This document shows, piece by piece, positions 1-64,000 of a stretch of DNA of 64,000 nt. The translations under genes were made by a program, and so were the position numbers. Below the pieces are notes generated by a model. That model did not search any database and was not told where the DNA came from. It worked only from the letters and a program-made list of their open reading frames with translations. Location of the stretch: NCBI RefSeq assembly GCF_056746865.1, contig NZ_CM163382.1. One strand, given 5' to 3'. How positions within the stretch are numbered: the stretch's first letter is position 1; each line of letters starts with the position of its first letter.

Positions 1-664
1 CAACGGTACGGAAGAAAACCGCTCACCGGAAGCGTTATCCAAACACAGCGAAAGCAAGCGCGATTACTCTTACGACCGCAGCGTCCAGCATATTCAGCAT
101 CCTGGTTTTGCGGTGAAACGCCTCAACGTGGCGGTGGTGCTCAATCAAAACGCCCCGGCGCTGAAAAACTGGAAGCCGGAGCAGACTGCGCAACTGACCG
201 CGTTGCTGAACAATGCCGCCGGGATCGACGTCCAGCGCGGTGACAATCTCACCTTATCGCTGCTTAACTTTGTCCCGCAGGCGGTGCCGGTCGAACCAAT
301 TATTCCGCTGTGGAAAGATGACAGCGTGCTGGCCTGGGTACGCCTGATTGGCTGCGGCCTGCTGGCGCTGTTGTTGCTGTTCTTTGTGGTGCGCCCGGTA
401 ATGAAACGCCTGACGGCGGTGCGTGCGCCGGTTATCACACCAGAACCGGAAGCTGTCAGCGAACCGTGGATTGCCATGCCGGAAGAGGAGCGCAAAAACG
501 TCGACCTGCCGTCGCTGCCCGGCGATGACAGCCTGCCGTCCCAGAGTTCCGGCCTCGAAGTAAAACTCGAGTTCCTGCAAAAACTGGCCATGAGCGACAC
601 CGATCGCGTAGCCGAAGTTCTCAGACAATGGATCACCAGCAATGAGCGAATTGACAACAAATAA
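1..664 (+). CDS. lfiF: Flagellar MS-ring protein FliF, C-terminal part (5' end lies outside the window)
   Basis: Frame is open from the window edge to the stop at 664. It has a C-terminal TM helix (LIGCGLLALLLLFFVV) and an acidic FliG-binding tail, and is followed by fliG/H/I/J homologs in canonical order. Confidence 0.85.
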   Translation, partial: NGTEENRSPEALSKHSESKRDYSYDRSVQHIQHPGFAVKRLNVAVVLNQNAPALKNWKPEQTAQLTALLNNAAGIDVQRGDNLTLSLLNFVPQAVPVEPIIPLWKDDSVLAWVRLIGCGLLALLLLFFVVRPVMKRLTAVRAPVITPEPEAVSEPWIAMPEEERKNVDLPSLPGDDSLPSQSSGLEVKLEFLQKLAMSDTDRVAEVLRQWITSNERIDNK

Positions 665-1652
665 GAGCAACAGCTACCTGGAACAGGCGGCGATCCTGCT
701 ACTGTGCCTTGGCGAAGAAGCGGCGGCGACGGTGATGCAAAAACTCAGCCGCGAAGAAGTGGTGCGCCTGAGCGAAAACATGGCGCGGCTTTCCGGTGTC
801 AAAACCAGCATGGCGCGTAAAGTAATCAACAACTTCTTTGATGAATTCCGCGAACAGAGCGGCATCAACGGCGCATCGCGATCCATGTTGCAGGGGATCC
901 TCAACAAAGCCCTCGGCACCGAGATCGCCAGCAGCGTGATCAACGGCATCTACGGCGATGAGATCCGCTCGCGGATGGCGCGACTGCAATGGGTGGAACC
1001 ACGCCAGCTGGCGATGCTGATCTCCGAAGAGCATCTGCAATTGCAGGCGGTATTCCTCGCGTTTCTGACGCCGGAAATCTCGGCGGCGGTGCTATCGTAT
1101 CTCAACGAATCGGTGCAAAACGAAATTCTCTACCGGGTGGCGAAACTCAACGACGTTAACCGCGACGTGGTGGATGAGCTGGATCGCCTGATCGAACGCG
1201 GCCTGTCGGTGCTCTCTGAACATGGCTCGAAGGTGAAAGGCATCAAACAGGCGGCGGATATCGTCAACCGCTTCCAGGGTAACCAGCAGGTGATCCTCGA
1301 CCAGATGCGCGAGCGCGACGAGGACGTGCTGGAGCAGCTCCAGGATGAGATGTACGACTTCTTTATCCTCAGCCGCCAGAACGAAGAGGTGCGTCGACGT
1401 CTGCTCGACGAAGTGCCGATGGAAGACTGGGCGGTGGCGCTGAAAGGCACCGAAGCCCTGTTGCGCCGCTCGATTTACGCGGTAATGCCAAAACGGCAGG
1501 CGCAGCAACTGGAAGCCATCACCGCGCGCCTGGGGCCGGTGCCGGTCAGCCGTATCGAACAGATCCGCCGCGAAATCATGGGCATTGCCCGTGAACTGGA
1601 AGAGGCGGGCGAAATTCAGCTACAGCTCTTTGCGGAACAGACGGCGGAGTAA
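642..1652 (+). CDS. lfiG: Flagellar rotor/switch protein FliG (lateral system)
   Basis: 336 aa, the typical FliG length. It overlaps the fliF 3' end and precedes the fliH-like gene. Confidence 0.9.
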   Translation: MSELTTNKSNSYLEQAAILLLCLGEEAAATVMQKLSREEVVRLSENMARLSGVKTSMARKVINNFFDEFREQSGINGASRSMLQGILNKALGTEIASSVINGIYGDEIRSRMARLQWVEPRQLAMLISEEHLQLQAVFLAFLTPEISAAVLSYLNESVQNEILYRVAKLNDVNRDVVDELDRLIERGLSVLSEHGSKVKGIKQAADIVNRFQGNQQVILDQMRERDEDVLEQLQDEMYDFFILSRQNEEVRRRLLDEVPMEDWAVALKGTEALLRRSIYAVMPKRQAQQLEAITARLGPVPVSRIEQIRREIMGIARELEEAGEIQLQLFAEQTAE

Positions 1653-1654
1653 CC

Positions 1655-2365
1655 ATGACCATTGAAACACTGCGCGGGCGCTATCGCCTGCATCGTTTCC
1701 CGCCGCGCCAGCGTGCGGTGACCGGAGAACCGCTCACCGCCAGCATCAGCGCCGCCGATTACCAGCGCCAGTTGATGGACGGTTTTCAGGAAGGGCTGCA
1801 AAAAGGCTTTGCTCAGGGAATGACCGAAGGCCAAGAGCAGGGCTTTAGCGAAGGTCATCAGCAAGGTTTTGCCGAGGGGCGACGCCAGGGTTACACCGAA
1901 GGCAGCCTCGCCGGGCAGCAGGAAGGGCGCAAACAGTTTGTTGAGGCGGCGCAGCCGCTGGAAGCTATAAGCGGAAAAGTGAACGACTTTCTCGCCCATA
2001 TCGAACGTAAACAGCGGGAAGATTTGCTGCAACTGGTGGAAAAAGTCACCCGCCAGGTGATCCGCTGCGAACTGGCGCTGCAACCGACGCAGTTGCTGGC
2101 GCTGGTGGAAGAGGCACTGGCGGCCTTCCCGGCGATGCCGGAGACCCTGCAAGTGATGCTGAGTACGGAAGAGTTTAACCGCCTGCGCGACGCGGTGCCG
2201 GAAAAGGTCAGCGAATGGGGGCTGACGCCTTCGCCGGATCTGCCGCCGGGCGAATGCCGGGTCATTACCGATAAATCTGAACTGGATATCGGCTGCGAGC
2301 ACCGCCTTGAACAGTGCATGACCGCGCTGAAAGAAACACTCACGCCGGAGTCGCAGGGTGAGTGA
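1655..2365 (+). CDS. lfiH: Flagellar export/assembly protein FliH
   Basis: 236 aa with repeated Q/E-G-F motifs (GFQEGLQKGFAQG...) as in FliH. The stop overlaps the fliI start. Confidence 0.85.
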   Translation: MTIETLRGRYRLHRFPPRQRAVTGEPLTASISAADYQRQLMDGFQEGLQKGFAQGMTEGQEQGFSEGHQQGFAEGRRQGYTEGSLAGQQEGRKQFVEAAQPLEAISGKVNDFLAHIERKQREDLLQLVEKVTRQVIRCELALQPTQLLALVEEALAAFPAMPETLQVMLSTEEFNRLRDAVPEKVSEWGLTPSPDLPPGECRVITDKSELDIGCEHRLEQCMTALKETLTPESQGE

Positions 2366-3695
2366 TTTTTCCGCTTTCGATAACGCCCTGCGCTCGCTGG
2401 AGTCGATCCCGCTGGCCCGCGTCGCCGGGCGGCTGGTGCGTCTGAACGGCATTCTGCTGGAGAGCGTCGGCTGCCCGCTAATGACCGGGCAACTGTGCCG
2501 CATCGAAAGCGCCAATCACACGCTGATCGACGCGCAGGCAGTGGGCTTTAATCGCGACATCACCTACTTAATGCCGTTTAAACAGCCGGTCGGCCTGATG
2601 GCAGGCGCACGCGTCTTCCCGGAAGAAAAAGCCCACGACATCCTGATTGGCGAAAGCTGGTTAGGCCGCGTGGTTAACGGTCTCGGCGAACCGCTGGATG
2701 GCAAAGGCCGCCTGAACGGTAACGACCTTCTGCCGCCGCTGCCACCCTCAGTCAATCCCTTAACCCGCCGTTCAGTGGACGAACCGCTAGACGTGGGCGT
2801 GAAAGCGATTAACGGCCTGCTGACCATCGGCAAAGGCCAGCGTGTCGGGCTGATGGCGGGCAGCGGCGTCGGGAAAAGCGTGCTGCTGGGGATGATCACC
2901 CGCCAGACCAAAGCCGACATTGTGGTGGTCGGGTTGATTGGCGAACGCGGGCGCGAAGTAAAAGAGTTTATCGACCACTCGCTGGGCGCGGACGGGCTGG
3001 CAAAGTCTATCGTCGTCGTCGCACCCGCCGATGAATCGCCGCTAATGCGACTGAAAGCCACCGAACTGTGCCACTCCATCGCCGCCTGGTTTCGCGACCG
3101 CGGGCATCACGTCTTACTGCTGGTGGATTCCCTGACCCGCTACGCGATGGCTCAGCGGGAAATTGCTCTCTCGCTCGGCGAACCACCCGCCACCAAAGGC
3201 TATCCGCCATCGGCATTCGGCATGATCCCCAAACTGGTCGAGAGCGCAGGCAACAGCGAAAGCGCGGGATCGATGACCGCTATCTACACCGTGCTGGCGG
3301 AAGGCGACGACCAGCAAGATCCGATTGTCGACTGCGCCCGTGCGGTGCTGGACGGGCATATCGTATTAACCCGCAAGCTGGCGGAAGCGGGGCATTATCC
3401 GGCCATTGATATCGGCCAGTCGATCAGCCGCTGCATGAACCAGGTGACCAGCCTGGATCATCAGCAATCTGCCCGCGCGTTAAAGCAAAACTACGCCGCC
3501 TATATGGAGATCAAACCGCTGATCCCACTCGGCGGCTACGTGGCAGGTGCCGACGCCAGCGTCGACAAAGCGGTGAAAATGTTCCCGGCTATCGAGCGAT
3601 TTTTGCGCCAGGATATGCGCGAACCCGCCGCCCTGGAACTGGTGCAAAGCCGCCTGCAAATCCTCTTTCCTGGTGTCAAAAAGGCAGAACAGTAA
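2358..3695 (+). CDS. lfiI: Flagellum-specific type III export ATPase FliI
   Basis: 445 aa with Walker A (GSGVGKS) and F1/T3SS ATPase-like motifs. Confidence 0.92.
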   Translation: MSDFSAFDNALRSLESIPLARVAGRLVRLNGILLESVGCPLMTGQLCRIESANHTLIDAQAVGFNRDITYLMPFKQPVGLMAGARVFPEEKAHDILIGESWLGRVVNGLGEPLDGKGRLNGNDLLPPLPPSVNPLTRRSVDEPLDVGVKAINGLLTIGKGQRVGLMAGSGVGKSVLLGMITRQTKADIVVVGLIGERGREVKEFIDHSLGADGLAKSIVVVAPADESPLMRLKATELCHSIAAWFRDRGHHVLLLVDSLTRYAMAQREIALSLGEPPATKGYPPSAFGMIPKLVESAGNSESAGSMTAIYTVLAEGDDQQDPIVDCARAVLDGHIVLTRKLAEAGHYPAIDIGQSISRCMNQVTSLDHQQSARALKQNYAAYMEIKPLIPLGGYVAGADASVDKAVKMFPAIERFLRQDMREPAALELVQSRLQILFPGVKKAEQ

Positions 3696-3697
3696 CT

Positions 3698-4132
3698 ATG
3701 CGACAAATCATCGACACCCTGGCGCAGTTGCAGCGCCTGCGGGATAAATCGGTCAAAGACAAAACCGTCGAGCTGGCAAAGCAAAAACAGATTTGTGCGG
3801 GCTATGACAACAATATCAAAGCATTAGGCTACCTGGTGGAGAAAACGTCTGCAGGCGCGGCGGCCTCGGTGGAATCGCTGAAAAACGTTAGCGGCTACAA
3901 AGGCACCCTGCGCAAGGTGATCGCCTGGCAGGAGCAGGAAAAAACGCTGGCCGACATCAAAGCCACGCGAATGCAGAAAAACCTGACGGCGGCGGCGTGC
4001 GAAGAGAAAGTGGTGGCCCTGACGCTGGACGACAAACGCCGCGAGCAGCAGGAAAGCGCCACCGCGAAAGCGCAGAAAGCGGTGGATGACATCGCCGTTC
4101 AGTGCTGGCTGCGGCATAAGTTAGCGGAGTAA
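3698..4132 (+). CDS. lfiJ: Flagellar export chaperone FliJ
   Basis: 144 aa, predicted coiled coil, lying immediately after fliI. Confidence 0.7.
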   Translation: MRQIIDTLAQLQRLRDKSVKDKTVELAKQKQICAGYDNNIKALGYLVEKTSAGAAASVESLKNVSGYKGTLRKVIAWQEQEKTLADIKATRMQKNLTAAACEEKVVALTLDDKRREQQESATAKAQKAVDDIAVQCWLRHKLAE

Positions 4133-4134
4133 CC

Positions 4135-4539
4135 ATGAAAACGGTCATCACCTTCGGCACCTTTGATGTGTTTCACGTCGGTCATCTGCGCCTTTTACAA
4201 CGCGCCCGCAAGCTGGGCGAGCGGCTGCTGGTCGGCGTATCGTCCGACGCCCTGAACATCGCCAAAAAGGGCAGGGCACCGGTTTACCATCAGGATGACC
4301 GCATGGCGATTATCGCCGGTCTGGCGTGCGTGGATGGCGTTTTTCTGGAGGAATCGCTGGAGCAGAAAGCGGAGTATTTGCGGGGGTACGGTGCGGATAT
4401 TTTGGTGATGGGCGATGACTGGGCGGGGAAGTTTGACGATTTCTCGTGTGTCTGTGAGGTGGTCTATTTTCCCCGTACGCCATCGGTATCGACGACGGGG
4501 ATCATTGAGGTGATTAGGGGTAAATCAGCCACCTACTGA
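4135..4539 (+). CDS. Glycerol-3-phosphate cytidylyltransferase-like protein (TagD family; predicted to make CDP-glycerol)
   Basis: 134 aa with an N-terminal GTFDVFHVGHLRLL motif, the HxGH signature of the cytidylyltransferase fold. It starts 3 nt after the lfiJ stop, so it is probably co-transcribed with the flagellar operon. Confidence 0.75.
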   Translation: MKTVITFGTFDVFHVGHLRLLQRARKLGERLLVGVSSDALNIAKKGRAPVYHQDDRMAIIAGLACVDGVFLEESLEQKAEYLRGYGADILVMGDDWAGKFDDFSCVCEVVYFPRTPSVSTTGIIEVIRGKSATY

Positions 4540-4594
4540 TTTAATTCCCGCGGTGAGAGAAGATGATGCCGTCTGCCGTTTGGCTATGTTAAAT

Positions 4595-4690
4595 ATGTTT
4601 AAAAAATCGCGTTTTTTCGACATATCCCCAAAACATGTCGATGGCATAAACGTATTCCAACGACATGTTTAAAAATCGCATTTTATCGAC
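4595..4690. repeat. Direct ~32-bp repeats and CGACAT/ATGTCG inverted repeats in a convergent intergenic region
   Basis: GTTTAAAAAATCGCGTTTTTTCGACATATCCC at about 4597 and GTTTAAAAATCGCATTTTATCGACATATCCC at about 4658, with AACATGTCG...CGACATGTT between them. Confidence 0.6.
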
Positions 4691-7154
4691 ATATCCCTGA
4701 CGATTCCTTGCCCGCCAGCGCCTCCACAATCACCATCGCCGCCCGTTCTCCCGCCTTGCCATCCATAAACGCATCGCAATAGTGATGACGAATCTCCTTA
4801 AGCCGCGCCAGCAACGCACCCCAGTCAAACGCCTCTGACAACAAATAACGCAGTTCCGCAACATCATGAGCCACCGGCAATATTTCGCGGATTTGCTGGT
4901 CGGCGCTTTCGGGCGTGGAGTAACTTTTCTCACCGTCGAGCAACGCTGCCATTTCCGGAAAGTCGAGCAGGATTACCCGCTTATCAACGTGGATAGCATC
5001 GAAAATAAAGCCGCTGTTATCGGTCAGCACGTAATCGGCCTTTGCCAGTAGCGCCAGCGTGTGGTGGACGGAGTCGGTGCGCTGTTTTAAGTGCCTGCGC
5101 GCCAGGGCCAGCGATGCAGCTTCTTCCGGGCGCGAGCAGGTGCCGTGGTGCAGTTTGCAAATCAGATTCACATTGCCACTTAAGCGCCCCAATTTTTCTG
5201 CCCAGTGGGGCAGGGAGCTTAATGCGCCAAACGTGGGGGCGTAGAGCACCGTAGGTTTACGGGAATCGGGTTGAATATTTTCTGGCAGAATGCGGTCAAA
5301 CGTGCCGTTATGCCAGGCGTCGAAGCGCGGGTTGCCGACTGCTTTTGCATTGCCGAAATGCGCCAGCGCCCGCTGGCTGTAGTGGCTGTAACACAAAATG
5401 CGTTGATAAAAACGGTTCCAGTCGGCGTGGTTCCACGTCTCTTTGGCTAAGCCATACATGGCGCGAACGTTCACCGCTGCCAGGCCATTGAGCGCGGGCG
5501 TGTGGTAGGGGCTGACCAGGCATTTCACCCGCTGACCGTGTGCCTGCATTTCAGATAAGCGCATTCCTTTGAGCTGCGGATCGTCGATGCTTTTTAGCGT
5601 CTCCAGCATTTCATCCAGAAACGGTTTAAACACGCGGTCGTTGATCACCAGCGTGCAGCCTTGCCCCTGCGCCTGTAGGGCGGTGATGATTGGGCGGTAG
5701 AGCGCGTAATGGAAAGAAGTTTCCATAAAAAAGCCGATGGTGTCGGCGATGGGTAACGCGGATGGCTTTGTGATAGCAGGTAACTTATTGAAATAGTGAG
5801 CAATATTATCAGTCATTTTTTTCTCGATATCGCTAAAGCCTGGTCGCTGATAACTAAGGCTCGGGTAACAGGCCAGCCATTTGTCGGCGCGTAGCAGCGG
5901 CTGCCAGCCGTCTTCCAGCGAATGCTCATCGTTGCTCATCTGCTGCGCCAGTTGCGGGTAGTAGCGGCGGTTCACCAGATAAGCGCATACCTTGCGGCAG
6001 TCCCGCGCGTGCACCAGCCCCGGCAAACTTTTTAGCATCGTTCCCTGCGAAATTTCGCCGCCGAGGATCATCACCTGCCAGGGAATTTTCGCCAGGCTCG
6101 CCAGCAGCGTGTTCAGCACCTGAATATGTTTCTCCTGCTTGAGAATAACCGCGTCATCTTCCAGCAGCAGATAGTTTTGCCAGCCGTGCTGTTGCGCCAG
6201 GCGCAGCGCCTGCAAGTGCGACTGACGTCGTCCCCGTTGGCCGTTTTGATCTTCACTGGCGGCAAGGCGGGTGATCTTCTCAGGTGGAATATGCAGCAAT
6301 GCCAGTTCTTCACGGATCTGTTGTAAGCGATCCGGGCGTTTATCCAGATTCACAACAACTACCTGATCGATCGTCTGATGGTTGATCCCTTGGTGATGAG
6401 TGGCGTTATGTAGACTCAGATAAGCATTGCGCAGCAGCGGATCGCTGACGATATCTGTAAGCGCCGCGTTTACAGGCGTGCTGGCCCCGAGAATAAAGTC
6501 TTTATCAAAGGTGTTGTGGCTGTGCGAGATACACAGAATCGTGCGCTCGCCGGGCAGTTGTAGCGGGTTAACGCTGAAATTGTCGGTGAAACTTTTCTCT
6601 TCGCCTAAATTGCAATCATCGTCGTAACGGTGCTTTTTCAGGTAGTTACGGTGATAGCAAAAGGTGCCGTTGAGGATGTTATGTGGGCCAAAGCTGCGGC
6701 TTTGAAAGATGCGATTGATGTGGCTGTACCAGATGGGGATCTGGTCGGAGCCGGAGATGAGCGCCCGGTGTTTTTGCATCTTGGCGATGGTCCAGGAGAT
6801 TTTATCTGCCGGGTAGTAGTCGTCATCGTCCATGCAGAGGATGTATTCGCCGCGCGCCAGTTCGTTGAGCATATTGCGTTTTTTGCCCAGCGGCAGTTTT
6901 TCCGGGTGATGAATATAGCGGATGTTAAAGGCTTCCGGCGTGCCATTGGTCAGGCGGTCGATGATGTGTTGATGGCTTTGCGGGGAATCGTCGAGGATGA
7001 TGAGTTCGCGGCGGTCTGCCGGGTAGTCCTGATAGCGGTACATATAAAGCAGGTACGGCAGGAATGCGCTGCGGTTCCAGGTTGGCGTGACGACGCTGAT
7101 GAACGGTTTTTCGCGCTGGGTGGCGAGTGTTTTGATAATGGTTGGTGTTGGCAT
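4683..7154 (-). CDS. Multidomain glycosyltransferase: N-terminal GT2-like, central GT25-like, C-terminal CDP-glycerol glycerophosphotransferase (TagB/TagF)-like
   Basis: The ORF track gives 4683..7226, but its first 24 codons translate the repeat element, so the ATG at 7154 (MPTPTIIK) is the probable start. GT2-like motifs: VVTPTWNRS and LCMDDDDYY (DxD). GT25-like segment: VVVNLDKRPDRL...LLEDDAVI. TagF-like C-terminus: ADYVLTDNSGFIFDAIHVDKRVILLD. Confidence 0.8.
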   Translation of the reverse strand: MPTPTIIKTLATQREKPFISVVTPTWNRSAFLPYLLYMYRYQDYPADRRELIILDDSPQSHQHIIDRLTNGTPEAFNIRYIHHPEKLPLGKKRNMLNELARGEYILCMDDDDYYPADKISWTIAKMQKHRALISGSDQIPIWYSHINRIFQSRSFGPHNILNGTFCYHRNYLKKHRYDDDCNLGEEKSFTDNFSVNPLQLPGERTILCISHSHNTFDKDFILGASTPVNAALTDIVSDPLLRNAYLSLHNATHHQGINHQTIDQVVVVNLDKRPDRLQQIREELALLHIPPEKITRLAASEDQNGQRGRRQSHLQALRLAQQHGWQNYLLLEDDAVILKQEKHIQVLNTLLASLAKIPWQVMILGGEISQGTMLKSLPGLVHARDCRKVCAYLVNRRYYPQLAQQMSNDEHSLEDGWQPLLRADKWLACYPSLSYQRPGFSDIEKKMTDNIAHYFNKLPAITKPSALPIADTIGFFMETSFHYALYRPIITALQAQGQGCTLVINDRVFKPFLDEMLETLKSIDDPQLKGMRLSEMQAHGQRVKCLVSPYHTPALNGLAAVNVRAMYGLAKETWNHADWNRFYQRILCYSHYSQRALAHFGNAKAVGNPRFDAWHNGTFDRILPENIQPDSRKPTVLYAPTFGALSSLPHWAEKLGRLSGNVNLICKLHHGTCSRPEEAASLALARRHLKQRTDSVHHTLALLAKADYVLTDNSGFIFDAIHVDKRVILLDFPEMAALLDGEKSYSTPESADQQIREILPVAHDVAELRYLLSEAFDWGALLARLKEIRHHYCDAFMDGKAGERAAMVIVEALAGKESSGICR

Positions 7155-7198
7155 GGTGTTTGGGTGAGTTAATGGGTGAATGTGATGAATGTGCGTGC

Positions 7199-7313
7199 TG
7201 ATGCCCTCACCCCGACCCTCTCCCACAGGGAGAGGGAGAAAACCAGCGCTGATTTTAACACCGTGCTCGATCGGTTCCCTCGCCCCTTTGGGGAGAGGGG
7301 TAGGGGGAGGGGA
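7199..7313. repeat. G/C-rich nested-palindrome repeat element, copy 1
   Basis: CCCTCACCCCGACCCTCTCCCACAGGGAGAGGG ... CCCCTTTGGGGAGAGGGGTAGGGGGAGGGG, with the same architecture and flanks (GTGCGnnCTGATG) as the copy at 14561..14685. Confidence 0.7.
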
Positions 7314-7332
7314 AAAGCGCGCACAGAGCGAC

Positions 7333-8301
7333 TCACGTCAGCAGCGAAAACGCTGAAAGCAGCGGCTCTGCCGCACATAACGACTGAATTTGCTGGCGAA
7401 TCGACGCAGCATTTTCACTCTCTCGCCAGCGTTCAAACACCGCAAAAAGGGCGAAAATATCCTCCTGTCGCAGCGGTGAACCATCCAGCGTCCATAAACT
7501 GATTAACGTGCGGATAAGATAAAAATCGCACACCAGCGGGCAATAATCTGCTCCGTCTGCCTGCCCAATCACCTCATGGTAAACGCGGTAAATCAGCCAG
7601 TTACGCATCATCCAGGGCGCGGTAGCAAAATGCTGTTGCCAGGTGGTTTGCCACTGTGCCTGAAGCTGATGTTGTAACAGGGCTTCGCTGTTGGCGTCAT
7701 GTAGCGCCAGCAAAGGCATCTGCAACGGCAGCGAAGTTTTGCGCGGGCTTTCCGGCAAAATCGACCAGTCAAACGCACAACTGCCGAGCAGCGTCATCAA
7801 CTGGCGCGCCAGTTGTGGCACGGGCGGCAACTGGGCGAACTGTGCCTGTAGCGTGCCTTTTTTCGCATGATCGGCCAGCGCCTGCGGCAGCGTCGTCAAA
7901 CGGGCAAGAATATCTCCGTCTCTGCCCGGCATTTTACTGGCGCGGGAGAGTAAAATCCCGATGGCATACAGGGAAAGCTCTGGGGTTAAATCGGGGAGCG
8001 TGAGGGTACTCAAAATCACCTGGTTTACTATCGCATCGCGCGCGGAAAGCTCTGCGGCATTTTCTTCCACAGGACGGTAGGTGAGCTGTAAATCAAAGGC
8101 CCTGGCATCGTTGAGTACCGCTTCGCAGCTGGCTGGCTCTGTCAGCATCAGGCTCTGGCGAATCTCGTTTTTCCACACCTTGCGGATGTACAAAGGCGAA
8201 TCGGGATATTGCGTCATAAAATTGCGCACGTATTCCGGTTCGTAACATTCAATAAAACTCATAGGTGGCTTCCAGTCTTTATTACTTTGCGGAATATGCA
8301 A
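7333..8301 (-). CDS. Hypothetical protein (322 aa) at the end of the lfgA-lfgM-lfgN gene string
   Basis: Long ORF co-oriented with lfgN and ending just upstream of the glycosyltransferase gene. I recognise no motif. Confidence 0.5.
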   Translation of the reverse strand: MHIPQSNKDWKPPMSFIECYEPEYVRNFMTQYPDSPLYIRKVWKNEIRQSLMLTEPASCEAVLNDARAFDLQLTYRPVEENAAELSARDAIVNQVILSTLTLPDLTPELSLYAIGILLSRASKMPGRDGDILARLTTLPQALADHAKKGTLQAQFAQLPPVPQLARQLMTLLGSCAFDWSILPESPRKTSLPLQMPLLALHDANSEALLQHQLQAQWQTTWQQHFATAPWMMRNWLIYRVYHEVIGQADGADYCPLVCDFYLIRTLISLWTLDGSPLRQEDIFALFAVFERWRESENAASIRQQIQSLCAAEPLLSAFSLLT

Positions 8302-8388
8302 TAAGCGTGCCGGGAATTTTTATAATCAAAAACAAAGGATTGTGAATCAGGCGGAAAATCCGTTTCCGCTATGGGGAAGGTGTTCGCG

Positions 8389-8817
8389 TTATTCCTGATA
8401 CAGAAAATCTGCTTCGTTGCCTAAAAACGACTGGATAAATTCATACTGGCGAATCAACAGATCACCGTTTTTGTCGTTGTAGGTTTTGCAGCGTTCCGCT
8501 TTTTGCTCAAGGCGTTGCCACAACTGTTGTGCTGCCGCTTTTTGTACCGCCGGAAGCCAGGCAAACACCTGCGCCAGACCGTCACGATTTACGCTAACAC
8601 CGAGCATTTTCAGCAGGCTATGCCGCTGATGGCTATGTCCATGCAACTGCTCATAGTGATGGGTTATCTCATCGTTTACCGCCAGCAACTCTTCGCTGGC
8701 GCGGCGAATCATGCAGATCCGCTGACGTTGGAGAAGTTCGCGCAGGGAATCATACAGCGCGTCGTCGTCACGAATTCCCTGCAACAACGCCTTCACCTGT
8801 TGTAACCGGATACTCAC
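8389..8817 (-). CDS. lfgN: Flagellar export chaperone FlgN-like
   Basis: 142 aa, helical, in the flgA-flgM-flgN position. Confidence 0.65.
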   Translation of the reverse strand: MSIRLQQVKALLQGIRDDDALYDSLRELLQRQRICMIRRASEELLAVNDEITHHYEQLHGHSHQRHSLLKMLGVSVNRDGLAQVFAWLPAVQKAAAQQLWQRLEQKAERCKTYNDKNGDLLIRQYEFIQSFLGNEADFLYQE

Positions 8818-8829
8818 TTCATCGGCCTC

Positions 8830-9108
8830 TTAGTTCTGGAAAAAACTCAGCATATCGCTGGCTAACTGTTCGGTGTCCACTTGCAGGCTGCCGGAGGCCA
8901 GCATCGCCTGCATTTGCGCCACTTTATCGCTGTCGATATCGCTCTCTTGCTGGTCGTTCAGTGTTTGCTGGGCAGACTGCAATCCCGCCTGGGTAATGTC
9001 GTCGGCGCTTAGCGTCGTGGCGGTGGTCGCCGTGCTTTTGCGCGACTGGCTGGAGCCTGCCGTTGTGGCTGTCGGGCGATTGCCTGGCATAGTCGGGGTG
9101 ATTTTCAT
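8830..9108 (-). CDS. lfgM: Anti-sigma-28 factor FlgM-like
   Basis: 92 aa with a Ser/Thr-rich disordered N-terminus and a conserved FlgM-like C-terminal helix, lying between flgA and flgN homologs. Confidence 0.7.
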   Translation of the reverse strand: MKITPTMPGNRPTATTAGSSQSRKSTATTATTLSADDITQAGLQSAQQTLNDQQESDIDSDKVAQMQAMLASGSLQVDTEQLASDMLSFFQN

Positions 9109-9147
9109 CGCAACCTCGTCTCGGTATTTAGGTGGGTTACTCCAGTA

Positions 9148-9174
9148 AAGCGGTTAACAGGCGGCAAAACTTTA
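9148..9174 (-). promoter_or_regulatory. Candidate sigma-28-type promoter upstream of lfgM
   Basis: The minus strand reads TAAAGTTT-N11-AACCGCTT. The -35 half matches the sigma-28 consensus TAAAGTTT; the -10 half is a weak match to GCCGATAA. Confidence 0.3.
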
Positions 9175-9188
9175 ATCGCCTGCGCAAA

Positions 9189-9926
9189 TTACTCCGCGCT
9201 TACCGTCGTCACCACGCCGCTTTCCGCCACCATCGCGCTGATGACCCGCTGGCTGCTGGCGTTACGCACTTTCACCATCTCGCCTTTGCGACCATTTTTC
9301 AGCGCCACGCCGGGCATCGAGGCGGTGATCCCCGCGCTCTGGTAAACAATCATCACCGGCTGATCGCGTTCGACCAGCACTGGCGAAACCAGCTCTTCTT
9401 TGGTGATGGGCCTGCCCGGTTGCAGCGCGTGTTTACTGCTGAAACCAATCGCGTCATCGGGATCCATCAACACATTGCGGCGCTGGGCGCTGACGTTGTA
9501 GGGCTTCAACTCCACATCATTTGCCGTGAGCGGCGTGTCGCGGGCAACCAGTGACTTCGCCATTACCACCGGCACCAGAACATCCGGGCGCACCGCCACG
9601 TTCATCTGCCAGCTTTGCGGGCAACTGACGGTGAAGTTCATCCGGTTGAGGGTGATTTCCGCAGGCGAAGTGAGCGTGACGCCGGGTGTAGTCGCACAGG
9701 GGGCGGCGGTCGCAATCTGCGAGGGAATATAGACCTTAAAGGTGTAGCGATAGTCATGCCAGCGCCGCTGTTGCGCCAGCGATTCAATTTCCTGGCTCGC
9801 GGCATTTAGCACCTGGGCGTTGACTTGTTCCCGCGCGCTGTGTTGCACGGGGTGGACGGCGGCGTAGCCCGGTAAGGCCAGCACCAGGAGGAAGAACAAC
9901 TTCCGCCTGCAAAATTGAAAACTCAT
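9189..9926 (-). CDS. lfgA: Flagellar P-ring assembly chaperone FlgA
   Basis: 245 aa with a signal peptide (LFFLLVLALPGYAA), divergent from flgB as in canonical flagellar loci. Confidence 0.8.
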   Translation of the reverse strand: MSFQFCRRKLFFLLVLALPGYAAVHPVQHSAREQVNAQVLNAASQEIESLAQQRRWHDYRYTFKVYIPSQIATAAPCATTPGVTLTSPAEITLNRMNFTVSCPQSWQMNVAVRPDVLVPVVMAKSLVARDTPLTANDVELKPYNVSAQRRNVLMDPDDAIGFSSKHALQPGRPITKEELVSPVLVERDQPVMIVYQSAGITASMPGVALKNGRKGEMVKVRNASSQRVISAMVAESGVVTTVSAE

Positions 9927-9955
9927 AAACCCTTTCTCATCAGTGACTTAAAAAA

Positions 9956-9970
9956 TGGCACGGCGATTGC
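9956..9970 (+). promoter_or_regulatory. Candidate sigma-54 (-24/-12) promoter for the lfgB-lfgL operon
   Basis: TGGCAC-ggcga-TTGC with exactly 10 nt between GG and GC, about 38 nt upstream of the lfgB ATG. Confidence 0.6.
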
Positions 9971-10007
9971 TTAGCGTATGCGGATTGAAGCAGGAGTGAC
10001 GCAGGAA

Positions 10008-10343
10008 ATGGGGATCAGTTTTCAACAGGCATTGGGAGTGCATCCGCAGGCAGTGAAGTTACGTCTTGAGAGGACCGAGCTACTGACTGCGAATCTGGCG
10101 AACGTCGATACGCCAAATTTCAAGGCTAAAGATATTGATTTTGCCAGGGAGATGCAACGGGCAAATAACGCGGCGGTGGATGTCCAGTACCGCGTACCGA
10201 TGCAGCCGTCAGAAGATGGCAACACCGTGGAACTGAACAGCGAACAGGCACGGTTTTCACAAAATAGTATGGATTATCAAAGCAGTCTGACCTTTCTGAA
10301 TCTGCAAATCAGCGGCATCAGAGAGGGCATTGAAGGGAAATAA
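10008..10343 (+). CDS. lfgB: Flagellar proximal rod protein FlgB
   Basis: Contains the rod-family N-terminal motif (LANVDTPNFKA). The ORF track starts at 9978; the internal ATG at 10008 gives the typical ~111-aa length. Confidence 0.85.
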   Translation: MGISFQQALGVHPQAVKLRLERTELLTANLANVDTPNFKAKDIDFAREMQRANNAAVDVQYRVPMQPSEDGNTVELNSEQARFSQNSMDYQSSLTFLNLQISGIREGIEGK

Positions 10344-10345
10344 GC

Positions 10346-10777
10346 ATGTCATTTACTGATATCTATCAGATTTCCGGCTCGGCGATGACGGCGCAAACCA
10401 TTCGTCTGAATACCGTTGCCAGTAACCTGGCGAATGCCAATGCACCTGCCGGCAGCGAGGCGCAGGCGTATAAAGCGCGCAGCCCGGTGTTTGCGGCGGT
10501 GTATCACCACAGCTTGCTGGCGGGAACGCATCGTCATGCCATTGATGGTGCCAGCGTGCAGGTGCAGGACGTGCTGCAAACCGGCGGGGCGGTGAAACGC
10601 TATGAACCGCATTCGCCGCTGGCGGATGCTAACGGGGATGTCTGGTATCCCGACGTCAACGTGGTGGAACAGATGGCGGACATGATGTCGGCCTCGCGCG
10701 ATTTTGAAACCAACGTCGATGTGCTCAACAACGTGAAAAGTATGCAGCAAAGCCTGCTGAAACTGGGAGAAGCCTGA
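10346..10777 (+). CDS. lfgC: Flagellar proximal rod protein FlgC
   Basis: 143 aa with the SNLANANAP rod motif. The frame is intact. Confidence 0.85.
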   Translation: MSFTDIYQISGSAMTAQTIRLNTVASNLANANAPAGSEAQAYKARSPVFAAVYHHSLLAGTHRHAIDGASVQVQDVLQTGGAVKRYEPHSPLADANGDVWYPDVNVVEQMADMMSASRDFETNVDVLNNVKSMQQSLLKLGEA

Positions 10778-11490
10778 TGAATACCCTGGCGCTGAATGCG
10801 CAATCGCCGCAGCCGACCGCCACGGCGGAAAGCAACAACGTGGCAGCCAGCGACACGACAAGCAGCAGCGATAGCTCGCCCGTCGATACCTTCCTGACGC
10901 TGTTTGTCGCTGAGATCCAAAACCAGGACCCGACCGACCCGACTGACGCCACCGAATATATCGACCAGCTTTCTTCGATGGCGCAGGTGGCGATGATGGA
11001 AGAGATGAGCGTGCAGGCCAACACCAACGCGGTGCTGATGAGCAACATTCAGGTGATGGCGCTCGGCAACCTGGTGGGTGACGACATTATGGTGCAGACC
11101 ACCGCCTTGCAGGTGAGCGACCAGACCATTAATGGTCGCGCCACGCTTGACGACGCCTGTACCACCGCCGATCTCCACTTTACCGATGCCGCAGGCGATG
11201 ACTACACCGTCTCGCTGATCCCGCAGGGCAGTTCGTCCGTCGGGCCAGGCCAGGTCGATTTCTCGATTAATCCGGCGGATTACGGTATCCCGCCCGGTGA
11301 TTACGACGTCTCGGTGGTGACCAACACCGGGGAAGAAGAGGTGCCGATTGAAGTTTCCGGCGAAGTGGAAGATGTACGCATCCCGCTCGACGGCGGCTCT
11401 CCGGTGCTCAATGTTGCAGGCGTGGGCGAAGTGCCGTTCACCATGATTAGCCAGTTTGGCGTACCCGATGCCGACAGTGATGTGGCGTGA
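10777..11490 (+). CDS. lfgD: Flagellar hook capping/scaffold protein FlgD
   Basis: 237 aa, in the flgD position. Confidence 0.8.
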   Translation: MNTLALNAQSPQPTATAESNNVAASDTTSSSDSSPVDTFLTLFVAEIQNQDPTDPTDATEYIDQLSSMAQVAMMEEMSVQANTNAVLMSNIQVMALGNLVGDDIMVQTTALQVSDQTINGRATLDDACTTADLHFTDAAGDDYTVSLIPQGSSSVGPGQVDFSINPADYGIPPGDYDVSVVTNTGEEEVPIEVSGEVEDVRIPLDGGSPVLNVAGVGEVPFTMISQFGVPDADSDVA

Positions 11491-11504
11491 TGTCCGGTGC
11501 CAAA

Positions 11505-11592
11505 TTGCCTGATGCGCTTCGCTTATCAGGCCTACATGAAACTGCATGGTTTTGTAGGCCGGATAAGGCGTTCACGCCGCATCCGGCAAAAC
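11505..11592. repeat. REP/BIME palindromic units
   Basis: GCCTGATGCG...CTTATCAGGCCTAC and GTAGGCCGGATAAGGCGTTCACGCCGCATCCGGCA units in the flgD-flgE intergenic region. Confidence 0.85.
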
Positions 11593-11633
11593 AACGGGCA
11601 CGCTGTCAAAATTTGAATTAACAGGACGAAACA

Positions 11634-12836
11634 ATGAGTTATGAAATTGCCGCAACGGGGCTGAATGCCGTTAACGAACAGCTCGACGGGATCAGTAACA
11701 ACATCGCCAACGCCGGAACGGTAGGCTATAAGTCGATGACCACCCAGTTTTCAGCCATGTATGCCGGAAGTCAGGCGATGGGCGTCAGCGTGGCAGGCAC
11801 CGCGCAAAGCATTTCGCGCGGCGGTTCGCTGGTCTCCACCGGTAACGCGCTGGATCTGGCGATTAACAACGATGGCTTTTTTGTGACCTGCGACAGCGCG
11901 GGCAACATTTCTTATACCCGCGCCGGATCGTTTGAAACCGACAAAAACGGCTATATTGTCAACGCCTCAGGCGCTTATTTGCAGGGTTATCCGGTCGATG
12001 ACACTGGCACCCTGCAAACCGGTACGGTCACCGATATCCAGATCAAAACCGGCAATATCCCGGCGCAGGCCAGCAGCAGCCTGACCTTTACCGCTAACTT
12101 CGATGCCAGCGACGACGCTATCGACCGCACCACCGTACCATTCGACCCGACCAACAGCAGCTCGTACACCGACAGCTACACCACCACGGTGTATGACTCA
12201 TTGGGTAACGAACATTCGGTATGCCAGTACTTCACCAAAACCAGCGACAACACCTGGGAAGTGCAGTACACCTTCGACGGCCAGCAGCAGACCGGCGTTC
12301 CGGCGACGACATTAACCTTCGACCCGAATACCGGGAAGCTGACCTCGCTAACTACGCCGCAAACCATTGAGTTTCAGACCGACGCCGCCGCGCCCATCGA
12401 CTTAACCGTCGATTACTCCACCTGTACGCAATACGGCTCTGACTTCTCGGTCACCACCAACTCTGCCAACGGCTACGCTTCCGCGACTCAGAACGGTGTG
12501 CAGGTTGATGACGATGGCAAAGTTTACGCCACCTACAGCAACGGCGAGCGCATGTTGCAGGGCCAGGTGGTGCTGGCGACTTTCCCGAATGAAAACGGCC
12601 TGGAGGCAGTGAGCGGCACCGCGTGGGTACAAACCGGGGAATCCGGCACCCCGCTGATTGGCGTTCCAGGCTCCGGTACCTGCGGTACGCTCACGTCCGG
12701 CGTGCTCGAAAGCTCTAACGTCGATATAACCAGCGAGTTAGTCAACCTGATGACCGCCCAGCGTAACTATCAGGCCAACACCAAAGTTATCGCCACCAGC
12801 ACGCAGCTCGATGACGCGCTGTTCCAGGCGATGTAA
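11634..12836 (+). CDS. lfgE: Flagellar hook protein FlgE
   Basis: 400 aa with conserved rod/hook N-terminus (ISNNIANAGTVGYK) and C-terminus (TAQRNYQANTKVI). Confidence 0.9.
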   Translation: MSYEIAATGLNAVNEQLDGISNNIANAGTVGYKSMTTQFSAMYAGSQAMGVSVAGTAQSISRGGSLVSTGNALDLAINNDGFFVTCDSAGNISYTRAGSFETDKNGYIVNASGAYLQGYPVDDTGTLQTGTVTDIQIKTGNIPAQASSSLTFTANFDASDDAIDRTTVPFDPTNSSSYTDSYTTTVYDSLGNEHSVCQYFTKTSDNTWEVQYTFDGQQQTGVPATTLTFDPNTGKLTSLTTPQTIEFQTDAAAPIDLTVDYSTCTQYGSDFSVTTNSANGYASATQNGVQVDDDGKVYATYSNGERMLQGQVVLATFPNENGLEAVSGTAWVQTGESGTPLIGVPGSGTCGTLTSGVLESSNVDITSELVNLMTAQRNYQANTKVIATSTQLDDALFQAM

Positions 12837-13573
12837 TGGACCGTTTGATTTATACCGCCCTGAGCGGTGCTTCTCAGACCCTGTACGAGCAGCAGATCAG
12901 CGCCAACAACCTGGCGAACGTCAACACCAACGGTTTTCGCGCCGATATGGCAATGGCAACCAACGACAAGGTGAAAGGCGGCGGCTTCGACACGCGCTAT
13001 ATGGCGCAGGAAGGGGCCAGCGGCGTGAACGACAGCACAGGTGTTGCGGAGAAAACCGAACGCCCGCTGGACGTGGCGATTCAGGGCGCGGGTTACATTG
13101 CGGTGCAGGATAAAAACGGCAACGAAGTCTATACCCGCAACGGCAACATTCAGCAGGATGACCAGGGGCAACTGACCATCGACGGCAATCTGGTGCTGGG
13201 GGATAACGGCCCGATCATTCTGCCGCCGAACGCCATTGCTTCGTTTGGCAGCGACGGCACGCTGTCGGTGACGCCCGATGACGGCGACGTGACTGCAACC
13301 ATGGATATCGACCGCCTGAAGCTGGTGGATATTCCTGTCGCTAACCTGGCGAAAAATCCTGAAGGGATGCTGATAACTGCCGACGGCGTTCCGGCCCAGC
13401 GCGATGAAAATATCAAAGTCAGTGGCGGTTTTCTCGAAGGCAGCAACGTCTCGGCGGTGAGCGAGATGATGTCGTCCATCGCCATGAACCGCCAGTTTGA
13501 AGCGCAGATCAAGATGATGAAAACCGCCGAAGATATCAGCGACGCGGGCAACCGCTTATTGCGCGGCTCGTAA
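12836..13573 (+). CDS. lfgF: Flagellar proximal rod protein FlgF
   Basis: 245 aa with N-terminal ANNLANVNTNGFR. Confidence 0.85.
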   Translation: MDRLIYTALSGASQTLYEQQISANNLANVNTNGFRADMAMATNDKVKGGGFDTRYMAQEGASGVNDSTGVAEKTERPLDVAIQGAGYIAVQDKNGNEVYTRNGNIQQDDQGQLTIDGNLVLGDNGPIILPPNAIASFGSDGTLSVTPDDGDVTATMDIDRLKLVDIPVANLAKNPEGMLITADGVPAQRDENIKVSGGFLEGSNVSAVSEMMSSIAMNRQFEAQIKMMKTAEDISDAGNRLLRGS

Positions 13574-13579
13574 CCGCAC

Positions 13580-13720
<141 letters not shown>

Positions 13721-13751
13721 GCGGCCGAAAAACAACACGGAATTTACCACC

Positions 13752-14537
13752 ATGAACGCAGCACTATGGATCAGCAAAACCGGCCTCTCGGCGCAGGATG
13801 CTGAAATGAGCGCGATTGCCAACAACATCGCCAACGTTAACACCACCGGCTTCAAGCGTGACCGGGTGATGTTTCAGGATCTGTTCTACCAGACCCAGGA
13901 AGCGCCGGGCGCGATGCTCGATCAGAACAACATCATGCCGACCGGGCTGCAATTCGGTAGCGGCGTGCGCATTGTCGGCACCCAGAAAACCTTCACCGAA
14001 GGCAACGTCGAAACCACCGACAACGCCATGAATGTCGCCATTATGGGGCAGGGGTTTTTGCAGGTGCAAAAGGCCAACGGCGATATCGCCTATACCCGCG
14101 ACGGCAACTTGCAGGTGAACGCCGACGGCGTACTGACCAACTCGCAGGGCTTGCCGTTGCAGCCGGAAATCGACGTTCCGGCGGGGGCGACCAACGTCGC
14201 GTTTGGCGAGGACGGCACGGTGACGGCGATCTTACCCGGCGACAGCGATGTGACCGAGTTAGGGCAACTGACACTGGTGAACTTCGCCAACCCAGCGGGG
14301 CTTTCTGCCGAGGGCGACAACCTGTATCTGGAAACCGCCGCCAGCGGTCAGCCGACCGAAGGTGTGCCGGGCGAAGATGGGCTTGGCACCTTGCAGGACA
14401 ACGCGCTCGAAGGCTCGAACGTGGATATCGTCAACGAAATGGTGGCGATGATTACGGTGCAACGCGCGTACGAGATGAACGCCAAAATGGTGTCGGCAGC
14501 GGACGATATGTTGCAGTACATCAGCCAGACGCTGTAA
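13752..14537 (+). CDS. lfgG: Flagellar distal rod protein FlgG
   Basis: The ATG at 13752 (MNAALWISKTGLSAQDA) gives ~261 aa. The upstream in-frame extension in the ORF track runs through the REP elements. Confidence 0.9.
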   Translation: MNAALWISKTGLSAQDAEMSAIANNIANVNTTGFKRDRVMFQDLFYQTQEAPGAMLDQNNIMPTGLQFGSGVRIVGTQKTFTEGNVETTDNAMNVAIMGQGFLQVQKANGDIAYTRDGNLQVNADGVLTNSQGLPLQPEIDVPAGATNVAFGEDGTVTAILPGDSDVTELGQLTLVNFANPAGLSAEGDNLYLETAASGQPTEGVPGEDGLGTLQDNALEGSNVDIVNEMVAMITVQRAYEMNAKMVSAADDMLQYISQTL

Positions 14538-14560
14538 GGGAGTGGGGGCAACGTGCGGTC

Positions 14561-14685
14561 TGATGCCCTCACCCCGGCCCTCTCCCACAGGGAGAGGGGG
14601 AAAAGCGGTGCACGATGTAACAACGCGCACAGGTCAGTCCCCTCTCCCTTGAGGGAGAGGGTTAGGGTGAGGGGGAACAAACAGC
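14561..14685. repeat. G/C-rich nested-palindrome repeat element, copy 2
   Basis: CCCTCACCCCGGCCCTCTCCCACAGGGAGAGGG ... CCCCTCTCCCTTGAGGGAGAGGGTTAGGGTGAGGG. Two inverted arms, each itself a hairpin, closely similar to the element at 7199..7313. Confidence 0.7.
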
Positions 14686-14743
14686 TCCGCACCCACTAAA
14701 CAACCGGCCACCCCCGTGGCCTGCAACACTAAACAGGCAGAAC

Positions 14744-15409
14744 GTGAAAAATTATCTCTGGCTGGTGGCGCTGCTTCCACTCCTTAGCGGGTGTGAATCA
14801 CAGGCCATTCTGGTCAAAAAAGACGACGCATACTTTGCGCCACCCAAAACCGAAGCGCCGCCTCCGGCAGACGGGCGTGCCGGGGGCGTGTTTGAAACTG
14901 GCTACAACTGGTCGCTAACCGCCGACCGGCGGGCTTACCGCGTGGGCGATATCCTGACGGTGATCCTCGAAGAATCTACCCAGTCGAGCAAACAGGCGAA
15001 AACCAACTTCGGCAAAAACAACACCGTCGATATCGGCGCGCCGACCATTTTTGGTCACACCAAAGATAAGCTTTCCGGCTCTATCGACGCCAACCGCGAC
15101 TTTGACGGCAGCGCCACTTCCCAGCAGCAGAACAGCCTGCGCGGGGAGATCACCGTTTCCGTCCATGCGGTGCAGCCCAACGGCATTCTGGAAATTCGCG
15201 GCGAAAAATGGCTCACCCTCAACCAGGGTGATGAGTACATCCGCTTAAGCGGCCTGGTGCGCGCCGACGATATCCAGAACGACAACTCGGTTTCCTCCCA
15301 GCGGATCGCCGACGCCCGCATTTCCTATGCCGGACGCGGCGCGTTAAGCGACGCCAACGCCGCAGGCTGGCTGACGCGGTTGTTTAACCATCCTCTGTTC
15401 CCGATTTAA
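14744..15409 (+). CDS. lfgH: Flagellar L-ring lipoprotein FlgH
   Basis: 221 aa with a lipoprotein signal and lipobox (LLPLLSGC). Confidence 0.9.
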
Positions 15410-16524
15410 TGCCGGAGAGTGCAATGCAAAACTGGATAAAGGCCGCAGCGATCGCTGTAAGCCTGGCGCTGCCCGGCGTGGCGCTGGCGCAATCGCTGGA
15501 GTCGCTGGTCAACGTACAGGGCGTGCGTGAAAACCAACTGGTCGGCTACAGCCTGGTGGTCGGCCTCGACGGCACGGGTGATAAAAACCAGGTCAAATTC
15601 ACCAACCAGACCATCACCAATATGCTGCGCCAGTTTGGCGTGCAGCTGCCGAATAAAATCGACCCGAAGGTGAAAAACGTCGCGGCGGTGGCGGTGAGCG
15701 CCACGCTGCCGCCGATGTACTCGCGCGGGCAGACCATTGACGTCACCGTTTCGTCGATTGGCGATGCCAAAAGTATTCGCGGCGGCACTTTATTGCTTAC
15801 GCAGCTGCACGGCGCAGATGGCGAAGTGTATGCCCTGGCGCAGGGAAGTGTGGTGGTGGGCGGGATGAATGCCACCGGGGCCAGCGGTTCCAGCGTGACG
15901 GTTAACACACCGACCGCCGGGTTAATTCCCAACGGCGCGACGGTGGAGCGTGAGATCCCCAGCGATTTTCAGATGGGCGACACCATCACCCTCAACCTGA
16001 AACGCCCGTCGTTTAAAGATGCCAACAATATTGCGGCGGCGATCAACGCTTCGTTTGGCGGCATCGCCACCGCGCAGAGTTCCACCAACGTTACCGTGCG
16101 CGCGCCCACCAGCCCCGGCGCGCGGGTGGCGTTTATGTCGCAACTGGATGATGTACAGGTGCAGGCAGAGAAAATCCGCGCCCGCGTGGTGTTTAACTCG
16201 CGCACTGGCACGGTGGTAATGGGCGATGGCGTTGCGCTGCACGCGGCGGCGGTGTCGCACGGCAGTTTGACCGTCTCGATTAACGAAACCAGCAACGTCA
16301 GCCAGCCGAATGCCTTTGCGGGCGGGCGCACGGCGGTAACGCCGCAGAGCAATATCGCGGTGAATCACGCCCGTCCGGGGGTGGTGAGTTTGCCGGAGTC
16401 GAGCAGCCTGAAAACGTTGGTTAATGCGTTGAACAGTTTAGGCGCGACGCCGGATGACATTATGTCGATTTTGCAGGCGCTGCATGAAGCGGGCGCGCTG
16501 GATGCCGACCTGGAGGTGATCTGA
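15409..16524 (+). CDS. lfgI: Flagellar P-ring protein FlgI
   Basis: 371 aa with a signal peptide ([17 protein letters not shown]). Confidence 0.9.
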
Positions 16525-16823
16525 TGAAAGTTAACGGCAGCGGCGGGATTGATGGCAGCGACGCATTAATGGGGCCGAAGGTTCAGGCCAATGATATCAA
16601 GCAGGCTGCGGAACAGTTTGAGGCGATTTTTTTACGCAACATGTTGAAAGAGATGCGTAAAACCAACGAGTTGTTCGATTCGAAAGATAACCCGTTTAAC
16701 AGCGATTCGGTGCGCATGATGCAGGGGTTTTATGACGATGAGTTGTGTAACACCCTGGCGCAGCAGCACGGGATTGGGATTGCGGCGATGATTGTGAAGC
16801 AGTTGTCGCCGAAGCATAAATGA
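16524..16823 (+). CDS. lfgJ: FlgJ-like rod-assembly protein, N-terminal rod-binding domain only
   Basis: 99 aa in the flgJ position between flgI and flgK. It is too short to carry the C-terminal muramidase domain of enterobacterial FlgJ. Confidence 0.65.
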   Translation: MKVNGSGGIDGSDALMGPKVQANDIKQAAEQFEAIFLRNMLKEMRKTNELFDSKDNPFNSDSVRMMQGFYDDELCNTLAQQHGIGIAAMIVKQLSPKHK

Positions 16824-16837
16824 GGCTCCGACGTTCG

Positions 16838-16925
16838 GTGCCTGATGCGACGCTGGCGCGTCTTATCAGGCCTACGAGTCGCCCGTATGTAGGCCGGATA
16901 AGGCGTTCACGCCGCATCCGGCACC
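16838..16925. repeat. REP/BIME palindromic units
   Basis: GCCTGATGCGACGC...CTTATCAGGCCTAC and GTAGGCCGGATAAGGCGTTCACGCCGCATCCGGCA in the flgJ-flgK intergenic region. Confidence 0.85.
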
Positions 16926-16998
16926 CGGTTTACGGAACTTAAGAATCCCCAACCTAACGCCGCTTTTAACCGGCACGATTTACCGGTAAGGATCCAAC

Positions 16999-18375
16999 AT
17001 GGACATGATTAACATCGGCTACAGCGGCGCATCAACCGCGCAGGTGGAGCTGAACGTCACGGCGCAAAACACCGCCAACACCATGACCACGGGCTACACC
17101 CGTCAGGTGGCGGAGATCAGCACCATCGGTGCCAGCGGCGGTTCGCCGAACAGCGCCGGTAACGGCGTGCAGGTCGATAGCATTCGCCGCGTCTCCAACC
17201 AGTATCAGGTGAATCAGGTGTGGTATGCCGCCAGCGATTACGGCTATTACAGCACCCAGCAAGGGTATCTCACGCAACTGGAAGCGGTACTGAGCGACGA
17301 TAACAGCAGCCTGAGCGGCGGCTTCGATAACTTTTTCGCCGCCCTTAACGAAGCGACCACCAGCCCCGATGATTCCGCCCTGCGCGAGCAGGTGATCAGC
17401 GAAGCCGGGGCGCTGTCGCTGCGTATCGACAACACGCTGGATTACATCGACTCGCAAAGCACGGAAATCATCAGCCAGCAGCAGGCGATGGTGTCGCAAA
17501 TTAATACGCTCACCAGCGGTATCGCCAGCTATAACCAGCAAATCGCTCAGGCCGAAGCCAACGGCGATAACGCCTCCGCGCTGTACGACGCCCGCGACCA
17601 GATGGTGGAAGAACTCAGCGGGATGATGGATGTGCAGGTCAATATCGACGACCAGGGCAACTACAACGTTACCCTGAAAAACGGTCAACCGCTGGTGAGC
17701 GGGCAGCAAAGCTCGACCATCGCGCTGGAAACCAACGCCGACGGCACGCCGACCATGTCGCTGACCTTCGCCGGAACCACCTCGACGATGACCACCGACA
17801 CTGGAGGTTCATTAGGCGCACTGTTTGATTATCAAAACGACGTGCTGACGCCGCTGACCGACACCATCAACAGCATGGCGTCGCAGTTTGCCGATGCGGT
17901 CAACAATCAACTGGCGCAGGGCTACGATCTCAACGGCAACCCCGGCGAGCCGCTGTTTATTTATGACGCCAGCAACGCCGATGGCCCGCTGACCGTCAAC
18001 CCGGATATCACCGCCGATGAGCTGGCGTTTTCCAGTTCACCGGACGAAAGCGGTAACAGCGACAACTTACAGGCGCTGATCAATATCTCCACCGAACCGC
18101 TGGAGATAGCCAACCTCGGCAGCGTGACGGTCGGGCAGGCGTGCTCGTCAATCATCAGCAATATCGGCATTTACAGCCAGCAAAACCAGACGGAAGTCGA
18201 TGCCGCGTCCAATGTCTATTCCGCAGCGCAAAACCAGCAGAGCAGCGTCAGCGGCGTCAGCATGGACGAAGAGGCGGTTAACCTGATCACCTATCAACAA
18301 ATTTATGAAGCCAATCTGAAAGTCATTTCCGCCGGGGCCGAGATTTTCGATTCGGTGCTGGAAATGTGCAGCTAA
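16999..18375 (+). CDS. lfgK: Flagellar hook-associated protein 1 FlgK
   Basis: 458 aa with the N-terminal rod/hook-family motif and a conserved C-terminal helix. Confidence 0.85.
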   Translation: MDMINIGYSGASTAQVELNVTAQNTANTMTTGYTRQVAEISTIGASGGSPNSAGNGVQVDSIRRVSNQYQVNQVWYAASDYGYYSTQQGYLTQLEAVLSDDNSSLSGGFDNFFAALNEATTSPDDSALREQVISEAGALSLRIDNTLDYIDSQSTEIISQQQAMVSQINTLTSGIASYNQQIAQAEANGDNASALYDARDQMVEELSGMMDVQVNIDDQGNYNVTLKNGQPLVSGQQSSTIALETNADGTPTMSLTFAGTTSTMTTDTGGSLGALFDYQNDVLTPLTDTINSMASQFADAVNNQLAQGYDLNGNPGEPLFIYDASNADGPLTVNPDITADELAFSSSPDESGNSDNLQALINISTEPLEIANLGSVTVGQACSSIISNIGIYSQQNQTEVDAASNVYSAAQNQQSSVSGVSMDEEAVNLITYQQIYEANLKVISAGAEIFDSVLEMCS

Positions 18376-18389
18376 GCGGGAGCGCGAAA

Positions 18390-19319
18390 ATGCGAGTAAC
18401 CACCCAACAAACCTACGTCTCGATGACGCAAAGTTTTAATAATCTCTCCGGCGATCTGGCGCATGTGGTCGAGCAGATGGCAACCGGCAAGGAAATTTTG
18501 CAGCCGTCGGATGACCCGATCGCCGCCACGCGCATCACCCAGTTGAACCGCCAACAGTCGGCGATTGAGCAGTATCAGAGCAATATCGACTCCGCGTCGG
18601 CGGGGTTAAGTCAGCAGGAATCAATCCTTGATGGCGTCAACAACAGCCTGCTGGCGGTGCGCGACGACCTGCTGGAAGCGGCGAATGGCACCAATACCGC
18701 CGATTCGCTCGCAAGTCTCGGGCAGGATATTGAGTCGCTCACCGAATCAATGGTCGTGGCGCTGAACTATCAGGACGAAGACGGGCATTACGTGTTTGGC
18801 GGTACCATCAACGATCAGCCGCCGATTGTGGCGGTGGACGATGACGGCGATGGCGTGACCGACAGCTACAGCTATCAGGGCAACAGCGACCACCGCCAGA
18901 CCACGGTGTCGAACGGCGTGGAAGTGGATACCAACGTGGCGGCGAGCGATTTCTTCGGCAGCAATTTAGATGTGCTCAACACACTGAATACCCTGTCGCA
19001 GGAGTTGCAAGACCCAAACGTTGACCCGGCCGATCCGCAGGTGCAGAGCGATATTCAGAACGCCGTTGATGTGGTGGACACCGCCTCGGATAACCTCAAC
19101 GCCTCGATTGCGTCGCTCGGCGAGACGCAGAACACCATGTCGATGTTGAGCGATGCGCAGACCGATATCTCTACCTCTAATGATGAGCTGATTGGTTCAT
19201 TACAGGATCTCGATTACGGCCCGGCGTCGATCACCTTTACCGGACTGGAAGTAGCAATGGAAGCTACCCTCAAGACTTACTCGAAAGTGAGTGAGTTGAA
19301 TTTGTTCAGCGTTCTCTAA
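18390..19319 (+). CDS. lfgL: Flagellar hook-associated protein 3 FlgL
   Basis: The ATG at 18390 (MRVTTQQTY) follows the flgK stop and gives ~309 aa with a flagellin-like N-terminus. Confidence 0.8.
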   Translation: MRVTTQQTYVSMTQSFNNLSGDLAHVVEQMATGKEILQPSDDPIAATRITQLNRQQSAIEQYQSNIDSASAGLSQQESILDGVNNSLLAVRDDLLEAANGTNTADSLASLGQDIESLTESMVVALNYQDEDGHYVFGGTINDQPPIVAVDDDGDGVTDSYSYQGNSDHRQTTVSNGVEVDTNVAASDFFGSNLDVLNTLNTLSQELQDPNVDPADPQVQSDIQNAVDVVDTASDNLNASIASLGETQNTMSMLSDAQTDISTSNDELIGSLQDLDYGPASITFTGLEVAMEATLKTYSKVSELNLFSVL

Positions 19320-19335
19320 CTCTTTCAGGAACAGT

Positions 19336-20313
19336 ATGCAGGTCGGACTTACATCTTCGTCACTCGCCACCGGCGGCGCGCATAGCGCTGCGGTATCGTC
19401 GTCAACCGTTGCGCCCACTCAGGCGGTGCGGCAAAAACTCCCGGCGACGGCGAGTGAATATCCGGCCTCGCCGCTGATTACCACTCGCCCGCAGCGTTAC
19501 AGCGTGCAGCTTAACGACCAGCTCACCACGTTGCAGCAGGCGGATCACTATCTCGGGCAACTGGAGCAGCAGTTGCTCGATTATCGTCACAGCCAGCGCA
19601 AAGGCGGGCAGGCGCAGAGTTCGGCGCTGATGCAGATGCTGGACAAACGCACCGCGCTTTCCGGCGGTGCGGTGGACCGCCAGTTGCAGCCAGTGTTGCA
19701 GGGGGAAGCGCGGGTGACTTTTCACTCGCCGGATCTGGCGAATCTGGTACACAATCCCACGCCGGGAACGCGCATGTTCAGCGTCTCTGACGGGCGGCAG
19801 ACTCAGCTTTCGGCGGTGATGCTGTCTGAGGATGACAGCGCTGGGCAGTACCAGACGCGGCTGACCAACGCCCTGCGCCGCGTGGGCGTGCAGATGCATC
19901 AAAACGCCGATGGTATAAGTTTCTCCACCACTGAAAAACAGTGGCCCAACATTGAAAGCACCCTAAGCGTGCGCACCGATGGTGATAAATCAGCGTTTAT
20001 GCCACTAAAAACCTTTGCCGAACCGTCGCAGGCGGACCGCTTAGTGCAAAGCCTGCAACAGGGCGGAGCGGGGATTTCTCAGACGTTAGAAAGCATTAAT
20101 CAGCAGCGTGTGCAGATGGCGGTACAGCAGGAAAAGGCGCGGCAGTTGATCGACGGCATGTCGCGCTTCCCGCAAACGGAAAGCGCCGTGCAGGCGTCGG
20201 AAAATCTCGGCGGCGTGCTGGATAGCGCCAATCATAACTATCAGGTTTTATTGCAGGCGGTGAACGGTCAGGCGCGAATTTCCAGCCAGACGGTGAGGAG
20301 TTTATTGGGTTAG
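19336..20313 (+). CDS. lafW: Flag-2-specific protein of unknown function (position of lafW)
   Basis: 325 aa with a Ser/Ala/Thr-rich N-terminus, located between flgL and the regulator/flagellin genes. Function is not evident from sequence. Confidence 0.5.
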   Translation: MQVGLTSSSLATGGAHSAAVSSSTVAPTQAVRQKLPATASEYPASPLITTRPQRYSVQLNDQLTTLQQADHYLGQLEQQLLDYRHSQRKGGQAQSSALMQMLDKRTALSGGAVDRQLQPVLQGEARVTFHSPDLANLVHNPTPGTRMFSVSDGRQTQLSAVMLSEDDSAGQYQTRLTNALRRVGVQMHQNADGISFSTTEKQWPNIESTLSVRTDGDKSAFMPLKTFAEPSQADRLVQSLQQGGAGISQTLESINQQRVQMAVQQEKARQLIDGMSRFPQTESAVQASENLGGVLDSANHNYQVLLQAVNGQARISSQTVRSLLG

Positions 20314-20334
20314 GGTTATTGTCATTGTTGCTTT

Positions 20335-20378
20335 TATAGCTATTAAGCTATAGTTTATCTATAGCATAAAAGCTATGA
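20335..20378. promoter_or_regulatory. Two inverted repeats (TATAGC...GCTATA) upstream of the toxin gene; candidate toxin-antitoxin operator
   Basis: TATAGCTATTAAGCTATA and CTATAGCATAAAAGCTATG lie immediately upstream of a GAGGGA ribosome-binding site and the ATG at 20386. Confidence 0.5.
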
Positions 20379-20385
20379 GGGACCG

Positions 20386-20730
20386 ATGATGTGGGACGTC
20401 GAGACAACGGAGACTTTCGACAACTGGTTTGATGCCCAGACTGTTGCGCTGAAAGAAGATTTACTTGCTGCAATGCTGATTCTTGCTGAGTATGGCCCAC
20501 AGTTGGGCAGACCCTTTGCGGATACGGTTAATGATTCACAGTTTTCAAATATGAAAGAATTACGCGTCCAACATCAGGGAAACCCGGTACGTGCTTTTTT
20601 TGCTTTCGATCCTGCGCGCCGTGGCATTGTATTATGTGCGGGTGATAAAACGGGGTTAAATGAGAAAAAGTTTTATCGCGATATGATCAAGCTCGCTGAT
20701 TCTGAATACCGTAAGCATCTGAAAAAGTAA
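20386..20730 (+). CDS. Type II toxin, RelE/ParE superfamily (HigB-like 'addiction module killer' family)
   Basis: 114 aa with a C-terminal GIVLCAGDK...KKFYRDMIKLAD region reminiscent of HigB-like killer proteins. It lies 9 nt upstream of a small HTH gene, and the toxin-first order is typical of higBA. Confidence 0.7.
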   Translation: MMWDVETTETFDNWFDAQTVALKEDLLAAMLILAEYGPQLGRPFADTVNDSQFSNMKELRVQHQGNPVRAFFAFDPARRGIVLCAGDKTGLNEKKFYRDMIKLADSEYRKHLKK

Positions 20731-20739
20731 GGAACGATA

Positions 20740-21039
20740 ATGGCTACTCTAAAAGAACTGATGGCAAAGCAAAGCCCTGAAAGCCAGGTGCGTATTGCGG
20801 CAAAAGTTGAGGAAATGCGCCAGACCATCGCCTTGCATCAGCTGAGAGAAGAACTCAATATTTCGCAAACGGAAATGGCGGCAGCGATGGGCATTAAGCA
20901 ACCGACTCTTGCAAAAATGGAGCAGGCAGATAACGATCCTCGGTTGTCTACGCTAAAACGCTATGTTGCGGCTTTAGGTGGGGAATTGAGTATCGACGTT
21001 AAACTGCCGAATGGTAAGAGAATTGCATTTCAGATTTAA
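20740..21039 (+). CDS. Type II antitoxin, XRE/HigA-family helix-turn-helix protein
   Basis: 99 aa with an HTH motif (ISQTEMAAAMGIKQPTLAKME), tightly coupled to the upstream toxin gene. Confidence 0.75.
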   Translation: MATLKELMAKQSPESQVRIAAKVEEMRQTIALHQLREELNISQTEMAAAMGIKQPTLAKMEQADNDPRLSTLKRYVAALGGELSIDVKLPNGKRIAFQI

Positions 21040-21096
21040 TTTTGGGGTGCATTTTATGAACCGGATTAGATAAAACGGTATCTAATCCGGTAAACA

Positions 21097-21990
21097 TCAG
21101 CATTTCTGCACAGTATTTAACAACTTCTCTAAATTCTGATACATCGCGCTATTAATATCGCTATTCTGCCAGCTATCCACATTAAAAGTTAATTGCCAGC
21201 TACCGTTGCACTGGTTGCGCAGAACAATATCACTCTCCAGTCGGTTACGAACATATTTATAATAGGTTGTCATTGTCATATTATGCGCTGACAATAAATT
21301 ATCGAGTTTGTCTTTTCCTGGTGCGAGGGTTTGTGACAGTAACGGTACGGAATTATTTTCCTTTCCAGAACTAAGATGAAATATTTTTATTCTTGGACTG
21401 TTAATTGACTCTTTTACCAGTTGCGGGGCGTCAGGTGTACTTTTCAAGTGTGAATACCCCACGGTTGAGCCAACCAATATAACAGCTGCGGCCAACGCTA
21501 ACCCCATCAGTCCTTTATGTTTTTTTCTAACAGGCACATACGGTGTTGTCGAAGATATCTCTTCTGGGGCTGTATCCTGTATCTGGTCGGTAATAATCAG
21601 CGCTTCTGCAGGCGATGACTCCGGCAAAGACACATACTCTTTATTGCATAAGTAACCTTTCTTCGGAATTGTTTTAATAATGTTCTGTTGTTTGCCATCA
21701 TCGTCGATAGCAACGCGCAACGCATGGATCGCCGTCGGCAGGCTGTTTCCGCCGACAATACGGTTCTTCCATACTTCGGCACATAAATAAGATCGCGATA
21801 AAACCACATCGGCATTTTTTGCTAATGTTTCCAGCAAAATAAAATGGTATTCGCCGAGACGACGTGTTTCACCCGTTTCGCAATGTATTAAGGCATTAAG
21901 CGACGGGTCCATCCGCCAGTTGTTGATAATAATACTCATAGTTGAGTTTACCTTAGCAAGGGATAAATGTTTCCTGATAGTGCTTTGCAT
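21097..21990 (-). CDS. lafZ: Membrane-anchored ToxR/CadC-like transcriptional regulator (position of lafZ)
   Basis: 297 aa with an N-terminal winged-helix OmpR/CadC-type DNA-binding region, a single TM helix (GLMGLALAAAVILVGSTVGY) and a periplasmic C-terminal domain. The gene is AT-rich relative to its flanks. Confidence 0.6.
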   Translation of the reverse strand: MQSTIRKHLSLAKVNSTMSIIINNWRMDPSLNALIHCETGETRRLGEYHFILLETLAKNADVVLSRSYLCAEVWKNRIVGGNSLPTAIHALRVAIDDDGKQQNIIKTIPKKGYLCNKEYVSLPESSPAEALIITDQIQDTAPEEISSTTPYVPVRKKHKGLMGLALAAAVILVGSTVGYSHLKSTPDAPQLVKESINSPRIKIFHLSSGKENNSVPLLSQTLAPGKDKLDNLLSAHNMTMTTYYKYVRNRLESDIVLRNQCNGSWQLTFNVDSWQNSDINSAMYQNLEKLLNTVQKC

Positions 21991-22424
21991 AAAGCACAGT
22001 CTTATACGTCCCTGAGAAGATGATTTTTCTGCGTGATAATTAATATTTTATGGTGATAAGATTATTCTTAATCACTATATAGCGTGGAAATGTAACGAAA
22101 TGACAGGACAGGTACAATAGCCAAATGTGTACTATTTGCAACGCAATGTAAATTTTGGCATCAGTACATTGAGAACAAAACGCGATAATTGATGACAATC
22201 TTAACTATATCAAGCGTTTGATAAAGACATATTTTGATACCTGGCCATGTGGCAGATATTGCTAATAATCTTTTTATCTGAATTTAAACTCTGCTTTTTT
22301 TAGCTAAAAGTGGCATCGGATAATACGTGGCGAAAAAATTTTAACGGCGATTTTAAGTTTGCTCCTGAGGTGTCGTTTTTACAGGGTATCGAAACGAAAA
22401 CGATTAATCCCAAGGAGCAGTATC

Positions 22425-23339
22425 ATGTTATCTATTAACACCAATAACGCCTCAATGGCCGCCGTTAATGCAATCAGCAAAAGCAGCTCTTCTCTGTCTA
22501 CATCTATGGAACGCCTGGCGACAGGTAACCGGATTAACTCTTCTGCCGATGACGCCGCAGGCAAACAAATTGCTAACCGTCTGACAGCACAGTCCAGCGG
22601 TATGGGTGTTGCGCTGAGCAACATCAATGATGCCACCGCGATGCTGCAAACCGCTGACAGCATGTTCGACGAAATGTCTGACGTGCTGGGTCGTATGAAA
22701 GACCTGTCAACTCAGGCAGCGAACGGCACCTACAGCGACGACGACCTGCAGGCGATGCAGGACGAATACGACGAACTGGGCCAGCAGATGTCTGACATGC
22801 TGCAAAACACCACTTACGGCGGCACCAACCTGTTCGGTGTTTCCGGTACCAGCAACACCGGTACTGACGGTCTGTTCCAGAGCGCGGTAACTTTCCAGGT
22901 GGGCGCGGAATCTTCCGACACCATGACCGTGAATATTTCAAGCCAGCTGAATACCCTGGTGACGGATCTTTCTGCAATCAGCAACTCCTTTAGTGCGGAT
23001 CAGGCTGACACCACTGGCACCGCAGGCGTTTCTGGCGGTACTGAGCTGACTGCGTCTGGCTCGGCTAACCAGATGATCACCAGCATCTCTACCGCGATGG
23101 ATGACGTGTCTCAGATCCAGTCCAAGCTGGGTGCCTCTATCAACCGTCTGAACGACACTGCCAACAACCTGACCAGTATGCAAGACAACACCGAAGTCGC
23201 TATCGGTAACATCATGGATACCGACTACGCGACGGAAGCGTCCAATATGACCAAACAGCAAGTGCTGATGCAGACTGGCATCACCATGCTGAAACAGTCC
23301 AACAGCATGTCCAGCATGGTTTCCAGCCTGCTGCAGTAA
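22425..23339 (+). CDS. lafA: Lateral flagellin
   Basis: The ATG at 22425 follows an AAGGAG ribosome-binding site. It has the flagellin N-terminus (MLSINTNNASMAAVNA...RLATGNRINSSADDAAG) and C-terminus (MTKQQVLMQTGITMLKQSNSM), about 304 aa. Confidence 0.9.
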   Translation: MLSINTNNASMAAVNAISKSSSSLSTSMERLATGNRINSSADDAAGKQIANRLTAQSSGMGVALSNINDATAMLQTADSMFDEMSDVLGRMKDLSTQAANGTYSDDDLQAMQDEYDELGQQMSDMLQNTTYGGTNLFGVSGTSNTGTDGLFQSAVTFQVGAESSDTMTVNISSQLNTLVTDLSAISNSFSADQADTTGTAGVSGGTELTASGSANQMITSISTAMDDVSQIQSKLGASINRLNDTANNLTSMQDNTEVAIGNIMDTDYATEASNMTKQQVLMQTGITMLKQSNSMSSMVSSLLQ

Positions 23340-23344
23340 TGGCG

Positions 23345-23380
23345 GACTTGCCGATGCGGCGTAAACGCCTTATCCGGCCA
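23345..23380. repeat. REP unit downstream of lafA
   Basis: GCCGATGCGGCGTAAACGCCTTATCCGGCC. Confidence 0.7.
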
Positions 23381-23385
23381 CGAAC

Positions 23386-23414
23386 AACACCGCCTGCGGG
23401 CGGTGTTGTGCTTT
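23386..23414 (+). terminator. Rho-independent terminator candidate after lafA
   Basis: Hairpin AACACCGCCTGCGGGCGGTGTT followed by a T-rich run (GTGCTTT). Confidence 0.6.
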
Positions 23415-23496
23415 CAGCGGCAGGCTTTTTTCCGCCAGAACGGAAACGTCATTTCCGCCTGTTTTTCAATCTATTGATTATTCACATAAAAAATAT

Positions 23497-23511
23497 TGGC
23501 ACGCCTTTTGC
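23497..23511 (+). promoter_or_regulatory. Candidate sigma-54 (-24/-12) promoter for lafB through lafU
   Basis: TGGCAC-gcctt-TTGC with canonical spacing, about 33 nt upstream of the lafB ATG. Confidence 0.6.
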
Positions 23512-23543
23512 CATTAACCTGACATCGTTACCCGGAGTCATCA

Positions 23544-24860
23544 ATGATTAACCCAAGAACCATTGCGCAAGAAATTGCTTATGCGGATGTCGCCACCCAG
23601 GCGGCAAATTTGCAGGAGAAGCAGACCGAGCTGGACGCTGAAAGCAGCGGCCTGGACTCGCTCAGCTCGGCGTTAAGCGATTTCCAGAGCGCCGTTGACG
23701 CGCTGAACAGCGATACCGACGGCCCGGTGACTTTTGCCGCCACCAGCAATAATGACTCGGCGACCGTTTCCGCTAACTCGCAGGCACAGGCGGGAAGCTA
23801 CTCGTTTTTCGTTGAGCAACTGGCGCAGGGGCAGCAAACCACGTTCAGTATGGGCGACGACGCCTTTTCCGCTACCGGTACTTTTGAACTGACGATGGGC
23901 GACAGCACCATGGATATCGATCTGTCGGCGGCAGATCAGAACGGTGACGGCGACGGTTTTATCGACGCCAGCGAACTGGTGAACGCGATTAACGACTCCG
24001 ATGATAATCCAGGCGTTTCAGCGGCGTTGGTGAAAACCGACGGCACCACCACCATTATGCTCACCTCCGATAGCACCGGGGCGCAGAGCGCGTTTTCGGT
24101 GAGCGTAACGGGGCATGATGCCAGCAACGATAGCACCAGCGCGCCCGTTGCCACGGTTGTTTCCTCAGCCCAGGACGCGATTATTCATCTCGGTAGCGCC
24201 ACGGGCCCGGCGATCACCAACAGCAGCAATACGTTTGATGATGTGATCCCCGGCGTCACCATGACTTTTACCGAAGTCAGCGATTCTGACAGCGACCTCA
24301 CCACTTTTAACATCAGCGAAGATTCCAGCTCCAGCCAGGAGAAAGTACAGACTTTTGTCGATGCCTATAACACCTTGATTGATACGGTTGATTCGCTAAC
24401 CACTCACGGTGATGACAGTACCAGCGCCGGGGTATTTGCAGGCGACGCCGGACTCAGTTCACTGGCGAACCAGCTCGATGACATCGCCCATGCCAGCTAC
24501 AACGGCGTGTCGATTGTTGACTATGGCATCACCCTCGATTCTCACGGCCACTTACAGATTGACTCCGACCAGTTCAACGACGAAATGGCGAAAAATCCTG
24601 ACGGTCTGACCTCTATTTTCGTTGGCGACAACAGCATGGTAGCGCAGATGGACGACCTGATTAACACCTACACGGACTCCAGCAACGGCATCATCACCCT
24701 GCGCCAGCAGAACATTGACGATCAGATGAGCAAAATTCAGGACGAAGGCGATCAGCTTACTGATACCTATAACGCCAACTACGACCGTTATCTGGAGGAG
24801 TACACCAACACGCTGGTCGAGGTGTACACCATGAAAGCCAGCATGGCGGCATTCGCGTAA
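23544..24860 (+). CDS. lafB: Flagellar filament cap protein FliD-like
   Basis: 438 aa in the fliD position after the flagellin gene, with a coiled-coil N-terminus. Confidence 0.75.
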   Translation: MINPRTIAQEIAYADVATQAANLQEKQTELDAESSGLDSLSSALSDFQSAVDALNSDTDGPVTFAATSNNDSATVSANSQAQAGSYSFFVEQLAQGQQTTFSMGDDAFSATGTFELTMGDSTMDIDLSAADQNGDGDGFIDASELVNAINDSDDNPGVSAALVKTDGTTTIMLTSDSTGAQSAFSVSVTGHDASNDSTSAPVATVVSSAQDAIIHLGSATGPAITNSSNTFDDVIPGVTMTFTEVSDSDSDLTTFNISEDSSSSQEKVQTFVDAYNTLIDTVDSLTTHGDDSTSAGVFAGDAGLSSLANQLDDIAHASYNGVSIVDYGITLDSHGHLQIDSDQFNDEMAKNPDGLTSIFVGDNSMVAQMDDLINTYTDSSNGIITLRQQNIDDQMSKIQDEGDQLTDTYNANYDRYLEEYTNTLVEVYTMKASMAAFA

Positions 24861-24882
24861 CTCAGAAGGAATATCCCTAAAG

Positions 24883-25275
24883 ATGTACCAAGTACAGGAC
24901 GGCTATTCGCAATATAAAGAGGTCGATCTCGCGGCGCGTACTGCGGCGGCCTCTCCGCTTGAACTGGTGCTGGTGCTGTTCGCCGGGCTTCTCGACGAGC
25001 TGGAACGCGCCAAAAGCCATATTGAAGGGCGGCGTTTCGAGAAGAAAGCCCAGAGCATCAATAAATGCATCGACATTCTCAATGCGCTCACCAGTTCGCT
25101 GGAGTTTGAAACCGGCGGCGAGCTGGTGGTCAACCTTTCGCGACTCTATGACCACTGTGTGTATCGCTTGTATGAGGCCAGCGGCGAACTGTCGGCAGAG
25201 AAAATCGATGAAGTGATGCTGATCTTAAGCAACCTGCGCGAAGGCTGGGAAGGGCTTTCGGGCAAGCTGGGTTAA
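24883..25275 (+). CDS. lafC: Flagellin-specific chaperone FliS-like
   Basis: 130 aa of FliS-like size and character, following fliD. Confidence 0.8.
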   Translation: MYQVQDGYSQYKEVDLAARTAAASPLELVLVLFAGLLDELERAKSHIEGRRFEKKAQSINKCIDILNALTSSLEFETGGELVVNLSRLYDHCVYRLYEASGELSAEKIDEVMLILSNLREGWEGLSGKLG

Positions 25276-25279
25276 GACG

Positions 25280-25591
25280 ATGGAAAAACAACGCAGGCAA
25301 CTTTTCGCACTGGTTGAGGCGATGAACGAAGCCCTCGACAAGCAACGCTGGCGACGGCTTCCGGCACTGCATCAGCAGTTGATGCGCCAGTTTCACGATT
25401 ACGTGGCGGCGGAAACCGACGCGGCGCAGTTGTGTGCGGTGAAGGCGCAGCTGTACGGCGCGTTTAATGCCCTGATTAAACGGCGCGAGCAGCGTGCAGA
25501 AGTGTTGAAGGCGCGTATGGAACAGCATCAGCGGCATCAGGAAGGCGTACTGGCCTACTCAATTGTTAATTTACTTTCGGAGAAGTCATGA
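25280..25591 (+). CDS. lafD: Small helical flagellar protein (FliT-like position)
   Basis: 103 aa, predicted helical, between fliS and fliK homologs. Confidence 0.5.
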   Translation: MEKQRRQLFALVEAMNEALDKQRWRRLPALHQQLMRQFHDYVAAETDAAQLCAVKAQLYGAFNALIKRREQRAEVLKARMEQHQRHQEGVLAYSIVNLLSEKS

Positions 25592-26646
25592 ATCCGGCAT
25601 TGCTTGCCACGCTCGGAACGCTTGCGGAAACGGCGTCGCTGAAAACGGACATCTTACCGCCGGTGAGCGGTGAAAACGCGCCCGCGTTTACCCTGCCGAA
25701 AATGGCGGGCGCGGCGGTGGCAGAGCGCGTTCATAGCGCTAAAACCAGTCAGCAACAGGCGACGCGCCCGCAGGAGAACGATCCGGTGGCGATGCAGGCG
25801 CTAATGGCGCTGTTACTTCCGCAACCTGCCGCGCCGCATCAGGAGACGCCGCAGCCGCGAAACGCCGCAACATCGCCAGTTATTCAGCAATTGACGAAAG
25901 CGGTGGTGCAAAACGCGCCGCAACGCTCGACACAACAGCAGGAACTCACGCCGTTGCCGCCACAGTTGCAGGAACTGATCGGTCAGTTGCCGCAGGCGAA
26001 ACCCGAACAGCAGGCCAGACTGGCGACTTACGCCAGTGAAGATTTACATGCCATTGCGCCGACGCAGCCGCGCGTCTCAACACAGCCAGCTCGCCCGAAA
26101 ACTGAACTAACCCGTGTGACCGCGCGCCCGCAGGTCGAGCGTAAAACGGAAAAAGTGACGGACAGCGAACCGGTTATTGCGCGTGCGGTGTTGCAGGTTA
26201 AGACGCCGGAACTGGTCAGCGATCATCAGGAGATTGTCGCCAAACCAGCCACGCTTTCGATGGACGAACTGGGTGAAAAACTGACGACGCTTTTGAAAGA
26301 TCAGATCCACTTTCAGCTCAACAAACAACAGCAGATCTCCACCATCCGTCTCGATCCACCGTCGCTTGGCAAGCTTGAGATCGCCGTACAACTCGACAAC
26401 GGCAAACTGATGGTGCACATCGGCGCGAATCAAAGCGAAGTTTGCCGCGCGTTACAGCAGTTTAGCGACGATCTCCGCCAGCATCTGACGGCGCAAAATT
26501 TTATGGAGGTGAACGTACAGGTTTCCTCCGAAGGGCAGTCGCAGCAACAACAGTCGGGCCATCAGCAGGAAGAGGTGAGTGCCGCCTTACAGCTTGATGA
26601 TGCGCCTCAATTTCAACAGAACGAATCCGTTTTGATCAAAGTGTAA
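25588..26646 (+). CDS. lafE: Flagellar hook-length control protein FliK-like
   Basis: 352 aa with a Pro/Gln-rich central region and a FliK-like C-terminal domain. Confidence 0.7.
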   Translation: MNPALLATLGTLAETASLKTDILPPVSGENAPAFTLPKMAGAAVAERVHSAKTSQQQATRPQENDPVAMQALMALLLPQPAAPHQETPQPRNAATSPVIQQLTKAVVQNAPQRSTQQQELTPLPPQLQELIGQLPQAKPEQQARLATYASEDLHAIAPTQPRVSTQPARPKTELTRVTARPQVERKTEKVTDSEPVIARAVLQVKTPELVSDHQEIVAKPATLSMDELGEKLTTLLKDQIHFQLNKQQQISTIRLDPPSLGKLEIAVQLDNGKLMVHIGANQSEVCRALQQFSDDLRQHLTAQNFMEVNVQVSSEGQSQQQQSGHQQEEVSAALQLDDAPQFQQNESVLIKV

Positions 26647-26653
26647 AGGCAAT

Positions 26654-27121
26654 ATGAAGAAAATCGTGGTGGCGGGCGTGGTCAGCGCCGTTCTGGCGTT
26701 GGTGGTGGGGGCCGGAGCTGGATGGGGTGTCTGGCATCATTATGCCGGAAAAGGAAAACCGACGGCCGTTGCACGGGCGGAAACGGTGGAAACCCTGGAT
26801 GAAAGCAAAAGCGTGTTTGTGACGTTGCCGGAAACCATTGTCACGCTGCATGACAACAACGGTGCGGACCATTATTTGTCGGCGGAATTAGTGATGGTGG
26901 TCGCCAGTGATAAAGAAGCGGAAAAAATAAAACATCAGGAGCCGCTGTATCAAAGTATTGCAGTTGAATGCCTGACGGAAATGAAATTTGAAGATTTGCG
27001 CGGCATGAAAATATCCGCCATCCGCAAACTGATTTCTGATGCGTTAAAGAAAGATCTTCAGCGTCGCAAAATGAGCGCACCGTATAAGGATTTGCTGGTG
27101 AAAAAAGTGGTCTTCCAGTAA
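26654..27121 (+). CDS. lafF: Flagellar basal-body-associated protein FliL-like
   Basis: 155 aa with a single N-terminal TM helix and FliL-like architecture, preceding the sigma-28 and motor genes. Confidence 0.7.
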   Translation: MKKIVVAGVVSAVLALVVGAGAGWGVWHHYAGKGKPTAVARAETVETLDESKSVFVTLPETIVTLHDNNGADHYLSAELVMVVASDKEAEKIKHQEPLYQSIAVECLTEMKFEDLRGMKISAIRKLISDALKKDLQRRKMSAPYKDLLVKKVVFQ

Positions 27122-27140
27122 TCACCAGGCGGATATAAAC

Positions 27141-27857
27141 ATGCTACAGGACGTATTCGAGTCAGAAGAATTTGCTGCCGCGCCGGTATTAACCCCGCAG
27201 CAGGAGAGCCACTACTTGCAGGCCTATCTACCGTTGGTGCGTAAAGTGGTGCGGCAACTTGCTCCGCAGTGTAATTGCATTATTGACCGTCAGGATATGG
27301 AACAAACGGCGTTAATGGGGCTGCTTAATGCCATTCGTCGCTATGGGCTGCCGGACGAAGGTTTTGCGGGCTATGCCGTGCACCGGATTCGCGGCGCGAT
27401 CCTGGATGAGCTGCGCGCTCTCGACTGGCGACCGCGCCAGCTGCGACAGAAATATCATCAGATGAAAGATCTGATTCGTGAGACGCGCAAAAAACTGGGG
27501 CACGAACCGGAGTGGTCAGAACTGGCCGTGGAAGGGATTTCGCATGAAGATTATCTCGAATATCAGCAACTGGAAGGGGCGGAAACGCTCGCCAGCCTTG
27601 ACGAACTGCTGAACGGTGAAGGGCCAGGCATTCCACTTGCTGGCAGGGAACTGGAAGATCAGTTTGTTACCCAGCAAATGCTGCAATACGCGCTTTCACA
27701 ATTAAGCGAAAAAGAGCAACTGATCCTCTCCATGTATTACCAGCATGAGATGAATCTCAAAGAGATTGCGCTGGTATTAGGGCTAACCGAAGCCCGAATT
27801 TGTCAACTGAATAAACAGATCGCGCAGAAAATTCGTGATTTTGTCTATCCGAATTAA
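27141..27857 (+). CDS. lafS: Flagellar sigma factor (FliA/sigma-28 family)
   Basis: 238 aa with a sigma-70 region-2-like segment and a C-terminal region-4 HTH (LKEIALVLGLTEARICQLNKQ). Confidence 0.85.
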   Translation: MLQDVFESEEFAAAPVLTPQQESHYLQAYLPLVRKVVRQLAPQCNCIIDRQDMEQTALMGLLNAIRRYGLPDEGFAGYAVHRIRGAILDELRALDWRPRQLRQKYHQMKDLIRETRKKLGHEPEWSELAVEGISHEDYLEYQQLEGAETLASLDELLNGEGPGIPLAGRELEDQFVTQQMLQYALSQLSEKEQLILSMYYQHEMNLKEIALVLGLTEARICQLNKQIAQKIRDFVYPN

Positions 27858-27869
27858 AGTGAAGAAATC

Positions 27870-28733
27870 ATGCAAAAAATATTAGGTTTACTGGTGGTGC
27901 TCGGCTGCGTATTTGGCGGTTATTTTGAAGCGGGCGGGCAATTAGTGGCTATCTGGCAACCGGCGGAAATGATCATTATTTTGGGGGCGGGTTTCGGGGC
28001 AATGATTATTGGTAATCCGAAACATGTGCTGAAAGAGATTGCTCATCAAATTAAAGGCGTGATCAGTAAAAAACAGCTCGGGCCGGAGTTTCAGCGCCAG
28101 CTATTAATGTGTCTGTATGAGTTGCTCGAAATGGTGCAAAACGGTGGTCTGCGCATGTTGGATCAGCATATTGAGCAGCCGGAAGAGAGCACCATTTTCC
28201 AGAAATACCCGCTGGTGTTAACCCAGAAGCGGCTGGTGACCTTTATTGCCGATAACTTTCGCCTGATGGCGATGGGCAAAATCGACGCCCACGAACTGGA
28301 AGGGATTCTCGATCAGGAGCTGGACACCGCCGAAGAGTCGCTGCTAACGCCGTCACGCTCGCTGCAACGTACCGCCGAGGCGATGCCAGGGTTTGGCATT
28401 TGCGCGGCGGTGCTGGGCATCATCATCACCATGCAGTCGATTGATGGGTCTATCGCCCTGATTGGCCTGAAAGTGGCGGCAGCGCTGGTGGGGACGTTTT
28501 TAGGCGTCTTTATCTGCTACTGCCTGATGGACCCGCTCGCCAACGCCATGGAACAACAGGCGCGGGCGGAACATTCTTTGCTGGAATGCGTGCGCACCGT
28601 GCTGGTGGCGCAGGCAGGCGGCAAACCGACGCTGCTGGCAGTGGACGCCGGGCGTAAGCTGCTGCATCTGGCGTCCAAACCGACCTTCGCCAACCTCGAC
28701 GCGTGGGTGAATGCGATGCTGGAGCAAGAATAA
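27870..28733 (+). CDS. lafT: Flagellar motor stator protein MotA-like
   Basis: 287 aa with four predicted TM helices and conserved MotA C-terminal segments. Confidence 0.9.
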   Translation: MQKILGLLVVLGCVFGGYFEAGGQLVAIWQPAEMIIILGAGFGAMIIGNPKHVLKEIAHQIKGVISKKQLGPEFQRQLLMCLYELLEMVQNGGLRMLDQHIEQPEESTIFQKYPLVLTQKRLVTFIADNFRLMAMGKIDAHELEGILDQELDTAEESLLTPSRSLQRTAEAMPGFGICAAVLGIIITMQSIDGSIALIGLKVAAALVGTFLGVFICYCLMDPLANAMEQQARAEHSLLECVRTVLVAQAGGKPTLLAVDAGRKLLHLASKPTFANLDAWVNAMLEQE

Positions 28734-28735
28734 GC

Positions 28736-29659
28736 ATGAGAAAGACGGGCAACCGCCGCGAGCGTGGGGCAAAAACCACCATCGTCCGGCGGCAGATCAA
28801 AAAAAATCATGCCGGGCATCACGGCGGGGCGTGGAAGGTGGCGTTCGCCGACTTTACTTTGGCAATGATGGCGCTATTTATGACGCTGTGGATTGTCAAC
28901 AGCGTCAGTAAATCCGAGCGTGAAAGCATTATCGCCGCGCTGCACGGGCAGTCGATTTTTAACGGTGGCGGGCTGTCGCCGTTAAATAAAATCAGACCGT
29001 CTCATCCGCCAAAACCTGCCACCGTGGCGGTGCCGGAAGAGACGGAGAAAAAAGCGCATGACGTCAACGAGAAAACGGCGCTGCTGAAGAAGAAATCCGC
29101 TACTGAGCTTGGCGAGCTGGCAACCAGTATCAACACCATTGCCCGTGATGCGCATATGGAAGCGAATCTGGAGATGGAGATTGTTCCCCAGGGACTGCGC
29201 GTGCTGATTAAAGATGACCAGAACCGCAATATGTTTGAACGCGGCAGCGCGCAGATTATGCCGTTCTTTAAAACTTTGCTGGTGGAGTTAGCACCGGTTT
29301 TTGATTCGCTCGACAATAAGATCATCATCACCGGGCATACCGATGCGATGGCCTACAAAAACAATATCTACAACAACTGGAACCTTTCGGGCGATCGCGC
29401 GCTTTCAGCTCGTCGGGTGCTGGAAGAGGCCGGAATGCCGGAAGATAAAGTGATGCAGGTAAGTGCAATGGCGGACCAGATGCTGCTGGATGCCAAAAAT
29501 CCGCAAAGCGCGGGCAACCGGCGCATTGAGATTATGGTGCTGACCAAAAGTGCGTCCGATACGCTGTATCAATACTTTGGTCAGCATGGGGATAAAGTGG
29601 TGCAACCGCTGGTGCAAAAGCTGGATAAGCAGCAGGTGCTTTCGCAGCGAACGCGTTAA
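28736..29659 (+). CDS. lafU: Flagellar motor stator protein MotB-like (OmpA-type peptidoglycan-binding domain)
   Basis: The ATG at 28736 follows the lafT stop. It has a TM helix (FADFTLAMMALFMTLWIV) and a C-terminal OmpA-like motif (NWNLSGDRALSARRV). Confidence 0.85.
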   Translation: MRKTGNRRERGAKTTIVRRQIKKNHAGHHGGAWKVAFADFTLAMMALFMTLWIVNSVSKSERESIIAALHGQSIFNGGGLSPLNKIRPSHPPKPATVAVPEETEKKAHDVNEKTALLKKKSATELGELATSINTIARDAHMEANLEMEIVPQGLRVLIKDDQNRNMFERGSAQIMPFFKTLLVELAPVFDSLDNKIIITGHTDAMAYKNNIYNNWNLSGDRALSARRVLEEAGMPEDKVMQVSAMADQMLLDAKNPQSAGNRRIEIMVLTKSASDTLYQYFGQHGDKVVQPLVQKLDKQQVLSQRTR

Positions 29660-29697
29660 ATGCTGAATCTTTATGCATTTCTCAAACTCTGAAATCA

Positions 29698-29713
29698 CTG
29701 TATACTTTACCAG
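29698..29713. promoter_or_regulatory. LexA (SOS) box upstream of dinB
   Basis: CTGTATACTTTACCAG matches the CTG-N10-CAG SOS box, about 17 nt upstream of the dinB ATG. Confidence 0.85.
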
Positions 29714-29729
29714 TGTTGAGAGGTGAGCA

Positions 29730-30785
29730 ATGCGTAAAATCATTCATGTGGATATGGACTGCTTTTTCGCAGCGGTGGAGATGCGCGACAATCCTGCCCT
29801 GCGCGATATCCCTATTGCTATTGGCGGCAGCCGCGAACGTCGGGGGGTGATCAGCACCGCCAATTATCCCGCGCGTAAATTTGGCGTACGTAGCGCTATG
29901 CCGACAGGGATGGCGCTCAAATTTTGCCCACATCTCACGCTGCTTCCAGGGCGCTTTGACGCCTACAAAGAAGCCTCAAATCATATCCGCGAAATTTTCT
30001 CGCGCTATACCTCGCGCATTGAACCGTTATCACTGGATGAAGCCTATCTCGACGTCACCGATAGTGTGCATTGCCACGGTTCTGCGACCCTCATCGCCCA
30101 GGAAATCCGCCAGACAATCTTCAACGAGCTGCAACTGACGGCGTCTGCGGGCGTTGCGCCGGTAAAGTTTCTCGCTAAAATCGCTTCCGACATGAATAAA
30201 CCCAACGGTCAGTTTGTGATTACTCCGGCAGAAGTTCCGGCATTTCTGCAAACCTTACCGCTGGCAAAAATTCCTGGCGTCGGCAAAGTCTCGGCGGCAA
30301 AACTGGAAGCGATGGGGCTGCGGACCTGCGGTGATGTGCAAAAGTGTGATCTGGTGACTCTGCTCAAACGTTTTGGCAAATTTGGCCGCATTTTGTGGGA
30401 GCGTAGTCAGGGGATTGACGAGCGCGACGTTAACAGCGAACGGTTGCGAAAATCCGTCGGCGTGGAACGCACGATGGCGGAAGATATTCATCACTGGTCT
30501 GAATGTGAAGCGATTATCGAGCGGCTGTACCCGGAACTTGAACGCCGTCTGGCAAAGGTAAAACCTGATTTACTGATTGCCCGTCAGGGAGTGAAATTAA
30601 AGTTCGACGATTTCCAGCAAACCACTCAGGAGCACGTCTGGCCACGGCTGAATAAAGCTGATCTAATCGCCACCGCGCGTAAAACCTGGGATGAACGCCG
30701 CGGCGGGCGCGGTGTGCGACTGGTGGGGCTGCATGTGACGTTGCTTGACCCTCAAATGGAAAGACAACTGGTGCTGGGATTATGA
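29730..30785 (+). CDS. dinB: DNA polymerase IV (Y-family translesion polymerase)
   Basis: 351 aa with the Y-family N-terminus [26 protein letters not shown]. Confidence 0.95.
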
Positions 30786-30836
30786 TGTATACTATTATGT
30801 CTATTCTGGTGTGCATTATTATGAGGGGATCACTGT

Positions 30837-31130
30837 ATGCATCGAATTCTTGCGGAAAAATCGGTCAATATCACTGAGTTACGTAAAAACCCAGCTAAAT
30901 ACTTTATTGATCAACCAGTTGCGGTTCTTTCTAATAATCGCCCCGCAGGATATCTCTTAAGTGCCAGCGCATTCGAAGCGTTAATGGACATGCTTGCTGA
31001 ACAAGAGGAGAAAAAGCCTATAAAGGCGCGCTTCCGTCCAAGTGCTGCAAGATTAGAGGAAATTACACGCCGAGCTGAAAAATATCTTAATGATATGACG
31101 GATGATGATTTCAATGACTTTAAGGAATAA
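30837..31130 (+). CDS. yafN: Antitoxin YafN (Phd/YefM family)
   Basis: 97 aa, immediately upstream of the yafO reading frame. Confidence 0.85.
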   Translation: MHRILAEKSVNITELRKNPAKYFIDQPVAVLSNNRPAGYLLSASAFEALMDMLAEQEEKKPIKARFRPSAARLEEITRRAEKYLNDMTDDDFNDFKE

Positions 31131-31132
31131 GG

Positions 31133-31531
31133 ATGCGGGTATTCAAAACAAAACTCATTCGCCTGCAACTTACAGCAGAGGAACTTGAAGCGTTAACGGC
31201 GGATTTTATTTCCTATAAGCGTGACGGTGTTTTGCCAGATATATTTGGTCGCGATGCACTCTACGACGACTCGTTTACCTGGCCATTAATCAAATTTGAG
31301 CGAGTTGCTCATATTCATCTGGCAAATTAGAATAATCCATTTCCGCCACAGTTGCGCCAATTCAGCAGAACGAATGACGAAGCGCATTTGGTATATTGTC
31401 AGGGTGCGTTTGATGAGCAAGCATGGTTGCTCATTGCCATTCTGAAACCTGAACCTCATAAACTGGCTCGAGATAACAACCAAATGCATAAAATTGGGAA
31501 AATGGCAGAAGCGTTTCGCATGCGTTTTTGA
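31133..31531 (+). pseudogene. yafO: yafO toxin gene interrupted by an in-frame amber codon at codon 66
   Basis: The frame stops at TAG (31328..31330). The same frame then stays open for 66 more codons to TGA at 31529..31531, giving the 132-codon length expected for YafO. Confidence 0.6.
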
Positions 31532-31540
31532 ATTTATATT

Positions 31541-31993
31541 ATGAATAACATACATATAAGAAACTATCAGCCTGGCGATTTTCAGCAACTATGCGCTATT
31601 TTCCTTCGAGCGGTTACGATGACTGCCAGTCAGCACTATTCTCCACAGCAAATTGCCGCCTGGGCGCAGATTGACGAATCTCGCTGGAAAGATAAACTCG
31701 CGAAATCACAAGTGCGGGTTGCAGTCATTAATGCACAACCGGTTGGTTTTATTTCCCGCATTGAACATTATATCGATATGTTATTTGTTGACCCTGAATA
31801 CACCCGCCGTGGGGTTGCCAGCGCTTTGTTAAAACCTTTGATTAAGTCTGAATCCGAACTTACGGTGGACGCCAGCATAACCGCAAAGCCCTTTTTTGAA
31901 CGTTATGGTTTTCAGACAGTTAAGCAGCAGTGCGTTGAATGCCGGGGAGCGTGGTTTACTAATTTTTATATGCGATATAAACCGCAACATTAA
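31541..31993 (+). CDS. yafP: GNAT-family N-acetyltransferase YafP
   Basis: 150 aa in the dinB-yafNOP operon position. Confidence 0.8.
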   Translation: MNNIHIRNYQPGDFQQLCAIFLRAVTMTASQHYSPQQIAAWAQIDESRWKDKLAKSQVRVAVINAQPVGFISRIEHYIDMLFVDPEYTRRGVASALLKPLIKSESELTVDASITAKPFFERYGFQTVKQQCVECRGAWFTNFYMRYKPQH

Positions 31994-32171
31994 ATCCAGC
32001 TTGCAATGAAAATAACGCCCGCCTAGTATGTGCGCGTTTTCTTATTCCACAAACTGCAAGGAGGTAAATCATGACAAATCCTTTATCAATGACTCTTTGC
32101 AGACCTTTCCAGGATTAATTCTTTTTTTCTTGCCCTGGATTCGTCTGCCATTTCCTGATTTTTATTCATAA

Positions 32172-33323
32172 ATGGAATGGTTTATGGGCAAATATATTCG
32201 TCCCTTATCCGATGCGGTATTTACCATCGCATCTGATGACCTGTGGATCGAGAGTTTAGCGATCCAACAATTACACACCACGGCAAATTTACCCAACATG
32301 CAGCGCGTAGTAGGGATGCCAGATTTACATCCCGGACGCGGCTACCCGATTGGCGCAGCGTTCTTCTCCGCAGGCCGTTTTTACCCGGCACTGGTCGGCA
32401 ATGATATCGGCTGCGGCATGGCGCTATGGCAAACAGATATTCTCGCTCGCAAATACAACGCCGATAAGTTTGAAAAGCGATTATCAGCTTTGGATGACGT
32501 TGCTGAAGAAAGCTGGCTGGAGGAAAACCTGCCGTCAGCATTTGCACAGCATCCGTGGCGCAGCTCGCTTGGCTCTATCGGTGGCGGAAACCACTTCGCA
32601 GAACTGCAACAAGTTGATGAAATCATCGACGCTGAACTGTTTGCACTGGCAGGTCTGGATGCGCAGCATCTGCAACTGCTGGTTCATAGCGGCTCGAGGG
32701 GGTTGGGGCAGTCTATTTTACAGCGGCATATTGCCTCGTTTTCGCATCATGGTTTGCCTGAAGGCAGTGACGACGCGCTACGGTATATTGCGGAACATGA
32801 CGATGTGCTAGCGTTTGCGCGTATTAATCGCCAGATGATTGCTTTGCGCATAATGCAACAAGTTAAGGCCACCGGAAGTCCGGTTCTGGATGTGGCGCAT
32901 AACTTTGTTAGCGCGTGCCAAATCGGCGATCAACAGGGTTGGTTGCATCGTAAAGGTGCCACGCCGGATGACAACGGTCTGGTGATTATTCCCGGTTCAC
33001 GCGGTGATTACTCCTGGCTTGTACAGCCTGTTGCGAACGAAAAAACGCTCCACTCGCTGGCGCATGGGGCAGGGCGTAAATGGGGGCGCACCGAGTGTAA
33101 AGGGCGTCTGGCAGCGAAATGCACGGCGACGCAACTCTCGCGTACTGAACTTGGCAGTCGGGTAATTTGTCGCGATAAACAACTCATCTTTGAAGAAGCG
33201 CCACAAGCCTATAAATCGGCTGAAAGCGTGGTGCAATGTCTGGTGCAAGCCGGTTTAATTATTCCTGTCGCGCGGCTGCGTCCGGTGCTAACGCTCAAAA
33301 ACAGTGGAGGGAAAAAAGGATGA
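32172..33323 (+). CDS. rtcB: RtcB-family RNA ligase paralog (partner of PrfH)
   Basis: 383 aa with RtcB-like metal-binding segments ([14 protein letters not shown]; [10 protein letters not shown]). Its stop overlaps the prfH start in an ATGA arrangement. Confidence 0.85.
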
Positions 33324-33934
33324 TCTTGCTACAACTCTCCTCAGCGCAGGGGCCGGAAGAATGTTGCCTCGCAGTGAAAAAGGCGCTGGACAGGTTGATT
33401 AAAGAAGCTACCCGACAAGACGTCGCGATAACGGTGCTGGAAACAGAAACGGGTCGCTACTCTGACACGTTGCGTTCAGCGCTGATTTCTCTGGATGGCG
33501 ATAACGCATGGGCATTAAGCGAAAGTTGGTGCGGCACTATCCAGTGGATTTGTCCGAGTCCGTATCGGCCTCATCATGGGCGCAAAAACTGGTTTCTGGG
33601 CATTGGGCGTTTTACTGCTGATGAGCAGGAACAATCGGATGCAATCCGTTATGAGACGCTGCGTTCGTCGGGGCCGGGCGGTCAACATGTCAATAAAACC
33701 GACTCGGCGGTACGCGCCACGCATCTGGCATCCGGGATTAGCGTGAAGGTTCAGTCAGAGCGCAGCCAACATGCCAACAAACGGCTGGCGCGATTGCTGA
33801 TTGCCTGGAAGCTGGAGCAACAGCAACAGGAAAATAGCGCGGCGCTGAAATCGCAGCGGCGAATGTTCCATCACCAGATTGAACGTGGCAACCCGCGACG
33901 AACGTTTACAGGGATGGCTTTTGTCGCTGTGTAA
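33320..33934 (+). CDS. prfH: Peptide chain release factor homolog PrfH (GGQ motif)
   Basis: 204 aa with [16 protein letters not shown], the class-I release-factor GGQ motif. The start overlaps the rtcB stop. Confidence 0.85.
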
Positions 33935-33995
33935 TTGAGGAATGTCTCCCGCCGTTTTCTATATGAAAGCGGCGGGAAAAACGAAAGGAATAGTC

Positions 33996-34505
33996 ATGTT
34001 TATCGGTCATCTTCCGGCTGGTTATTTAATAACTTGTACTTTAATGAAACGCTTGCCACTGATTGCTCGTCATGCGCGCTGGGCGATGGTTATTGGCTTA
34101 CTTGGGGCCGTTGCGCCCGATTTTGATCTTTTTTGGTGCTATCTGGTTGATAACGGGCAACGACATCATCATCTTTACCCGTCTCATTGGCCATTATTAT
34201 GGTTTGCTCTGCTGGCGGCGACATTAGTCTGGGCAGGAATTGCGAAGAATAAACTTCCGGCGTGGCTGGGCGTGGTGTTTTGCCTGAATAGTATCGCGCA
34301 TTTATTACTCGATACGCTGGTCGGTGATATCTGGTGGCTGATGCCTTTCGTTAACCAACCGTTTGCATTCTTTCATATTACGGCGGTACATCATCCGTGG
34401 TGGCTCAATTTTTTATTACACTGGTCGTTTTTACTGGAACTGGCATTAGTGGTTGCCGCCATTGCCATGTGGTGCAGGCGTAATGCCAAAATGGTAAATG
34501 CATGA
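33996..34505 (+). CDS. Inner-membrane protein, YdjM/DUF457-like membrane-bound hydrolase family
   Basis: About 169 aa from MFIGHLPAGYLI, with several TM helices and His-rich motifs. The ORF track's upstream extension is probably spurious. Confidence 0.5.
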   Translation: MFIGHLPAGYLITCTLMKRLPLIARHARWAMVIGLLGAVAPDFDLFWCYLVDNGQRHHHLYPSHWPLLWFALLAATLVWAGIAKNKLPAWLGVVFCLNSIAHLLLDTLVGDIWWLMPFVNQPFAFFHITAVHHPWWLNFLLHWSFLLELALVVAAIAMWCRRNAKMVNA

Positions 34506-34521
34506 AAAAATTATTCTGACT

Positions 34522-34803
34522 TTAAGCGGCGTAACATGTTTCCTGGGGAAATTCTCCCGTGGTTAAGTATGCTCTCCTGACTTTGCCCCAGGCTCTGAAC
34601 ATATAAAATTTCTGCTTTTCACCCTTAAGTTCTTTCACGGATTCCAGCGCAAAACCTTCTTTGGTGATCAGAAATTCTCCCCATGAAATATGGTCGCAGC
34701 TATATAAATATGCGACCTTTTCATGAGTTTCATAATGTTTTGTTATTTCGATATAGATAGCCATTGGCTTCAAACAGTAGTCCACGCCCGCAGGCGTGGA
34801 CAT
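34522..34803 (-). CDS. Hypothetical small protein
   Basis: 93-aa ORF in the gap between the membrane-protein gene and pepD. No motif recognised. Confidence 0.25.
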   Translation of the reverse strand: MSTPAGVDYCLKPMAIYIEITKHYETHEKVAYLYSCDHISWGEFLITKEGFALESVKELKGEKQKFYMFRAWGKVRRAYLTTGEFPQETCYAA

Positions 34804-34811
34804 TATTGTAA

Positions 34812-36269
34812 TTACTTCGCCGGAATTTCTTTCAGCAGTTCAGTCAGTAGTGTCCAGTAATGACCTACGCTTTCGATGTGAACTTGCTCATCCGGAGAGT
34901 GTGGACCGGTGATGGTTGGCCCGATAGAAACCATGTCCATTTCCGGATACGGTTTTTTGAACAGACCACATTCCAGGCCCGCGTGGATAATCTGGATGTT
35001 CGGCGTCTTGTTGAACAGACGCTGATAAGTTTCACGTACCAGATGCATCACCGGAGAATTAGCGTCCGGCTGCCAGCCAGGATATGCGCCTTTCGCTTCG
35101 GTTTTCGCGCCAGCCAGTTTACCCAGCGAATCCAGCATGCTCACCACGTAGTCTTTACCGCTGTCGATCAGAGAACGGATCAGGCAGTGAATTTCTACGT
35201 TATTGTCAGTCATGGTCACCACACCGACGTTCAGGGAGGTTTCCACCACACCTTTTGCCACATCGGAATTGCGGATCACACCGTTCGGGGTGGCGTTCAG
35301 CAGACGAATAAAGGTATCGCGAGATTTCGCAATCAGGGCAGCTTTATCGTTCGCAACAGAGTCCAGCAGCAATGCCAGATTTTTCTCTTTCTCTGCCAGC
35401 TCGTTTTTCAGGATTTCCTGATAGGTATTCACCAGAGATTTCAGGGCGTCGACTTTATCAGCTGCGACAGCAATGGTCGCAAAGGCTTCACGCGGGATGG
35501 CGTTACGCAGTGTGCCACCGTTGAAATCGATAAGGCGCAGGTCCAGCTCTTCTGCATGACCCGCCAGGAAGCGCACCAGCAGTTTGTTGGCATTACCCAG
35601 GCCAACGTGGATTTCACCGCCGGAGTGACCGCCTTTTAGACCTTTTAAGGTTAACTTGAAGGTTTCAAAACCAGCTGGAACTGCTTCACGATCTAAATGC
35701 AGGTTGGAGGTGAAGTCGATACCCCCCGCGCAACCCATGTAGATTTCACCTTCCTCTTCGGAGTCGGTGTTAATCAGAATATCAGCCTGCAACCAGTTGC
35801 TCTGTAAGCCAAAAGCACCATCCATACCGGCTTCTTCGGTCATGGTCAGCAGCACTTCCAGCGGGCCGTGAACCACGTTTTCGTCAGCCAGAACCGCCAG
35901 CGCAGACGCCATACCAATGCCGTTATCCGCACCCAGCGTGGTGCCGCGCGCTTTAACCCATTCGCCATCAATATAAGGCTGGATAGGATCTTTAGTGAAG
36001 TCATGCACGGTGTCGTTATTTTTCTGCGGCACCATATCGAGGTGGGCCTGCAAGACGACCGGTTTACGATTTTCCATACCTGCGGTAGCAGGTTTACGAA
36101 TCAGGATATTACCTACCTGATCGCGTTCGACATGGAAACCTTTCTCTTTTGCCCAACCAACAATGTATTCAGCGAGTTGCTCTTCATGATAGGACGGGTG
36201 AGGAATAGAACAGATTTTGGCAAAAATATCCCACAGCGGCTGTGGAGATAATTGAGACAGTTCAGACAC
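34812..36269 (-). CDS. pepD: Cytosol nonspecific dipeptidase (aminoacyl-histidine dipeptidase)
   Basis: 485 aa with M20-family metal-binding motifs, in the conserved pepD-gpt-frsA-crl-phoE-proBA neighbourhood. Confidence 0.93.
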   Translation of the reverse strand: MSELSQLSPQPLWDIFAKICSIPHPSYHEEQLAEYIVGWAKEKGFHVERDQVGNILIRKPATAGMENRKPVVLQAHLDMVPQKNNDTVHDFTKDPIQPYIDGEWVKARGTTLGADNGIGMASALAVLADENVVHGPLEVLLTMTEEAGMDGAFGLQSNWLQADILINTDSEEEGEIYMGCAGGIDFTSNLHLDREAVPAGFETFKLTLKGLKGGHSGGEIHVGLGNANKLLVRFLAGHAEELDLRLIDFNGGTLRNAIPREAFATIAVAADKVDALKSLVNTYQEILKNELAEKEKNLALLLDSVANDKAALIAKSRDTFIRLLNATPNGVIRNSDVAKGVVETSLNVGVVTMTDNNVEIHCLIRSLIDSGKDYVVSMLDSLGKLAGAKTEAKGAYPGWQPDANSPVMHLVRETYQRLFNKTPNIQIIHAGLECGLFKKPYPEMDMVSIGPTITGPHSPDEQVHIESVGHYWTLLTELLKEIPAK

Positions 36270-36529
36270 GTTAAGTCTCCTTGTCGATCACCCGCAAAAC
36301 AGTATTGCAGGTCACAGGGTTAGCAGAAAATGTTGTCAACACAAGACAGGCTTGCGAGATATGTTTGAGAATACCACTTTATCCCGCGTCAGGGAGAGGC
36401 AGTGCGTAAAAAGACGCGGACTCATGTGAAATACTGGTTTTTAGTGCGCCAGATCTCTATAATCTCGCGCAACCTATTTTCCCCTCGAACACTTTTTAAG
36501 CCGTAGATAAACAGGCTGGGACACTTCAC

Positions 36530-36988
36530 ATGAGCGAAAAATACATCGTCACCTGGGACATGTTGCAGATCCATGCACGTAAACTCGCAAGCCGACTGAT
36601 GCCTTCTGAACAATGGAAAGGCATTATTGCCGTAAGCCGTGGCGGTCTGGTACCGGGTGCGTTACTGGCGCGTGAACTGGGTATTCGTCATGTCGATACC
36701 GTTTGTATTTCCAGCTATGATCACGACAACCAGCGCGAGCTTAAAGTGCTAAAACGCGCAGAAGGCGATGGCGAAGGCTTCATCGTTATTGATGACCTGG
36801 TGGATACCGGTGGCACTGCGGTTGCGATTCGTGAAATGTATCCAAAAGCGCACTTTGTCACCATCTTCGCAAAACCGGCTGGTCGTCCGCTGGTTGATGA
36901 TTATGTTGTTGATATCCCGCAAGATACCTGGATCGAACAACCGTGGGATATGGGCGTCGTATTCGTCCCGCCAATCTCCGGTCGCTAA
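36530..36988 (+). CDS. gpt: Xanthine-guanine phosphoribosyltransferase
   Basis: 152 aa with the PRPP-binding motif [14 protein letters not shown]. Confidence 0.95.
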
Positions 36989-37079
36989 TCTTTTCAACGC
37001 CTGGCACTGCCGGGCGTTGTTCTTTTTAACTTCAGGCAGGTTACAATAGTTTCCAGTAAGTATTCTGGAGGCTGCATCC

Positions 37080-38324
37080 ATGACACAGGCAAACCTGAGC
37101 GAAACCCTGTTCAAACCCCGCTTTAAACATCCTGAAACCTCGACGCTAGTTCGCCGCTTTAATCACGGCGCACAACCGCCTGTGCAGTCGGCCCTTGATG
37201 GTAAAACCATCCCTCACTGGTATCGCATGATTAACCGTCTGATGTGGATCTGGCGCGGCATTGACCCACGTGAAATCCTCGACGTCCAGGCACGTATTGT
37301 GATGAGCGATGCCGAACGTACCGACGATGATTTATACGATACGGTGATTGGCTACCGTGGTGGCAACTGGATTTATGAGTGGGCCACCCAGGCGATGGTG
37401 TGGCAACAAAAAGCCTGTGCGGAAGAAGATCCGCAACTCAGTGGTCGTCACTGGCTGCATGCGGCTACGTTGTACAACATTGCCGCCTATCCTCATCTGA
37501 AAGGAGATGACCTGGCCGAGCAAGCGCAGGCTTTGTCAAACCGCGCCTATGAAGAGGCCGCTCAGCGTCTGCCGGGCACCATGCGGCAGATGGAGTTTAC
37601 CGTACCCGGCGGTGCGCCCATCACCGGCTTTTTGCATATGCCGAAAGGCGATGGCCCGTTCCCGACAGTATTAATGTGTGGTGGTCTGGATGCGATGCAG
37701 ACGGACTATTACAGCCTGTATGAACGTTATTTTGCGCCGCGCGGCATTGCGATGCTGACTATTGATATGCCGTCGGTGGGCTTTTCTTCAAAATGGAAGC
37801 TCACCCAGGACTCCAGCCTGTTGCATCAGCACGTCTTAAAGGCGCTGCCTAACGTACCGTGGGTAGATCACACTCGCGTCGCGGCCTTTGGTTTCCGTTT
37901 CGGCGCTAACGTTGCCGTGCGTCTGGCATACCTTGAATCGCCGCGTCTGAAAGCGGTTGCCTGTCTTGGTCCGGTAGTTCATACCCTGTTGAGTGATTTT
38001 AAGTGCCAGCAACAGGTGCCGGAAATGTATCTTGACGTTCTGGCGAGTCGTTTGGGTATGCATGATGCTTCCGACGAAGCGTTACGCGTGGAGTTGAATC
38101 GCTATTCATTAAAAGTGCAAGGATTGCTGGGACGTCGTTGCCCAACGCCAATGTTATCAGGCTACTGGAAGAACGATCCGTTCAGCCCGGAAGAGGACTC
38201 ACGCTTAATCACCTCATCAACTGCTGACGGTAAATTGTTAGAGATCCCATTTAACCCGGTGTATCGGAATTTTGACAAAGGTCTTCAGGAAATCACCGAC
38301 TGGATCGAAAAACGATTGTGTTAA
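37080..38324 (+). CDS. frsA: Esterase FrsA (fermentation/respiration switch protein)
   Basis: 414 aa alpha/beta-hydrolase, in conserved synteny. Confidence 0.9.
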
Positions 38325-38783
<459 letters not shown>

Positions 38784-38821
38784 GTGAAATGTGCCGGATG
38801 CATCACATCCGGCAATATCCA

Positions 38822-39877
38822 TTAAAACTGATAGGTCATGCCAACCGCGACAATATCATCATTATTGATGTTCAGCTTATTATCGCTATCCAGTTGGTTT
38901 ATTTTATAATCAACAAATGCCGACATATTTTTGTTGAAATAATACGTAGCACCAACATCGATATAATTGACCAGATCTTCATCACCGATGCCTTCAATAT
39001 CTTTCCCTTTCGATAAGACATAACCCAGCGACGGACGCAGACCAAAGTCAAACTGGTATTGGGCGACCGCTTCAAAGTTCTGTGTCTTATTGGCAAAGCC
39101 GCCAGTTATTGGCGTCATTTTGCGTGTTTCAGAATAGAAAGTTGCCAGATAAATATTATTGGCATCGTATTTCAGACCTGTTGCCCATGCTTCTGCACGC
39201 TTGCCTGTGCCACGGCTTTGCAGGTTCTGCTCGTTAGTGCGATCGGAGTTGGTATAGGCCCCACTGATGGCGAAATCGCTGCCACCAAAGTCATATGTCA
39301 ATGACGTACCGAAGCCATCGCCGTTTTGCTTTTTAACGTCGCGGTTTTCGTTTTTCCCTTGATATTGCAGGGTTAAGTTCAGGCCATCGATAACGCCGAA
39401 GAAGTCAGTGTTACGGTAAGTGGCCAGACCGCTGGCGCGTTTGGTCATAAAGTTGTCGGTCTGCGCCGAGGAGTCGCCACCAAATTCCGGGAACATATCG
39501 GTCCAGGCTTCCACGTCATACAGCGCGCCCAGGTTACGACCATAATCGAAAGAACCCAAATCTTTATATTTCAACCCGGCAAAAGCGAGACGCGTTTTTT
39601 GCTGTGCAGTATCACTCTCCGCTTTATTACCGGCAAACTCTGCTTCCCAACGACCATAACCAGTCAGTTGATCGTTAATTTGTGTTTCGCCTTTAAAACC
39701 AAAACGGATATAACTCTGGTCGCCATCTTTACTGTCGTTATCACTCATATAATGCATGGCTTTAACTTTGCCATAGACATCCAGTTTATTACCGTCTTTG
39801 TTATATATTTCTGCGGCCTGTACGGATGCAGATGCCACAATGCCCATCACCACTAATGCCAGAGTGCTCTTTTTCAT
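38822..39877 (-). CDS. phoE: Outer-membrane phosphoporin PhoE
   Basis: Signal peptide [21 protein letters not shown], porin beta-barrel and C-terminal Phe. An alternative start lies 2 codons upstream at 39883. Confidence 0.9.
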
Positions 39878-39950
39878 TTTCATTCCTGATTTTAATTAAC
39901 GCGCGAATATTCAGCGGGAGAGTCCCGTTGAAAACAGGAAAGTTTTTAAC

Positions 39951-39977
39951 CTGAGATTGTTAAAGATATATTACAGA
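39951..39977 (-). promoter_or_regulatory. Pho box (PhoB binding site) in the phoE promoter
   Basis: The minus strand reads CTGTAATATATCTTTAACAATCTCAG, i.e. direct CTGTAAT/CTTTAAC-type repeats upstream of phoE. Confidence 0.7.
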
Positions 39978-40164
39978 TTAATAATATTCTTAAAATGTGG
40001 TAATTTATTAAATCTGTAATAAAAGCGTAAACAACTGCCGCTACGCTTGCTGATCCCGCGCAACAAAACGCCATGCTTTGCTCGCAGATGGTTGGCAACC
40101 GACGACAGTCCTGCTAAAACGTTCGTTTGATATCATTTTTCCTAAAATTGAATGGCAGAGAATC

Positions 40165-41268
40165 ATGAGTGACAGCCAGACGCTGGTGGTAAAACTCGGC
40201 ACCAGTGTGCTAACAGGCGGATCGCGCCGTCTGAACCGTGCCCATATCGTTGAACTTGTTCGCCAGTGCGCGCAGTTACATGCCGCCGGGCATCGGATTG
40301 TTATTGTGACGTCGGGCGCGATCGCCGCCGGACGTGAGCACCTAGGTTACCCGGAACTGCCAGCGACTATCGCCTCGAAACAACTGCTGGCGGCGGTAGG
40401 GCAGAGTCGACTGATTCAACTGTGGGAACAGCTGTTTTCGATTTATGGCATTCACGTCGGGCAAATGCTGCTGACCCGTGCTGATATGGAAGACCGTGAA
40501 CGCTTCCTGAACGCCCGCGACACCCTGCGAGCGTTGCTCGATAACAATATCGTTCCGGTAATCAATGAGAACGATGCTGTCGCTACTGCAGAGATTAAGG
40601 TCGGCGATAACGATAACCTTTCTGCGCTGGCGGCGATTCTGGCGGGTGCCGATAAACTGTTGCTGCTGACCGATCAAAAAGGTTTGTATACCGCTGACCC
40701 GCGCAGCAATCCGCAGGCAGAACTGATTAAAGATGTTTACGGCATTGATGACGCACTGCGCGCGATTGCTGGCGACAGCGTTTCAGGCCTCGGAACTGGC
40801 GGCATGAGTACCAAATTGCAGGCCGCGGACGTGGCTTGCCGTGCGGGTATCGACACCATTATTGCCGCGGGCAGCAAGCCGGGCGTTATTGGTGATGTGA
40901 TGGAAGGCATTTCCGTCGGTACCCTGTTTCATGCCCAGGCGACCCCGCTTGAAAACCGTAAACGCTGGATTTTCGGTGCACCACCTGCGGGTGAAATCAC
41001 GGTAGATGAAGGGGCAACCGCCGCCATTCTTGAACGCGGCAGCTCCCTGTTGCCGAAAGGTATTAAAAGCGTGACTGGCAATTTCTCGCGTGGTGAAGTC
41101 ATCCGCATTTGCAACCTCGAAGGTCGCGATATCGCCCACGGCGTCAGTCGTTACAACAGCGATGCATTACGCCGTATTGCTGGACACCACTCGCAAGAAA
41201 TTGATGCAATACTGGGATATGAATATGGCCCGGTTGCCGTTCACCGTGATGACATGATTACCCGTTAA
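40165..41268 (+). CDS. proB: Glutamate 5-kinase
   Basis: The ATG at 40165 ([16 protein letters not shown]) gives 367 aa with amino-acid kinase and PUA domains. Confidence 0.95.
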
Positions 41269-41279
41269 GGAGCTGGCCG

Positions 41280-42533
41280 ATGCTGGAACAAATGGGCATT
41301 GCCGCAAAGCAAGCCTCGTATAAATTAGCGCAACTCTCCAGCCGCGAAAAAAATCGCGTGCTGGAAAAAATCGCCGATGAACTGGAAGCACAAAGCGAAA
41401 TCATCCTCAACGCTAACGCCCAGGATGTTGCTGACGCGCGTGCCAATGGCCTTAGCGAAGCGATGCTTGACCGTCTGGCACTGACGCCCGCACGGCTGAA
41501 AGGCATTGCCGATGATGTGCGCCAGGTGTGCAACCTCGCCGATCCGGTGGGGCAGGTGATTGATGGTGGCGTACTGGACAGCGGCCTGCGTCTTGAGCGT
41601 CGTCGCGTACCGCTGGGGGTTATTGGCGTGATTTATGAAGCTCGCCCGAACGTGACGGTTGATGTCGCTTCGCTGTGCCTGAAAACCGGTAACGCAGTGA
41701 TCCTGCGTGGTGGCAAAGAAACCTGTCGCACTAACGCTGCAACGGTGGCGGTGATTCAGGACGCCCTGAAATCCTGCGGCTTACCGGCGGGTGCCGTGCA
41801 GGCGATTGATAATCCTGACCGTGCGCTGGTCAGTGAAATGCTGCGTATGGATAAATACATCGACATGCTGATCCCGCGTGGTGGCGCTGGCCTGCATAAA
41901 CTGTGCCGCGAACAGTCGACGATCCCGGTGATCACAGGTGGTATAGGCGTATGCCATATTTACGTTGATGAAAGCGCGGAGATCGCTGAAGCATTAAAAG
42001 TGATCGTCAACGCGAAAACTCAGCGACCGAGCACATGTAATACGGTTGAAACGTTGCTGGTGAATAAAAACATCGCCGATAGTTTCCTGCCCGCATTAAG
42101 CAAACAAATGGCGGAAAGTGGCGTGACGTTACACGCTGATGCAGGTGCACTGGCGCAGTTGCAGACAGGCCCCGCGAAGGTGGTGGCTGTTAAAGCGGAA
42201 GAGTATGACGATGAGTTTCTGTCATTAGATTTGAACGTCAAAATCGTCAGCGATCTTGACGATGCCATCGCCCATATTCGTGAACACGGCACACAACACT
42301 CCGATGCGATCCTGACCCGCGATATGCGCAACGCCCAGCGTTTTGTTAACGAAGTGGATTCGTCCGCTGTTTACGTTAACGCCTCTACGCGTTTTACCGA
42401 CGGCGGTCAGTTTGGACTGGGTGCGGAAGTGGCGGTAAGCACACAAAAACTCCACGCGCGTGGCCCAATGGGGCTGGAAGCACTGACCACTTACAAGTGG
42501 ATCGGCATTGGTGATTACACCATTCGTGCGTAA
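41280..42533 (+). CDS. proA: Gamma-glutamyl phosphate reductase
   Basis: 417 aa aldehyde dehydrogenase-fold protein following proB. Confidence 0.95.
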
Positions 42534-42647
42534 ATAAAACCGGGTGATGCAAAAGTAGCCATTTGATTCACAAGGCCATTGACGCATCGCCCGGTTAGTT
42601 TTAACCTTGTCCACCGTGATTCACGTTCGTGAACATGTCCTTTCAGG

Positions 42648-42723
42648 GCCGATATAGCTCAGTTGGTAGAGCAGCGCATTCGTAATGCGAAGGTCGGAGG
42701 TTCGACTCCTCTTATCGGCACCA
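42648..42723 (+). tRNA. thrW: tRNA-Thr (anticodon CGU)
   Basis: GCCGATATAGCTCAGTTGGTAGAGCAGCGCATTCGTAATGCGAAGGTCGGAGGTTCGACTCCTCTTATCGGCACCA: cloverleaf, T-loop GGTTCGA, encoded CCA end. Confidence 0.92.
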
Positions 42724-42850
42724 TTTAAATCAAGTAGTTACCTCACATTCAATTACACCACATTTTCCTCCTGTGCCGTATTTGTGCCATTGTAACCCTG
42801 GCAATTCATCAAAATACTGTTCTGACATCAGGCAGTGCAGGTGCAGACAT

Positions 42851-43066
42851 TTAAGCCAATTGCTGCCGCCATTCCTTGACGTGGTCAATCAGGGCGCGGA
42901 GCTTTGGTGCAATATTGCGACGCTGTGGGAAATACAGATAGAAGCCCGGAAATTGTGGAAGAAAGTCATCAAGCAGCGATACAAGCTTACCGCTTTCAAT
43001 ATATGGCCTGAAAGTTTCCTGAGTGGCAATTGTTATGCCTGCGCCGGCAAGAGCCAGCCTCAACAT
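42851..43066 (-). pseudogene. Remnant of a LysR-family regulator (C-terminal fragment only)
   Basis: The 71-aa ORF ...LVSLLDDFLPQFPGFYLYFPQRRNIAPKLRALIDHVKEW resembles a LysR C-terminal substrate-binding domain end. No N-terminal HTH portion is present. Confidence 0.4.
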
Positions 43067-43164
43067 CAGACGCAGATCATTCTGCTAATCCCACCGATGC
43101 TTCGGTCTGGAGTGGTAAATTAATATTGGACACAGTTTTATTTTCTCTCTTTTTCGAGGGCTAT

Positions 43165-43431
43165 ATGAACAGGAAGAATACATCCCTAAGCGGTTAATGC
43201 TGGCGTAATCAATAGACCAGCATTAATCACGGATGATTACCAATCAGACAGATATGGTTAAATCGTCGAATTCATAATTAATACTTTTTCTTACGCCGCT
43301 GAACAGCTTGAAAAGGATACATATTTTAAATATCAGTGAAGTGAACAGTTTATTGCCGTTATTAATAGAGATGGAGGAATAAATACGCGTATTCTACTAT
43401 TGCAACAAAAACAACGATGATGATCAGTTTT
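43165..43431. repeat. Copy A of a ~270-bp duplicated segment (homologous to 63041..63193 plus 63890..64000)
   Basis: By eye, roughly 80-90% identity to two separated segments near ykgO/ykgM. In copy A the two halves are contiguous. Confidence 0.75.
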
Positions 43432-43641
43432 CATAATGAAGTAACCTGACAGATATAAAAATGTTGATTGAGGCTCAATGCCCGGATGAAGGTTGTCGAG
43501 GGAGCCAGGTGGTTTTTTCTTTTGGGTGATCTCCATTGCTGGATAGTCCCCTCTTTCTCGCTCAAAGCAGACCCTGGAATTGAACGCAGAGGGACTACCT
43601 GACACAATTTTGCACAGTGAAGAGTCGGTCGTTATTAACGT

Positions 43642-44526
43642 TCAGATTTTCAATGTATCAATGACCATCCGCAGGGCGGGGGAGACGTTGCGATGAGGGT
43701 AATAGAGAAACAATCCCTCCATTCGCAGGCTGTAACGCTGCAACACCCTGATAAGCTTACCGTGTTCTAAATCATCCGCGACCAGTTCAACAGGAACATA
43801 GGCCAATCCGAGGCCCAGCCGGGCTGCTTCTGCTTCCATATAGCTGTCGGATAAGGCCCATTGCCCTTCAGGGCGATGAGTGATTTTTTTATCATCCTGA
43901 TTGAGTTCCCACTGGTATACGCTGCCGTCGGCAAACTGATAGGCGATACAGGGATGCGCCTTTAAATCCGCCGGGGTTTGCGGAAAACCATAGCGACGAA
44001 AATGTTCCGGAGTCCCCACAATTGCCATCTCCATATCGGGCGTGATGCGTACCGCGACCATACCCTGGCCGACTTCAGGCCCCAGGCGGACACCTGCATC
44101 GAATCTTTCCTCGATGATATCGACGAACCGGCTCTCATTTATCAGTTCAAGCCGGATATCAGGATATCGCTGTTTAAATACCGCCAGCTTTGGCAGCAGG
44201 CATTTATCAATCGCGTGCTGGCTGGCATTGATACGCACCGTGCCGGAGGGCGTCTCTCGATAGTGCGCCAGCGTGGCAAGCCCAAGATCTAACATTTCAA
44301 ATCCAGATGCCGTCTTCTGGTAGAGCTGCTCGCCTGCTTGTGTCAGCGACAGTTTACGCGTGGTGCGCACTAGCAGCTGGACGCCGAGCCTTTCTTCAAG
44401 CTCGCGAACAGAACGGCTGACTCCTGACTGAGCAAGACCCAGCCGCTGAGCCGCTGCGGTAAAGCTGCCTTCCCGCACCACCTGCATAAACAGGTACAGC
44501 TCGTTGTAGTTCTCCCTTTTCGCCAT
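43642..44526 (-). CDS. LysR-family transcriptional regulator
   Basis: 294 aa with an N-terminal HTH (FTAAAQRLGLAQSGVSRSVRELEERLGVQLL), divergent from the hydrolase gene. Confidence 0.85.
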   Translation of the reverse strand: MAKRENYNELYLFMQVVREGSFTAAAQRLGLAQSGVSRSVRELEERLGVQLLVRTTRKLSLTQAGEQLYQKTASGFEMLDLGLATLAHYRETPSGTVRINASQHAIDKCLLPKLAVFKQRYPDIRLELINESRFVDIIEERFDAGVRLGPEVGQGMVAVRITPDMEMAIVGTPEHFRRYGFPQTPADLKAHPCIAYQFADGSVYQWELNQDDKKITHRPEGQWALSDSYMEAEAARLGLGLAYVPVELVADDLEHGKLIRVLQRYSLRMEGLFLYYPHRNVSPALRMVIDTLKI

Positions 44527-44691
44527 TGAAACATCCCCCCTTCATGCCGGCAATCTCCGCATTAATTTATAACAATATGGTATTAATCTTAGCATTAATC
44601 GCCCCCTAATCAGCACTAATTCTGCTCATTATAATGACCCCATCAAAGCAAAGCACCGCAGCGTTTTCCGTCGGAAACCTGTATCTCTCTA

Positions 44692-45849
44692 TTGTTTTTT
44701 ATGGGGATTTTTATGAAAGCCTTCACCCGAACGCTAAAAACCGCGATGCCGACCATGCTGCTTTTCGCATCATTAAGTGGAGTCACGACAATGAGTTATG
44801 CTGATTCAACCAATCCTAATGCCCCTGTGTCCATGACAGATAAATGGGATAAAACGTTCGCCGAGAGCCAGAAAGTCGATCACCGTAAAGTCTCGTTCCC
44901 GAACCGATATGGCATCACCTTAGTGGGCGATCTTTACCTGCCTAAAGACCGTGGCGATCGCAAGCTGGCGGCGATTGCGGTCAGTGGGCCATTTGGCGCG
45001 GTGAAAGAGCAATCCAGCGGCTTGTATGCGCAGACGCTGGCGGAACGAGGGTTTGTTACCCTGGCGTTCGATCCTTCTTACACCGGGGAAAGCGGCGGCT
45101 ATCCGCGAAACGTCGCCTCACCGGATATCAACACTGAAGATTTCAGCGCGGCGGTGGATTTCTTAGGGCTGCAAAAAGAGGTAGATCGCAACCGTATCGG
45201 GCTGCTCGGTATTTGTGGCTGGGGCGGCATGGCGCTGAACGACGTGGCGATGGATACCCGCGTTAAAGCGGTAGCTACCAGCGTGATGTATGACATGAGC
45301 CGGGCGATGGGTCATGGTGTGGGGGATGGCAAAGACCGTTATTCTACCGCCGACCGTCGTGCCGTTCTGCAATATCTGAATGAACAGCGCTGGCAGGATG
45401 CGCAGAGCGGAACGTTCGCTCACGGTGGTCATGATATTAATGTCGATAGCAACGGCAAGGTCAGTGCGGGCGAGCGCATTCTGCCAGAAACGCTGCCGGC
45501 AAATCCTCATCCGGTACTGAAAGAGTTCTTTGACTACTATCGCATGCCGCGCGGCTTCCACGAACGTTCCGTTAACTCTACCGGGGCGTGGACGGCAACG
45601 ATGCCGCTGTCATTTATGAATATGCCGCTGTTGAGCTACGCCAGTGAAATCACCATTCCGACGCTGATTGTGACCGGTGAGAAAGCACATTCACGCTATT
45701 TTGCTGAAGATGCTTACAAGGCGGTTGGCAGTAAAGACAAAGAGTTGGTGGTGGTACCAGGGGCAAATCACGTGGACCTGTACGATAACGTGGCCGGAAA
45801 AATACCTTTCGCGAAGTTCGAACAATTTTTCCAGACCAAACTGAAATAA
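44692..45849 (+). CDS. Secreted alpha/beta-hydrolase with a Cys-type nucleophile elbow (dienelactone-hydrolase-like)
   Basis: Signal-peptide-like N-terminus and a GICGWGG (G-x-C-x-G) motif. Confidence 0.65.
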   Translation: MFFMGIFMKAFTRTLKTAMPTMLLFASLSGVTTMSYADSTNPNAPVSMTDKWDKTFAESQKVDHRKVSFPNRYGITLVGDLYLPKDRGDRKLAAIAVSGPFGAVKEQSSGLYAQTLAERGFVTLAFDPSYTGESGGYPRNVASPDINTEDFSAAVDFLGLQKEVDRNRIGLLGICGWGGMALNDVAMDTRVKAVATSVMYDMSRAMGHGVGDGKDRYSTADRRAVLQYLNEQRWQDAQSGTFAHGGHDINVDSNGKVSAGERILPETLPANPHPVLKEFFDYYRMPRGFHERSVNSTGAWTATMPLSFMNMPLLSYASEITIPTLIVTGEKAHSRYFAEDAYKAVGSKDKELVVVPGANHVDLYDNVAGKIPFAKFEQFFQTKLK

Positions 45850-45924
45850 AACCTCTCCTGAATTGATGCAAAGCCACCGGCCATAGGCTGGTGGCTTTTA
45901 TCCTGATCTTTGTGAAATTTCACT

Positions 45925-47118
45925 ATGTCGACACTAAGCCAAACACTATCACCTCATCATCAGCGCGCATACTGGGGCGGTATTTTTGCCATGACCCTGT
46001 GCGTGTTTGTGCTGATTGCTTCTGAATTTATGCCCGTCAGCCTGCTCACGCCGATTACCCGCGATTTAGGCGTGACGGAGGGGCTTGCAGGGCAGGGGAT
46101 TGCTATCTCCGGCGCGCAGGCGGTTCTGACCAGCCTGACGCTTTCAACGCTAGCTGGAAAGATGAATCGTAAGTTCCTGCTGCTGGGGATGACGGTTCTG
46201 ATGGCCGTATCGGGGCTTATTATTGCGCTGGCTTCCAGTTATCTGATGTATATGGTCGGTCGTGCGATGATTGGTGTGGCTATTGGCGGATTCTGGTCGA
46301 TGTCAGCGGCAACGGCGATTCGTCTGGTGCCGCAGCATCAGGTCACGCGTGCGCTGGCAATTTTCAACGCCGGTAATGCGCTGGCGACGGTCGTGGCCGC
46401 ACCGCTGGGAAGCTATCTGGGGGCTACGGTCGGATGGCGAGGCGCTTTCTTGTGCCTGGTGCCCATCGCGGTTGTCGCCTTTATCTGGCAGTGCATCAGC
46501 CTGCCAAGCATGGATGCGAATAAAAGCCACACTTCATGTGGCGCGGTATTCCGCTTATTTAGCCGCCGCATGGTTGTGGTCGGCATGATAGCTTGTGGCC
46601 TGTTTTTCATGGGGCAGTTTGCGCTATTCACCTATGTGCGCCCGTTTCTGGAGTCGGTGACACGGGTTAATTCCTTAGGCTTGTCGTCGATTTTGCTGAT
46701 TATCGGCGTGGCCGGTTTTATTGGCACGCTGGTTGTTTCGGCATTTCTCAACAGAAAATTCTACCCCACGCTGATGGCCATACCCGGACTGATGGCCGTC
46801 ATTGCCATCGGTCTGATGCTTACCGGGCATCACGTCTGGACGGTCTCGCTGCTGTTAGGACTCTGGGGCATGCTGGCCACCGCCGCGCCAACCGGATGGT
46901 GGACATGGATTGCGCGTACGTTGCCTGACAACGCCGAAGCTGGAGGCGGGCTCATGGTCGCGGTGATTCAGCTCGCCATCGCCCTTGGATCAACGGCAGG
47001 AGGCATTGTGTTTGACCGCCTTGGCTGGCAGAGCACGTTTGCTATGAGTAGCGTGCTGCTCCTTTGCGCTGGCGTACTGACCTTTGTTACCGCACGCCAG
47101 AAGGCCGGTGCGCTTTAG
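45925..47118 (+). CDS. MFS-family transporter
   Basis: 397 aa with about 12 predicted TM helices, following the hydrolase gene. Confidence 0.85.
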   Translation: MSTLSQTLSPHHQRAYWGGIFAMTLCVFVLIASEFMPVSLLTPITRDLGVTEGLAGQGIAISGAQAVLTSLTLSTLAGKMNRKFLLLGMTVLMAVSGLIIALASSYLMYMVGRAMIGVAIGGFWSMSAATAIRLVPQHQVTRALAIFNAGNALATVVAAPLGSYLGATVGWRGAFLCLVPIAVVAFIWQCISLPSMDANKSHTSCGAVFRLFSRRMVVVGMIACGLFFMGQFALFTYVRPFLESVTRVNSLGLSSILLIIGVAGFIGTLVVSAFLNRKFYPTLMAIPGLMAVIAIGLMLTGHHVWTVSLLLGLWGMLATAAPTGWWTWIARTLPDNAEAGGGLMVAVIQLAIALGSTAGGIVFDRLGWQSTFAMSSVLLLCAGVLTFVTARQKAGAL

Positions 47119-47298
47119 TCCGGCGAGGGCGCGCGTTGCTGAATAAGTTACACAAGGCGATGAGCGCCCACTATGGGTTGGGCGCTCTTTTAAACGATTT
47201 AGGTGATTTTCTAAAACGGCTACTGCAGATTTTTTCTCTTAATTTATGGGTATTTCCCCCGGAGGCGAGAAAGCGCTCTCCACGCCCGGCCGCAAGGA

Positions 47299-48255
47299 TC
47301 AGGACGACGGGGGCAGGCATGAATCCTCATCCTGATGGAGACGTACAGAGGCGACTTCTGCCAGCACGGAGAGTGCCAGAGTATGCGCATCCCGGGCTTT
47401 GGGGAATATCCCGACGGGTGCCCGGATTTGCGCTGTCTCCTCCCTGGACCATCCCAGCTCGTGGAGCTTTTGCAGACGTAAAGTGTGGGTTCGATAGCTG
47501 CCCAATGCGCCGAGATAAAAGGGTTTTGCTTCTCGCGCGGCCTGCAACACTGGCAGCTCCCGGTTGAGATCATGGCACAGCAAAATGACCGCCGTATCGG
47601 TATCGATCTGAGCGCTGGCTGAGGCCGGAAAAAGATCGAAGATATGGCTGTCATAGCCTGTGGCTGCTGCAAGACTCGCGGTTGCCTGCGCCTCAAGAGA
47701 ACGTCCGTAAATCATCAGACTGACGCATGGCCTGAACCCCACCTCAAAGCCATTGAGATTCCAGCCCGTCCGGGTTTGCGTGGGCAGGCACACCAGCGAT
47801 TGAGCTTGCGGATCGTAGCGCAGACCCGCCGGTTTTCTCTGTTCCAGGCGGTTCAGCACGGCGAGCAGAGGCTGTGCCGAGCGTAGTTTATGGAGCGTCA
47901 GCGTGATCCCACCGCCGCAGGGCAGAACGATGTCAAACCACGGCGAACCTTCGCCATAGCAAATTTCGCGATCGCGGCCTGAGCCCATCACCTCCAGCGC
48001 TTCAAAAGCGGCAGCGGCCTCCACGCAGCCGCCAGAGACAAAACCGCAGTAACGGCCATCTTCGCGCACCACCATCTGCGCCCCGAGCGGGCGCGCCGCG
48101 CCGCCGCGTATCTCCACCAGCGTCACCAGCACCGCTCCTTTACCGGACATTAGCGCCTCTACGGCGAAGCGCAGAATGGTCCGGTGGTCATCGGTGAGAA
48201 ACGCCTGCTCTGGCTTATGCCAGTGCTCGTCTTTGTCAAAAAGCGAGTATGACAT
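47299..48255 (-). CDS. paoD: XdhC-type molybdenum-cofactor insertion chaperone
   Basis: 318 aa, lying downstream on the minus strand of the three oxidoreductase subunit genes. Confidence 0.8.
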   Translation of the reverse strand: MSYSLFDKDEHWHKPEQAFLTDDHRTILRFAVEALMSGKGAVLVTLVEIRGGAARPLGAQMVVREDGRYCGFVSGGCVEAAAAFEALEVMGSGRDREICYGEGSPWFDIVLPCGGGITLTLHKLRSAQPLLAVLNRLEQRKPAGLRYDPQAQSLVCLPTQTRTGWNLNGFEVGFRPCVSLMIYGRSLEAQATASLAAATGYDSHIFDLFPASASAQIDTDTAVILLCHDLNRELPVLQAAREAKPFYLGALGSYRTHTLRLQKLHELGWSREETAQIRAPVGIFPKARDAHTLALSVLAEVASVRLHQDEDSCLPPSS

Positions 48256-48264
48256 TGTTCCTCC

Positions 48265-50463
48265 TTAAACCACATCCGGCAGTTTATCGAGCAGCTTATC
48301 CAGAGTGATGGGATAATCCCGTACCCGAATACCGGTGGCGTTATACACCGCGTTGGCGATAGCCGCGCTCACGCCGCACAGGCCCAGCTCACCGACACCT
48401 TTGGCCTTCATCGGGGAGGAGATGGGGTCGGTATCATCCAGGAAAATCACCTCCTGTTTTGGGATATCCGCATGAACCGGCACCTCATACCCCGCCATAT
48501 CGTGATTAACGAAGTAGCCCAAACGGTCATCCACCGCCAGCTCCTCCATCAGTGCCGCGCCCATGCCCATAGTCATTGCGCCAATGACCTGGCTGCGTGC
48601 GGTTTTCGGATTCAGGATGCGTACTGCAGCACACACAGCGAGCATACGCCGGACCCGAACTTCTCCCGTCGCGCTATGCACGCCGACCTCCACAAAATGC
48701 CCGGCAAAGGTCGATTGCTGGTACTCCTTGCTCAGTGTTCCGAATTCAATGCTCTCTTCCGCTGTCAGCCTGCCGCCTGCGGTGGCCTCATGTAGCGTGG
48801 CGCTTCGGGTACCGTTGGTAATCTTGCCGTCGGCAAACTGCGACTGCCCAGGATCAAACCCGACTGCCGAGGCAATCATTTCGCGAAGTTTCACACAGGC
48901 GGCGTAAACGCCGGAGGTGGAGGTATTCGCGCCCCATTGTCCACCAGAACCCGCAGAAACCGGGAAACTGGAATCGCCGAGGTGAACCGCAACCTGCTCC
49001 AGCGGTACGCCAAGCATTTCCGCTGCCGTCTGAGCCAGAATTGTGTAGCTGCCGGTGCCAATATCGGTCATGTCCGTTTCCACGGTAACGGTGCCGTTTT
49101 GTTCTAGGTGAACCCGAGCACCCGATTTTTCCAGCAGATTATTGCGAAAGCCCGCCGCAACACCGTGGCCGACTAGCCACTCCCCGTCGCGTACCTGTCC
49201 GGGTGTGGCGTTGCGCTGCTTCCAGCCAAATTTATCCGCTCCGGTGCGCAAGCACTCAATAAGCTGACGGCGAGAGAAGCGGCGCGTCGGGTCGGCGGGG
49301 TCAACCTGAGTGTCATTCAGGATGCGAAACTCGACGGGATCGATGCCTGCTTTTTCCGCCAGTTCATCGATCGCGATTTCGAGCGCCATCAGACCGGGGG
49401 CTTCGCCGGGCGCACGCATGGCGTTCCCTTCCGGCAAATCAAGCGTGGCGAGCCGCAGGCCGGTATGACGATTCGCCCCTGCGTAGAGTAATTCGCTTTG
49501 CTGTACCGCCGTTTCCGGCGTGCCGCCGGGCAGGTTTCCGGACCAGCTTTCATGTGAGATAGCAGTGATTTTCCCGCTCTGGTCGGCACCGATACGCAGG
49601 TGCTGAAGGGTGGCGGGGCGGTGCGTTGTGTTATTGGGAATAGTGGGGCGGGGGAGCATCACTTTAACCGGACGTTTCACCGCACGGGCGGCGAGGGCCG
49701 CCAGCAGCGCATCGCTTCTCAGGAACAGCTTGCCGCCAAACCCTCCGCCGATATACGGGGAGATAATACGCACATTCTCCACGGGCACTTTCAGCGTTTT
49801 TGCCAGATCGGTGCGGCACCAGTCAATCATCTGATTTGAGGTCCAGAGGGTAAGCTTATTTCCATCCCAGACGGCCATCGAGGCATGCGGCTCCATCGCC
49901 ATATGGCTCTGGTCCGGGGTCGTGTAGGTAGCATCAATCTTCACCGCAGCGGAGGTGAAAGCCCCGTCAAAGTCACCAACATTTTTATCGGGCGTGTCTT
50001 CCGGCGGCTGACTGACGGCCTGTTTCTCGTCCGCCAGGGAGTAAGCTCCTTTATTACGGCGATAGTGCGCCTGCACCAGCGAGGCCGCCGCTCGTGCCTG
50101 TTCGAAGGTCTCGGCCACTACCAGCGCAATGGCCTGATGATAGTGCTCAATAGTGGGGCCGGCTAACAGCCTGGCGGTGTTTTTGTCGCCTTTGCCGAGT
50201 GCCCCGGCGTTACTGGCGGTAATGACAGCCAGTACGCCCGGCGCTTTTTGCGCGGCGTCCGTATCAAGGGCGGTGAGGCATCCTTTGGCAATGGCGGAAC
50301 CGACGATATAACCATAGGCGGCGTTGGGAGCTTCTTCATACCATTCGTAGGCGTAGCGTGCCGTGCCGGTAGTTTTCAGCGGTCCGTCGATGCGGTCATG
50401 GGGACGACCGACAACCTTCAGCTGATCGATCGGGTTTTCCCCTGCGGGTTTATCAAATTTCAT
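48265..50463 (-). CDS. paoC: Aldehyde oxidoreductase molybdopterin-binding large subunit
   Basis: 732 aa of the xanthine dehydrogenase/aldehyde oxidase MoCo-subunit family. Confidence 0.9.
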
Positions 50464-51416
50464 GCCTGTGCCCTCGCTTCAGCCAGTACGGAGGCAAGCG
50501 TTCGCTTCGCCAACAGGAGTTTAAAGGTGTTTTCAGCGGTGGGATGGGCGCTGGCGAACAGCGCGTCATACACGGCCTGCGCCCCCTGGGATAGCTGAGC
50601 ATTCGCAGCCTCAATGCGCCAGGGCTTATGTGCTACTCCGCCCAGCGCGACGCGCCCGCTGCCGTCAGGCTGAATAATCGCCGCGACCGATACCAGGGCA
50701 AAGGCGTAGGAGGCGCGATCGCGCACCTTACGGTAAATATGTTTTCCGCCGAGCGGCGGAGGTAACGTCACCGCAACGATAAGCTCACCGGGAAGCAGGG
50801 CGGTTTCAATGTGCGGCGTTTTCCCCGGTGGGTGATAAAAATCAGCCAGTGTGATACTGCGAGTCTTTCCCTCCGGCGTGATGGTTTCCACCACCGCATC
50901 CAGCAACCGCATTGCGACCGCCATATCGCTCGGATGGGTGGCAATGCAGGCTTCGCTTACGCCTACCACCGCGTGCTGACGGCTAAAGCCTTCAAGTGCC
51001 GCGCAGCCGCTCCCGGGCAGGCGCTTATTGCAGGGCTGATTGGTGTCGTAAAAATAGGGGCAGCGCGTGCGCTGGAGCAGATTACCTGCGGTGGTTGCCT
51101 GATTACGTAACTGACCAGACGCGCCAGCGAGCAGGGCGCGGGAGAGTACCGCGTAATCACGACGCACGCGCTCGTGAGCCGCCAGGTCGGTGTTCCGTAC
51201 CAGTGCGCCGATGCGCAGCCCACCCGCGTCGGTCACTTCAATCTTATCGAGCCCGAGGCCGTTCACATCGATAAGGTGGGTGGGCGTTTCAATTTCCAGC
51301 TTCATCAGGTCCAGCAGATTGGTCCCGCCCGCGATAAATTTTGCGCCGGGTACGCGCTGAGCGCTAAGTGCCGCCTCGGCCGGGGTGTTCACTCGTTCAT
51401 AGGTAAACGCCTTCAT
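50460..51416 (-). CDS. paoB: Aldehyde oxidoreductase FAD-binding subunit
   Basis: 318 aa, FAD-binding CO dehydrogenase/xanthine dehydrogenase medium-subunit-like. Confidence 0.9.
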
Positions 51417-51903
51417 GATTTTATCTCCCCCGCAGCGTCTTCAATGGCGGCAAGGATGTTAGCGTATGCTCCACAGCGACAGATGTTGCCGCTCATACGT
51501 TCACGGATCTCATCGGCAGTTCTTTCTGGAGGGGAAACCAAATCGACCGTGACGTGACTGGGAATGCCGTCCTGAATCTCTTTTAGCACCGCTACTGATG
51601 AGCAAATTTGCCCGGAGGTGCAGTAGCCGCACTGGAAGCCATCATGCTTGATAAAGGCCGCCTGCATGGGGTGAAGATTCTCTGGTGAACCCAGGCCTTC
51701 AATGGTGGTGATCTCGGCCCCCTGATGCATGACTGCAAGCGTCAGGCAGGCATTAAGCCTGCGACCATTGACCAGCACGGTACAGGCTCCGCACTGTCCG
51801 TGATCGCAACCTTTCTTGGTACCGAACAGATGCAGATTTTCACGCAAAGCGTCCAGTAGCGTGGTTCGGGTATCCACCTCAAGCTGCTCGGTTTTGCCGT
51901 TCA

Positions 51904-53162
<1,259 letters not shown>

Positions 53163-53769
53163 CACCTTAAGTGTCAGGGGCATTATCTCTGGCGCGGGTG
53201 TAGCTGCCGGAACGCTTGCTGCAAGCGTAGAATGAGGATAAACCACGGCGGTCGCCGCCGTTGCGGCGCTGACTTTAATCAGATCGCGACGGGTCAAACT
53301 AAAATCGTGCGGCTCGTGCTTCCCAACCCGATTATCTTCGGGGTATTCGCCTTGGTTGCTCATACCAGGCCTCCGGTATTCTAAAGGGGAAAATAAGAGA
53401 GCGTTGCGAGAGTGCTGATGCTTTTTTAAACGTTAAGCATAGTCGGTGAGAGCAGGAGGATTATTCTTAAAACGCGAATGCAGCTATGAGCCCGGCTAAT
53501 TAATTCATATTCGCCGATGACGGGAGCTCGTTTATTGCTTTAGTTGTGCGATGCAAAAACCGATAAGGAAACCTGTGATTGTCAGCTCTGCATCACCCTA
53601 CAAATCTTTGTCACTTCTAACATAAAAATAGGGAGAAATGATGGTGCTTATATTCATTGGCGATTAGGAAACTATCTTGTTATACAAAACAATACAGTTC
53701 TTTACATTTGTCTTGTTTTATGAATACTCCTGAAGAGGTGTATAACATAATGGTACAAGCAGGGTAGAT

Positions 53770-54384
53770 ATGAATATATTTGAACAAACTCCACCGAACC
53801 GCAGACGTTATGGTCTTGCTGCATTCATTGGGCTGATTGCTGGCGTTGTTTCCGCATTTGTGAAGTGGGGTGCTGAAGTTCCATTGCCGCCACGTAGCCC
53901 GGTGGATATGTTTAATGCAGCGTGTGGCCCGGAATCATTAATCAGGGCTGCTGGGCAAATTGATTGCTCCCGTAATTTTCTCAATCCTCCGTATATTTTT
54001 CTTCGAGACTGGCTAGGGCTGACAGATCCCAATGCGGCTGTTTATACCTTTGCCGGGCATGTCTTTAACTGGGTTGGCGTTACGCACATTATCTTTTCGA
54101 TAGTGTTTGCTGTCGGTTATTGTGTGGTTGCTGAAGTATTTCCAAAAATTAAACTCTGGCAGGGCTTACTGGCAGGTGCTTTAGCCCAACTTTTTGTTCA
54201 TATGATTTCATTCCCTCTCATGGGACTGACGCCACCTCTGTTTGATCTCCCGTGGTATGAGAATGTTTCTGAAATTTTTGGACATTTAGTCTGGTTCTGG
54301 TCCATTGAAATTATTCGCAGAGATTTACGAAACAGAATTACTCATGAGCCAGACCCTGAGATCCCTTTAGGCTCAAACAGATAA
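53770..54384 (+). CDS. yagU: Inner-membrane protein YagU (DUF1440)
   Basis: 204 aa with multiple TM helices, located between the pao and ecp genes. Confidence 0.85.
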
Positions 54385-54397
54385 TGCATTGAATAAT

Positions 54398-54426
54398 AAA
54401 AATGGCGCAAATGCAGCGCCATTTTT
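54398..54426. terminator. Bidirectional rho-independent terminator candidate between yagU and ykgJ
   Basis: AAAAATGGCGC-AAATGCA-GCGCCATTTTT: an 11-bp perfect stem flanked by A-runs and T-runs. Confidence 0.7.
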
Positions 54427-54632
54427 ATAGGTTAAAAACATTGCTTTTTACTTTCTGAAGCAGATAGCCAGTGAGTACATCGCGCTACTTCAGGATGCTG
54501 TAGATCCGGAGAACACTATAGAGGAAGAGGCATTGTTGCTGGCAGATGGAAGAAGTTTCGGGTTTTGTTATCCCTGAAAAACGAAGCCCCGCGGTTATAG
54601 CTGGCGGGGCAGTGCAATTAATTATTGCATAT

Positions 54633-54962
54633 TTATAACGGTGTCAGCCCGTATTTAGCTCTTGCACGATTGCAAGCCTCATTGACGACTCCGTTCTCAC
54701 CAGACATGGCGAATTCTCTGCATGTGGACGATCGATTTTTATATATCGTGCAGCAGGCATTTTTGCCCGGGGTTCCTGCAAGGGCAATACATCGGGGGTT
54801 TTTCTGATTGGTACCGCTCATGCATCGGTGAAAAGGGGATATTTGTTCAGTGAGCCTGGCGGGAATGGTACCGCCAGCATCGTCGGCTTCGGCCCAGTAA
54901 AAAGAGACGCGGAAAAATGCACAACAGGCACCACACGTCATGCATGGATTCAGATTGCTCAT
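54633..54962 (-). CDS. ykgJ: Cys-rich zinc/iron-chelating domain protein YkgJ
   Basis: 109 aa with CxxC clusters ([11 protein letters not shown]; CRCGAY-like). Confidence 0.8.
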
Positions 54963-55275
54963 AATTCACCAGTACAGCTATAAATCGTAAAGAGAACAGC
55001 GGTACATCGTATGTAAGAACGTACCGCGGTTGGCTGGGGAACTTTCGATAGTGTGAGTATTGAATGATTTCCAGCCGTTACCGATTTTACGTACTAATTC
55101 GTGAATAAACCACTCGTTAGCAGGCTGCCTGGCACCTTTCCGTGTCTCCTGAACACTATGGTGTACATATGAGAAAGCCCATCATTACAGGTGACATTGA
55201 CGATCGCTTCCACATCATTTAAACGATTATTTGAGTCTCTGAGGTGGAATTCTTCCCTCGACCGATGGATAAGTC

Positions 55276-55986
55276 TTAGTCCGCCGAAGGGGGCTTAGCC
55301 GGACAGGAATCGCTAATCTTAATGAATTTGTCGTTATAGACCAGATAATGATTCCCCGGCTGACGTAACTCAGGCTGATGAACCACGTCTCCCGGACGTA
55401 GATACCAGGCATCGCCTTCCTCTTCGGTCGAATCACATCCTGGCTTAATCAGTAGCTTAAACCATGTGTTGCCAGTGTTACTTACCGTTCCTGTCACCTT
55501 GTCGAAGGACCATTTAAACTGAACCTGACGAGGTCGTACTACCAGAATGGTATCCATCACCACCACCGGCTCCGTGCTAACCTCGCCGCCGGTTGGGCTG
55601 CGTCTTGTCTGGTTGCGAGTGGGGACCTCGCGAAATGAGACCCGGTAGTAGCGCTCGCGGTTATCCCGTGGACCATGATAGTAAAATTTAAAATACTCGC
55701 TCTCACCAGCCTGCAACGCCAGCTGGCGGGGGGCGAAAAGCAGTTCACCATCCACCGGTCGGGTGCGCAATTCACTGCTGCCCGGGCTATCGATAGCACT
55801 GATGGCAATACGGTATATCCGTGCGCTTTTGTTGTTATTCACTACACGTTTGCTGACAAAGTCAGTCTCGGACGGCAGCGAAAATGTCAGATTGCCGACC
55901 GAAATCGCCTGTGTCAAAGGTGCCGCCAGCATACAGACCGCTGTCAGCAGGGCCTTAGTTAATGTTACGCCACGTCGCCTGAACAT
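55276..55986 (-). CDS. ecpE: ECP (Mat) pilus chaperone EcpE
   Basis: The probable start at 55986 ([21 protein letters not shown]) gives 236 aa. It is the last gene of the ecpRABCDE string. Confidence 0.85.
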
Positions 55987-57598
55987 GAATCTCTCCTGAA
56001 GCGCTGACTTCGCCAAACCAGCCGTTATCATCTACCGTACGCAGAGAAATGGCGTTATCCATTGGAATCGAAAATTTGACTGTGGTCTTATCCATCTGCC
56101 CCACTTCGCCAGAGATATCAGTCCACGGTGTGGTCAACCACAGCGCATCGGTCATATCCCGCCAGCTATCATCGCACCCGGCATCGTAGGTTTTTGTAGC
56201 TCCGTTGCGGGTAATAAAGGAAAGTGTCGCCGGGAACGGTACTTTCGCCTTACCGTCATCGGAGCTGAAGACACAATAGGAGCGCCCGCCAATCACCTGC
56301 GCGGGTCCGGTCACCTTGATCAGCACTTCGTCGGCAGCTGTTTTACCGCTGGTGGTTACGATATAGCCGAAATCGAGTGCCGACTCGCCGCTGCCAACAT
56401 ATCCCTCCCGCGACGGTGTCTGAGTATATTCATCGGAGATAATACTGATGCTGAAATCACGGGGTTTGATAATCAGCGTGTTGGAGGTAGAAAATTCATA
56501 CCAGCCAGACTCCGGTGATGTGGTGTTCTGAAAGCGAAAGTTGAACAGATCTTTGGTGTTGATATCGCTGATCCCCAGGTTCACCATCTGCTTAAAGAAG
56601 TTGCTCGAGAAGAAAACATAGATCGAGTCTGCGCTCTTCATCTCGTTGAAGGTGTAGTAATAGGCAGTATTGCTCACCGGTTTCCATGAACTGCCATTCA
56701 GACTGAACTGCATATCGTACGCCCCGACGGCCGAGGCTAACGACGAGTTGGCGATCGCCGGGAAGATATGGATTGAGGTGTTGCTGAGTCCGTTTGTTTG
56801 CAGGGTATAGTTAACCATCTTACAACTTAATCCTGAACGGCTGCCGATGGTTTGCGTCCGGCAGTCGGCGTTCCCTTCGCCCAGAGTCGGTACTCCGTCG
56901 CTGTTGATAAACACCTCCGCCAGCGAGTGGGTATTTATCAACCGTAGATTTGCTGCTTTCGTATGGGTGACGTTGCGAACATACCAGTTGCCGGAGGCCT
57001 GATCCTTACAGCGTGCGCCGCTGCTGGCGTCATAGTTCACAGAGGTCTGGCAGGCATTGATGGTCATTGTAAAGCTGCTGCCGACGGGCATTTGTTGCAG
57101 ATACTGGTAAAACGCGTCTGACAACATGCCGTGCATCCACTTCGCGCCGCCGCTGGTCACCGTCGCGCCATAAAATCCACTGGCGTCGGTGGTTTGCGGC
57201 AGGATAAGACTGGTGGTCATATTACACCCTGCGTACCAGTTGATGCAGCGCAAGCCAGTTAAAGGAGATGAAACTGGTGAATTTTCCAGCCACATATCAA
57301 ACTTCCAGTTGGTATAAAGGCCGGTGTTGTAACCGTTATCAATGTAGCCGAGACTTTGCTGATAGATGGTTCCTGAACCATTGTATTTTAAACCGGTCCA
57401 GCGGTTGGCACCGGTCAGGCGCGGATCCAGCGCCCCGCCAGGCGTGACGAAAAAGTTGTCGTCTGAGTTGTTTTCGACAAACACAAACTCGCGTGCCGGA
57501 GCATCCGCCCAGGTTGTTTTGCTCACTGCCGCTCTGAGCGCGGTTGCAGGCCAGATTAGCGCAAAGATTATCATCGCTATCAGTAGGTTAACTCTCAT
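55955..57598 (-). CDS. ecpD: ECP pilus tip adhesin EcpD
   Basis: 547 aa with a signal peptide, between the usher and chaperone genes. Confidence 0.9.
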
Positions 57599-60119
57599 TC
57601 TCTTCTCCTGTCTGCGTCACCGCCGCCCACGATGAGAGGCCGCTGCAGACCACATCACCGACCCAGACGGCACCGCGCGCCTGGTTGAGTTCCAGCGCCA
57701 CTTCGCAGGTTTTATTGCCACTGTAGCGAAAATCGATAGTGGGGTATTTCTTATCCACGTCCATGACAAACTCGCCGTTTTCATCGGTTCGAGTTCGGCC
57801 GATATGGTTGTTAATCCGTGCGTTAGCCAGCAGTGTGCCGTCTTCCGCACGGATACGACCGGAGACGGTAACCATCTGCTTCACTTCTGGCTCAATGACA
57901 GCGACATTGCCTGGATAGAGAGTCAGATGACTTTTGCGGCCGCTGACGATATCGTAGCTGTCGAGTGAGTTTTTGCTGTTCTGTAACTCCACCTCATATC
58001 TCCCATAGGGAGAGAGCGGGAGATAGTTACGCTTGCCGTTAAGCGGGAAAATCCGCCCGTTGATTTTGGCGCTGATCTGACCATCGTTCTCCAGGCCAGT
58101 GTCGAATATCACCCCAGCGTTGCCATCGGTCTGCCCGCTGGCAGCGATGTTTTTACCCTGCCAGCCGATGCTGCCGTTGGCGGTCAAATTGGTATTGATG
58201 TAGCCGTCCGCCGCGCTATTGACGTTCAGCGTTCCGCTGGCGTAACGAGCGTCGAACTGTGCATACGCCCCACCGCTGAGGGTTTTGTCATCACCGGTAT
58301 CGCCGGAGATGGCTCGTGACAGATTGGCACCAACAGTGCGAATGGTTCCTTCATCAAACTGTTTGCGTGCTGACAGGTTTGCCATGGTGTAGCCGTTTTG
58401 ATGGGTCATCCCTGCGCTAAACCAGTTGCCCAGTGGTAGCGAGAGATCGAGAGCGATATATTTCCCTGTATTGGCGCTGCTGTCGCCGTTGTTATAGCGC
58501 TGAATACCGGCCCGCAGGCCAAGCGAACCAAAGGTACCGCTGTAGACACTTTGATAGTAATCTGCCGTGTAATAATGGCTGTTGTAGCGGCGGTCATCAT
58601 TGTAGCTGATGCTGAACGTACCCAGCTTCGACCACAGTGAGTTCAGGTTGAGTGTGCCGCCGATTGCACGGTTGTCGGCATCGCTACGTCGCAATTGATT
58701 GCCAATGCGGGTTTTTTCCTGGTTAACCCACAGCGAACTGAAGCCTCCAGGTAGAGTGGCGCTGATGCTGGCGATGTTGCTCCATGAGCTGTCACTGGCC
58801 AGCATGTTTTGCAGGTTAACGTTGATCGCCCCCCCAAGCGGCAGCGTCAGACGGGTTTCACCCACCGCCTGATTATCGTATCCATATCCCGTTGCCGCCC
58901 AGCTAAGCGTACTCAGTGAGCCGGAGGTCGAGGCACCTGCCAGCCAACTCTCTTTAGCTGGTCGCGTCTTTTTCCCGTTTTCCGACCAGCGATCCATATG
59001 AAAGCTACCGCCCCATATCTGCCACGCCAGTGGTGCACCGACGCCGCGCCCCCGGCTAAACAGCTTATTGACCCGTTGAGTGCGTTTGCTGATCACGCGA
59101 CCGTTAACGATGACCTCAACTTCCACATCGTAAATACCGTACGGTAGACCCCGGGTATCCACTTCATGATTGCCCATGGTGAAGTTCTGAACGCTTAGTA
59201 GCCGCCCATCACGGGTGAGATGTACTTCGCCCGCCGCCGGTAAAAAGGCGATCACTGGCGTGGCTGACTGGCTGCTGTCGAAGATGGTGGAGCTGGCCTG
59301 GTTTCCCCAGGAAAGGCCGTAAATCTTCCCTGCTGAAATGGCGGTCATCGGCCCTAAGGACTGCAAGTTCCAGGTATCGAGCATTCCACCGGCAAATCGG
59401 TGACCGGCAAAATCGCGTTCATACATCGCTTTATATAATTCACTGTCCTGTTGACCGCTACCGATCCCGTACAGCGAGCCGTCGAGCACCACGTGATGTT
59501 CGCGCAGTGCAGTAACGTTATTCAGCGACAGATAGCTGGATGTGTTGCTCCCGCCGTTACGCAACTGGTTGTTATAGACGCCGAAGTTATAGCTCAGATT
59601 ACTGCTGAGGGTGTTAACACTGGACTGCCCGATGTCTTCGCTACGTGAGCGTAGTACGGTGCCCAGCGCTTCGCGCTTGACCACCAGCTGCAGCAGCAGT
59701 TGGCGCAAGCTGAGATCCAGCTGCGCGTTGTCAGTCAGGGGGATGGTAAGGGCCTCATTGAACGGGGCGTTCGCCAGAGCCATCAGCTGCTGTCGAGTTT
59801 GTTCGCTGACACTGGCGTTATCTTCACTCTCTTCCAGCTGTATTTTCCGGATGCGTAGCTGTCCATCATCCAGCCAGATAAAAGCGCTGCCGATTCGCTG
59901 ATCGTCCTGGCGCCCCTGGCTACCGGCGAGATGAATATAAAGTGGGACGCTCATGCCGTCCTGAAGCGCCTGACTGAAGGCCTGCGGAATAATCACCCCA
60001 CCTATTTGCTGCGCACTTATGTCAGCAGCGCTGGCATCGGGCTGAACGAACAAAAAGACCATGCCGAAGGCAAACTGGGCTTTCAGTCCTGGGGAGAACC
60101 GTCGTAAAGGCATTGTCAT
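57588..60119 (-). CDS. ecpC: ECP pilus outer-membrane usher EcpC
   Basis: About 841 aa usher-sized beta-barrel protein. Confidence 0.9.
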
Positions 60120-60138
60120 TATCCATCTGCACAGCTAT

Positions 60139-60807
60139 CTATTTCACGGGAATGAACTTATCACCCTGCCAAAGTGCAACCCGTCCTTTGTTATCCGCCG
60201 TGTCCACGCGGGTAAAACGACGCGACTTGCCCGGCATCAGGTAGTAATTCTCTTTACACTCCTTACCATTGGCGGCTTTCAGGCAGGGGCCGTAGGCGAG
60301 GATCCGCAGCGTCGCATTTCCTGTATTTGTCAGGGAGCCGTTGGCGTACTGAAAGTGGTAGTTCGCCTGGCGGGGGGCGACGACCAGAATGGTGCCGATG
60401 CGGGCGGAAGCAGTGGCCACAGCGCTACGGTTGGCATTATCGCGCTGCGCATCACTGAGGGCCTGATCAAACCAGACAATGCGGTAGTAGCGCTCTTTTT
60501 CATCTGCTGGTCCCTTATAGAAGAAGCGGATCACTTCGCTGGCTTGGGCGGGTAGCAGCAAGCTGGCGGGAGTGAGTAGCAACTCATCCGGCTTGTCCAT
60601 TGCGATAACCTGCCCGTCGTCAAGCGGTGAAGAGAGCCGTTCGAGACGGATATTGATGAGGCGGCCACTGTCGGTACTGTTTTGGATCGTTTTGCTCAGC
60701 GTGCTGCTGTCACTGTTCATAAACGATGATATATCGCCGACATCCAGCGCCTGGGCCGGAGATATTCCGGAAAACAGCAGAGCGAGAGGCAGAAGGTGCT
60801 TTTTCAT
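60139..60807 (-). CDS. ecpB: ECP pilus periplasmic chaperone EcpB
   Basis: 222 aa with a signal peptide, downstream of ecpA. Confidence 0.9.
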
Positions 60808-60821
60808 AACAATTCCGTCCA

Positions 60822-60850
60822 GGAATAAAGCAGGGGGGCTACCCCTGCTG
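60822..60850 (-). terminator. Stem-loop / attenuator-like terminator between ecpA and ecpB
   Basis: The minus strand reads AGCAGGGGTAGCCCCCCTGCTTTATTCC: a GC-rich hairpin followed by a T-rich run, directly after the ecpA stop. Confidence 0.6.
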
Positions 60851-60864
60851 GTACATCAGAGAGA

Positions 60865-61452
60865 TTAACTGGTCCAGGTCGCGTCGAACTGTACGCTAAC
60901 GTCGCCGCTCCAGATGCCTTCCGGTAGAGTGCTGTAATCGGTTACTGCGGTGGTACCATTGGTGGTGCCGCTGATGATGGAGAAAGTGAAACCATCCTGT
61001 GCGGTGGTACGATTGCTGGCATTGTAACCGTTAGCCAGTGGGCTAAGGTTGCCGCCCAGTACGCCGTTGGCGGTATCGATCATCACGGTATCGCCAGTTT
61101 TTTCGACTGCCGCGCCGTTATAATCCACGCCCACATTCAGTGTGGAACCTGAGGTATCCAACTGGGTTAAGGTGTTGGTGATAAGACGTGAGGTCAGTTT
61201 AAAGGCGGTAGCCGTTGAGTCACCCTCGATAGCCACGTCAAATAGACCTTTCTGTGAGTTAAAACCTTTAATGCCTTCGGCATACTGGAACGCCAGGCTA
61301 CCGAGTGGCGTCACAACCAGCTTACTGGTGGTGTCTTTTTTGGCTGTTGCTGACCAGGTCGCTACAGCCTGAGCTGTTACGTCAGCAGCCTGCGCCACAC
61401 CTGAACCGGTAAACACCGTTACCAGAGCTATTGCCAGAACCTTTTTTTTCAT
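60865..61452 (-). CDS. ecpA: ECP (Mat) major pilin subunit EcpA
   Basis: 195 aa with a signal peptide ([22 protein letters not shown]), second gene after ecpR. Confidence 0.9.
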
Positions 61453-61526
61453 TGCTTTTCTTCCCGAGTTGAATTGAGGACGTGATGTCCCTGTGAGTCA
61501 TTTTTTAAAACTAACTTGCCTGGAGT

Positions 61527-62138
<612 letters not shown>

Positions 62139-63040
62139 TTACAGGTACATTCAGTTTCTTTAGTAAATCGGAAGTAAATAAGATACGTAGCACATATCAA
62201 TATAGGTTAAACGAGATTAAGTTTTAATTATTTTCGATTGGGCTTAAATTTATGTTTTTTTCCTGATGAGTGTCAATATGTGAACAGAAAAGGAATTCCA
62301 TGGTTAAGTCAATATTTACAAAAAATGAAAATATTGCTTTTTTGATAAGAAGAAAAAGACATTCAGTTTCATAAGGTTATTGGCAATATAACGTTCAATT
62401 CTTACTTGCATTTTATATTAGCCAGGAACTTTGCCCTGAGGTGTTAGGAATAGTCTTAATGTGTTGTGTAATGGACTAGTAAAAAAACAAGTTTAAATGA
62501 TAAGAAATAGAATATAAAACTATAATGAGTCATAATTAAAGATGATTTGCCAATCAGTAAAGTGTTTTAATGGATTAACATGCCGCACAAAATGGTTATG
62601 GGTGTTCATTCCAATAAGTGATGAAAAATTAAACAGGTGTAAGTACGTCATCTGTCCGGTAAGCCCCCTAAGAGCCAAATTAAGTGAAGTTAAACGAAGA
62701 CTGCCAGTTGTCACAGGAACGATGGCCTCTTTGCCAGGGCACTGCATTCAGTCATCTGTGCGCGTTACTCTAACTGGCACTCGAACGTCGGCGATGGGGT
62801 TACCGGTGGATCAGGCCGTTCCTGTGGCGTAAACGTTTTTATGTCAGTACCAACAGATTTACCACATTTATCATCTTAACCGTTTGAGTGTAAATGCAGG
62901 CTGCGTCGCAAAGGGAGGAAACTGAGTGGCGTGTTCAGTCTAAAAGAGAGTTGATGCCAGCATACAGGGCGCACCTGGTCAACAAGTCAACATTAATATA
63001 ATGGAATATTCGGAGAGAAACGTCAGGCAGTTGACCTTAA

Positions 63041-63193
63041 ATGAACAGGAAGATACATCCCCAGGAAAATTAATGCTGGTGTAATAAATACACCAACATT
63101 AATCCGGTCTGATTATTAATCAGACAAATATCGTTAATTCGTCGAATTTTGAATCAACGTTTTTTCTTACGACCCTGAACGGCCTTAAAACGT
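63041..63193. repeat. Copy B, part 1 of the duplicated segment (matches 43165..43315)
   Basis: Visible alignment, e.g. ATGAACAGGAAGATACATCCCC...TTAATCAGACAAATATCGTTAATTCGTCGAATT...TTTTTCTTACGACCCTGAAC. It overlaps the 3' end of ykgO. Confidence 0.75.
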
Positions 63194-63293
63194 GGATTAG
63201 ATTTACAAATCACATATAGCCGTCCTTTTCGCTTCACAATCTGACAGTCTGGATGGCGTTCTTTTGCGGTACGCAGAGAGTTAAGGACTTTCA
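63153..63293 (-). CDS. ykgO: Ribosomal protein L36 paralog (zinc-independent type)
   Basis: 46 aa [18 protein letters not shown]...AVQGRKKKR. Its start overlaps the ykgM stop. Confidence 0.8.
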
Positions 63294-63560
63294 TCATGCC
63301 CCCTTTTTCGTGCTAACAAAACGACCAAAACGTTGGGTGAATCGTGCAACATTTCCTTCTGATGCCACTGTTCTCAGCTTCCCTGTATAGAACGGGTGCG
63401 ATTTAGAAGAGACATCAATTGTCACGTACGGATACGTTACGCCATCCAGCTCAATCTCACGGTCTGTTTTGATAGTCGAGCCGATTTTAAAGTACTCATC
63501 AACACTGGTGTCATGGAACACCACAGTACGATACTCAGGATGGATATTGGGTTTCATCAT
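63294..63560 (-). CDS. ykgM: Ribosomal protein L31 paralog (type B, non-zinc-binding)
   Basis: 88 aa [19 protein letters not shown]... lacking the CxxC zinc ribbon, with a Zur box immediately upstream. Confidence 0.9.
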
Positions 63561-63568
63561 TTTTACCT

Positions 63569-63586
63569 GTTATGTTATAACATAAC
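63569..63586. promoter_or_regulatory. Zur box (zinc-uptake-regulator operator) for ykgM-ykgO
   Basis: Perfect 18-bp palindrome GTTATGTTATAACATAAC, 9 nt upstream of the ykgM start. Confidence 0.8.
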
Positions 63587-63610
63587 CGTAAAGATACATG
63601 CTCATCCGGA

Positions 63611-63844
63611 TCATTTCAACACCCAATCCCTGTGACCATTTGTGGTATGTGGAATTTCCTCAACGGGGAAGTCTGGCATTGTTAACAGCCATTGGCTGAC
63701 GCTCCCATAAACGCCTGGATGAGTGATTGATGATGGTTTCGCTGAGAGTATGGATTTTTCGAGAATGGAGGTTATCTCCACTTTACTGGCCGATGATTTA
63801 TCGCAGTATGATTGATTACCTGACAGCGTGTATTCCTCTCCCAC
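63611..63844 (-). CDS. Hypothetical small protein upstream of ykgM
   Basis: 77-aa ORF with no recognised motif. Confidence 0.3.
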   Translation of the reverse strand: MGEEYTLSGNQSYCDKSSASKVEITSILEKSILSAKPSSITHPGVYGSVSQWLLTMPDFPVEEIPHTTNGHRDWVLK

Positions 63845-63889
63845 GGATATAATAATTACTTACAAAAAGGGAGAGGATGCATATTTTAA

Positions 63890-64000
63890 ATATCACTGAA
63901 GTGAACAGTTTATTGCCGTTATTAATAGAAATGGAAAAATAAATAGGCGTATTCTACAATTGCGACAAAAACAACGATATTAATCAGTTTATGACTGATT
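63890..64000. repeat. Copy B, part 2 of the duplicated segment (matches 43319..43431)
   Basis: CATATTTTAAATATCACTGAAGTGAACAGTTTATTGCCGTTATTAATAGA... is about 90% identical by eye to 43319..43431. It runs to the window edge. Confidence 0.75.

Follow-up and report, generated by a model that had tools for sequence, protein, structure and literature searches.

The analyzed DNA (the window) is a stretch of 64,000 nucleotides that represents the Flag-2 locus of E. coli, a lateral-type second flagellar gene set. It is identical to the locus of strain 118UI over the 15 kb compared, and all Flag-2 genes within it, including lfgC, are intact. On the plus strand the rod, hook, ring and rod-cap genes lfgBCDEFGHIJ (10008..16823) constitute a predicted sigma-54 transcription unit, and the hook-associated genes lfgK-lfgL-lafW are located at 16999..20313. 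Four of the gaps in this region (lfgD-E, lfgF-G, lfgG-H and lfgJ-K) contain REP/BIME-like or boxC-like repeats. The genes lafBCDEFSTU (23544..29659, plus strand) correspond to fliD, fliS, lafD, a fliK-like and a fliL-like gene, the sigma-28 gene lafS (27141-27857, sixth in the unit), the motA-like lafT (27870-28733) and the motB-like lafU (28736-29659). These eight genes are tightly packed with intergenic gaps of at most 22 nt. A hairpin 3' of lafA (AACAACACCGCC-tgcg-GGCGGTGTTGT, 23383..23409, plus strand), which is probably a terminator with a weak T tract, separates lafA from lafB. Downstream of the lafB promoter no plus-strand terminator-like site was found in a scan of positions 8000-27900, which ended near the start of lafT. 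On the minus strand a two-gene unit (4683..8262) encodes a 309-aa protein and an 823-aa GT2 glycosyltransferase. The former shows a distant likeness, below the cutoff, to the flagellin lysine-N-methylase FliB, and the unit is probably a flagellin-modification operon.

An earlier note on this DNA had claimed canonical sigma-54 promoter elements of the type TGGCAC-N5-TTGC upstream of lfgB and lafB. Both were located exactly where the note had placed them, TGGCACGGCGATTGC at 9956-9970 and TGGCACGCCTTTTGC at 23497-23511, each on the plus strand. The distance between GG (9957-9958) and GC (9969-9970) in the promoter PlfgB and between GG (23498-23499) and GC (23510-23511) in PlafB is 10 bp, which is the canonical sigma-54 spacing. 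Both elements are intergenic and in sense orientation, with 37 nt between the -12 C and the annotated ATG of lfgB (10008) and 32 nt between the -12 C and the ATG of lafB (23544), which is preceded by the Shine-Dalgarno sequence GGAG at 23534-23537. PlafB deviates from the extended consensus TGGCACG-N4-TTGCW by a C instead of A/T at -11.

The earlier note had also proposed a motif scan of the whole locus with a sigma-54 weight matrix. We scanned the window together with 8 kb of upstream sequence (72 kb, about 144,000 positions), using a matrix with a maximum of 19.7 bits that was approximated from the consensus and not built from a curated set. The two claimed sites occupied the first two ranks: PlfgB (TGGCACGgcgaTTGCT, 9956..9971, predicted start at about 9982) with 18.8 bits and PlafB (TGGCACGccttTTGCC, 23497..23512, predicted start at about 23523) with 17.4 bits. 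The number of two promoters did not stand, since a third intergenic site that the note had missed ranked third with 15.5 bits (CGGCACgcttaTTGCA, 8312-8297, minus strand, predicted start at about 8286). This site lies in front of the two-gene unit described above. The motif TGGCAC-N5-TTGC occurs three times in the window compared with 0.25 expected, a number reached by none of 100 dinucleotide shuffles. The third exact match (36811-36825, plus strand; 13.6 bits, rank 6) is inside gpt and is probably inert. It has no palindrome of the type GGAAR-N5-YTTCC upstream, so the bare 15-mer would be insufficient on its own.

This palindrome is present in front of all three promoters. Exact copies are found just three times in the 64 kb, 55 or 66 bp upstream of the promoters, and each is followed by GCCTG: GGAAGaacaaCTTCC at 9890..9909 for PlfgB (centre at about -85, within the lfgA coding sequence), GGAAAcgtcaTTTCC at 23442..23461 for PlafB (centre at about -74) and, read on the minus strand, GGAAAcggatTTTCC at 8348..8367 for the third promoter (centre at about -73). 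An extended form can be written as GCGGAA-N7-TTCCGC. For an enhancer, a centre at -74 would lie at an unusually short distance from the promoter. PlafB additionally has a distal element (GGCAGgctttTTTCC, 23419..23433), in which conservation is confined to the right half-site TTCC, located about 22-23 bp upstream of the proximal one. Between the PlafB palindrome and the -24 element the minus strand carries a match to the IHF consensus (AATCAATAGATTG, 23479-23467, which fits WATCAANNNNTTR), and we infer that IHF may bind there (23467..23479). The promoters of the lafB class and of the third class share a corresponding conserved block, YAA-N4-TTGAT, and in PlfgB the conserved block between palindrome and -24 overlaps the ribosome-binding site and start codon of lfgA.

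To extend the comparison we used 53 related loci (1.07 Mb) and a sigma-54 threshold of at least 13 bits. Sites at this threshold were detected before lfgB in 44 loci, before lafB in 32 and before the orthologue of the gene behind the third promoter in 17. Every Flag-2 locus of Enterobacterales in which the region was recovered has PlfgB and PlafB in unchanged position; they are weaker in Vibrio and Shewanella, and the sites upstream of lfgB and lafB are absent from the Burkholderia and Caballeronia loci. All 43 lfgB promoters that were scored have the palindrome 66-68 bp from the -24 element. For lafB this distance is 54-57 bp in 26 of 28 promoters, and in the third class it is either 55-56 or 64-66 bp. 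The spacing classes, 11-12 bp apart, are fixed and helically phased. Across the loci, 74 of 110 exact palindromes are located 40-80 bp upstream of the three promoter classes. About 70 other sigma-54-like matches, mostly intragenic and weaker, occur in the 53 loci, and none of them is preceded by the palindrome. Within Escherichia and across genera GGAA, TTCC, GG and TTGC are invariant while the neighbouring bases vary; in the PlafB palindrome within Escherichia this variation includes the spacer.

The late genes lafA, lfgM and lfgK have a sigma-28-type motif in place of a sigma-54 site. Four matches to TWAAG-N16/17-CGYTTT, compared with 0.2 expected, are located upstream of late genes: TTAAG-N17-CGCTTT in the lfgK upstream region (16939..16966, plus strand; 39 loci), TTAAG-N16-CGTTTT 46 nt before lafA (22353..22379, plus strand; 18 loci), TAAAG-N17-CGCTTT before the anti-sigma factor gene lfgM (9147..9174, minus strand; 18 loci) and, as a weaker case, a motif directed toward lafZ with a 238-nt leader (22177..22204, minus strand), which is confined to Escherichia and very close relatives. 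These motifs are presumably recognised by LafS. The claim of the earlier note that PlfgB heads the rod/hook operon is retained with one refinement: the motif before lfgK would act as an internal late promoter, from which lfgK-lfgL-lafW are predicted to be transcribed, with read-through from PlfgB possible.

The note had further inferred an enhancer-binding protein encoded outside the window, and this expectation was borne out by lafK (L001, 5678-6658), which is intact and ends about 1.3 kb before window position 1. LafK (326 aa) comprises a sigma-54 interaction domain (Sigma54_activat, E=1.7e-64) with Walker A and GAFTGA motifs and a Fis-type HTH domain (HTH_8), and has no sensor domain. The rpoN gene is present in E. 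coli.

The sequence shows the motifs with their rank, location and conservation, the pairing of palindromes with promoters, the packing of the operon and the domains of LafK. These observations are best explained if PlfgB and PlafB are genuine sigma-54 (RpoN) promoters that form the class II tier of the Flag-2 regulon, a reading that we consider very probable, and we propose the following mechanism. RNA polymerase with sigma-54 would form a closed complex at each of the three promoters (PlfgB, PlafB and the site at 8312-8297). LafK, consisting of the AAA+ and HTH domains alone, would bind as a dimer or larger oligomer to GGAAR-N5-YTTCC, which is centred at about -74 or -85. IHF-type bending would help LafK to contact the closed complex, at any rate at PlafB and at the third promoter, and ATP hydrolysis by LafK would drive the open complex. 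The transcripts would be lfgBCDEFGHIJ, lafBCDEFSTU and the flagellin-modification operon. LafS would appear after the sigma-54 tier because lafS lies in the second unit, and would then read the TTAAG-N16/17-CGYTTT promoters at lafA, lfgMN and lfgKL-lafW, with LfgM as anti-sigma factor of the circuit. The dependence of the Flag-2 promoters on RpoN, LafK, IHF and LafS, and all binding events in this scheme, are inferred. The hierarchy of LafK and sigma-54 above sigma-28 that the earlier note had suggested is in agreement with the position of lafS in a sigma-54-headed unit and with the sigma-28-type motifs of the late genes. Sigma-54 promoters at the head of the Flag-2 middle tier are a largely expected arrangement; the conserved palindrome at all three promoters is a candidate for a so far undescribed LafK docking site.

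The palindrome could have another function, which we regard as somewhat unlikely: it might be a hairpin or terminator that belongs to the gene upstream, or a site for another protein such as Fis, FlaK/FlrA or LafZ. The palindrome comes after the end of lafA at PlafB and after the end of lfgN at the third promoter, and the terminator scan flagged 23441-23457. However, in 27 loci the palindrome of PlfgB falls within the coding sequence of the divergent gene lfgA, the fixed distance is that to the -24 element and not to the upstream stop codon, and its bases are conserved as specific letters with only slight covariation of the R/Y pair (61% Watson-Crick compared with 51% expected). It is as long as a Fis site (PMC10723142), but a 15-bp pseudopalindrome is also the kind of sequence bound by the dimer of a Fis-type HTH protein such as FleQ (PMC10723142). 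A second clade of Flag-2 loci has an extra palindrome beside the lfgM promoter, where no sigma-54 site is close by. Plesiomonas has retained the palindrome upstream of flgB(L) yet has no lafK; thus the binder may be another activator, e.g. FlaK. LafZ as the binder is at odds with the palindromes in Vibrio and Shewanella loci in which no lafZ was detectable.

Another explanation, which we consider improbable, is that E. coli no longer uses these former promoters, so that the motifs would be remnants within a cryptic locus in decay and the hierarchy would be only historical. In EC958, an ST131 strain, LafA was undetected under the tested conditions, and neither function nor expression of Flag-2 has so far been demonstrated in E. 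coli (PMC4637896, PMC3032704). Signs of decay are present in other strains: 042 has a frameshift in lfgC, W and Crooks are devoid of motY and maf-5, and in RMDEC465 TGGCAC is changed to TGGCGC and codon 7 of lfgB is an in-frame TAA. Furthermore, in the lfiM-lafK intergenic region no sigma-54 site, palindrome or sigma-70-like match was found, and no Shine-Dalgarno sequence was recognised for lafK. The failure to detect expression rests, however, on few tested conditions, and the Flag-2 genes of the window, lfgC and lafK included, are intact. About 1230-1280 of 5426 complete E. coli genomes retain both promoter regions, mostly with 95-99% identity, and in the aligned sequences the substitutions avoid GGAA, TTCC, GG and TTGC.

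It is still more doubtful that lafB to lafU are read mainly by read-through from the sigma-28-type lafA promoter or from another promoter, with a minor role of the sigma-54 element: the poor T tract of the lafA hairpin (GCTTTC) may allow partial termination, two Vibrio species have a sigma-28-type motif before lafB too, and a weak sigma-70-like match overlaps 23519-23548, but exclusive sigma-28 dependence would be circular because lafS itself is in this unit, no sigma-28-type motif was found in the lafA-lafB interval of E. coli, sigma-70-like matches are not above chance (16 compared with 12.9 expected), and sigma-54 site and palindrome are conserved before lafB in 32 loci with fixed spacing. 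The hairpin that sets off lafA and the packing of the unit favour the claim of the earlier note that lafS, lafT and lafU belong to an operon headed by PlafB.

We give an even chance to the reading of the palindrome as the LafK box, an enhancer of class II promoters in lateral flagellar systems that is conserved from E. coli to Vibrio and Shewanella and acts over an unusually short, helically phased distance with the help of IHF bending. If it is true, E. coli Flag-2 keeps a complete three-tier circuit under selection, in which three units depend on LafK and sigma-54, including the one for flagellin modification, and the LafS promoters are the next tier. A lack of LafK synthesis would then be the sole reason why Flag-2 is silent in the laboratory, and supplying the sensor-less LafK should awaken the system.

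In the model published for V. parahaemolyticus and Aeromonas hydrophila, LafK and sigma-54 likewise stand above sigma-28 (PMC4481668, PMC11242183, PMC5013049). The class II promoters of both species precede the same genes in the same order with the -24/-12 element in the same position (PMC4481668, PMC5013049), and their lateral systems likewise have the sigma-28 gene inside the fliD-to-motB unit and a sensor-less LafK-type activator. Inactivation of lafK in A. hydrophila decreased the activity of a PflgB reporter from 970 to 20 MU (PMC5013049). A result from V. parahaemolyticus counts against the sigma-54 reading, as RpoN alone did not shift a lafB promoter fragment in an EMSA (PMC9817140). 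The V. parahaemolyticus flgB(L) gene, which the literature counts among the LafK-activated class II lateral genes and which has a published predicted RpoN site, shares the upstream palindrome with E. coli Flag-2, 56 bp upstream of the promoter, and an IHF consensus in between. The Vibrio promoter differs in having TTGT, whereas the E. coli sites have TTGC and are nearer to the consensus, and E. coli Flag-2 differs from both species by the third promoter for the flagellin-modification operon. Compared with the FliA (sigma-28) class 3 promoters of E. coli and Salmonella (TAAAGTTT-N11-GCCGATAA), the sigma-28-type motifs have a nearly identical -35 part (TTAAGTTT) and likewise precede the genes for flagellin, FlgM and FlgK, with an internal promoter for flgKL in both cases, but their -10 part is GYCGYTTTA instead of GCCGATAA; the enterobacterial FliA consensus had no match anywhere in the locus.

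The architecture resembles the flagellar sigma-54 promoters of P. aeruginosa, where a single pseudopalindrome upstream of the promoter, the 14-bp FleQ box GTCAAT-N2-ATTGAC, is bound by the Fis-type HTH dimer of an NtrC-family activator, and where IHF is part of the architecture (PMC10723142); for LafK, such binding is only predicted. An identification of GGAAR-N5-YTTCC (15 bp) as a FleQ box was rejected, as the architecture is alike but the sequence is unrelated. Moreover, LafK is devoid of the receiver-like domain of FleQ, and no FleN partner is evident. With AAA+ and HTH domains alone and no sensor domain, LafK also resembles PspF of E. coli, a protein of 325 aa. The pspA promoter is a sigma-54 promoter as well, with upstream sites and IHF between these sites and the promoter. 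LafK has been grouped with PspF and HrpRS as type Ic (PMC3162934). In contrast to PspF, which is restrained by PspA, LafK is not known to have a negative regulator, and its synthesis would therefore have to be the point of control. The Flag-2 palindrome is also much nearer to the promoter than the psp upstream sites.

Over the 15 kb around the two predicted sigma-54 promoters upstream of lfgB (PlfgB) and lafB (PlafB), the sequence matches that of E. coli 118UI and of several further strains with 100% identity, and the annotated record spanning the locus (L001; L001 position = window position x + 8001) contains a complete cluster of Flag-2, the second, lateral-type flagellar gene set of E. coli. 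The TGGCAC-N5-TTGC elements that the earlier note placed at 9956-9970 and 23497-23511 lie exactly there on the plus strand, as the 15-mers TGGCACGGCGATTGC (PlfgB) and TGGCACGCCTTTTGC (PlafB). Three such elements are present in the window, whereas 0.25 would be expected; in 100 shuffles that preserved the dinucleotides the count never came to three. The scan of the locus with a sigma-54 weight matrix that had been suggested as a check covered the window and 8 kb of upstream sequence; the matrix was approximated from the published consensus TGGCACG-N4-TTGCW and is not a curated one. With this approximate matrix PlfgB and PlafB rank first and second (18.8 and 17.4 of possible 19.7 bits), a site on the minus strand ranks third (15.5 bits) and a site within gpt sixth (13.6 bits).

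At PlfgB the GG (9957-9958) and GC (9969-9970) dinucleotides predict a start at about 9982, and a longer lfgB reading frame from 9978 would begin upstream of this start, so that the annotated ATG at 10008 is the better choice. Just 30 nt separate the -24 element from the start codon of lfgA (9926, minus strand); the lfgA mRNA must begin inside this promoter region or on its far side. No promoter for lfgA was recognized in sigma-54 and sigma-70-like scans or in the aligned upstream regions.

At PlafB (GG 23498-23499, GC 23510-23511, predicted start about 23523) a GGAG at 23534-23537 precedes the lafB ATG at 23544, and a strong hairpin with a poor T tract is located 3' of lafA (23383-23409). Eight plus-strand genes with gaps of 22 nt or less follow up to position 29659. 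The sixth is lafS (27141-27857), which encodes a FliA/WhiG-family sigma factor, followed by the stator genes lafT and lafU. A scan of 8000-27900, which reaches the beginning of lafT, revealed no plus-strand terminator-like site 3' of PlafB. The proposed placement of lafS, lafT and lafU in a unit headed by PlafB agrees with this arrangement. The 70-nt gap between lafU and dinB contains CTGTATACTTTACCAG (29698-29713, plus strand), which resembles the LexA (SOS) box of dinB. Since there is no terminator-like hairpin between lafU and dinB, transcripts of the Flag-2 operon could conceivably extend into dinB.

The enhancer-binding protein that such promoters require had been expected outside the window, and the gene for the sigma-54 activator LafK (L001 5678-6658) indeed ends about 1.3 kb before window position 1, which itself falls within a fliF-like gene. 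LafK (326 amino acids) consists of a sigma-54 interaction domain (E=1.7e-64) with the Walker A motif GETGAGKE and a GAFTGA motif, an AAA lid and a C-terminal Fis-type HTH_8 domain; domain and motif analysis revealed no N-terminal sensor domain. This layout fits a published classification in which LafK, PspF and HrpRS form a group of activators without a signal domain (PMC3162934). Judged by its domains, LafK would be an activator of the always-on type, and the control point must then be LafK synthesis. The lfiM-lafK intergenic region (L001 5291-5677, window -2710 to -2324) contains REP elements and AT-rich stretches and showed no sigma-54 site, palindrome or sigma-70-like match; thus no class I promoter for lafK and lfiM was recognized in these scans. 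An obvious Shine-Dalgarno sequence was not found for lafK.

Both sigma-54 elements of the earlier note were confirmed, but a third one was missing from it. This predicted promoter, CGGCACgcttaTTGCA, is located on the minus strand (8312-8297, predicted start about 8286). It precedes a gene for a 309-amino-acid protein (8262-7333, minus strand) with a distant, sub-threshold likeness to the flagellin lysine-N-methylase FliB (E=2.8e-11, 43.5 bits compared with a cutoff of 85) and a gene for an 823-amino-acid family-2 glycosyltransferase (7154-4683, minus strand). The two genes are probably a flagellin-modification operon in class II, the LafK/sigma-54 tier.

For comparison across species, a species-level genome collection was scanned with an LfgK alignment, which yielded 56 loci with 10-kb flanks, and genes were located by tblastn. 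The loci are from Escherichia, Citrobacter, Phytobacter, Pseudocitrobacter, Pseudescherichia, Leminorella, Enterobacter, Dryocola, Mangrovibacter, Buttiauxella, Cedecea, Serratia, Budvicia, Vibrio, Shewanella, Burkholderia, Caballeronia and others. The best sigma-54 site upstream of lfgB scored 16-19.5 bits in every Enterobacterales locus in which the region was recovered and 12-14 bits, with TTGT at -12, in Vibrio and Shewanella; it was absent in Burkholderia and Caballeronia. The sites upstream of lafB followed the same taxonomic pattern. Matches of at least 13 bits (53 loci, 1.07 Mb) were found at lfgB in 44 loci, at lafB in 32 and at the orthologue of the third gene in 17, the third promoter being conserved in the latter; about 70 other matches of this strength were mostly intragenic and weaker. 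Both promoter regions of the earlier note were present in E. coli as well (1232 and 1279 of 5426 complete genomes, mostly with 95-99% identity), and substitutions in the aligned examples spare GG, TTGC and the palindrome described below. Position, operon structure, the neighboring lafK gene, deep conservation and the published Vibrio/Aeromonas hierarchy all agree and support the sigma-54 reading; on these sequence grounds, PlfgB and PlafB are very likely genuine sigma-54 promoters. The original observation is correct and far beyond chance, although for a specialist it is expected from the Vibrio model and the surprise is modest.

Side-by-side comparison of the three promoters revealed an upstream inverted repeat, GGAAR-N5-YTTCC followed by GCCTG, at each of them. 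The repeat occurs exactly three times in 64 kb (0.29 expected), at 9890-9904 (PlfgB), 23442-23456 (PlafB) and 8353-8367 (third promoter, 8348-8367 including GCCTG), so that each of the three best-scoring sigma-54 sites has one copy upstream. The 9-mer TTCCGCCTG, which begins 11 bp inside the repeat, likewise has exactly three copies (0.74 expected). At PlfgB, PlafB and the third promoter the -24 hexamer begins 66, 55 and 55 bp from the start of the repeat and 55, 44 and 44 bp from that of the 9-mer; the repeat centers are at about -85, -74 and -73. Of the 110 exact copies in the related loci, 74 are situated 40-80 bp upstream of the three promoter classes, and no other sigma-54-like match has the repeat. 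Counted from the repeat start, all 43 scored lfgB promoters have a distance of 66-68 bp and 26 of the 28 lafB promoters one of 54-57 bp, while the third promoter has 55-56 or 64-66 bp; with these fixed distances, the promoter classes are offset by roughly one turn of the helix.

The GGAA-N7-TTCC core is invariant and the five central bases vary freely. In 27 loci the PlfgB copy falls within the coding sequence of the divergently oriented lfgA, and the R/Y pair shows little covariation (61% Watson-Crick compared with 51% expected). These two findings argue against an RNA hairpin or terminator and for a putative protein-binding site. PlafB and the third promoter share, in addition, a conserved distal TTCC half-site about 22 bp further upstream and a conserved YAA-N4-TTGAT, the reverse complement of the IHF consensus WATCAANNNNTTR; the window copy at PlafB is the candidate match AATCAATAGATTG (23479-23467, minus strand). 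No IHF site is proposed at PlfgB, because the conserved block between repeat and promoter coincides there with the ribosome-binding site and start codon (9926) of lfgA. The inverted repeat probably serves as enhancer for the activating enhancer-binding protein, and we are evenly divided on whether this protein is specifically LafK. A sequence bound by LafK was not described in the literature searched, which did not extend to the primary lateral-flagella papers. A second Flag-2 clade, with LfgK 46-48% identical, has an additional exact copy of the repeat near lfgM (L028, about 2596-2656; also L029, L031, L034, L039, L040, L042 and L049), about 20-30 nt 3' of the sigma-28-type promoter of lfgM and with no sigma-54 site nearby.

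For the late tier, the enterobacterial sigma-28 consensus TAAAG-N13-15-GCCGATAA was rejected: it has no match near the late genes or elsewhere in the locus, and was replaced by a motif from aligned upstream regions. The alignments of lafA, lfgM and lfgK across loci share TTAAG(T/A)(T/A)T-N12/13-GYCGYTTTA. Its -35 half is similar to the enterobacterial FliA consensus, whereas the -10 half GYCGYTTTA differs from GCCGATAA. The core TWAAG-N16/17-CGYTTT has four matches in 72 kb compared with 0.2 expected: at 16939-16966 (plus strand) upstream of lfgK, at 22353-22379 (plus strand) upstream of lafA, at 9174-9147 (minus strand) upstream of lfgM and, weaker and lineage-restricted, at 22204-22177 (minus strand) upstream of lafZ. 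Across loci the motif precedes lfgK in 39, lafA in 18 and lfgM in 18. We infer that it is the promoter of LafS, the lateral sigma-28. In the rod/hook operon headed by PlfgB, a predicted internal late promoter thus precedes lfgK and would serve lfgKL-lafW, so that the operon is best described as lfgBCDEFGHIJ. This parallels flgKL of the primary flagellar system.

The gpt match (36811-36825, plus strand) was rejected as a promoter, as it is intragenic (gpt 36530-36988, sense), scores 13.6 bits and has no palindrome; it is also missing from the sigma-54 ChIP-seq sites in the Bonocora 2015 supplementary text that was searched. This TGGCAC-N5-TTGC match is probably inert. Directly upstream of crl (38382-38783) lies TTGGTAAAACAGTTGCAT (38347-38364, plus strand, 11.2 bits), which is identical to the site published for this position in E. 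coli K-12, where sigma-54 ChIP-seq detected it at low stringency (supplementary table of PMC4591121).

Within the rod/hook region, REP/BIME-type palindromes (GCCTGATGCGACGC..., GCCGGATAAGGCGT...) fill the lfgD-E (11491-11633), lfgF-G (13574-13751), lfgG-H (14538-14743) and lfgJ-K (16824-16930) gaps, the third of which also contains a boxC-like repeat (CCCTCTCCC...GGGAGAGGG). Due to these repeats an identity search returns about 30 matching places per genome, and they might attenuate or stabilize the operon mRNA. In Citrobacter the lfgF-G and lfgG-H gaps are much shorter than in E. coli. Between lafW and lafZ lies an insertion of two genes (20386-21039, plus strand), one for a RelE/ParE-family toxin and one antitoxin-like with an HTH, preceded by a long palindrome (about 20330-20375). 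Strain 042 is reported to carry this insertion; W, Crooks and apparently EC958 lack it.

About one in four complete E. coli genomes has Flag-2, and ST131 and further pathogenic lineages are among them. In E. coli RMDEC465 (L060, aligned to 9956-10030) the PlfgB -24 element is weakened (TGGCGC for TGGCAC) and lfgB, which has no annotation, carries an in-frame TAA at codon 7 (TTTCAATAA); these changes indicate that Flag-2 decay occurs in some lineages. LafA is undetectable in EC958 at 28 and 37°C, and strain 042 has an lfgC frameshift (PMC4637896, PMC3032704). The wiring diagram derived here comprises three sigma-54 promoters with a common palindrome, LafK and a distinct late sigma-28-type motif; the third promoter, the candidate LafK enhancer with fixed phasing and the LafS-type late-promoter motif are the additions of this analysis. 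The predicted circuit renders Flag-2 functionality in E. coli directly testable, and GGAAR-N5-YTTCC is a candidate for the sequence that LafK binds in the lateral systems of Vibrio and Aeromonas, which have been studied in more depth.

In these systems LafK activates the class II lateral genes, including the gene for the lateral sigma-28, which then drives class III (PMC4481668, PMC11242183). The order assumed at the outset, with LafK/sigma-54 above sigma-28, agrees with this published hierarchy (PMC4481668, PMC11242183, PMC5013049). In an A. hydrophila lafK mutant the activity of a PflgB reporter dropped from 970 to 20 Miller units (PMC5013049). In V. parahaemolyticus RpoN sites are predicted at the lateral flgB2 (ATGGCACGTATCTTGTTTG) and at lafB (TAGGCACGTATCTTGCGAT), and in the same study the flgB2 fragment was shifted by RpoN on its own, whereas the lafB fragment was not (PMC9817140). 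In the 20 kb of lateral region 1 of this species (L062) the inverted repeat has a single exact copy, GGAAGtttggTTTCC, located 56 bp upstream of the published flgB2 site, with a perfect IHF consensus, TAAgtcaTTGAT, in between; this class II lateral promoter thus shares the E. coli architecture. For lateral region 2 (lafB), no V. parahaemolyticus entry was among the matches of a protein search with FliS(L), and the published lafB site gave only five unrelated coding-sequence matches in a metagenome scan. Plesiomonas shigelloides is without lafK, and FlaK has been proposed as a substitute (PMC11242183). In Plesiomonas (L063) the palindrome (9854-9868) is nevertheless present 89 bp upstream of a weaker sigma-54 site, TGGCGTgttaaTTGC (9943-9958), before flgB(L), and the strong sites at fliE(L) (2339, plus strand, 18.5 bits) and fliM(L) (2150, minus strand, 15.4 bits) have no palindrome. 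Since the repeat is kept without lafK, its binder could be, or be shared with, a FlaK/FlrA-type activator. Among described enhancers the FleQ box, a single pseudopalindrome of about 14 bp for a Fis-type HTH dimer, comes closest; it has the same architecture as the inverted repeat, but its sequence, GTCAAT-N2-ATTGAC, differs from GGAAR-N5-YTTCC (PMC10723142).

Follow-up and report, generated by a model that had tools for sequence, protein, structure and literature searches.

The intercistronic REPs of malEFG and hisJQMP are classical mRNA stabilisers, as shown by experiment. In E. coli, these palindromic units (Y, Z1 and Z2) occur in BIMEs, of which BIME-1 (RIP/RIB) consists of one Y and one z1 unit joined by a long conserved L linker with an IHF site. 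The 4.6 Mb of K-12 contain 584 REPs, the BIME copy number at one locus differs among strains, and TnpA-REP, which requires a two-base mismatch in the stem for binding, cleaves and recombines BIMEs in vitro (PMC3333891). The gene for this protein always has yafL on one side and fhiA, the first gene of Flag-2, on the other; strains with and without it have similar numbers of REPs, and the enzyme must work in trans (PMC3333891). Binding of gyrase and IHF to BIMEs has been reported (PMC2267715, PMC3333891), and REPs within less than 16 nt of a stop codon lower translation, according to the account of Liang et al. given in PMC12306157. Another family of repeats in E. coli, BoxC, has units of 56 bp in about 32 copies (PMC2267715).

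We compared these systems with the Flag-2 cluster of strain 118UI, which is of the strain 042 type and lies in a window of 64 kb (the whole stretch of DNA that was analysed). The cluster carries eight REP units over four spacers. They agree with the E. coli units in sequence, in the GTAG/CTAC tag, in the stem mismatch, in the alternation of REP and iREP, in their extragenic placement after stop codons and in having dispersed copies, and they differ in nothing essential, although the lafA copy is decayed. The likeness extends to the REPtron (REPIN-RAYT) systems, since they share the repeat family, Z+Y pairs form one long REPIN-like hairpin and rayT adjoins the cluster, but the four sites lie outside the REPtron and no mobilisation event was observed.

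Identity and position of the repeat units

The coordinates confirm REPs after lfgD, lfgF, lfgJ and lafA (Table 1), the four sites given in the initial annotation. The first stems begin 16 nt after the stop codon of lfgD (11488-11490), 13 nt after that of lfgF (13571-13573), 16 nt after that of lfgJ (16821-16823) and 10 nt after that of lafA (23337-23339), and none of the eight units is overlapped by an annotated CDS. The arrangement is Z(iREP)-Y at 11507-11587 and 16840-16922 and Y-Z-Y at 13583-13716, with linkers of 13-21 nt, while the lafA unit stands alone. The long Z variant appears to occur in amplified arrays, as BIME-2 would predict.

Table 1. Repeat units and neighbouring elements in the window
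Feature	Position	Strand	Remark
lfgD/lfgE Z-type REP, short variant	11507-11535	-	iREP on the + strand, CTAC 11532-11535; left BIME half
lfgD/lfgE GTAG + Y REP	11554-11587	+	right BIME half
lfgF/lfgG unit 1, GTAG + Y REP	13583-13616	+	overlaps Rfam naRNA4 match
lfgF/lfgG unit 2, Z-type REP, long variant	13631-13665	-	iREP, CTAC 13662-13665
lfgF/lfgG unit 3, GTAG + Y REP	13683-13716	+	last of triple
lfgJ/lfgK Z-type REP, long variant	16840-16875	-	iREP, CTAC 16872-16875
lfgJ/lfgK GTAG + Y REP	16889-16922	+	right BIME half
lafA 3' Y-type iREP	23350-23379	-	solitary, decayed; 3 mismatches
Promoter-like motif TTAAGAA-N13-CGCCGCTTTTAA	16939-16970	+	5' of lfgK; putative promoter
lafA terminator hairpin CAACACCGCC-N4-GGCGGTGTTG, then TGCTTTC	23385-23415	+	native
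Sigma-54 type -24/-12 consensus TGGCAC-N5-TTGC	9956-9970	+	5' of lfgB; by pattern match
Sigma-54 type consensus	23497-23511	+	5' of fliD; next operon start after lafA REP and terminator
BoxC-like palindromic element CCCTCACCC..CCCTCTCCC / GGGAGAGGG..GGGTGAGGG	14560-14680		lfgG/lfgH spacer 14538-14743
BoxC-like composite, copy 2	7195-7320		between minus-strand Flag-2 genes (glycosyltransferase and hypothetical)

Seven of the eight units fit the Y/Z pattern exactly, the lafA copy being the exception, and 100 shuffles of the sequence gave no match to these patterns. The patterns were built from the window's own units, so membership in the family needs independent evidence. The stem of the Y unit (GCCGGATAAGGCG / CGCCGCATCCGGC) has, as read from the sequence, a two-base mismatch with AA opposite GC, and GTAG (CTAC if inverted) stands at the foot of the hairpin in seven units. 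The lafA copy has CCAC there and has also lost one G (GCCGATG); it is therefore partly decayed, and it folds poorly. Y/Z units of the same kind flank rayT in 118UI, and the flgF/flgG spacer of K-12 carries the same Y unit. BLAST gave matching places for 5425 out of 5426 E. coli genomes, with a median of at least 30-39 per genome. Rfam naRNA4 (RF02564, derived from REP325) matches 13586-13662 with 78.4 bits, above its gathering score of 59.5; this model was made from a REP element and so any Y-Z BIME matches it, and the match here reflects REP sequence in common. We see in these units ordinary E. coli REPs, and their description as canonical holds. The further claim that REPs accumulate in resident chromosomal DNA agrees with their near absence from plasmid records, which hold only 233 of 206,136 REP-matching places (~0.1%). 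All the canonical Y/Z units of the window lie inside one 12-kb stretch, a concentration that the initial annotation did not mention. The sole other REP-like palindrome in the window is a short one in the crl-phoE interval (38793-38813).

Occupancy in Escherichia and in other genera

REPs occupy these sites in the majority of the approximately 1276 Flag-2-positive genomes in which junctions were counted, about 63-96% depending on the site. The lfgF/lfgG junction has a REP in 1158 genomes versus 114 with an empty spacer, and lfgD/lfgE has the Z-junction in 802 versus 246 empty; the REP junction of lfgJ/lfgK is present in 1228 and the Y-junction of lafA in 646-728. This puts lfgF/lfgG and lfgJ/lfgK at 91-96% filled and the empty alleles at 9-19% of genomes. 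The lfgF/lfgG triple is a minority allele, found in at most 141 genomes at 80% query coverage, some single-REP alleles being counted in, and at 99% identity or more in 74. Since most strains, and E. whittamii and two further Escherichia species, have REPs at these junctions, the sites are not empty in all strains but this one, whereas, by the initial annotation, emptiness everywhere else would have pointed to recent local insertion.

Occupancy is nevertheless polymorphic. Among 16 E. coli strains, the lfgD/lfgE spacer ranges from 22 to 271 nt with 0-4 REPs, lfgF/lfgG has 26, 78 or 178 nt with 0, 1 or 3 REPs, lfgJ/lfgK has 175-420 nt with either REPs or a BoxC-like element instead, and the spacer between lafA and fliD has 204-527 nt with 1-4 REPs. 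Overall, sites hold 0-8 units, related Escherichia and Pseudocitrobacter loci reaching 6-8 REPs at a spacing of 118 nt, and the maximum of 8, with this same period, being found in Escherichia sp. MOD1-EC7003. In strain 042, the archetype, the lfgD/lfgE spacer is empty. This strain differs from 118UI by 5 SNPs across 13.4-24.7 kb, yet by 4-5% across 8-13.4 kb, and the difference at lfgD/lfgE falls in the divergent part; it is recombination, and not new insertion, that accounts for such differences among closely related strains. In neighbour-joining (NJ) trees of the 1-kb flanks, empty alleles are scattered within E. coli and the basal Escherichia lineages are filled. Empty spacers resemble those of Citrobacter, and no simple deletion of filled ones yields them.

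The repeats are restricted in lineage. About 21 kb of Flag-2 sequence from each of eight Citrobacter genomes (with a further partial locus of 12.7 kb), Phytobacter, Leminorella, Enterobacter, UBA7338 and Mangrovibacter contained no Y/Z REPs. The corresponding spacers of these REP-free genera are compact, with 22-39 nt (lfgD/lfgE), 17-33 nt (lfgF/lfgG) and 66-100 nt (lfgJ/lfgK). Because the clusters examined outside Escherichia lack these REPs and have such compact spacers, and because of a G+C content about 4 points higher in the Flag-2 cluster than in its flank, we date colonisation by REPs after the arrival of the cluster. Pseudocitrobacter has an E. coli-like Flag-2 cluster with these REPs included, which means that REPs can hitch-hike with it. 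The initial annotation had read the REPs as support for an ancestral origin of the cluster in this lineage. Long residence in Escherichia is a fair inference, but, given the REP-free genera, the hitch-hiking in Pseudocitrobacter and the polymorphism, the REPs do not demonstrate anything older; they are a sign of long residence and not of deep ancestry.

Origin of the repeats and possible effects on transcripts

It is highly probable that REPs colonised the Flag-2 spacers after the cluster had settled in Escherichia, and that these are typical BIME hot spots holding tolerated passengers. REPs are non-autonomous repeats tied to the RayT/TnpA-REP tyrosine transposase, and once the cluster was resident their targets would have been the few real spacers of the lfgB-L operon and the 3' UTR of lafA. 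Occupied spacers would then gain, lose and tandemly amplify units in 118-nt Y+Z modules, their alleles would be shuffled by recombination, and the BoxC-like family would sometimes occupy the site of a BIME. What the repeats are, where they lie, their restriction in lineage and their polymorphism are results of this analysis. According to the general REP literature, the repeats would be co-transcribed with the operon, and their hairpins may act as barriers to 3'-5' exonucleases, favouring the upstream lfgBCD, lfgEF and lfgB-J segments; most likely, such effects on RNA would be tolerated by-products rather than conserved, selected control. At all four sites, the REPs represent a familiar type of genomic passenger rather than a new regulator.

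The location of the repeats in transcripts can be partly predicted. By pattern match, there is no second sigma-54 site between that of lfgB and lfgK, and therefore the lfgD/lfgE and lfgF/lfgG BIMEs are predicted to be operon-internal. The earlier placement of all the sites inside operons is right for these two only, since the lfgJ/lfgK BIME is just upstream of the promoter-like motif, whereas the lafA REP is in the 3' UTR, past the stop codon and ahead of the terminator hairpin. The promoter-like motif is kept in every genus compared, and is ancestral spacer sequence upstream of which the BIME inserted. The terminator hairpin is kept in Citrobacter, Phytobacter and Pseudocitrobacter.

The whole BIME spacers of lfgD/lfgE, lfgF/lfgG and lfgJ/lfgK have an MFE of -48.5, -76.3 and -54.3 kcal/mol, with folding z-scores of -4.3, -5.3 and -3.9. 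REPs resemble Rho-independent terminators in their G+C-rich 3' hairpin, but they lack the T-tract: the sequence right after them is AAAACAAC, AGCTATG, AACCGCG or ACCCGG, and there was no terminator-like call on the plus strand at any REP site. We therefore reject the proposal that they are intrinsic terminators; the real terminator of lafA is the conserved hairpin 3' of its REP. The other role proposed for them, mRNA stabilisation, is plausible from general REP biology, although polymorphism argues against a conserved one. Like the REPs of malEFG and hisJQMP, the BIMEs of the window are intercistronic and placed so as to shield the upstream cistron from 3'-5' decay; there the effect was demonstrated, whereas in Flag-2 it would have to be exerted by elements that are polymorphically present or absent. 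Stable hairpins at 10-16 nt past the stops could shield 3' ends or make ribosomes stall, and two of the four distances, at 16 nt, are just beyond the published limit for stalling.

The short distances to the stops, together with the strong predicted folding, are also what one would expect if the hairpins were selected operon-internal regulators, kept because they tune the expression of rod, hook and junction genes relative to one another, through stabilisation of upstream mRNA or attenuation of read-through. In almost every genus, Citrobacter, Leminorella and Enterobacter among them, there is some hairpin after lfgG, K-12 has a Z-like plus Y BIME at flgF/flgG of its unrelated Flag-1 flg operon, and two of the Flag-2 junctions are filled in over nine-tenths of the genomes. 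Yet, we regard such regulators as unlikely. A conserved regulatory role is disfavoured because occupancy is polymorphic, from no copy to eight, and the BIME can be replaced by an unrelated BoxC-like element, is missing from the Flag-2 clusters examined outside Escherichia and provides no intrinsic terminator. Furthermore, structural genes are frameshifted in many Flag-2 clusters, a hint that the system is under weak selection. There is a slim chance that BIMEs were repeatedly recruited under selection at rod junctions more specifically, setting the ratios of flagellar subunits, because Flag-1 and Flag-2 independently carry one at flgF/flgG and because the lfgG hairpin is near-universal and lfgF/lfgG and lfgJ/lfgK are so often filled. 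In that case, the alleles with 0, 1 and 3 units would represent natural variation in the expression of a cryptic motility system.

Two other explanations were considered. The proximity of the single rayT gene, which lies 1.7 kb from lfhA at the edge of Flag-2, flanked by its own Z/Y units and about 22 kb upstream of the lfgD/lfgE site, might suggest local spread from the adjacent REPtron, with TnpA-REP events favouring nearby DNA and yielding eight REPs in 12 kb; the constant position of the gene next to Flag-2 (PMC3333891) and the excess of these eight over the roughly 1.5 REPs that the K-12 density predicts per 11.9 kb would fit such a bias. But the approximately 20 kb between rayT and the lfgD/lfgE site contain one BIME only, at lfiM/lafK, the 40 kb that follow the cluster have essentially no REPs, REP numbers are alike whether or not the gene is present, and the enzyme has to work in trans (PMC3333891). 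The availability of spacers accounts for the pattern more simply, because in most other Flag-2 gene pairs the two genes overlap or have 2-22 nt between them. We consider local spread quite improbable. As for a putative role of the BIMEs as sites for DNA gyrase, IHF or HU/naRNA, organising the supercoiling or nucleoid contacts of a long, highly transcribed operon, the reported binding of BIMEs by gyrase and IHF (PMC2267715, PMC3333891) and the naRNA4 match are in its favour; we consider it very improbable, given that the REP-derived model matches any Y-Z BIME and that polymorphic occupancy weighs against this role as it does against regulators.

A BoxC-like element between lfgG and lfgH

Colonisation of Flag-2 spacers is not limited to REPs. 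A BoxC-like palindromic element occupies the lfgG/lfgH spacer and had been overlooked in the initial annotation. The element, of which the window has a second, composite copy (Table 1), is G+C-rich and dispersed, with 11 places in the median genome, and its unit size is about right for BoxC. By its sequence and copy number, it is a putative BoxC element. In many other strains, a REP is found in the lfgG/lfgH spacer in place of this element.

Eight canonical REPs in the Flag-2 spacers

The repeats in the Flag-2 spacers are genuine canonical REPs, of an already known kind. By megablast the window matches the chromosome of E. coli strain 118UI (NZ_CP032515.1) at 100% identity, its position 1 falling at 292884 of that record. 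Window positions 1-29659 hold the Flag-2 (lateral flagella) cluster, beyond which come dinB-yafNOP, pepD, gpt, crl, phoE and proBA. A pattern search and direct reading found eight units of the Y and Z types, which fill all four spacers to which the initial annotation had assigned REPs, those after lfgD, lfgF, lfgJ and lafA (see table). The single unit after lafA has lost the clean hairpin fold of a REP, as judged by RNA folding. No annotated pseudogenes were found in the 118UI cluster between lfgD and lafA.

The Y and Z patterns had no match in shuffled sequence, and they were derived from the window itself, so that family membership rests on independent evidence. The lfgF-G spacer matches the Rfam model naRNA4, which was built on a REP element (78 bits, 13586-13662), and the repeat-bearing segments match 5425 of the 5426 E. 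coli genomes, with a median of at least 30-39 places per genome. The same kinds of Y and Z units flank rayT in the 118UI genome, and the Flag-1 flgF-flgG spacer of K-12 contains the same Y unit. All eight canonical REPs of the 64-kb window lie within one 12-kb stretch from lfgD to lafA, the remaining REP-like sequence being one short palindrome in the crl-phoE gap. Given the 584 REPs in the 4.6 Mb of K-12 (PMC3333891), a stretch of 11.9 kb should hold about 1.5, against the eight seen, although these units are clustered in BIMEs and hence non-independent. An extra BIME lies beyond the window, in the divergent lfiM-lafK region (17458-17544 of L016, the locus from NZ_CP032515.1).

Positions of REP units and associated features (window coordinates unless stated otherwise)
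Feature	Position	Description
rayT (REP-associated tyrosine transposase)	L016 8863-9360 = NZ_CP032515.1 281746-282243	upstream of the window
second copy of the lfgG-H palindrome	7195-7320	
sigma-54 site before lfgB	9956-9970	exact -24/-12 consensus, TGGCAC-N5-TTGC
lfgD (flgD-like)	10777-11490	5' limit of the REP-bearing region
lfgD-E unit 1	11507-11535	short Z, inverted, CTAC at end
lfgD-E unit 2	11554-11587	GTAG + Y, 18-nt linker after Z
lfgF-G unit 1	13583-13616	Y
lfgF-G unit 2	13631-13665	long Z, inverted
lfgF-G unit 3	13683-13716	Y
lfgG-H palindrome	14560-14680	CCCTCACCC..CCCTCTCCC / GGGAGAGGG..GGGTGAGGG
lfgJ-K unit 1	16840-16875	long Z, inverted
lfgJ-K unit 2	16889-16922	Y
promoter-like motif before lfgK	16939-16970	TTAAGAA-N13-CGCCGCTTTTAA
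lafA	22425-23339	3' limit of the REP-bearing region
unit after lafA	23350-23379	single inverted Y, minus one G and CTAC
lafA terminator hairpin	23385-23415	CAACACCGCC-N4-GGCGGTGTTG TGCTTTC
sigma-54 site before fliD	23497-23511	exact -24/-12 consensus

Polymorphism of the REP sites

The lfgE-lfgF genes occur in 1276 of 5426 complete E. coli genomes, and strains differ strongly in REP occupancy and in the number of copies. We annotated five spacers in 15 additional strains, the archetype 042 among them. The lfgD-E spacer measures 22-271 nt and holds zero, one, two or three to four REPs (it is empty, at 23 nt, in 042), lfgF-G measures 26, 78 or 178 nt with zero, one or three REPs, lfgJ-K (175-420 nt) mostly carries a Z+Y pair and in some strains more, and lafA-fliD (204-527 nt) has one to four. 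In HCP5S3_I2 and E700025 a BoxC-like element takes the place of the lfgJ-K REPs. An earlier study already documents strain-to-strain BIME polymorphism (PMC3333891, citing Bachellier 1997).

Population counts used 60-nt junction queries (E <= 1e-8) among the ~1276 Flag-2-positive genomes, because coverage-based BLAST counts, in which split pieces merge into one place and single-REP alleles reach the 80% line, had to be dropped. Z-type lfgD-E junctions were found in 802 genomes and empty ones in 246; at lfgF-G, 1158 had a REP junction and 114 an empty one; 1228 had the REP junction at lfgJ-K. After lafA, a Y-first junction was present in 646-728, and the rest have other REP arrangements, as in the sampled strains. 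The lfgF-G triple is a minority allele, matched in at most 141 genomes at 80% query coverage, some single-REP alleles included, and in 74 by a triple-spanning query at >=99% identity. The same junctions are thus filled in most Flag-2-positive genomes, and the absence from all other strains that, by the initial annotation, would have refuted its reading was not seen.

How these alleles arise can be read in part from their surroundings. Strains 042 and 118UI differ by 5 substitutions over 13.4-24.7 kb, yet by 4-5% over 8-13.4 kb, and the change is abrupt, at a recombination boundary near 13.4 kb. The difference in REP presence at lfgD-E falls inside the divergent segment, which rules out a recent insertion in 118UI and makes it an old allele imported by recombination (allelic replacement). 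Simple excision is likewise ruled out for the empty alleles of lfgD-E and lfgF-G, because these spacers do not match the flanks of filled alleles throughout and come with another stop codon. In both, coding sequence and spacer join at the stop codon itself, which is TAA in empty and TGA in filled alleles of lfgD, and TGA and TAA, respectively, in lfgF; the empty spacers have several mismatches to the filled flanks and resemble the compact spacers of Citrobacter. In neighbor-joining trees of 1-kb flanks, empty alleles are scattered within E. coli and the basal Escherichia lineages are occupied. As for copy number, arrays at three sites have an exact Y-to-Y period of 118 nt (lafA-fliD in A3, lfgJ-K in Escherichia sp. 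MOD1-EC7003 and lfgD-E in Pseudocitrobacter vendiensis), as expected if a Y+Z module had been amplified in tandem.

Residence and transfer of the cluster

REPs were taken at the outset to build up in resident chromosomal DNA, and their near-absence from plasmids (233 of 206,136 REP-matching places were on plasmid records) supports the view that they mark DNA of long residence. The corollary that the cluster is ancestral has to be split. We located Flag-2 loci outside E. coli by an LfgK scan of species-representative genomes, and their spacers by tblastn. Y/Z REPs occupy matching junctions in E. whittamii, whose lfgJ-K spacer is empty, and in two other Escherichia species. Several species sharing junctions argues for long residence in Escherichia and, on this comparison, REP colonization predates or spans the divergence of these species. 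The REPs are no evidence of a deeper ancestry, since Citrobacter-type clusters lack these repeats: no Y/Z REP was found in the Flag-2 loci of eight Citrobacter genomes and of Phytobacter, Leminorella, Enterobacter, UBA7338 and Mangrovibacter (~21 kb each), nor in a partial Citrobacter locus of 12.7 kb. The spacers of these loci measure 22-39 nt (lfgD-E), 17-33 nt (lfgF-G), 11-102 nt (lfgG-H), 66-100 nt (lfgJ-K) and ~200 nt (lafA-fliD). After lfgG, Citrobacter carries a short palindrome of its own, of the GCCGGAT type, with one also after lafA in C. amalonaticus, and every host appears to have added repeats of its own.

G+C content is 55.3% in the Flag-2 part of the window, compared with 51.2% elsewhere in it. 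This agrees with a previous study, which gives a +4.8% G+C deviation for Escherichia Flag-2 and suggests horizontal derivation from Citrobacter-like loci (PMC6993521). The REP pattern reconciles such a horizontal arrival with an ancestral status of Flag-2 in E. coli: the cluster probably entered Escherichia early and has stayed there ever since.

REPs alone, however, are no proof of residence in the genome that carries them. The Flag-2 proteins of Pseudocitrobacter faecalis and P. vendiensis share 95-100% identity with their E. coli counterparts, MotA being the same in both genera. In the flank trees their clusters are nested inside E. coli diversity, and the REPs they carry, up to six at lfgD-E, are of the E. 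coli type. This implies a recent transfer of Flag-2 between Escherichia and Pseudocitrobacter with the REPs aboard; REPs can thus pass horizontally along with their host DNA. An exact-MotA search for the Pseudocitrobacter flanks returned only contigs with an E. coli-type neighborhood (dinB-yafNOP ... crl-phoE).

Possible roles and other spacer elements

The initial annotation saw the REPs as probable operon-internal mRNA stabilizers or terminators. The only sigma-54 consensus sites in the REP region are those before lfgB and fliD, so that the lfgD-E and lfgF-G BIMEs are predicted to be operon-internal as proposed, but the lfgJ-K BIME lies at a transcript end and the lafA REP in a 3' UTR. They are not intrinsic terminators: no unit is followed by a T-tract, and a terminator scan called none of them. 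Folded as RNA, the lfgD-E, lfgF-G and lfgJ-K spacers reach -48.5, -76.3 and -54.3 kcal/mol (z = -4.3, -5.3 and -3.9), with Z often paired to Y in a single long predicted hairpin, and the first stem starts 16 (lfgD), 13 (lfgF), 16 (lfgJ) or ~10 nt (lafA) after the stop codon. Such hairpins would likely shield upstream mRNA from 3'-5' exonucleases; as regulation, nothing here exceeds textbook REP biology.

Might the hairpins have been selected for a regulatory role? Two hints speak for it. The K-12 Flag-1 flg operon likewise has a BIME at flgF-flgG (171 nt, 5559-5729 of its locus L068), where 36 nt separate a degenerate Z-like iREP from a canonical Y REP, and in most genera lfgG is followed by some kind of hairpin. 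A conserved, selected role is nevertheless unlikely, because the spacers are polymorphic, being empty, holding one to eight units or having an unrelated palindrome instead, and because many Flag-2 clusters have frameshifted structural genes. The local spread of REPs from rayT, at the cluster edge 1.7 kb from lfhA, is harder still to credit: the adjacency is striking, but REP sites show no decay with distance from rayT, and spacer availability is a simpler account of their pattern. An ISEc31 copy and flanking BIMEs lie between rayT and lfhA; tnpA-REP has been located between yafL and fhiA (PMC3333891). The case for a role at the DNA level (through gyrase, IHF or nucleoid RNA) consists of the general reputation of the REP family and the naRNA4 match, and we give this reading very little credence.

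We regard the Flag-2 REPs as host-lineage-specific passengers and as a clean, datable marker of Flag-2 history. Besides this use, their main value is as a natural allelic series, the alleles with zero, one and three copies being handy for testing REP effects on operon expression. No literature linking Flag-2 with REPs was found among the papers searched, and De Maayer 2020 mentions neither palindromes nor intergenic regions; these sites as such seem undescribed in those papers, and they add no new principle.

The inactivating changes found in many Flag-2 clusters suggest that selection on the system is weak or intermittent. Damage in five comparison loci (L008, L009, L011, L012 and L069, the last from 042) includes frameshifted flgF, flgD, flgC and glycosyltransferase genes, an internal stop codon in flgF and an IS1 in the regulator. 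As to the Flag-1 spacer, its K-12 form is found in 3467 of 5426 genomes, with another filling in the rest; the C. amalonaticus locus L053 was uninformative as an outgroup, since it belongs to a third, distant system and its spacer measures ~20 nt.

Other elements share the spacers. The 206-nt lfgG-H spacer holds a different dispersed palindrome, overlooked by the initial annotation, with a fold of -82.5 kcal/mol; its family occupies 11 places in the median E. coli genome. By sequence and copy number it is probably of the BoxC family. BoxC is described as 56 bp long with ~32 copies (PMC2267715). In many other strains a REP-like unit, TGTCGGATGCGACGC..GCGTCTTATCCGACCTAC, fills this spacer, and a BoxC-like element occurs in the lfgJ-K spacer of four comparison loci (L004, L014 and those of the two Pseudocitrobacter species, L029 and L030). 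The motif before lfgK, directly downstream of the BIME, is probably a sigma-28-type promoter. From the conservation of this motif and of the lafA terminator hairpin across genera, we infer that both are ancestral spacer elements; in Escherichia the lfgJ-K and lafA REPs sit between the preceding stop codon and the ancestral element.

A RelE/ParE-family toxin and HTH antitoxin pair (20389-21039), between the gene downstream of lfgL and a divergent regulator, is found in 118UI, 042 and E700025 and missing in 13 other fetched E. coli Flag-2 loci, which makes it a strain-variable cargo insertion. In L004, L005, L013 and L014 a type II restriction endonuclease and a cytosine methyltransferase are inserted between flgM and flgA, a gap of just 80 nt in 118UI. 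Finally, beyond the 3' side of the thrW tRNA region there are Rfam matches to isrC (150 bits, 51973-52095) and IS009 (192 bits, 54390-54590), which are unrelated to the REPs.

What the first reader, a model, noticed from the sequence alone, without database searches (positions are those of the whole stretch)
16524..16823. FlgJ-like protein lacks a muramidase domain
The gene in the flgJ position encodes only about 99 aa, enough for the rod-capping/rod-binding domain but not for the C-terminal peptidoglycan hydrolase present in E. coli FlgJ. The lateral system would therefore need to recruit a separate lytic enzyme to pass the rod through the cell wall. No candidate is visible in this window.
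Basis: partly seen in the sequence, partly recalled or inferred. Interest (0 to 1): 0.45.

Follow-up and report, generated by a model that had tools for sequence, protein, structure and literature searches.

The report
Scaffold-only FlgJ of E. coli Flag-2
The 99-residue gene is the rod-cap (FlgJ-like) protein of E. coli's second, lateral-type flagellar gene cluster; it really has no cell-wall-cutting domain, but this is the usual, already annotated state of this protein in lateral flagellar systems, so the finding is correct but ordinary.

Summary
Observation confirmed. Window 16524-16823 (+) is an intact 99-aa ORF, identical to RefSeq WP_000867281.1 'rod-binding protein', the lfgJ gene of the E. 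coli Flag-2 (lateral flagella) locus. It lies between lfgI and lfgK and overlaps the lfgI stop codon by one base. It matches Pfam Rod-binding (PF10135, 3e-14) and aligns to residues 30-102 of K-12 FlgJ. It has no Glucosaminidase domain. Only 175 bases, a REP pair and a promoter-like motif, separate it from lfgK, so no frameshift can add a domain, and no remnant was found in the window. The short form is not decay. 26 further Enterobacterales loci carry a 99-105 aa ORF at this position, dN/dS is 0.03-0.24, and 1273 of 5426 complete E. coli genomes carry the gene. Lateral LfgJ of Vibrio campbellii (182 aa) and Photobacterium (173 aa) is also hydrolase-less. Plesiomonas (328 aa, with Glucosaminidase) is the exception. 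No wall-lytic gene was found in the locus: the two 'hypotheticals' look like a FliB-type methylase and a flagellin-like protein. Most likely LfgJ is a scaffold-only rod cap and the wall is opened by an enzyme encoded elsewhere. That enzyme is unidentified. This is a known kind of protein (single-domain FlgJ), so interest is low.

The parts
16524..16823 (+). lfgJ: 99-aa single-domain FlgJ homologue (rod-binding / rod-cap scaffold) of the Flag-2 lateral flagellar locus
   Evidence: ORF. RefSeq WP_000867281.1 'rod-binding protein'. Pfam PF10135 at 3e-14. 34% identity to K-12 FlgJ residues 30-102. dN/dS 0.03-0.24 against orthologues.
16524..16586 (+). Codons 1-21: poorly conserved N-terminus, predicted disordered; inferred flagellar type III export signal region
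   Evidence: AF2 pLDDT is below 50 for residues 1-17 and the first helix starts at residue 22. These columns are variable in alignment A1. The export-signal role is inference.
16647..16802 (+). Codons 42-93: Pfam Rod-binding domain core. The conserved block QFEAIFLRNMLKEMRK starts earlier, at codon 31.
   Evidence: One search gives the domain limits. One search lists the invariant columns A28 Q31 F32 E33 A34 I35 F36 R38 K42 M44 R45 and others.
15424..16524 (+). lfgI (P-ring protein). Its TGA stop overlaps the lfgJ ATG by one base, which suggests translational coupling. GGAGG lies at 16512-16516.
   Evidence: K-12 flgI/flgJ have the same arrangement.
16840..16922 (.). Pair of REP palindromes (BIME-like) inserted in the lfgJ-lfgK spacer; non-coding
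   Evidence: Inverted repeats I1-I3. Sub-threshold Rfam naRNA4 (REP-derived) matches. Absent from the 85-bp spacer of Escherichia whittamii.
16939..16968 (+). Conserved sigma-28-like motif TTAAGAA-N14-GCCGCTTTTA upstream of lfgK. It marks lfgJ as the last gene of the rod/hook operon.
   Evidence: The motif is kept upstream of lfgK in Citrobacter, Leminorella, Pseudescherichia and Rouxiella although spacer lengths range from 66 to 210 bp. A related motif lies upstream of lafA. Promoter function is inferred.
16999..18375 (+). lfgK (hook-associated protein 1), the next gene. It bounds the space available downstream of lfgJ.

Best explanation
The ORF is lfgJ, the FlgJ orthologue of the E. coli Flag-2 (lateral-type) flagellar system. 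It is a scaffold-only protein. Its disordered N-terminus would direct export through the Flag-2 type III apparatus. Its helical rod-binding domain would sit on the growing LfgB/C/F/G rod as cap or assembly chaperone, as the N-terminal half of Salmonella FlgJ does. It has no catalytic domain, and within the Enterobacterales and Vibrionaceae lateral lineage sampled here it shows no sign of having recently lost one. The hole in the peptidoglycan must therefore come from an enzyme encoded outside the locus. The most likely source is one or more of E. coli's housekeeping periplasmic lytic transglycosylases. The glucosaminidase of the primary FlgJ, which co-occurs in essentially every strain, is a second possibility. 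Shown here: the protein's identity, its domain content, its intactness, its conservation, and the absence of any detected lytic gene in the locus. Inferred: export, capping, and the trans-acting enzyme.
For: Synteny and identity with the annotated Flag-2 locus come. The protein has a constant length of 99-106 aa in about 100 protein clusters from Escherichia, Citrobacter, Leclercia, Scandinavium, Buttiauxella, Dryocola and Pseudescherichia. It is 99-105 aa in 25 species loci and 100 aa in Rouxiella. Purifying selection is clear, with dN/dS 0.03-0.24. The gene is single-copy in 1273 of 5426 complete E. coli genomes, always as 'rod-binding protein'. Related lateral clusters have the same hydrolase-less state: V. 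campbellii 182 aa and Photobacterium 173 aa carry only PF10135. The locus has no lytic candidate. Every gene is a canonical flagellar gene except a FliB-like methylase, a GT2 glycosyltransferase and a cytidylyltransferase, a toxin-antitoxin pair and a regulator, a 103-aa protein with no supported family match, and a 325-aa protein with a flagellin-like predicted fold. Precedent exists for scaffold-only FlgJ working with a separate enzyme: R. sphaeroides FlgJ with SltF (PMC7277832) and Borrelia FlgJ with LTaseBb (PMC8517470). The dual-domain flgJ is present in 5425 of 5426 E. coli genomes.
Against: No partner enzyme was identified and nothing here shows an interaction. Expression of Flag-2 flagella has not been demonstrated in E. 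coli: no LafA and no Flag-2 motility were seen in ST131 strain EC958 (PMC4637896). Function in E. coli itself is therefore inferred from sequence conservation only. The AF2 model of LfgJ has low confidence (pLDDT 56). No solved structure of a rod-binding domain was found by sequence.
Confidence: 0.8

Rival explanations
1. The wall-cutting activity is supplied specifically by the primary-system FlgJ. Its glucosaminidase domain would act in trans, either after export through Flag-1 or by cross-export through the Flag-2 apparatus, making Flag-2 dependent on Flag-1.
For: flgJ with an intact Glucosaminidase domain is present in 5425 of 5426 E. coli genomes, hence in essentially all 1273 lfgJ-positive ones. 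Vibrio species with hydrolase-less LfgJ also have a dual-domain polar FlgJ, VP0784, annotated 'rod assembly protein/muramidase' (PMC9817140).
Against: The rod-binding domains are only 34% identical, and a dedicated LfgJ is kept under selection, which argues for system-specific caps. FlgJ's enzyme domain is tethered to its own rod tip, so action at a different basal body is not expected (inference). Plesiomonas has both a polar dual-domain FlgJ and a lateral dual-domain FlgJ. No experiment bears on this.
Confidence: 0.15
2. No enzyme is recruited at all. The lateral rod passes through natural or growth-associated gaps in the peptidoglycan, so a lytic partner is unnecessary.
For: No lytic gene was found in the locus. 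From my own recollection of Hirano, Minamino and Macnab 2001 (listed as a reference, not read here), Salmonella cells making only the N-terminal part of FlgJ retain weak motility.
Against: In every system examined experimentally, a lytic activity contributes to efficient assembly: SltF, PleA, LTaseBb and the FlgJ C-domain. A rod surrounded by a P ring is wider than typical peptidoglycan pores (general knowledge).
Confidence: 0.1
3. The short ORF is a decayed remnant of a dual-domain gene in a cryptic, non-functional locus.
For: Flag-2 was not expressed in EC958 under laboratory conditions. The locus is absent from about 77% of E. coli genomes. REP elements sit directly behind the stop codon.
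Against: The C-terminus lies at the same alignment position in 24 diverse orthologues. 26 further species loci carry 99-105 aa ORFs. dN/dS is 0.03-0.24. There is no glucosaminidase remnant. Orthologues without REP elements end at the same place. All other Flag-2 genes are annotated as intact in this strain.
Confidence: 0.03

Closest known systems
Single-domain FlgJ (PF10135 'Rod-binding' only), as in Rhodobacter sphaeroides Fla1 FlgJ, Borrelia burgdorferi FlgJ and many non-beta/gamma-proteobacteria (class defined by Nambu et al. 2006, cited in PMC8517470)
   Same: About 100 aa with only the rod-binding domain. Encoded between flgI and flgK in a flagellar operon. No hydrolase domain.
   Different: In R. 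sphaeroides a Sec-exported lytic transglycosylase, SltF, is encoded in the flgG operon and binds FlgJ (PMC7277832). In Borrelia, LTaseBb (BB0259) binds FlgJ (PMC8517470). No such gene was found in or next to the Flag-2 locus, and no partner is known.
Dual-domain FlgJ of E. coli/Salmonella Flag-1 (NCBIfam TIGR02541; b1081, 313 aa)
   Same: The N-terminal domains are homologous (34% identity over FlgJ 30-102). The gene position is the same, as is the one-base overlap with flgI.
   Different: LfgJ lacks the Pro/Glu-rich linker and the C-terminal Glucosaminidase domain (PF01832, residues 160-295 of FlgJ). It scores 68 bits against a family cut-off of 193.
LfgJ of lateral flagellar systems of Vibrionaceae (V. 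campbellii chromosome 2 locus, 182 aa; Photobacterium 'rod-binding protein', 173 aa)
   Same: The clusters are orthologous (LfgI 60% identical, same gene order) and the protein carries the rod-binding domain only.
   Different: The Vibrionaceae proteins carry an extra low-complexity tail of about 70 aa. In four of the five tails compared it ends in a conserved AF(T/Q)QPL motif. E. coli LfgJ stops right after the domain.
FlgJ_L of the Plesiomonas shigelloides lateral cluster (328 aa)
   Same: The lateral gene order is the same, LfgI is 63% identical, and the N-domain is 37% identical to E. coli LfgJ.
   Different: It has a C-terminal Glucosaminidase domain. Among the nine sequences compared, that domain is closest (58% identity) to the one in Plesiomonas's own polar FlgJ. 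It is the only dual-domain FlgJ found here in a lateral cluster.

Membership tests
FlgJ N-terminal / Rod-binding domain family (Pfam PF10135) | Profile match above Pfam's gathering score | tested here: met
   53.7 bits against a cut-off of 25.1, E 3e-14, profile positions 1-51 of 51.
FlgJ N-terminal / Rod-binding domain family (Pfam PF10135) | Gene located between the P-ring gene flgI and the hook-associated gene flgK in a flagellar operon | tested here: met
   lfgI 15424-16524, lfgJ 16524-16823, lfgK 16999-18375. K-12 has the same order.
FlgJ N-terminal / Rod-binding domain family (Pfam PF10135) | Binds rod proteins and caps the growing rod | not testable with these tools
   Inferred from homology to FlgJ residues 30-102. 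No structure is available.
Dual-domain flagellar assembly peptidoglycan hydrolase FlgJ (NCBIfam TIGR02541) | Whole-protein score above the equivalog cut-off | tested here: not met
   68.1 bits against a cut-off of 193. Only profile positions 20-91 of 294 matched.
Dual-domain flagellar assembly peptidoglycan hydrolase FlgJ (NCBIfam TIGR02541) | C-terminal Glucosaminidase (PF01832) domain with catalytic glutamates | tested here: not met
   No PF01832 match at E up to 1. No remnant in any frame of the window. Positive controls: K-12 FlgJ and Plesiomonas FlgJ_L both match at about 1e-34.
Single-domain FlgJ with a dedicated flagellar lytic transglycosylase (SltF / PleA / LTaseBb type) | FlgJ consists of the rod-binding domain only | tested here: met
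Single-domain FlgJ with a dedicated flagellar lytic transglycosylase (SltF / PleA / LTaseBb type) | A lytic transglycosylase or other wall hydrolase encoded in the flagellar cluster | tested here: not met
   PGAP products across the whole Flag-2 locus and its flanks include none. The genes annotated as hypothetical or vaguely named were scanned against Pfam and, for four of them, NCBIfam. The 325-aa protein has a flagellin-like predicted fold. Nearby yafL (C40 peptidase) and dpaA are annotated just outside the locus boundary. From my own knowledge they are core genes also present in Flag-2-less K-12.
Single-domain FlgJ with a dedicated flagellar lytic transglycosylase (SltF / PleA / LTaseBb type) | Physical interaction of FlgJ with the enzyme | not testable with these tools
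   Needs pull-down, two-hybrid or complex prediction.
Flag-2 / lateral flagellar system (Ren et al. 2005; De Maayer et al. 2020) | Second complete flagellar cluster with lafA flagellin, LafK-type sigma-54 activator, own sigma factor and own MotAB, inserted upstream of dinB | tested here: met
   Annotated gene set from flhA to lafU, followed by dinB. The locus is present in about 23% of complete E. coli genomes.

The most novel reading that the evidence does not exclude
Lateral-type flagella of Enterobacterales and Vibrionaceae would form a whole clade of gamma-proteobacterial flagella that cross the cell wall without any flagellum-encoded lytic enzyme. LfgJ would directly recruit a housekeeping lytic transglycosylase, or the primary FlgJ. 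In Vibrionaceae the recruitment might go through the conserved C-terminal AFxQPL tail; in E. coli it would go through the bare rod-binding domain. Assembly of the second flagellar system would then depend on general cell-wall turnover enzymes. Plesiomonas would have escaped this dependence by re-fusing a glucosaminidase domain copied from its polar FlgJ.
Probability: 0.3. Interest if true: 0.45.

Novelty: already known. Interest (0 to 1): 0.2.

Why it matters
The finding matters little as a discovery. The gene, its locus (Flag-2, described in 2005) and the class of scaffold-only FlgJ proteins (described in 2006) are all established, and RefSeq already names the protein 'rod-binding protein'. 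It has modest value as a pointer. Some databases and papers still label lateral LfgJ proteins 'peptidoglycan hydrolase' by annotation transfer, which is wrong for the Vibrio-type and E. coli-type proteins. The enzyme that opens the wall for lateral flagella is not addressed in any paper I could search. Finally, the contrast between Plesiomonas (fused domain) and its relatives (no domain) within one orthologous cluster offers a clean natural experiment on FlgJ domain plasticity.

Tried and rejected
- **Frameshift or read-through extension.** Rejected. Only 175 non-coding bases follow the stop codon, and there is no glucosaminidase similarity in any frame.
- **Truncation caused by REP insertion.** Rejected. 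Orthologues without REP elements end at the same residue.
- **Hidden lytic enzyme among the locus 'hypotheticals'.** Rejected for the 309-aa protein, which is a FliB-like methylase, and for the 325-aa protein, which has a flagellin-like predicted fold. The 103-aa protein gave only a weak, sub-threshold FCD match.
- **Vibrionaceae LfgJ tail as a degenerate glucosaminidase.** No similarity was found.
- **Literature.** Ren et al. 2005, Nambu et al. 2006 and Stewart & McCarter 2003 are not held. A full-text search for 'LfgJ' returned almost only unrelated strings. De Maayer et al. 2020 does not mention FlgJ, LfgJ, muramidase or peptidoglycan.
- **Solved structures.** A PDB sequence search with the LfgJ profile found nothing.
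- **AF2 model of LfgJ.** Confidence was too low (pLDDT 56) for a fold search, so none was run.
- **NJ bootstrap values.** The values were implausibly low even for obvious clades, probably a rooting artefact of the support routine. I did not use them. The grouping rests on identities and synteny.
- **Aeromonas lateral LfgJ.** I could not obtain it. The only Aeromonas record retrieved held a polar-type cluster.
- **Promoter motif scan of the window.** It gave only one meaningful site.

Full report
**What the window is.** Window 1-38400 is 99.997% identical to the chromosome of E. coli strain 118UI (NZ_CP032515.1). The RefSeq annotation of that stretch is the Flag-2 (lateral-type) flagellar locus. 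On the upstream side it includes flhA, flhB, fliR, fliQ, fliP and two FliM/FliN-family switch genes, then a sigma-54 activator and fliE to fliJ. A flagellin-modification island follows, then flgN, flgM and flgA, then flgB to flgL. The last part holds lafA, fliD, fliS, fliK, fliL, a sigma factor, motA and lafU. Beyond it come dinB, yafNOP, pepD, gpt, crl, phoE and proBA. The window begins inside fliF, so the upstream quarter of the locus lies outside it. I read that part from the same genome.

**The observation.** The ORF at 16524-16823 (+) encodes 99 aa and is RefSeq WP_000867281.1, 'rod-binding protein'. Its ATG shares one base with the TGA of the P-ring gene, and a GGAGG lies 8 bases upstream. 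K-12 flgI/flgJ have the same one-base overlap. Pfam finds only the Rod-binding domain, PF10135: residues 42-93, 53.7 bits against a cut-off of 25.1. In NCBIfam the best matches are short 'PRK12708' sub-models and TIGR02541 (FlgJ). All are far below their cut-offs, and TIGR02541 is matched only over its N-terminal positions 20-91 of 294.

BLASTP aligns LfgJ 22-98 to K-12 FlgJ 30-102 at 34% identity. K-12 FlgJ carries its Glucosaminidase domain at residues 160-295. LfgJ therefore ends where the rod-binding region of FlgJ ends, before the linker. Downstream there are only 175 bases before lfgK. They hold a pair of REP palindromes and a conserved promoter-like motif. tblastn of the FlgJ C-terminal part against the whole window found only chance matches, the best at E 0.055 inside lfgH.

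**Is it a decayed gene?** No.
- Close homologues from Escherichia, Citrobacter, Leclercia, Scandinavium, Buttiauxella, Dryocola and Pseudescherichia are 99-106 aa when complete, and all carry only PF10135.
- In an alignment of 24 of them the C-termini coincide within a few residues and 24 columns are invariant.
- In 25 species-level genome loci the ORF at this position is 99-105 aa. In Rouxiella it is 100 aa.
- Nei-Gojobori dN/dS against the window allele is 0.03-0.12 where dS is below about 1.7, and at most 0.24 elsewhere.
- The gene is single-copy in 1273 of 5426 complete E. coli genomes and is annotated 'rod-binding protein' in every record listed.

**How it compares with other lateral systems.** The P-ring protein next door gives the frame of reference. 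E. coli LfgI is 71.5% identical to Rouxiella Flag-2 and 62.6% to the Plesiomonas shigelloides lateral cluster. It is 59.8% identical to a locus on V. campbellii chromosome 2, which I infer to be the lateral cluster from its synteny and this identity. By contrast it is only 47.4% identical to E. coli's own primary FlgI. A neighbour-joining tree groups the Vibrio, Plesiomonas and Flag-2 proteins (I do not rely on its bootstrap values).

At the flgJ position the V. campbellii locus has a 182-aa ORF with only PF10135 plus a tail of about 70 residues. Its full-length relatives are 159-211 aa. They include 173-aa Photobacterium proteins named 'rod-binding protein'. The tails show no similarity to glucosaminidase domains. 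Four of the five compared end in a conserved AF(T/Q)QPL motif.

The Plesiomonas lateral cluster has the same gene order as Flag-2 and is the exception. Its FlgJ_L is 328 aa with Rod-binding plus Glucosaminidase. This agrees with the size given in PMC4481668. Among the nine sequences I compared, its C-domain is closest to the C-domain of Plesiomonas's own polar FlgJ (58% identity). Its N-domain is 43-49% identical to the Vibrio LfgJ N-domain. The simplest reading is that hydrolase-less LfgJ is the common state of this lateral clade and that Plesiomonas gained the domain. Two independent losses are not excluded, because I could not obtain Aeromonas or other lateral clusters.

**Is there a lytic candidate?** None was found in the locus. 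Every Flag-2 gene has a canonical flagellar annotation, with these exceptions:
- a cytidylyltransferase and an 823-aa GT2 glycosyltransferase;
- a 309-aa 'hypothetical' that matches flagellin lysine-N-methylase FliB (E 2.8e-11, below the family cut-off);
- a RelE/ParE-HTH pair and an OmpR-type regulator;
- a 103-aa protein with no supported family match;
- a 325-aa protein conserved after lfgL.

For the 325-aa protein I built an alignment from 16 loci. The AF2 model has pLDDT 68. It shows a disordered N-terminus (residues 1-54), long terminal helices and a central alpha/beta domain. Its best matches among solved structures are flagellins (4nx9 at E 7e-7, and eight further flagellin chains at E up to 3e-4). 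That points to an axial, exported flagellar protein, not an enzyme.

Just outside the locus lie yafL (C40 peptidase), dpaA and, further away, ivy. From my own knowledge these are core genes also present in Flag-2-less K-12, and none is a glycan-strand-cleaving enzyme. The rest of the window (dinB to the ecp operon) has no wall hydrolase by annotation.

**Mechanism.** Shown:
- LfgJ is an intact, conserved homologue of the FlgJ rod-binding domain.
- It occupies the last position of the rod/hook operon.
- A conserved sigma-28-like motif, TTAAGAA-N14-GCCGCTTTTA, precedes lfgK, and a similar one precedes lafA.

Inferred:
- The variable N-terminus is predicted disordered (pLDDT below 50 for residues 1-17) and would serve as the type III export signal.
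- The helical domain would cap and chaperone the lateral rod, as in FlgJ.
- Wall penetration would need an enzyme supplied in trans.

The precedents are R. sphaeroides and Borrelia. [quoted passage not shown] In Borrelia, single-domain FlgJ binds LTaseBb (PMC8517470). E. coli Flag-2 differs in having no such gene in the cluster. My preferred version is recruitment of housekeeping lytic transglycosylases. Use of the primary FlgJ, present in 5425 of 5426 genomes, and unaided passage are rivals that nothing here can separate.

One caveat applies. Flag-2 flagella have not been seen in E. coli: no LafA expression and no Flag-2 motility were detected in ST131 strain EC958 (PMC4637896). Function in E. 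coli rests on sequence conservation.

**Novelty.** The object is known. The locus was described by Ren et al. 2005 (cited; the paper is not held). The class of single-domain FlgJ proteins was described by Nambu et al. 2006 (cited; not held). The protein carries the correct descriptive name in RefSeq. No paper I could search discusses LfgJ of Flag-2 or the lytic partner of lateral flagella, so that question appears open. The finding itself only restates a known architecture. I rate the interest as low (0.2).

Noticed in passing
window 19336-20313 (+): A 325-aa 'hypothetical protein' is conserved directly after lfgL in Enterobacterales Flag-2 loci (44-96% identity in 25 loci, 32% in Rouxiella) and has no Pfam or NCBIfam match. 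The AF2 model (pLDDT 68) has a disordered N-terminus, long terminal helices and a central alpha/beta domain. Its best PDB matches are flagellins (4nx9 at E 7e-7). It may be an extra axial or junction-type protein.
   Followed up: partly
window 4135-8262: A flagellin-modification island lies between fliJ and flgN. It holds a cytidylyltransferase, an 823-aa GT2 glycosyltransferase and a 309-aa 'hypothetical' that matches flagellin lysine-N-methylase FliB (NF038110, E 2.8e-11, below the family cut-off).
   Followed up: partly
window 20386-21039 (+): A RelE/ParE-family toxin gene and an HTH antitoxin-like gene sit inside the Flag-2 locus, between the 325-aa gene and the OmpR-type regulator.
   Followed up: no
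window 16840-16922; compare L008 spacer: A REP pair (BIME-like) lies in the lfgJ-lfgK spacer, with sub-threshold Rfam naRNA4 matches. Spacer length varies from 66 to 210 bp among species. Escherichia whittamii has 85 bp and no REP. REP-like sequence also appears in the lfgF-lfgG and lfgG-lfgH spacers.
   Followed up: partly
window 16939-16968 and about 22354-22382: A conserved sigma-28-like motif, TTAAGAA-N12-14-GCCGCTTTTA, lies upstream of lfgK and is kept across genera. A related TTAAGTTT...GTCGTTTTTA lies upstream of lafA. These are probably late (LafS-dependent) promoters.
   Followed up: partly
L085/L086 10001-10987 (Plesiomonas shigelloides lateral cluster): This is the only lateral-type cluster seen here with a dual-domain FlgJ (328 aa). 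Its glucosaminidase domain is 58% identical to that of the same organism's polar FlgJ, while its N-domain is closer to Vibrio LfgJ. This suggests the domain was acquired within the genome.
   Followed up: partly
L088 9097-9645 (V. campbellii); proteins P0177, P0221, P0172: Vibrionaceae lateral LfgJ proteins carry a poorly conserved tail of about 70 aa. In four of the five tails compared it ends in a conserved AF(T/Q)QPL motif (not in P0120). The tail is absent from E. coli LfgJ. It could be a docking motif.
   Followed up: no
L020 (CACSKA010000002.1, 'Chryseobacterium sp. 18061'): A contig labelled Chryseobacterium carries an enterobacterial Flag-2 locus (LfgJ 80% identical to E. coli, 103 aa). 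The assembly is most likely mislabelled or contaminated.
   Followed up: no
L089 (Vibrio breoganii plasmid NZ_CP016179.1, 341 kb, MOBH): A mobilizable megaplasmid carries a large flagellar gene cluster. The part read here runs from flhB through flgB-flgL to fliE, fliF and a FliG-like gene. Its 154-aa rod-binding protein has the domain at the C-terminal end (residues 94-146).
   Followed up: no
window about 51905-53162; L003 14297-16247: An IS3-family ISEc31 copy interrupts the paoA region. paoA is annotated as a partial pseudogene in the matching genome. A second copy lies next to flhA, just upstream of the window.
   Followed up: no
window 31133-31531 (L001 37551-37949): The yafO toxin gene downstream of dinB is annotated as a pseudogene with an internal stop in the matching genome.
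   Followed up: no
P0023; PMC4481668 table: Some sources label hydrolase-less lateral LfgJ proteins 'peptidoglycan hydrolase'. Examples are the truncated UniRef name of the Citrobacter rodentium orthologue and the 97-129-aa NCBIfam PRK12708 sub-models. This is annotation carried over from dual-domain FlgJ.
   Followed up: no

Follow-up and report, generated by a model that had tools for sequence, protein, structure and literature searches.

Two small, adjacent and co-oriented genes lie between lafW and lafZ in the second flagellar locus (Flag-2) of Escherichia coli, within a 64-kb window (the whole stretch of DNA analyzed, 64,000 nucleotides). A toxin-family protein paired with a DNA-binding antitoxin in this arrangement matches the generic description of a type II toxin-antitoxin (TA) system. 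The original prediction had placed a toxin-first pair with a 9-nt spacer between lafW and lafZ and had given the toxin 114 amino acids (aa). Position, order and spacer (GGAACGATA) stand, with open reading frames of 114 aa (20386..20730, plus strand) and 99 aa, but a toxin of 113 aa is likelier. We consider the start at 20386 unlikely and favor the ATG at 20389, because a GAGGGA ribosome-binding site (20378-20383) lies 5 nt from it, because it is the start used in the RefSeq annotation, and because in Klebsiella and Citrobacter the orthologous proteins have 113 aa and the upstream ATG is not kept. The antitoxin gene has its own ribosome-binding site, AAGGAA, which shares bases with the toxin stop codon and is also kept in the orthologues. 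Promoter, operator and both genes make up the entire content of an inserted cassette (Table 1), whose left edge can be placed only to within a few bases; the resemblance to its Klebsiella and Citrobacter counterparts starts near 20328 and stops at the antitoxin stop codon.

Table 1. Features of the lafW-lafZ interval, in window coordinates.
Feature	Coordinates	Strand	Description
Inserted cassette	20323..21039	+	~717 bp; promoter/operator, toxin gene and antitoxin gene, no other content
Predicted sigma-70 promoter	20328..20354	+	-35 TTGCTT (20328-20333), 15-nt spacer, -10 TATAGT (20349-20354)
Predicted operator palindrome O1	20335..20352		TATAGC-tattaa-GCTATA, perfect; spans promoter spacer and -10 box
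Predicted operator palindrome O2	20360..20377		TATAGC-ataaaa-GCTATG, one mismatch; between -10 box and ribosome-binding site
Toxin gene	20389..20730	+	113 aa plus stop; Gp49-type HigB/Tad-like, RelE superfamily; identical to WP_000263532.1
Antitoxin gene	20740..21039	+	99 aa plus stop; XRE/HTH_3 HigA-like repressor; WP_000212552.1
Right junction	21040..21059		Apparent diverged second copy of lafW 3' end, TTTTGGGGTGCATTTTATGA; empty allele, TTATTGGGGTAATTATCA
Hairpin	21060..21091		Perfect 13-bp stem, ACCGGATTAGATA-aaacgg-TATCTAATCCGGT; between convergent higA and lafZ

Inverted repeats in front of the pair had been thought to resemble an autoregulatory operator, and the comparisons support this. 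The motif ATAGC-N6-GCTAT has just two occurrences in the 64 kb of the window, each before the pair, against 0.03 expected (0 of 100 shuffles reach two). Its half-sites are conserved around a varying N6 in Klebsiella, Citrobacter and a Salmonella plasmid, and across nine relatives they switch symmetrically at fixed positions (GC/GC, AT/AT, GG/CC, AC/GT), as expected for the operator of a dimeric repressor. The two palindromes thus appear to behave as an autoregulatory operator, and the symmetric switching may offer a guide to studies of antitoxin specificity and cross-talk. The window holds no further operator-like site, its sole match with two mismatches falling inside a tRNA-Thr gene; control of other Flag-2 promoters by HigA was rejected, as no second operator-like location exists in the window. 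A sigma-70 consensus and terminator scan found no promoter upstream of the toxin gene; the consensus scanner missed the putative promoter because of its short spacer (15 nt). We propose this promoter by comparison with eight relatives of the same geometry (-35 TTGAAA, TTGCAA or TTGATT; 15 nt; -10 TATAAT or TATATT), in which the right half of the first palindrome forms the -10 box. Its 15-nt spacer is unusual, and both its -35 and -10 hexamers are weak.

Both proteins were searched against profile families, as had been suggested, and both matched: the toxin to Pfam Gp49 (PF05973; E = 1.4e-20, model positions 1-89 of 90) and the antitoxin to HTH_3 (2e-12, residues 32-83). These matches and the RelE-like fold of the toxin model agree with the proposal of a RelE/ParE-superfamily toxin with an XRE-HTH antitoxin. 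The toxin also matched PHROG 3445 ("toxin"; 2e-22), and the precomputed Pfam labels of its homologues are all PF05973, a family with 2477 representatives at E ≤ 1e-3. The description "HigB/HigA-like" holds in the Gp49/Tad-Ata sense only: the toxin's Pfam hits at E ≤ 10 include neither of the canonical HigB families PF05015 and PF09907, and the Pfam search gave no match to PF06296, the family of Vibrio cholerae HigB2. V. cholerae HigB2/HigA2 was rejected as the closest family, being PF06296 and not PF05973 (Table 1 of PMC11980606). The correct assignment is Gp49/Tad-Ata-type HigBA, not canonical HigBA; the pair has its toxin upstream and its XRE-type HTH antitoxin downstream, and toxin-first order is typical of that family (PMC5906591; PMC11980606).

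In NCBIfam, the toxin fell into no family and the antitoxin reached HTH families only below threshold. Querying the PDB by sequence, with the toxin by itself or with a 69-sequence profile, gave nothing meaningful, and the fold search alone tied the toxin to solved toxins. In its AlphaFold2 model (pLDDT, 97.2; strands 44-46, 56-62, 65-73 and 78-86; helix 92-112), the toxin has a RelE-like (BECR) fold with a long C-terminal helix. The best Foldseek matches of the model were Streptococcus pneumoniae HigB (6AF3/6AF4; TM about 0.65), V. cholerae HigB2 (5JAA), RelE (1WMI) and ParE2. All 14 near-invariant positions of the family are kept in the toxin, including E57, R59, R68 and K87, which by an alignment made by eye may correspond to E66, R68, R77 and K95 of HigB-TAC. 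The toxin is 60% identical to the IncC plasmid HigB (pEc158), whose G64 it conserves, and comparison with orthologues (pN about 0.10 against a saturated pS of 0.74-0.80) indicates strong purifying selection. The antitoxin is 40% identical to IncC HigA (pEc158); its best PDB matches were Mycobacterium tuberculosis HigA3 (6LTY; 2e-8) and HigA2 (7EWC; 2.8e-8), and it also matched 6AF3, "HigA antitoxin" (5e-6).

The pair is present in 71 of 1275 complete E. coli genomes carrying lafW-lafZ, always as a single chromosomal copy at the same site and at least 99% identical; this count says little about independent retention because one clone dominates it, about 55 of the 71 being 100% identical over 24.9 kb. 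About 94% of the lafW-lafZ genomes (~1200/1275) have the interval without the pair, and 1211 genomes cover at least 80% of the 24.9-kb stretch. The 24.9 kb around the pair are retained in the best-matching genomes; in some of these another 0.8-1.2 kb, probably an insertion sequence, is added. The pair is missing from all seven loci that carry the label of another species or genus (Escherichia and Pseudocitrobacter spp., C. amalonaticus); in six of them, lafW and lafZ are separated by just a 56-62-bp spacer. At the same site, 47 other genomes hold a decayed remnant of a related cassette, with most of the toxin gene gone and only its 3' end left. The interval thus exists in three allelic states (empty, intact cassette and decayed cassette). 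Comparing the same interval across genomes, as the original prediction had advised, therefore places the pair among strain-limited genes; it is not a core Flag-2 component, since it is not present wherever lafW-lafZ are. The distribution supports a later insertion, placed at the stop codon of lafW and limited to a minority of strains, that most likely occurred in a single E. coli lineage to which strain 042 belongs.

The junctions of the insert were compared with the empty allele. The right junction can be aligned with the sequence of the empty site at a score that none of 2000 shuffles reaches, and nothing like it is seen in the cassettes from other genera. The insert appears to have about 14 nt of the target on each side, a duplication visible only through the significant similarity of each junction to the empty site: an ungapped repeat finder returned no clean direct repeat flanking the insert, and the left and right junctions compared alone were not significantly similar. 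The hairpin beyond the insert (fold z = -6.3 for 21020-21110) occupies the position of a palindromic hairpin, read by us as REP-type, in the empty allele and is likely to act as a bidirectional terminator. An A+T-rich composition had been offered as a sign of acquisition. The pair is indeed richer in A+T (G+C content of the cassette, 44.5%) than lafW (59.5%) or the window (53.1%), but the core flagellar gene lafZ is more A+T-rich still (41.9%), as is the lafZ-lafA spacer (34.7%). We therefore rejected composition as proof; acquisition is demonstrated by presence and absence across genomes.

The lafW-lafZ interval is the cargo hotspot VR2 of De Maayer et al. 2020 (PMC6993521). We are confident that the pair is a small, horizontally acquired type II Gp49 "HigBA/Tad-Ata" cassette in VR2. 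The cassette would most likely be a selfish addiction module, or else a general stress or phage-defence module, without a role specific to flagella. On the model of characterized relatives, a single promoter would drive higB and then higA on one transcript. A dimer of the 99-aa HigA would repress the operon by binding, through its HTH, both palindromes, which overlap the -10 box and the probable start of transcription; the toxin would probably serve as co-repressor, and the 113-aa HigB would meanwhile be bound and neutralized by HigA. Were the labile antitoxin not replenished, free HigB could enter the ribosomal A site, cleave mRNA and arrest growth.

The other explanations that we weighed differ mainly in what the cassette does for its surroundings. 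The pair might stabilize the locus, in that an en-bloc deletion of Flag-2 (as in K-12-like strains) would remove higBA and leave stable toxin to poison the cell. The homologous IncC pair acts as an addiction module (PMC8265657), lafW-lafZ is kept in all 71 TA-bearing genomes, the best-matching genomes hold on to the 24.9 kb around it, and strain 042 retains the locus despite a frameshifted lfgC (PMC2808357). We nevertheless think this unlikely: most of the lafW-lafZ-bearing E. coli genomes, like the outgroup species, have retained these genes with no pair between them, the 24.9-kb stretch is widely covered in genomes at large, retention within a largely clonal TA-bearing set carries little weight, and the relic allele reveals a cassette that decays while Flag-2 persists. 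We give slightly less credence to an anti-phage function by abortive infection, in which phage shut-off of host transcription would free HigB and stop translation before the phage cycle is complete. A role in defence has been discussed for toxins of the RelE/ParE superfamily (PMC11980606), the toxin shows a domain-level match to the C terminus of the PADLOC protein NsnC (1.6e-7), and relatives occur on phages and plasmids; as a system, however, the pair matches no PADLOC family, its remaining matches are to generic HTH models, and no defence genes adjoin it. That HigB lacks useful RNase activity, so that the pair persists chiefly as an HTH regulator and its protein partner, is more doubtful again. 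Two Gp49 toxins of M. tuberculosis, HigB2 and HigB3, are non-toxic (PMC9098466), so that membership of Gp49 is no guarantee of toxicity, and the closest PDB relatives of the antitoxin, HigA3 and HigA2, are the partners of these very proteins. Against this, the toxin resembles the toxic IncC HigB far more closely (60% identity), keeps G64 and the near-invariant residues, and appears to be under strong purifying selection, and a relic with most of its toxin gene missing is the pattern of decay expected of a harmful toxin.

A tie to flagellar expression fares worst. It would require that HigA, or read-through from lfgKL-lafW, links the TA pair to Flag-2 expression, or that HigA controls lafZ or lafA. 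The pair is co-oriented with lafW, 75 nt downstream and with no recognizable terminator between them, so that flagellar read-through into the pair is possible and leaves some room for such a link; the hairpin that follows lafW in the empty allele has been displaced to the far side of the cassette. Transcribing the two genes together would not be enough to release the toxin, however, orthologous cassettes work in non-flagellar contexts, and no other operator-like site exists in the window; we regard regulatory coupling as highly improbable. The original prediction had raised a coupling of motility to stress, and this is unsupported for the same want of a further operator-like site in 64 kb and because the closest relatives are non-flagellar chromosomal or plasmid pairs. 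No link of the pair to flagella was found. In a combined and quite speculative account, to which we assign a low probability, the cassette would guard the 40-kb Flag-2 island by addiction, making 042 and the clonal lineage less prone to the en-bloc deletion found in most E. coli, and the lafW 3' end by the REP-like hairpin would be a preferred landing site for recombinase-less Gp49-type cassettes; on this account, the junction and the ~14-nt target duplication that intact and decayed cassettes have in common would hint at an unrecognized insertion mechanism for minimal TA cassettes.

As a horizontally acquired Gp49-type cassette, the pair is an ordinary member of a large, experimentally characterized TA family and matters little beyond its correct annotation. 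With its three alleles, VR2 neatly illustrates how a TA cassette arises and decays in nature. TA-based stabilization is already established for integrons and mobile elements, and stabilization of Flag-2, if true, would add a chromosomal example to an established concept.

Canonical HigBA systems (Rts1/Proteus vulgaris HigB and E. coli YgjN-YgjM; V. cholerae HigB2) share the toxin-first order, the RelE-superfamily fold and the XRE antitoxin with the pair, and V. cholerae HigB2 is a structural neighbor of the E. coli toxin in Foldseek. Their toxins belong to PF05015 and PF09907, and V. cholerae HigB2 to PF06296 (Table 1 of PMC11980606). The Gp49 toxins of M. tuberculosis (HigB-TAC/HigA1, HigBA2 and HigBA3; PMC9098466) have a RelE-like fold with the long C-terminal helix also seen in the toxin model, but sequence similarity to them is too low for a profile-to-PDB match, and no SecB-like chaperone gene accompanies the E. 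coli pair. Acinetobacter plasmid copies of the same family show about 58% toxin identity. In the A. baumannii pAB120 HigBA2 system, which belongs to this family, HigA represses its own operon with HigB as co-repressor (Armalyte et al. 2018, PMC5906591). The paired-palindrome layout recurs, in a different host and with half-sites TATAAC-N6-GTTATA, upstream of a homologue on an A. baumannii plasmid that may or may not be pAB120.

The IncC HigBA (tad-ata of pEc158, KY887596; PMC8265657) likewise has a Gp49-type toxin first and an XRE antitoxin second, and shares two TATAG...CTATA palindromes overlapping the promoter. It differs in its half-sites (TATAGG, against TATAGC in the E. coli pair), in the distance between palindrome starts (16 bp, against 25 bp), in toxin length (116 aa, against 113 aa) and in its location on a plasmid backbone, whereas the E. 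coli pair is chromosomal. For the pEc158 pair, Qi et al. 2021 demonstrated toxicity, ribosome-dependent RNase activity and function as an addiction module, and found G64 to be essential (PMC8265657). The nearest relatives outside E. coli (83% aa identity) are those of Klebsiella and Citrobacter, with yicN on one side and an MFS transporter gene on the other; relatives also occur in 1982 plasmid records and on phages.

E. coli 042, the strain of the first Flag-2 description, carries a pair (WP_000263532.1/WP_000212551.1) at the same lafW-lafZ position, with an identical toxin and an antitoxin that differs from that of the window by one residue (V17A); lfgC is intact in the strain analyzed here and frameshifted in 042. 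The accessions of the original Flag-2 paper (Ren et al. 2005), as cited in PMC6993521, run from LafW (CAH19144) to LafZ (CAH19147) with two skipped, consistent with two genes there. Archer et al. 2011 (PMC3032704) mention the pair in the 042 Flag-2 locus; the same pair at the same place has therefore already been reported and is not new.

The gene pair between lafW and lafZ sits in the Flag-2 (lateral flagella) locus, and the tested stretch of the window is 100% identical to E. coli strain 118UI. The pair is real and was correctly recognised, but it is ordinary and already reported: E. coli 042, the strain of the first Flag-2 description, encodes at the same position the identical toxin (WP_000263532.1), next to an antitoxin differing in a single residue. 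A passage of Archer et al. 2011 (PMC3032704) mentions the pair, and De Maayer et al. 2020 (PMC6993521) described the lafW-lafZ interval as VR2, a cargo-gene hotspot (478/592 flag-2 loci). Our additions are incremental: the exact family, a 60% tie to a proven toxin, operator co-variation, junctions, allele frequencies and a relic allele.

Both ORFs were found on the plus strand in the toxin-first order described, with a 9-nt spacer (GGAACGATA) and a 99-aa second ORF; lafZ is convergent to them. A 114-aa toxin ORF exists as originally predicted, but the second ATG, giving 113 aa, is the most likely start, because a GAGGGA ribosome-binding site lies 5 nt away, RefSeq annotates the same start, and orthologues are 113 aa long without the upstream ATG. 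RefSeq labels the products a type II RelE/ParE-family toxin and an HTH protein. RefSeq names LafW inconsistently (as "hypothetical protein," "flagellar biosynthesis protein FlhF" or "flagellar hook-associated protein," depending on the genome), and an NCBIfam search with it returned no matching model. The flgC gene of Flag-2 (lfgC), frameshifted in E. coli 042, is intact in the window; Flag-2 may therefore be functional in this strain.

Features of the window and of the compared loci
Feature	Locus	Position	Strand	Remark
lfgC	window	10346-10777
lafW	window	19336-20313		upstream of pair
Insert	window	~20323-21039		ends at antitoxin stop codon
Predicted -35	window	20328-20333		TTGCTT
Palindrome O1	window	20335-20352		TATAGC-N6-GCTATA
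Predicted -10	window	20349-20354		TATAGT
Palindrome O2	window	20360-20377		TATAGC-N6-GCTATG
Ribosome-binding site	window	20378-20383		GAGGGA
Toxin ORF, longest form	window	20386-20730	+	114 aa
Likely toxin start	window	20389	+	113 aa
Toxin codons (protein matching NsnC)	window	20389-20727
Antitoxin ORF	window	20740-21039	+	99 aa
TA-allele hairpin	window	21060-21091		perfect 13-bp stem
lafZ end	window	21097
lafZ and lafZ-lafA spacer	window	21097-22420
tRNA-Thr (CGU)	window	42648-42723		sole tRNA gene of window
Empty-allele hairpin	L001	2484-2516		GCCGGATAAGACGCGTTTAGCGTCGCATCCGGC
Relic	L003, E. coli AREA_C483	2479-2781
Relic	L013, MAG labelled "Citrobacter sp."	6979-7281
rayT	L012, E. coli 042	13747-14244
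lafW-lafZ interval	L020, C. amalonaticus	7006-7530		529-bp insert

HMM searches bore out the proposed families: the toxin matched Pfam Gp49 (PF05973; E = 1.4e-20, whole domain covered) and PHROG 3445 ("toxin"), and the antitoxin carries an HTH_3 domain (residues 32-83). The toxin matched no NCBIfam model and no PDB sequence, as single sequence or profile. Its AlphaFold2 model (69-sequence alignment; pLDDT 97.2, very confident) begins with two helices, followed by a four-stranded sheet and a long helix at the C terminus, a predicted RelE/ParE fold; Foldseek neighbours were Streptococcus pneumoniae HigB (6AF3/6AF4; TM ~0.65), Vibrio cholerae HigB2 (5JAA), Pyrococcus horikoshii RelE (1WMI), and Mycobacterium tuberculosis RelE1 and ParE2. 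The best PDB relatives of the antitoxin were M. tuberculosis HigA3 (6LTY; 2e-8) and HigA2 (7EWC) and the 6AF3 chain named "HigA antitoxin." PF05973 is the toxin-first "gp49/tad/HigB1/HigB3" family, with ribosome-dependent mRNA degradation (Table 1, PMC11980606), separate from canonical HigB families PF05015 and PF09907 and from PF06296, the family of V. cholerae HigB2 (PMC11980606); thus, "HigB/HigA-like" is correct solely in the Gp49/Tad-Ata sense. In the PADLOC defence protein NsnC, the toxin matches ~100 residues at the C terminus (E = 1.6e-7), so this candidate defence protein carries a fused Gp49-like domain.

The predicted inverted repeats were likewise found, confirming, with the ORFs, the original observation: O1 and O2 are the sole ATAGC-N6-GCTAT sites of the 64-kb window (0.03 expected). 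We compared the 110 nt preceding nine family members, from chromosomes (E. coli, Klebsiella, Citrobacter), plasmids (Salmonella, Morganella, Klebsiella, IncC, Acinetobacter) and one Yersinia phage. All nine have a TTGnnn -35 followed directly by palindrome 1, whose right half is a TATAAT-like -10 box 15 nt past the -35, with palindrome 2 immediately preceding the ribosome-binding site. TATA/TATA, the outer part of the half-sites, is constant, and the two inner bases vary jointly on both arms: TATAGC/GCTATA (E. coli, Klebsiella, Citrobacter, Salmonella plasmid), TATAAT/ATTATA (Klebsiella and Morganella plasmids), TATAGG/CCTATA (IncC plasmid) and TATAAC/GTTATA (Acinetobacter plasmid, Yersinia phage). 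Such symmetric co-variation around a free N6 spacer is the pattern expected of an operator for an HTH dimer whose recognition is specific to each lineage. O1 spans the predicted promoter spacer and -10 box and O2 the probable start site, and together they are predicted to form a HigA-type operator of the pair; a generic promoter scanner did not detect the window's predicted promoter.

The original prediction took A+T richness as a sign of later acquisition. The cassette (44.5% G+C) is A+T-rich against lafW (59.5%) but not against lafZ (41.9%), and the lafZ-lafA spacer is lower still (34.7%; whole window, 53.1%). A core Flag-2 gene thus falls within the A+T-rich block, and base composition by itself is no evidence of acquisition. 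The gene lafZ belongs to the conserved Flag-2 genes. In Pseudocitrobacter, LafZ shows 63 to 66% identity, next to 93 to 95% for the neighbouring LafW, which suggests fast evolution or replacement of this regulator.

Acquisition is shown by presence and absence across genomes. The lafW-lafZ interval was present in 1,275 of 5,426 complete E. coli genomes (two matches lie on records labelled plasmid), 71 of which carry the cassette, in every case as a single chromosomal copy in this position, with identity of at least 99%. Most others have an "empty" allele, a 58-bp spacer forming a palindromic hairpin that we read as REP-type. Eight species-representative genomes with a LafW relative were compared, none with an intact pair. 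The MAG labelled "Citrobacter sp." (LafW 96% identical) has the relic; six of the remaining seven (E. whittamii, two unnamed Escherichia species, three Pseudocitrobacter) are empty (56 to 62 bp); the ancestral allele is therefore the empty one. The C. amalonaticus insert has no similarity to the cassette and is a further example of VR2 cargo. At this position the pair thus belongs to a minority of strains rather than to the Flag-2 core. The TA-bearing set is dominated by one clone: over 24.9 kb, ~55 genomes show 100% identity, a few 99.4 to 99.5%, and 042 98.4%. In some otherwise 100%-identical genomes (e.g., NZ_CP058574, NZ_CP043406, NZ_CP095083), the stretch 8500-33400 spans 0.8 to 1.2 kb more, in two pieces, which suggests IS insertions inside Flag-2 of this clone.

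Similarity to Klebsiella and Citrobacter cassettes runs from ~20328 to the antitoxin stop codon; thus, the mobile unit is the promoter and two genes, nothing more. Directly to the right of the insert lies TTTTGGGGTGCATTTTATGA-ACCGG, which is significantly similar to AATTTATTGGGGTAATTATCA-GCCGG, the stretch of the empty allele where lafW ends and the hairpin begins (0/2,000 shuffles scored equally well); ~14 nt of target therefore lie on both insert sides, as an imperfect duplication; left and right junctions compared directly were not significantly similar. The LafW C terminus (...LLG) is kept. In the TA allele, a different hairpin with similar ends (ACCGGATTAGATA...TATCTAATCCGGT) replaces the one found between lafW and lafZ in all empty alleles. 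In E. coli 042, rayT (REP-associated tyrosine transposase) adjoins the lfhA end of Flag-2, of interest since the insertion site abuts a REP-like hairpin.

The relic (~250 bp at this site; 47 complete E. coli genomes and the MAG) comprises the final codons of a toxin of Gp49 type, a ribosome-binding site, the first ~20 antitoxin codons (MATLKQLMDKQSPES...) in a truncated 47-aa antitoxin-like ORF, and the usual REP-like hairpin. It is what remains of a related Gp49/HTH cassette after decay. Its antitoxin part is ~85% identical in DNA to the window cassette over the first 60 nt and degenerate beyond, and the relic shares with intact alleles the left junction (TTAG-GGTTATTG) and duplicated lafW end; one old insertion may have decayed in part of the lineages, or the site may have been hit a second time in the same manner. 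Only the 3' end of the toxin gene is left, which is how a harmful toxin would be expected to decay.

A link of the pair to flagella, by locus stabilisation or coupling to motility, had been proposed; none was found in the neighbours of relatives, operator sites or genome distribution. The nearest non-E. coli relatives (83% aa; Klebsiella, Citrobacter) are flanked by yicN (DUF1198) and an MFS transporter gene, and further relatives are on plasmids and phages. No other operator-like site occurs in the window, the sole 2-mismatch match, in the D-arm of the tRNA-Thr gene, being a false hit. The pair is missing from ~94% of lafW-lafZ-bearing genomes, and in 1,211 genomes no less than 80% of the 24.9 kb around it is covered. 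A scan of the 75-nt lafW-toxin gap found no terminator, so read-through from lafW is possible. Stabilisation of Flag-2 would be possible in principle, because the IncC homologue is a true addiction module (Qi et al. 2021, PMC8265657), but is unsupported by measurements here.

Both genes are under strong purifying selection (pN ~0.09 to 0.10; saturated pS, 0.74 to 0.80, against Klebsiella and Citrobacter orthologues). The toxin keeps all near-invariant family positions (L32, G36, L39, P42, E57, L58, R59, R68, F73, R77, L82, K87, Y96, A103), and in our own alignment E57, R59, R68 and K87 would correspond to catalytic E66, R68, R77 and K95 of M. tuberculosis HigB-TAC (PMC9098466). M. tuberculosis HigB2 and HigB3, likewise Gp49 proteins, are not toxic (PMC9098466); toxicity of the window toxin is thus likely, not certain. 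By tblastn, relatives occur on 1,982 plasmid records. Acinetobacter plasmid homologues have ~58% toxin identity, and in A. baumannii HigBA2, HigA autorepresses with HigB as co-repressor (PMC5906591). IncC plasmid pEc158 (KY887596), that of Qi et al., encodes a toxin 60% identical over its full length and an antitoxin 40% identical; its toxin is a ribosome-dependent endoribonuclease whose activity G64V abolishes (PMC8265657), and this G64 aligns with G64 of the window toxin.
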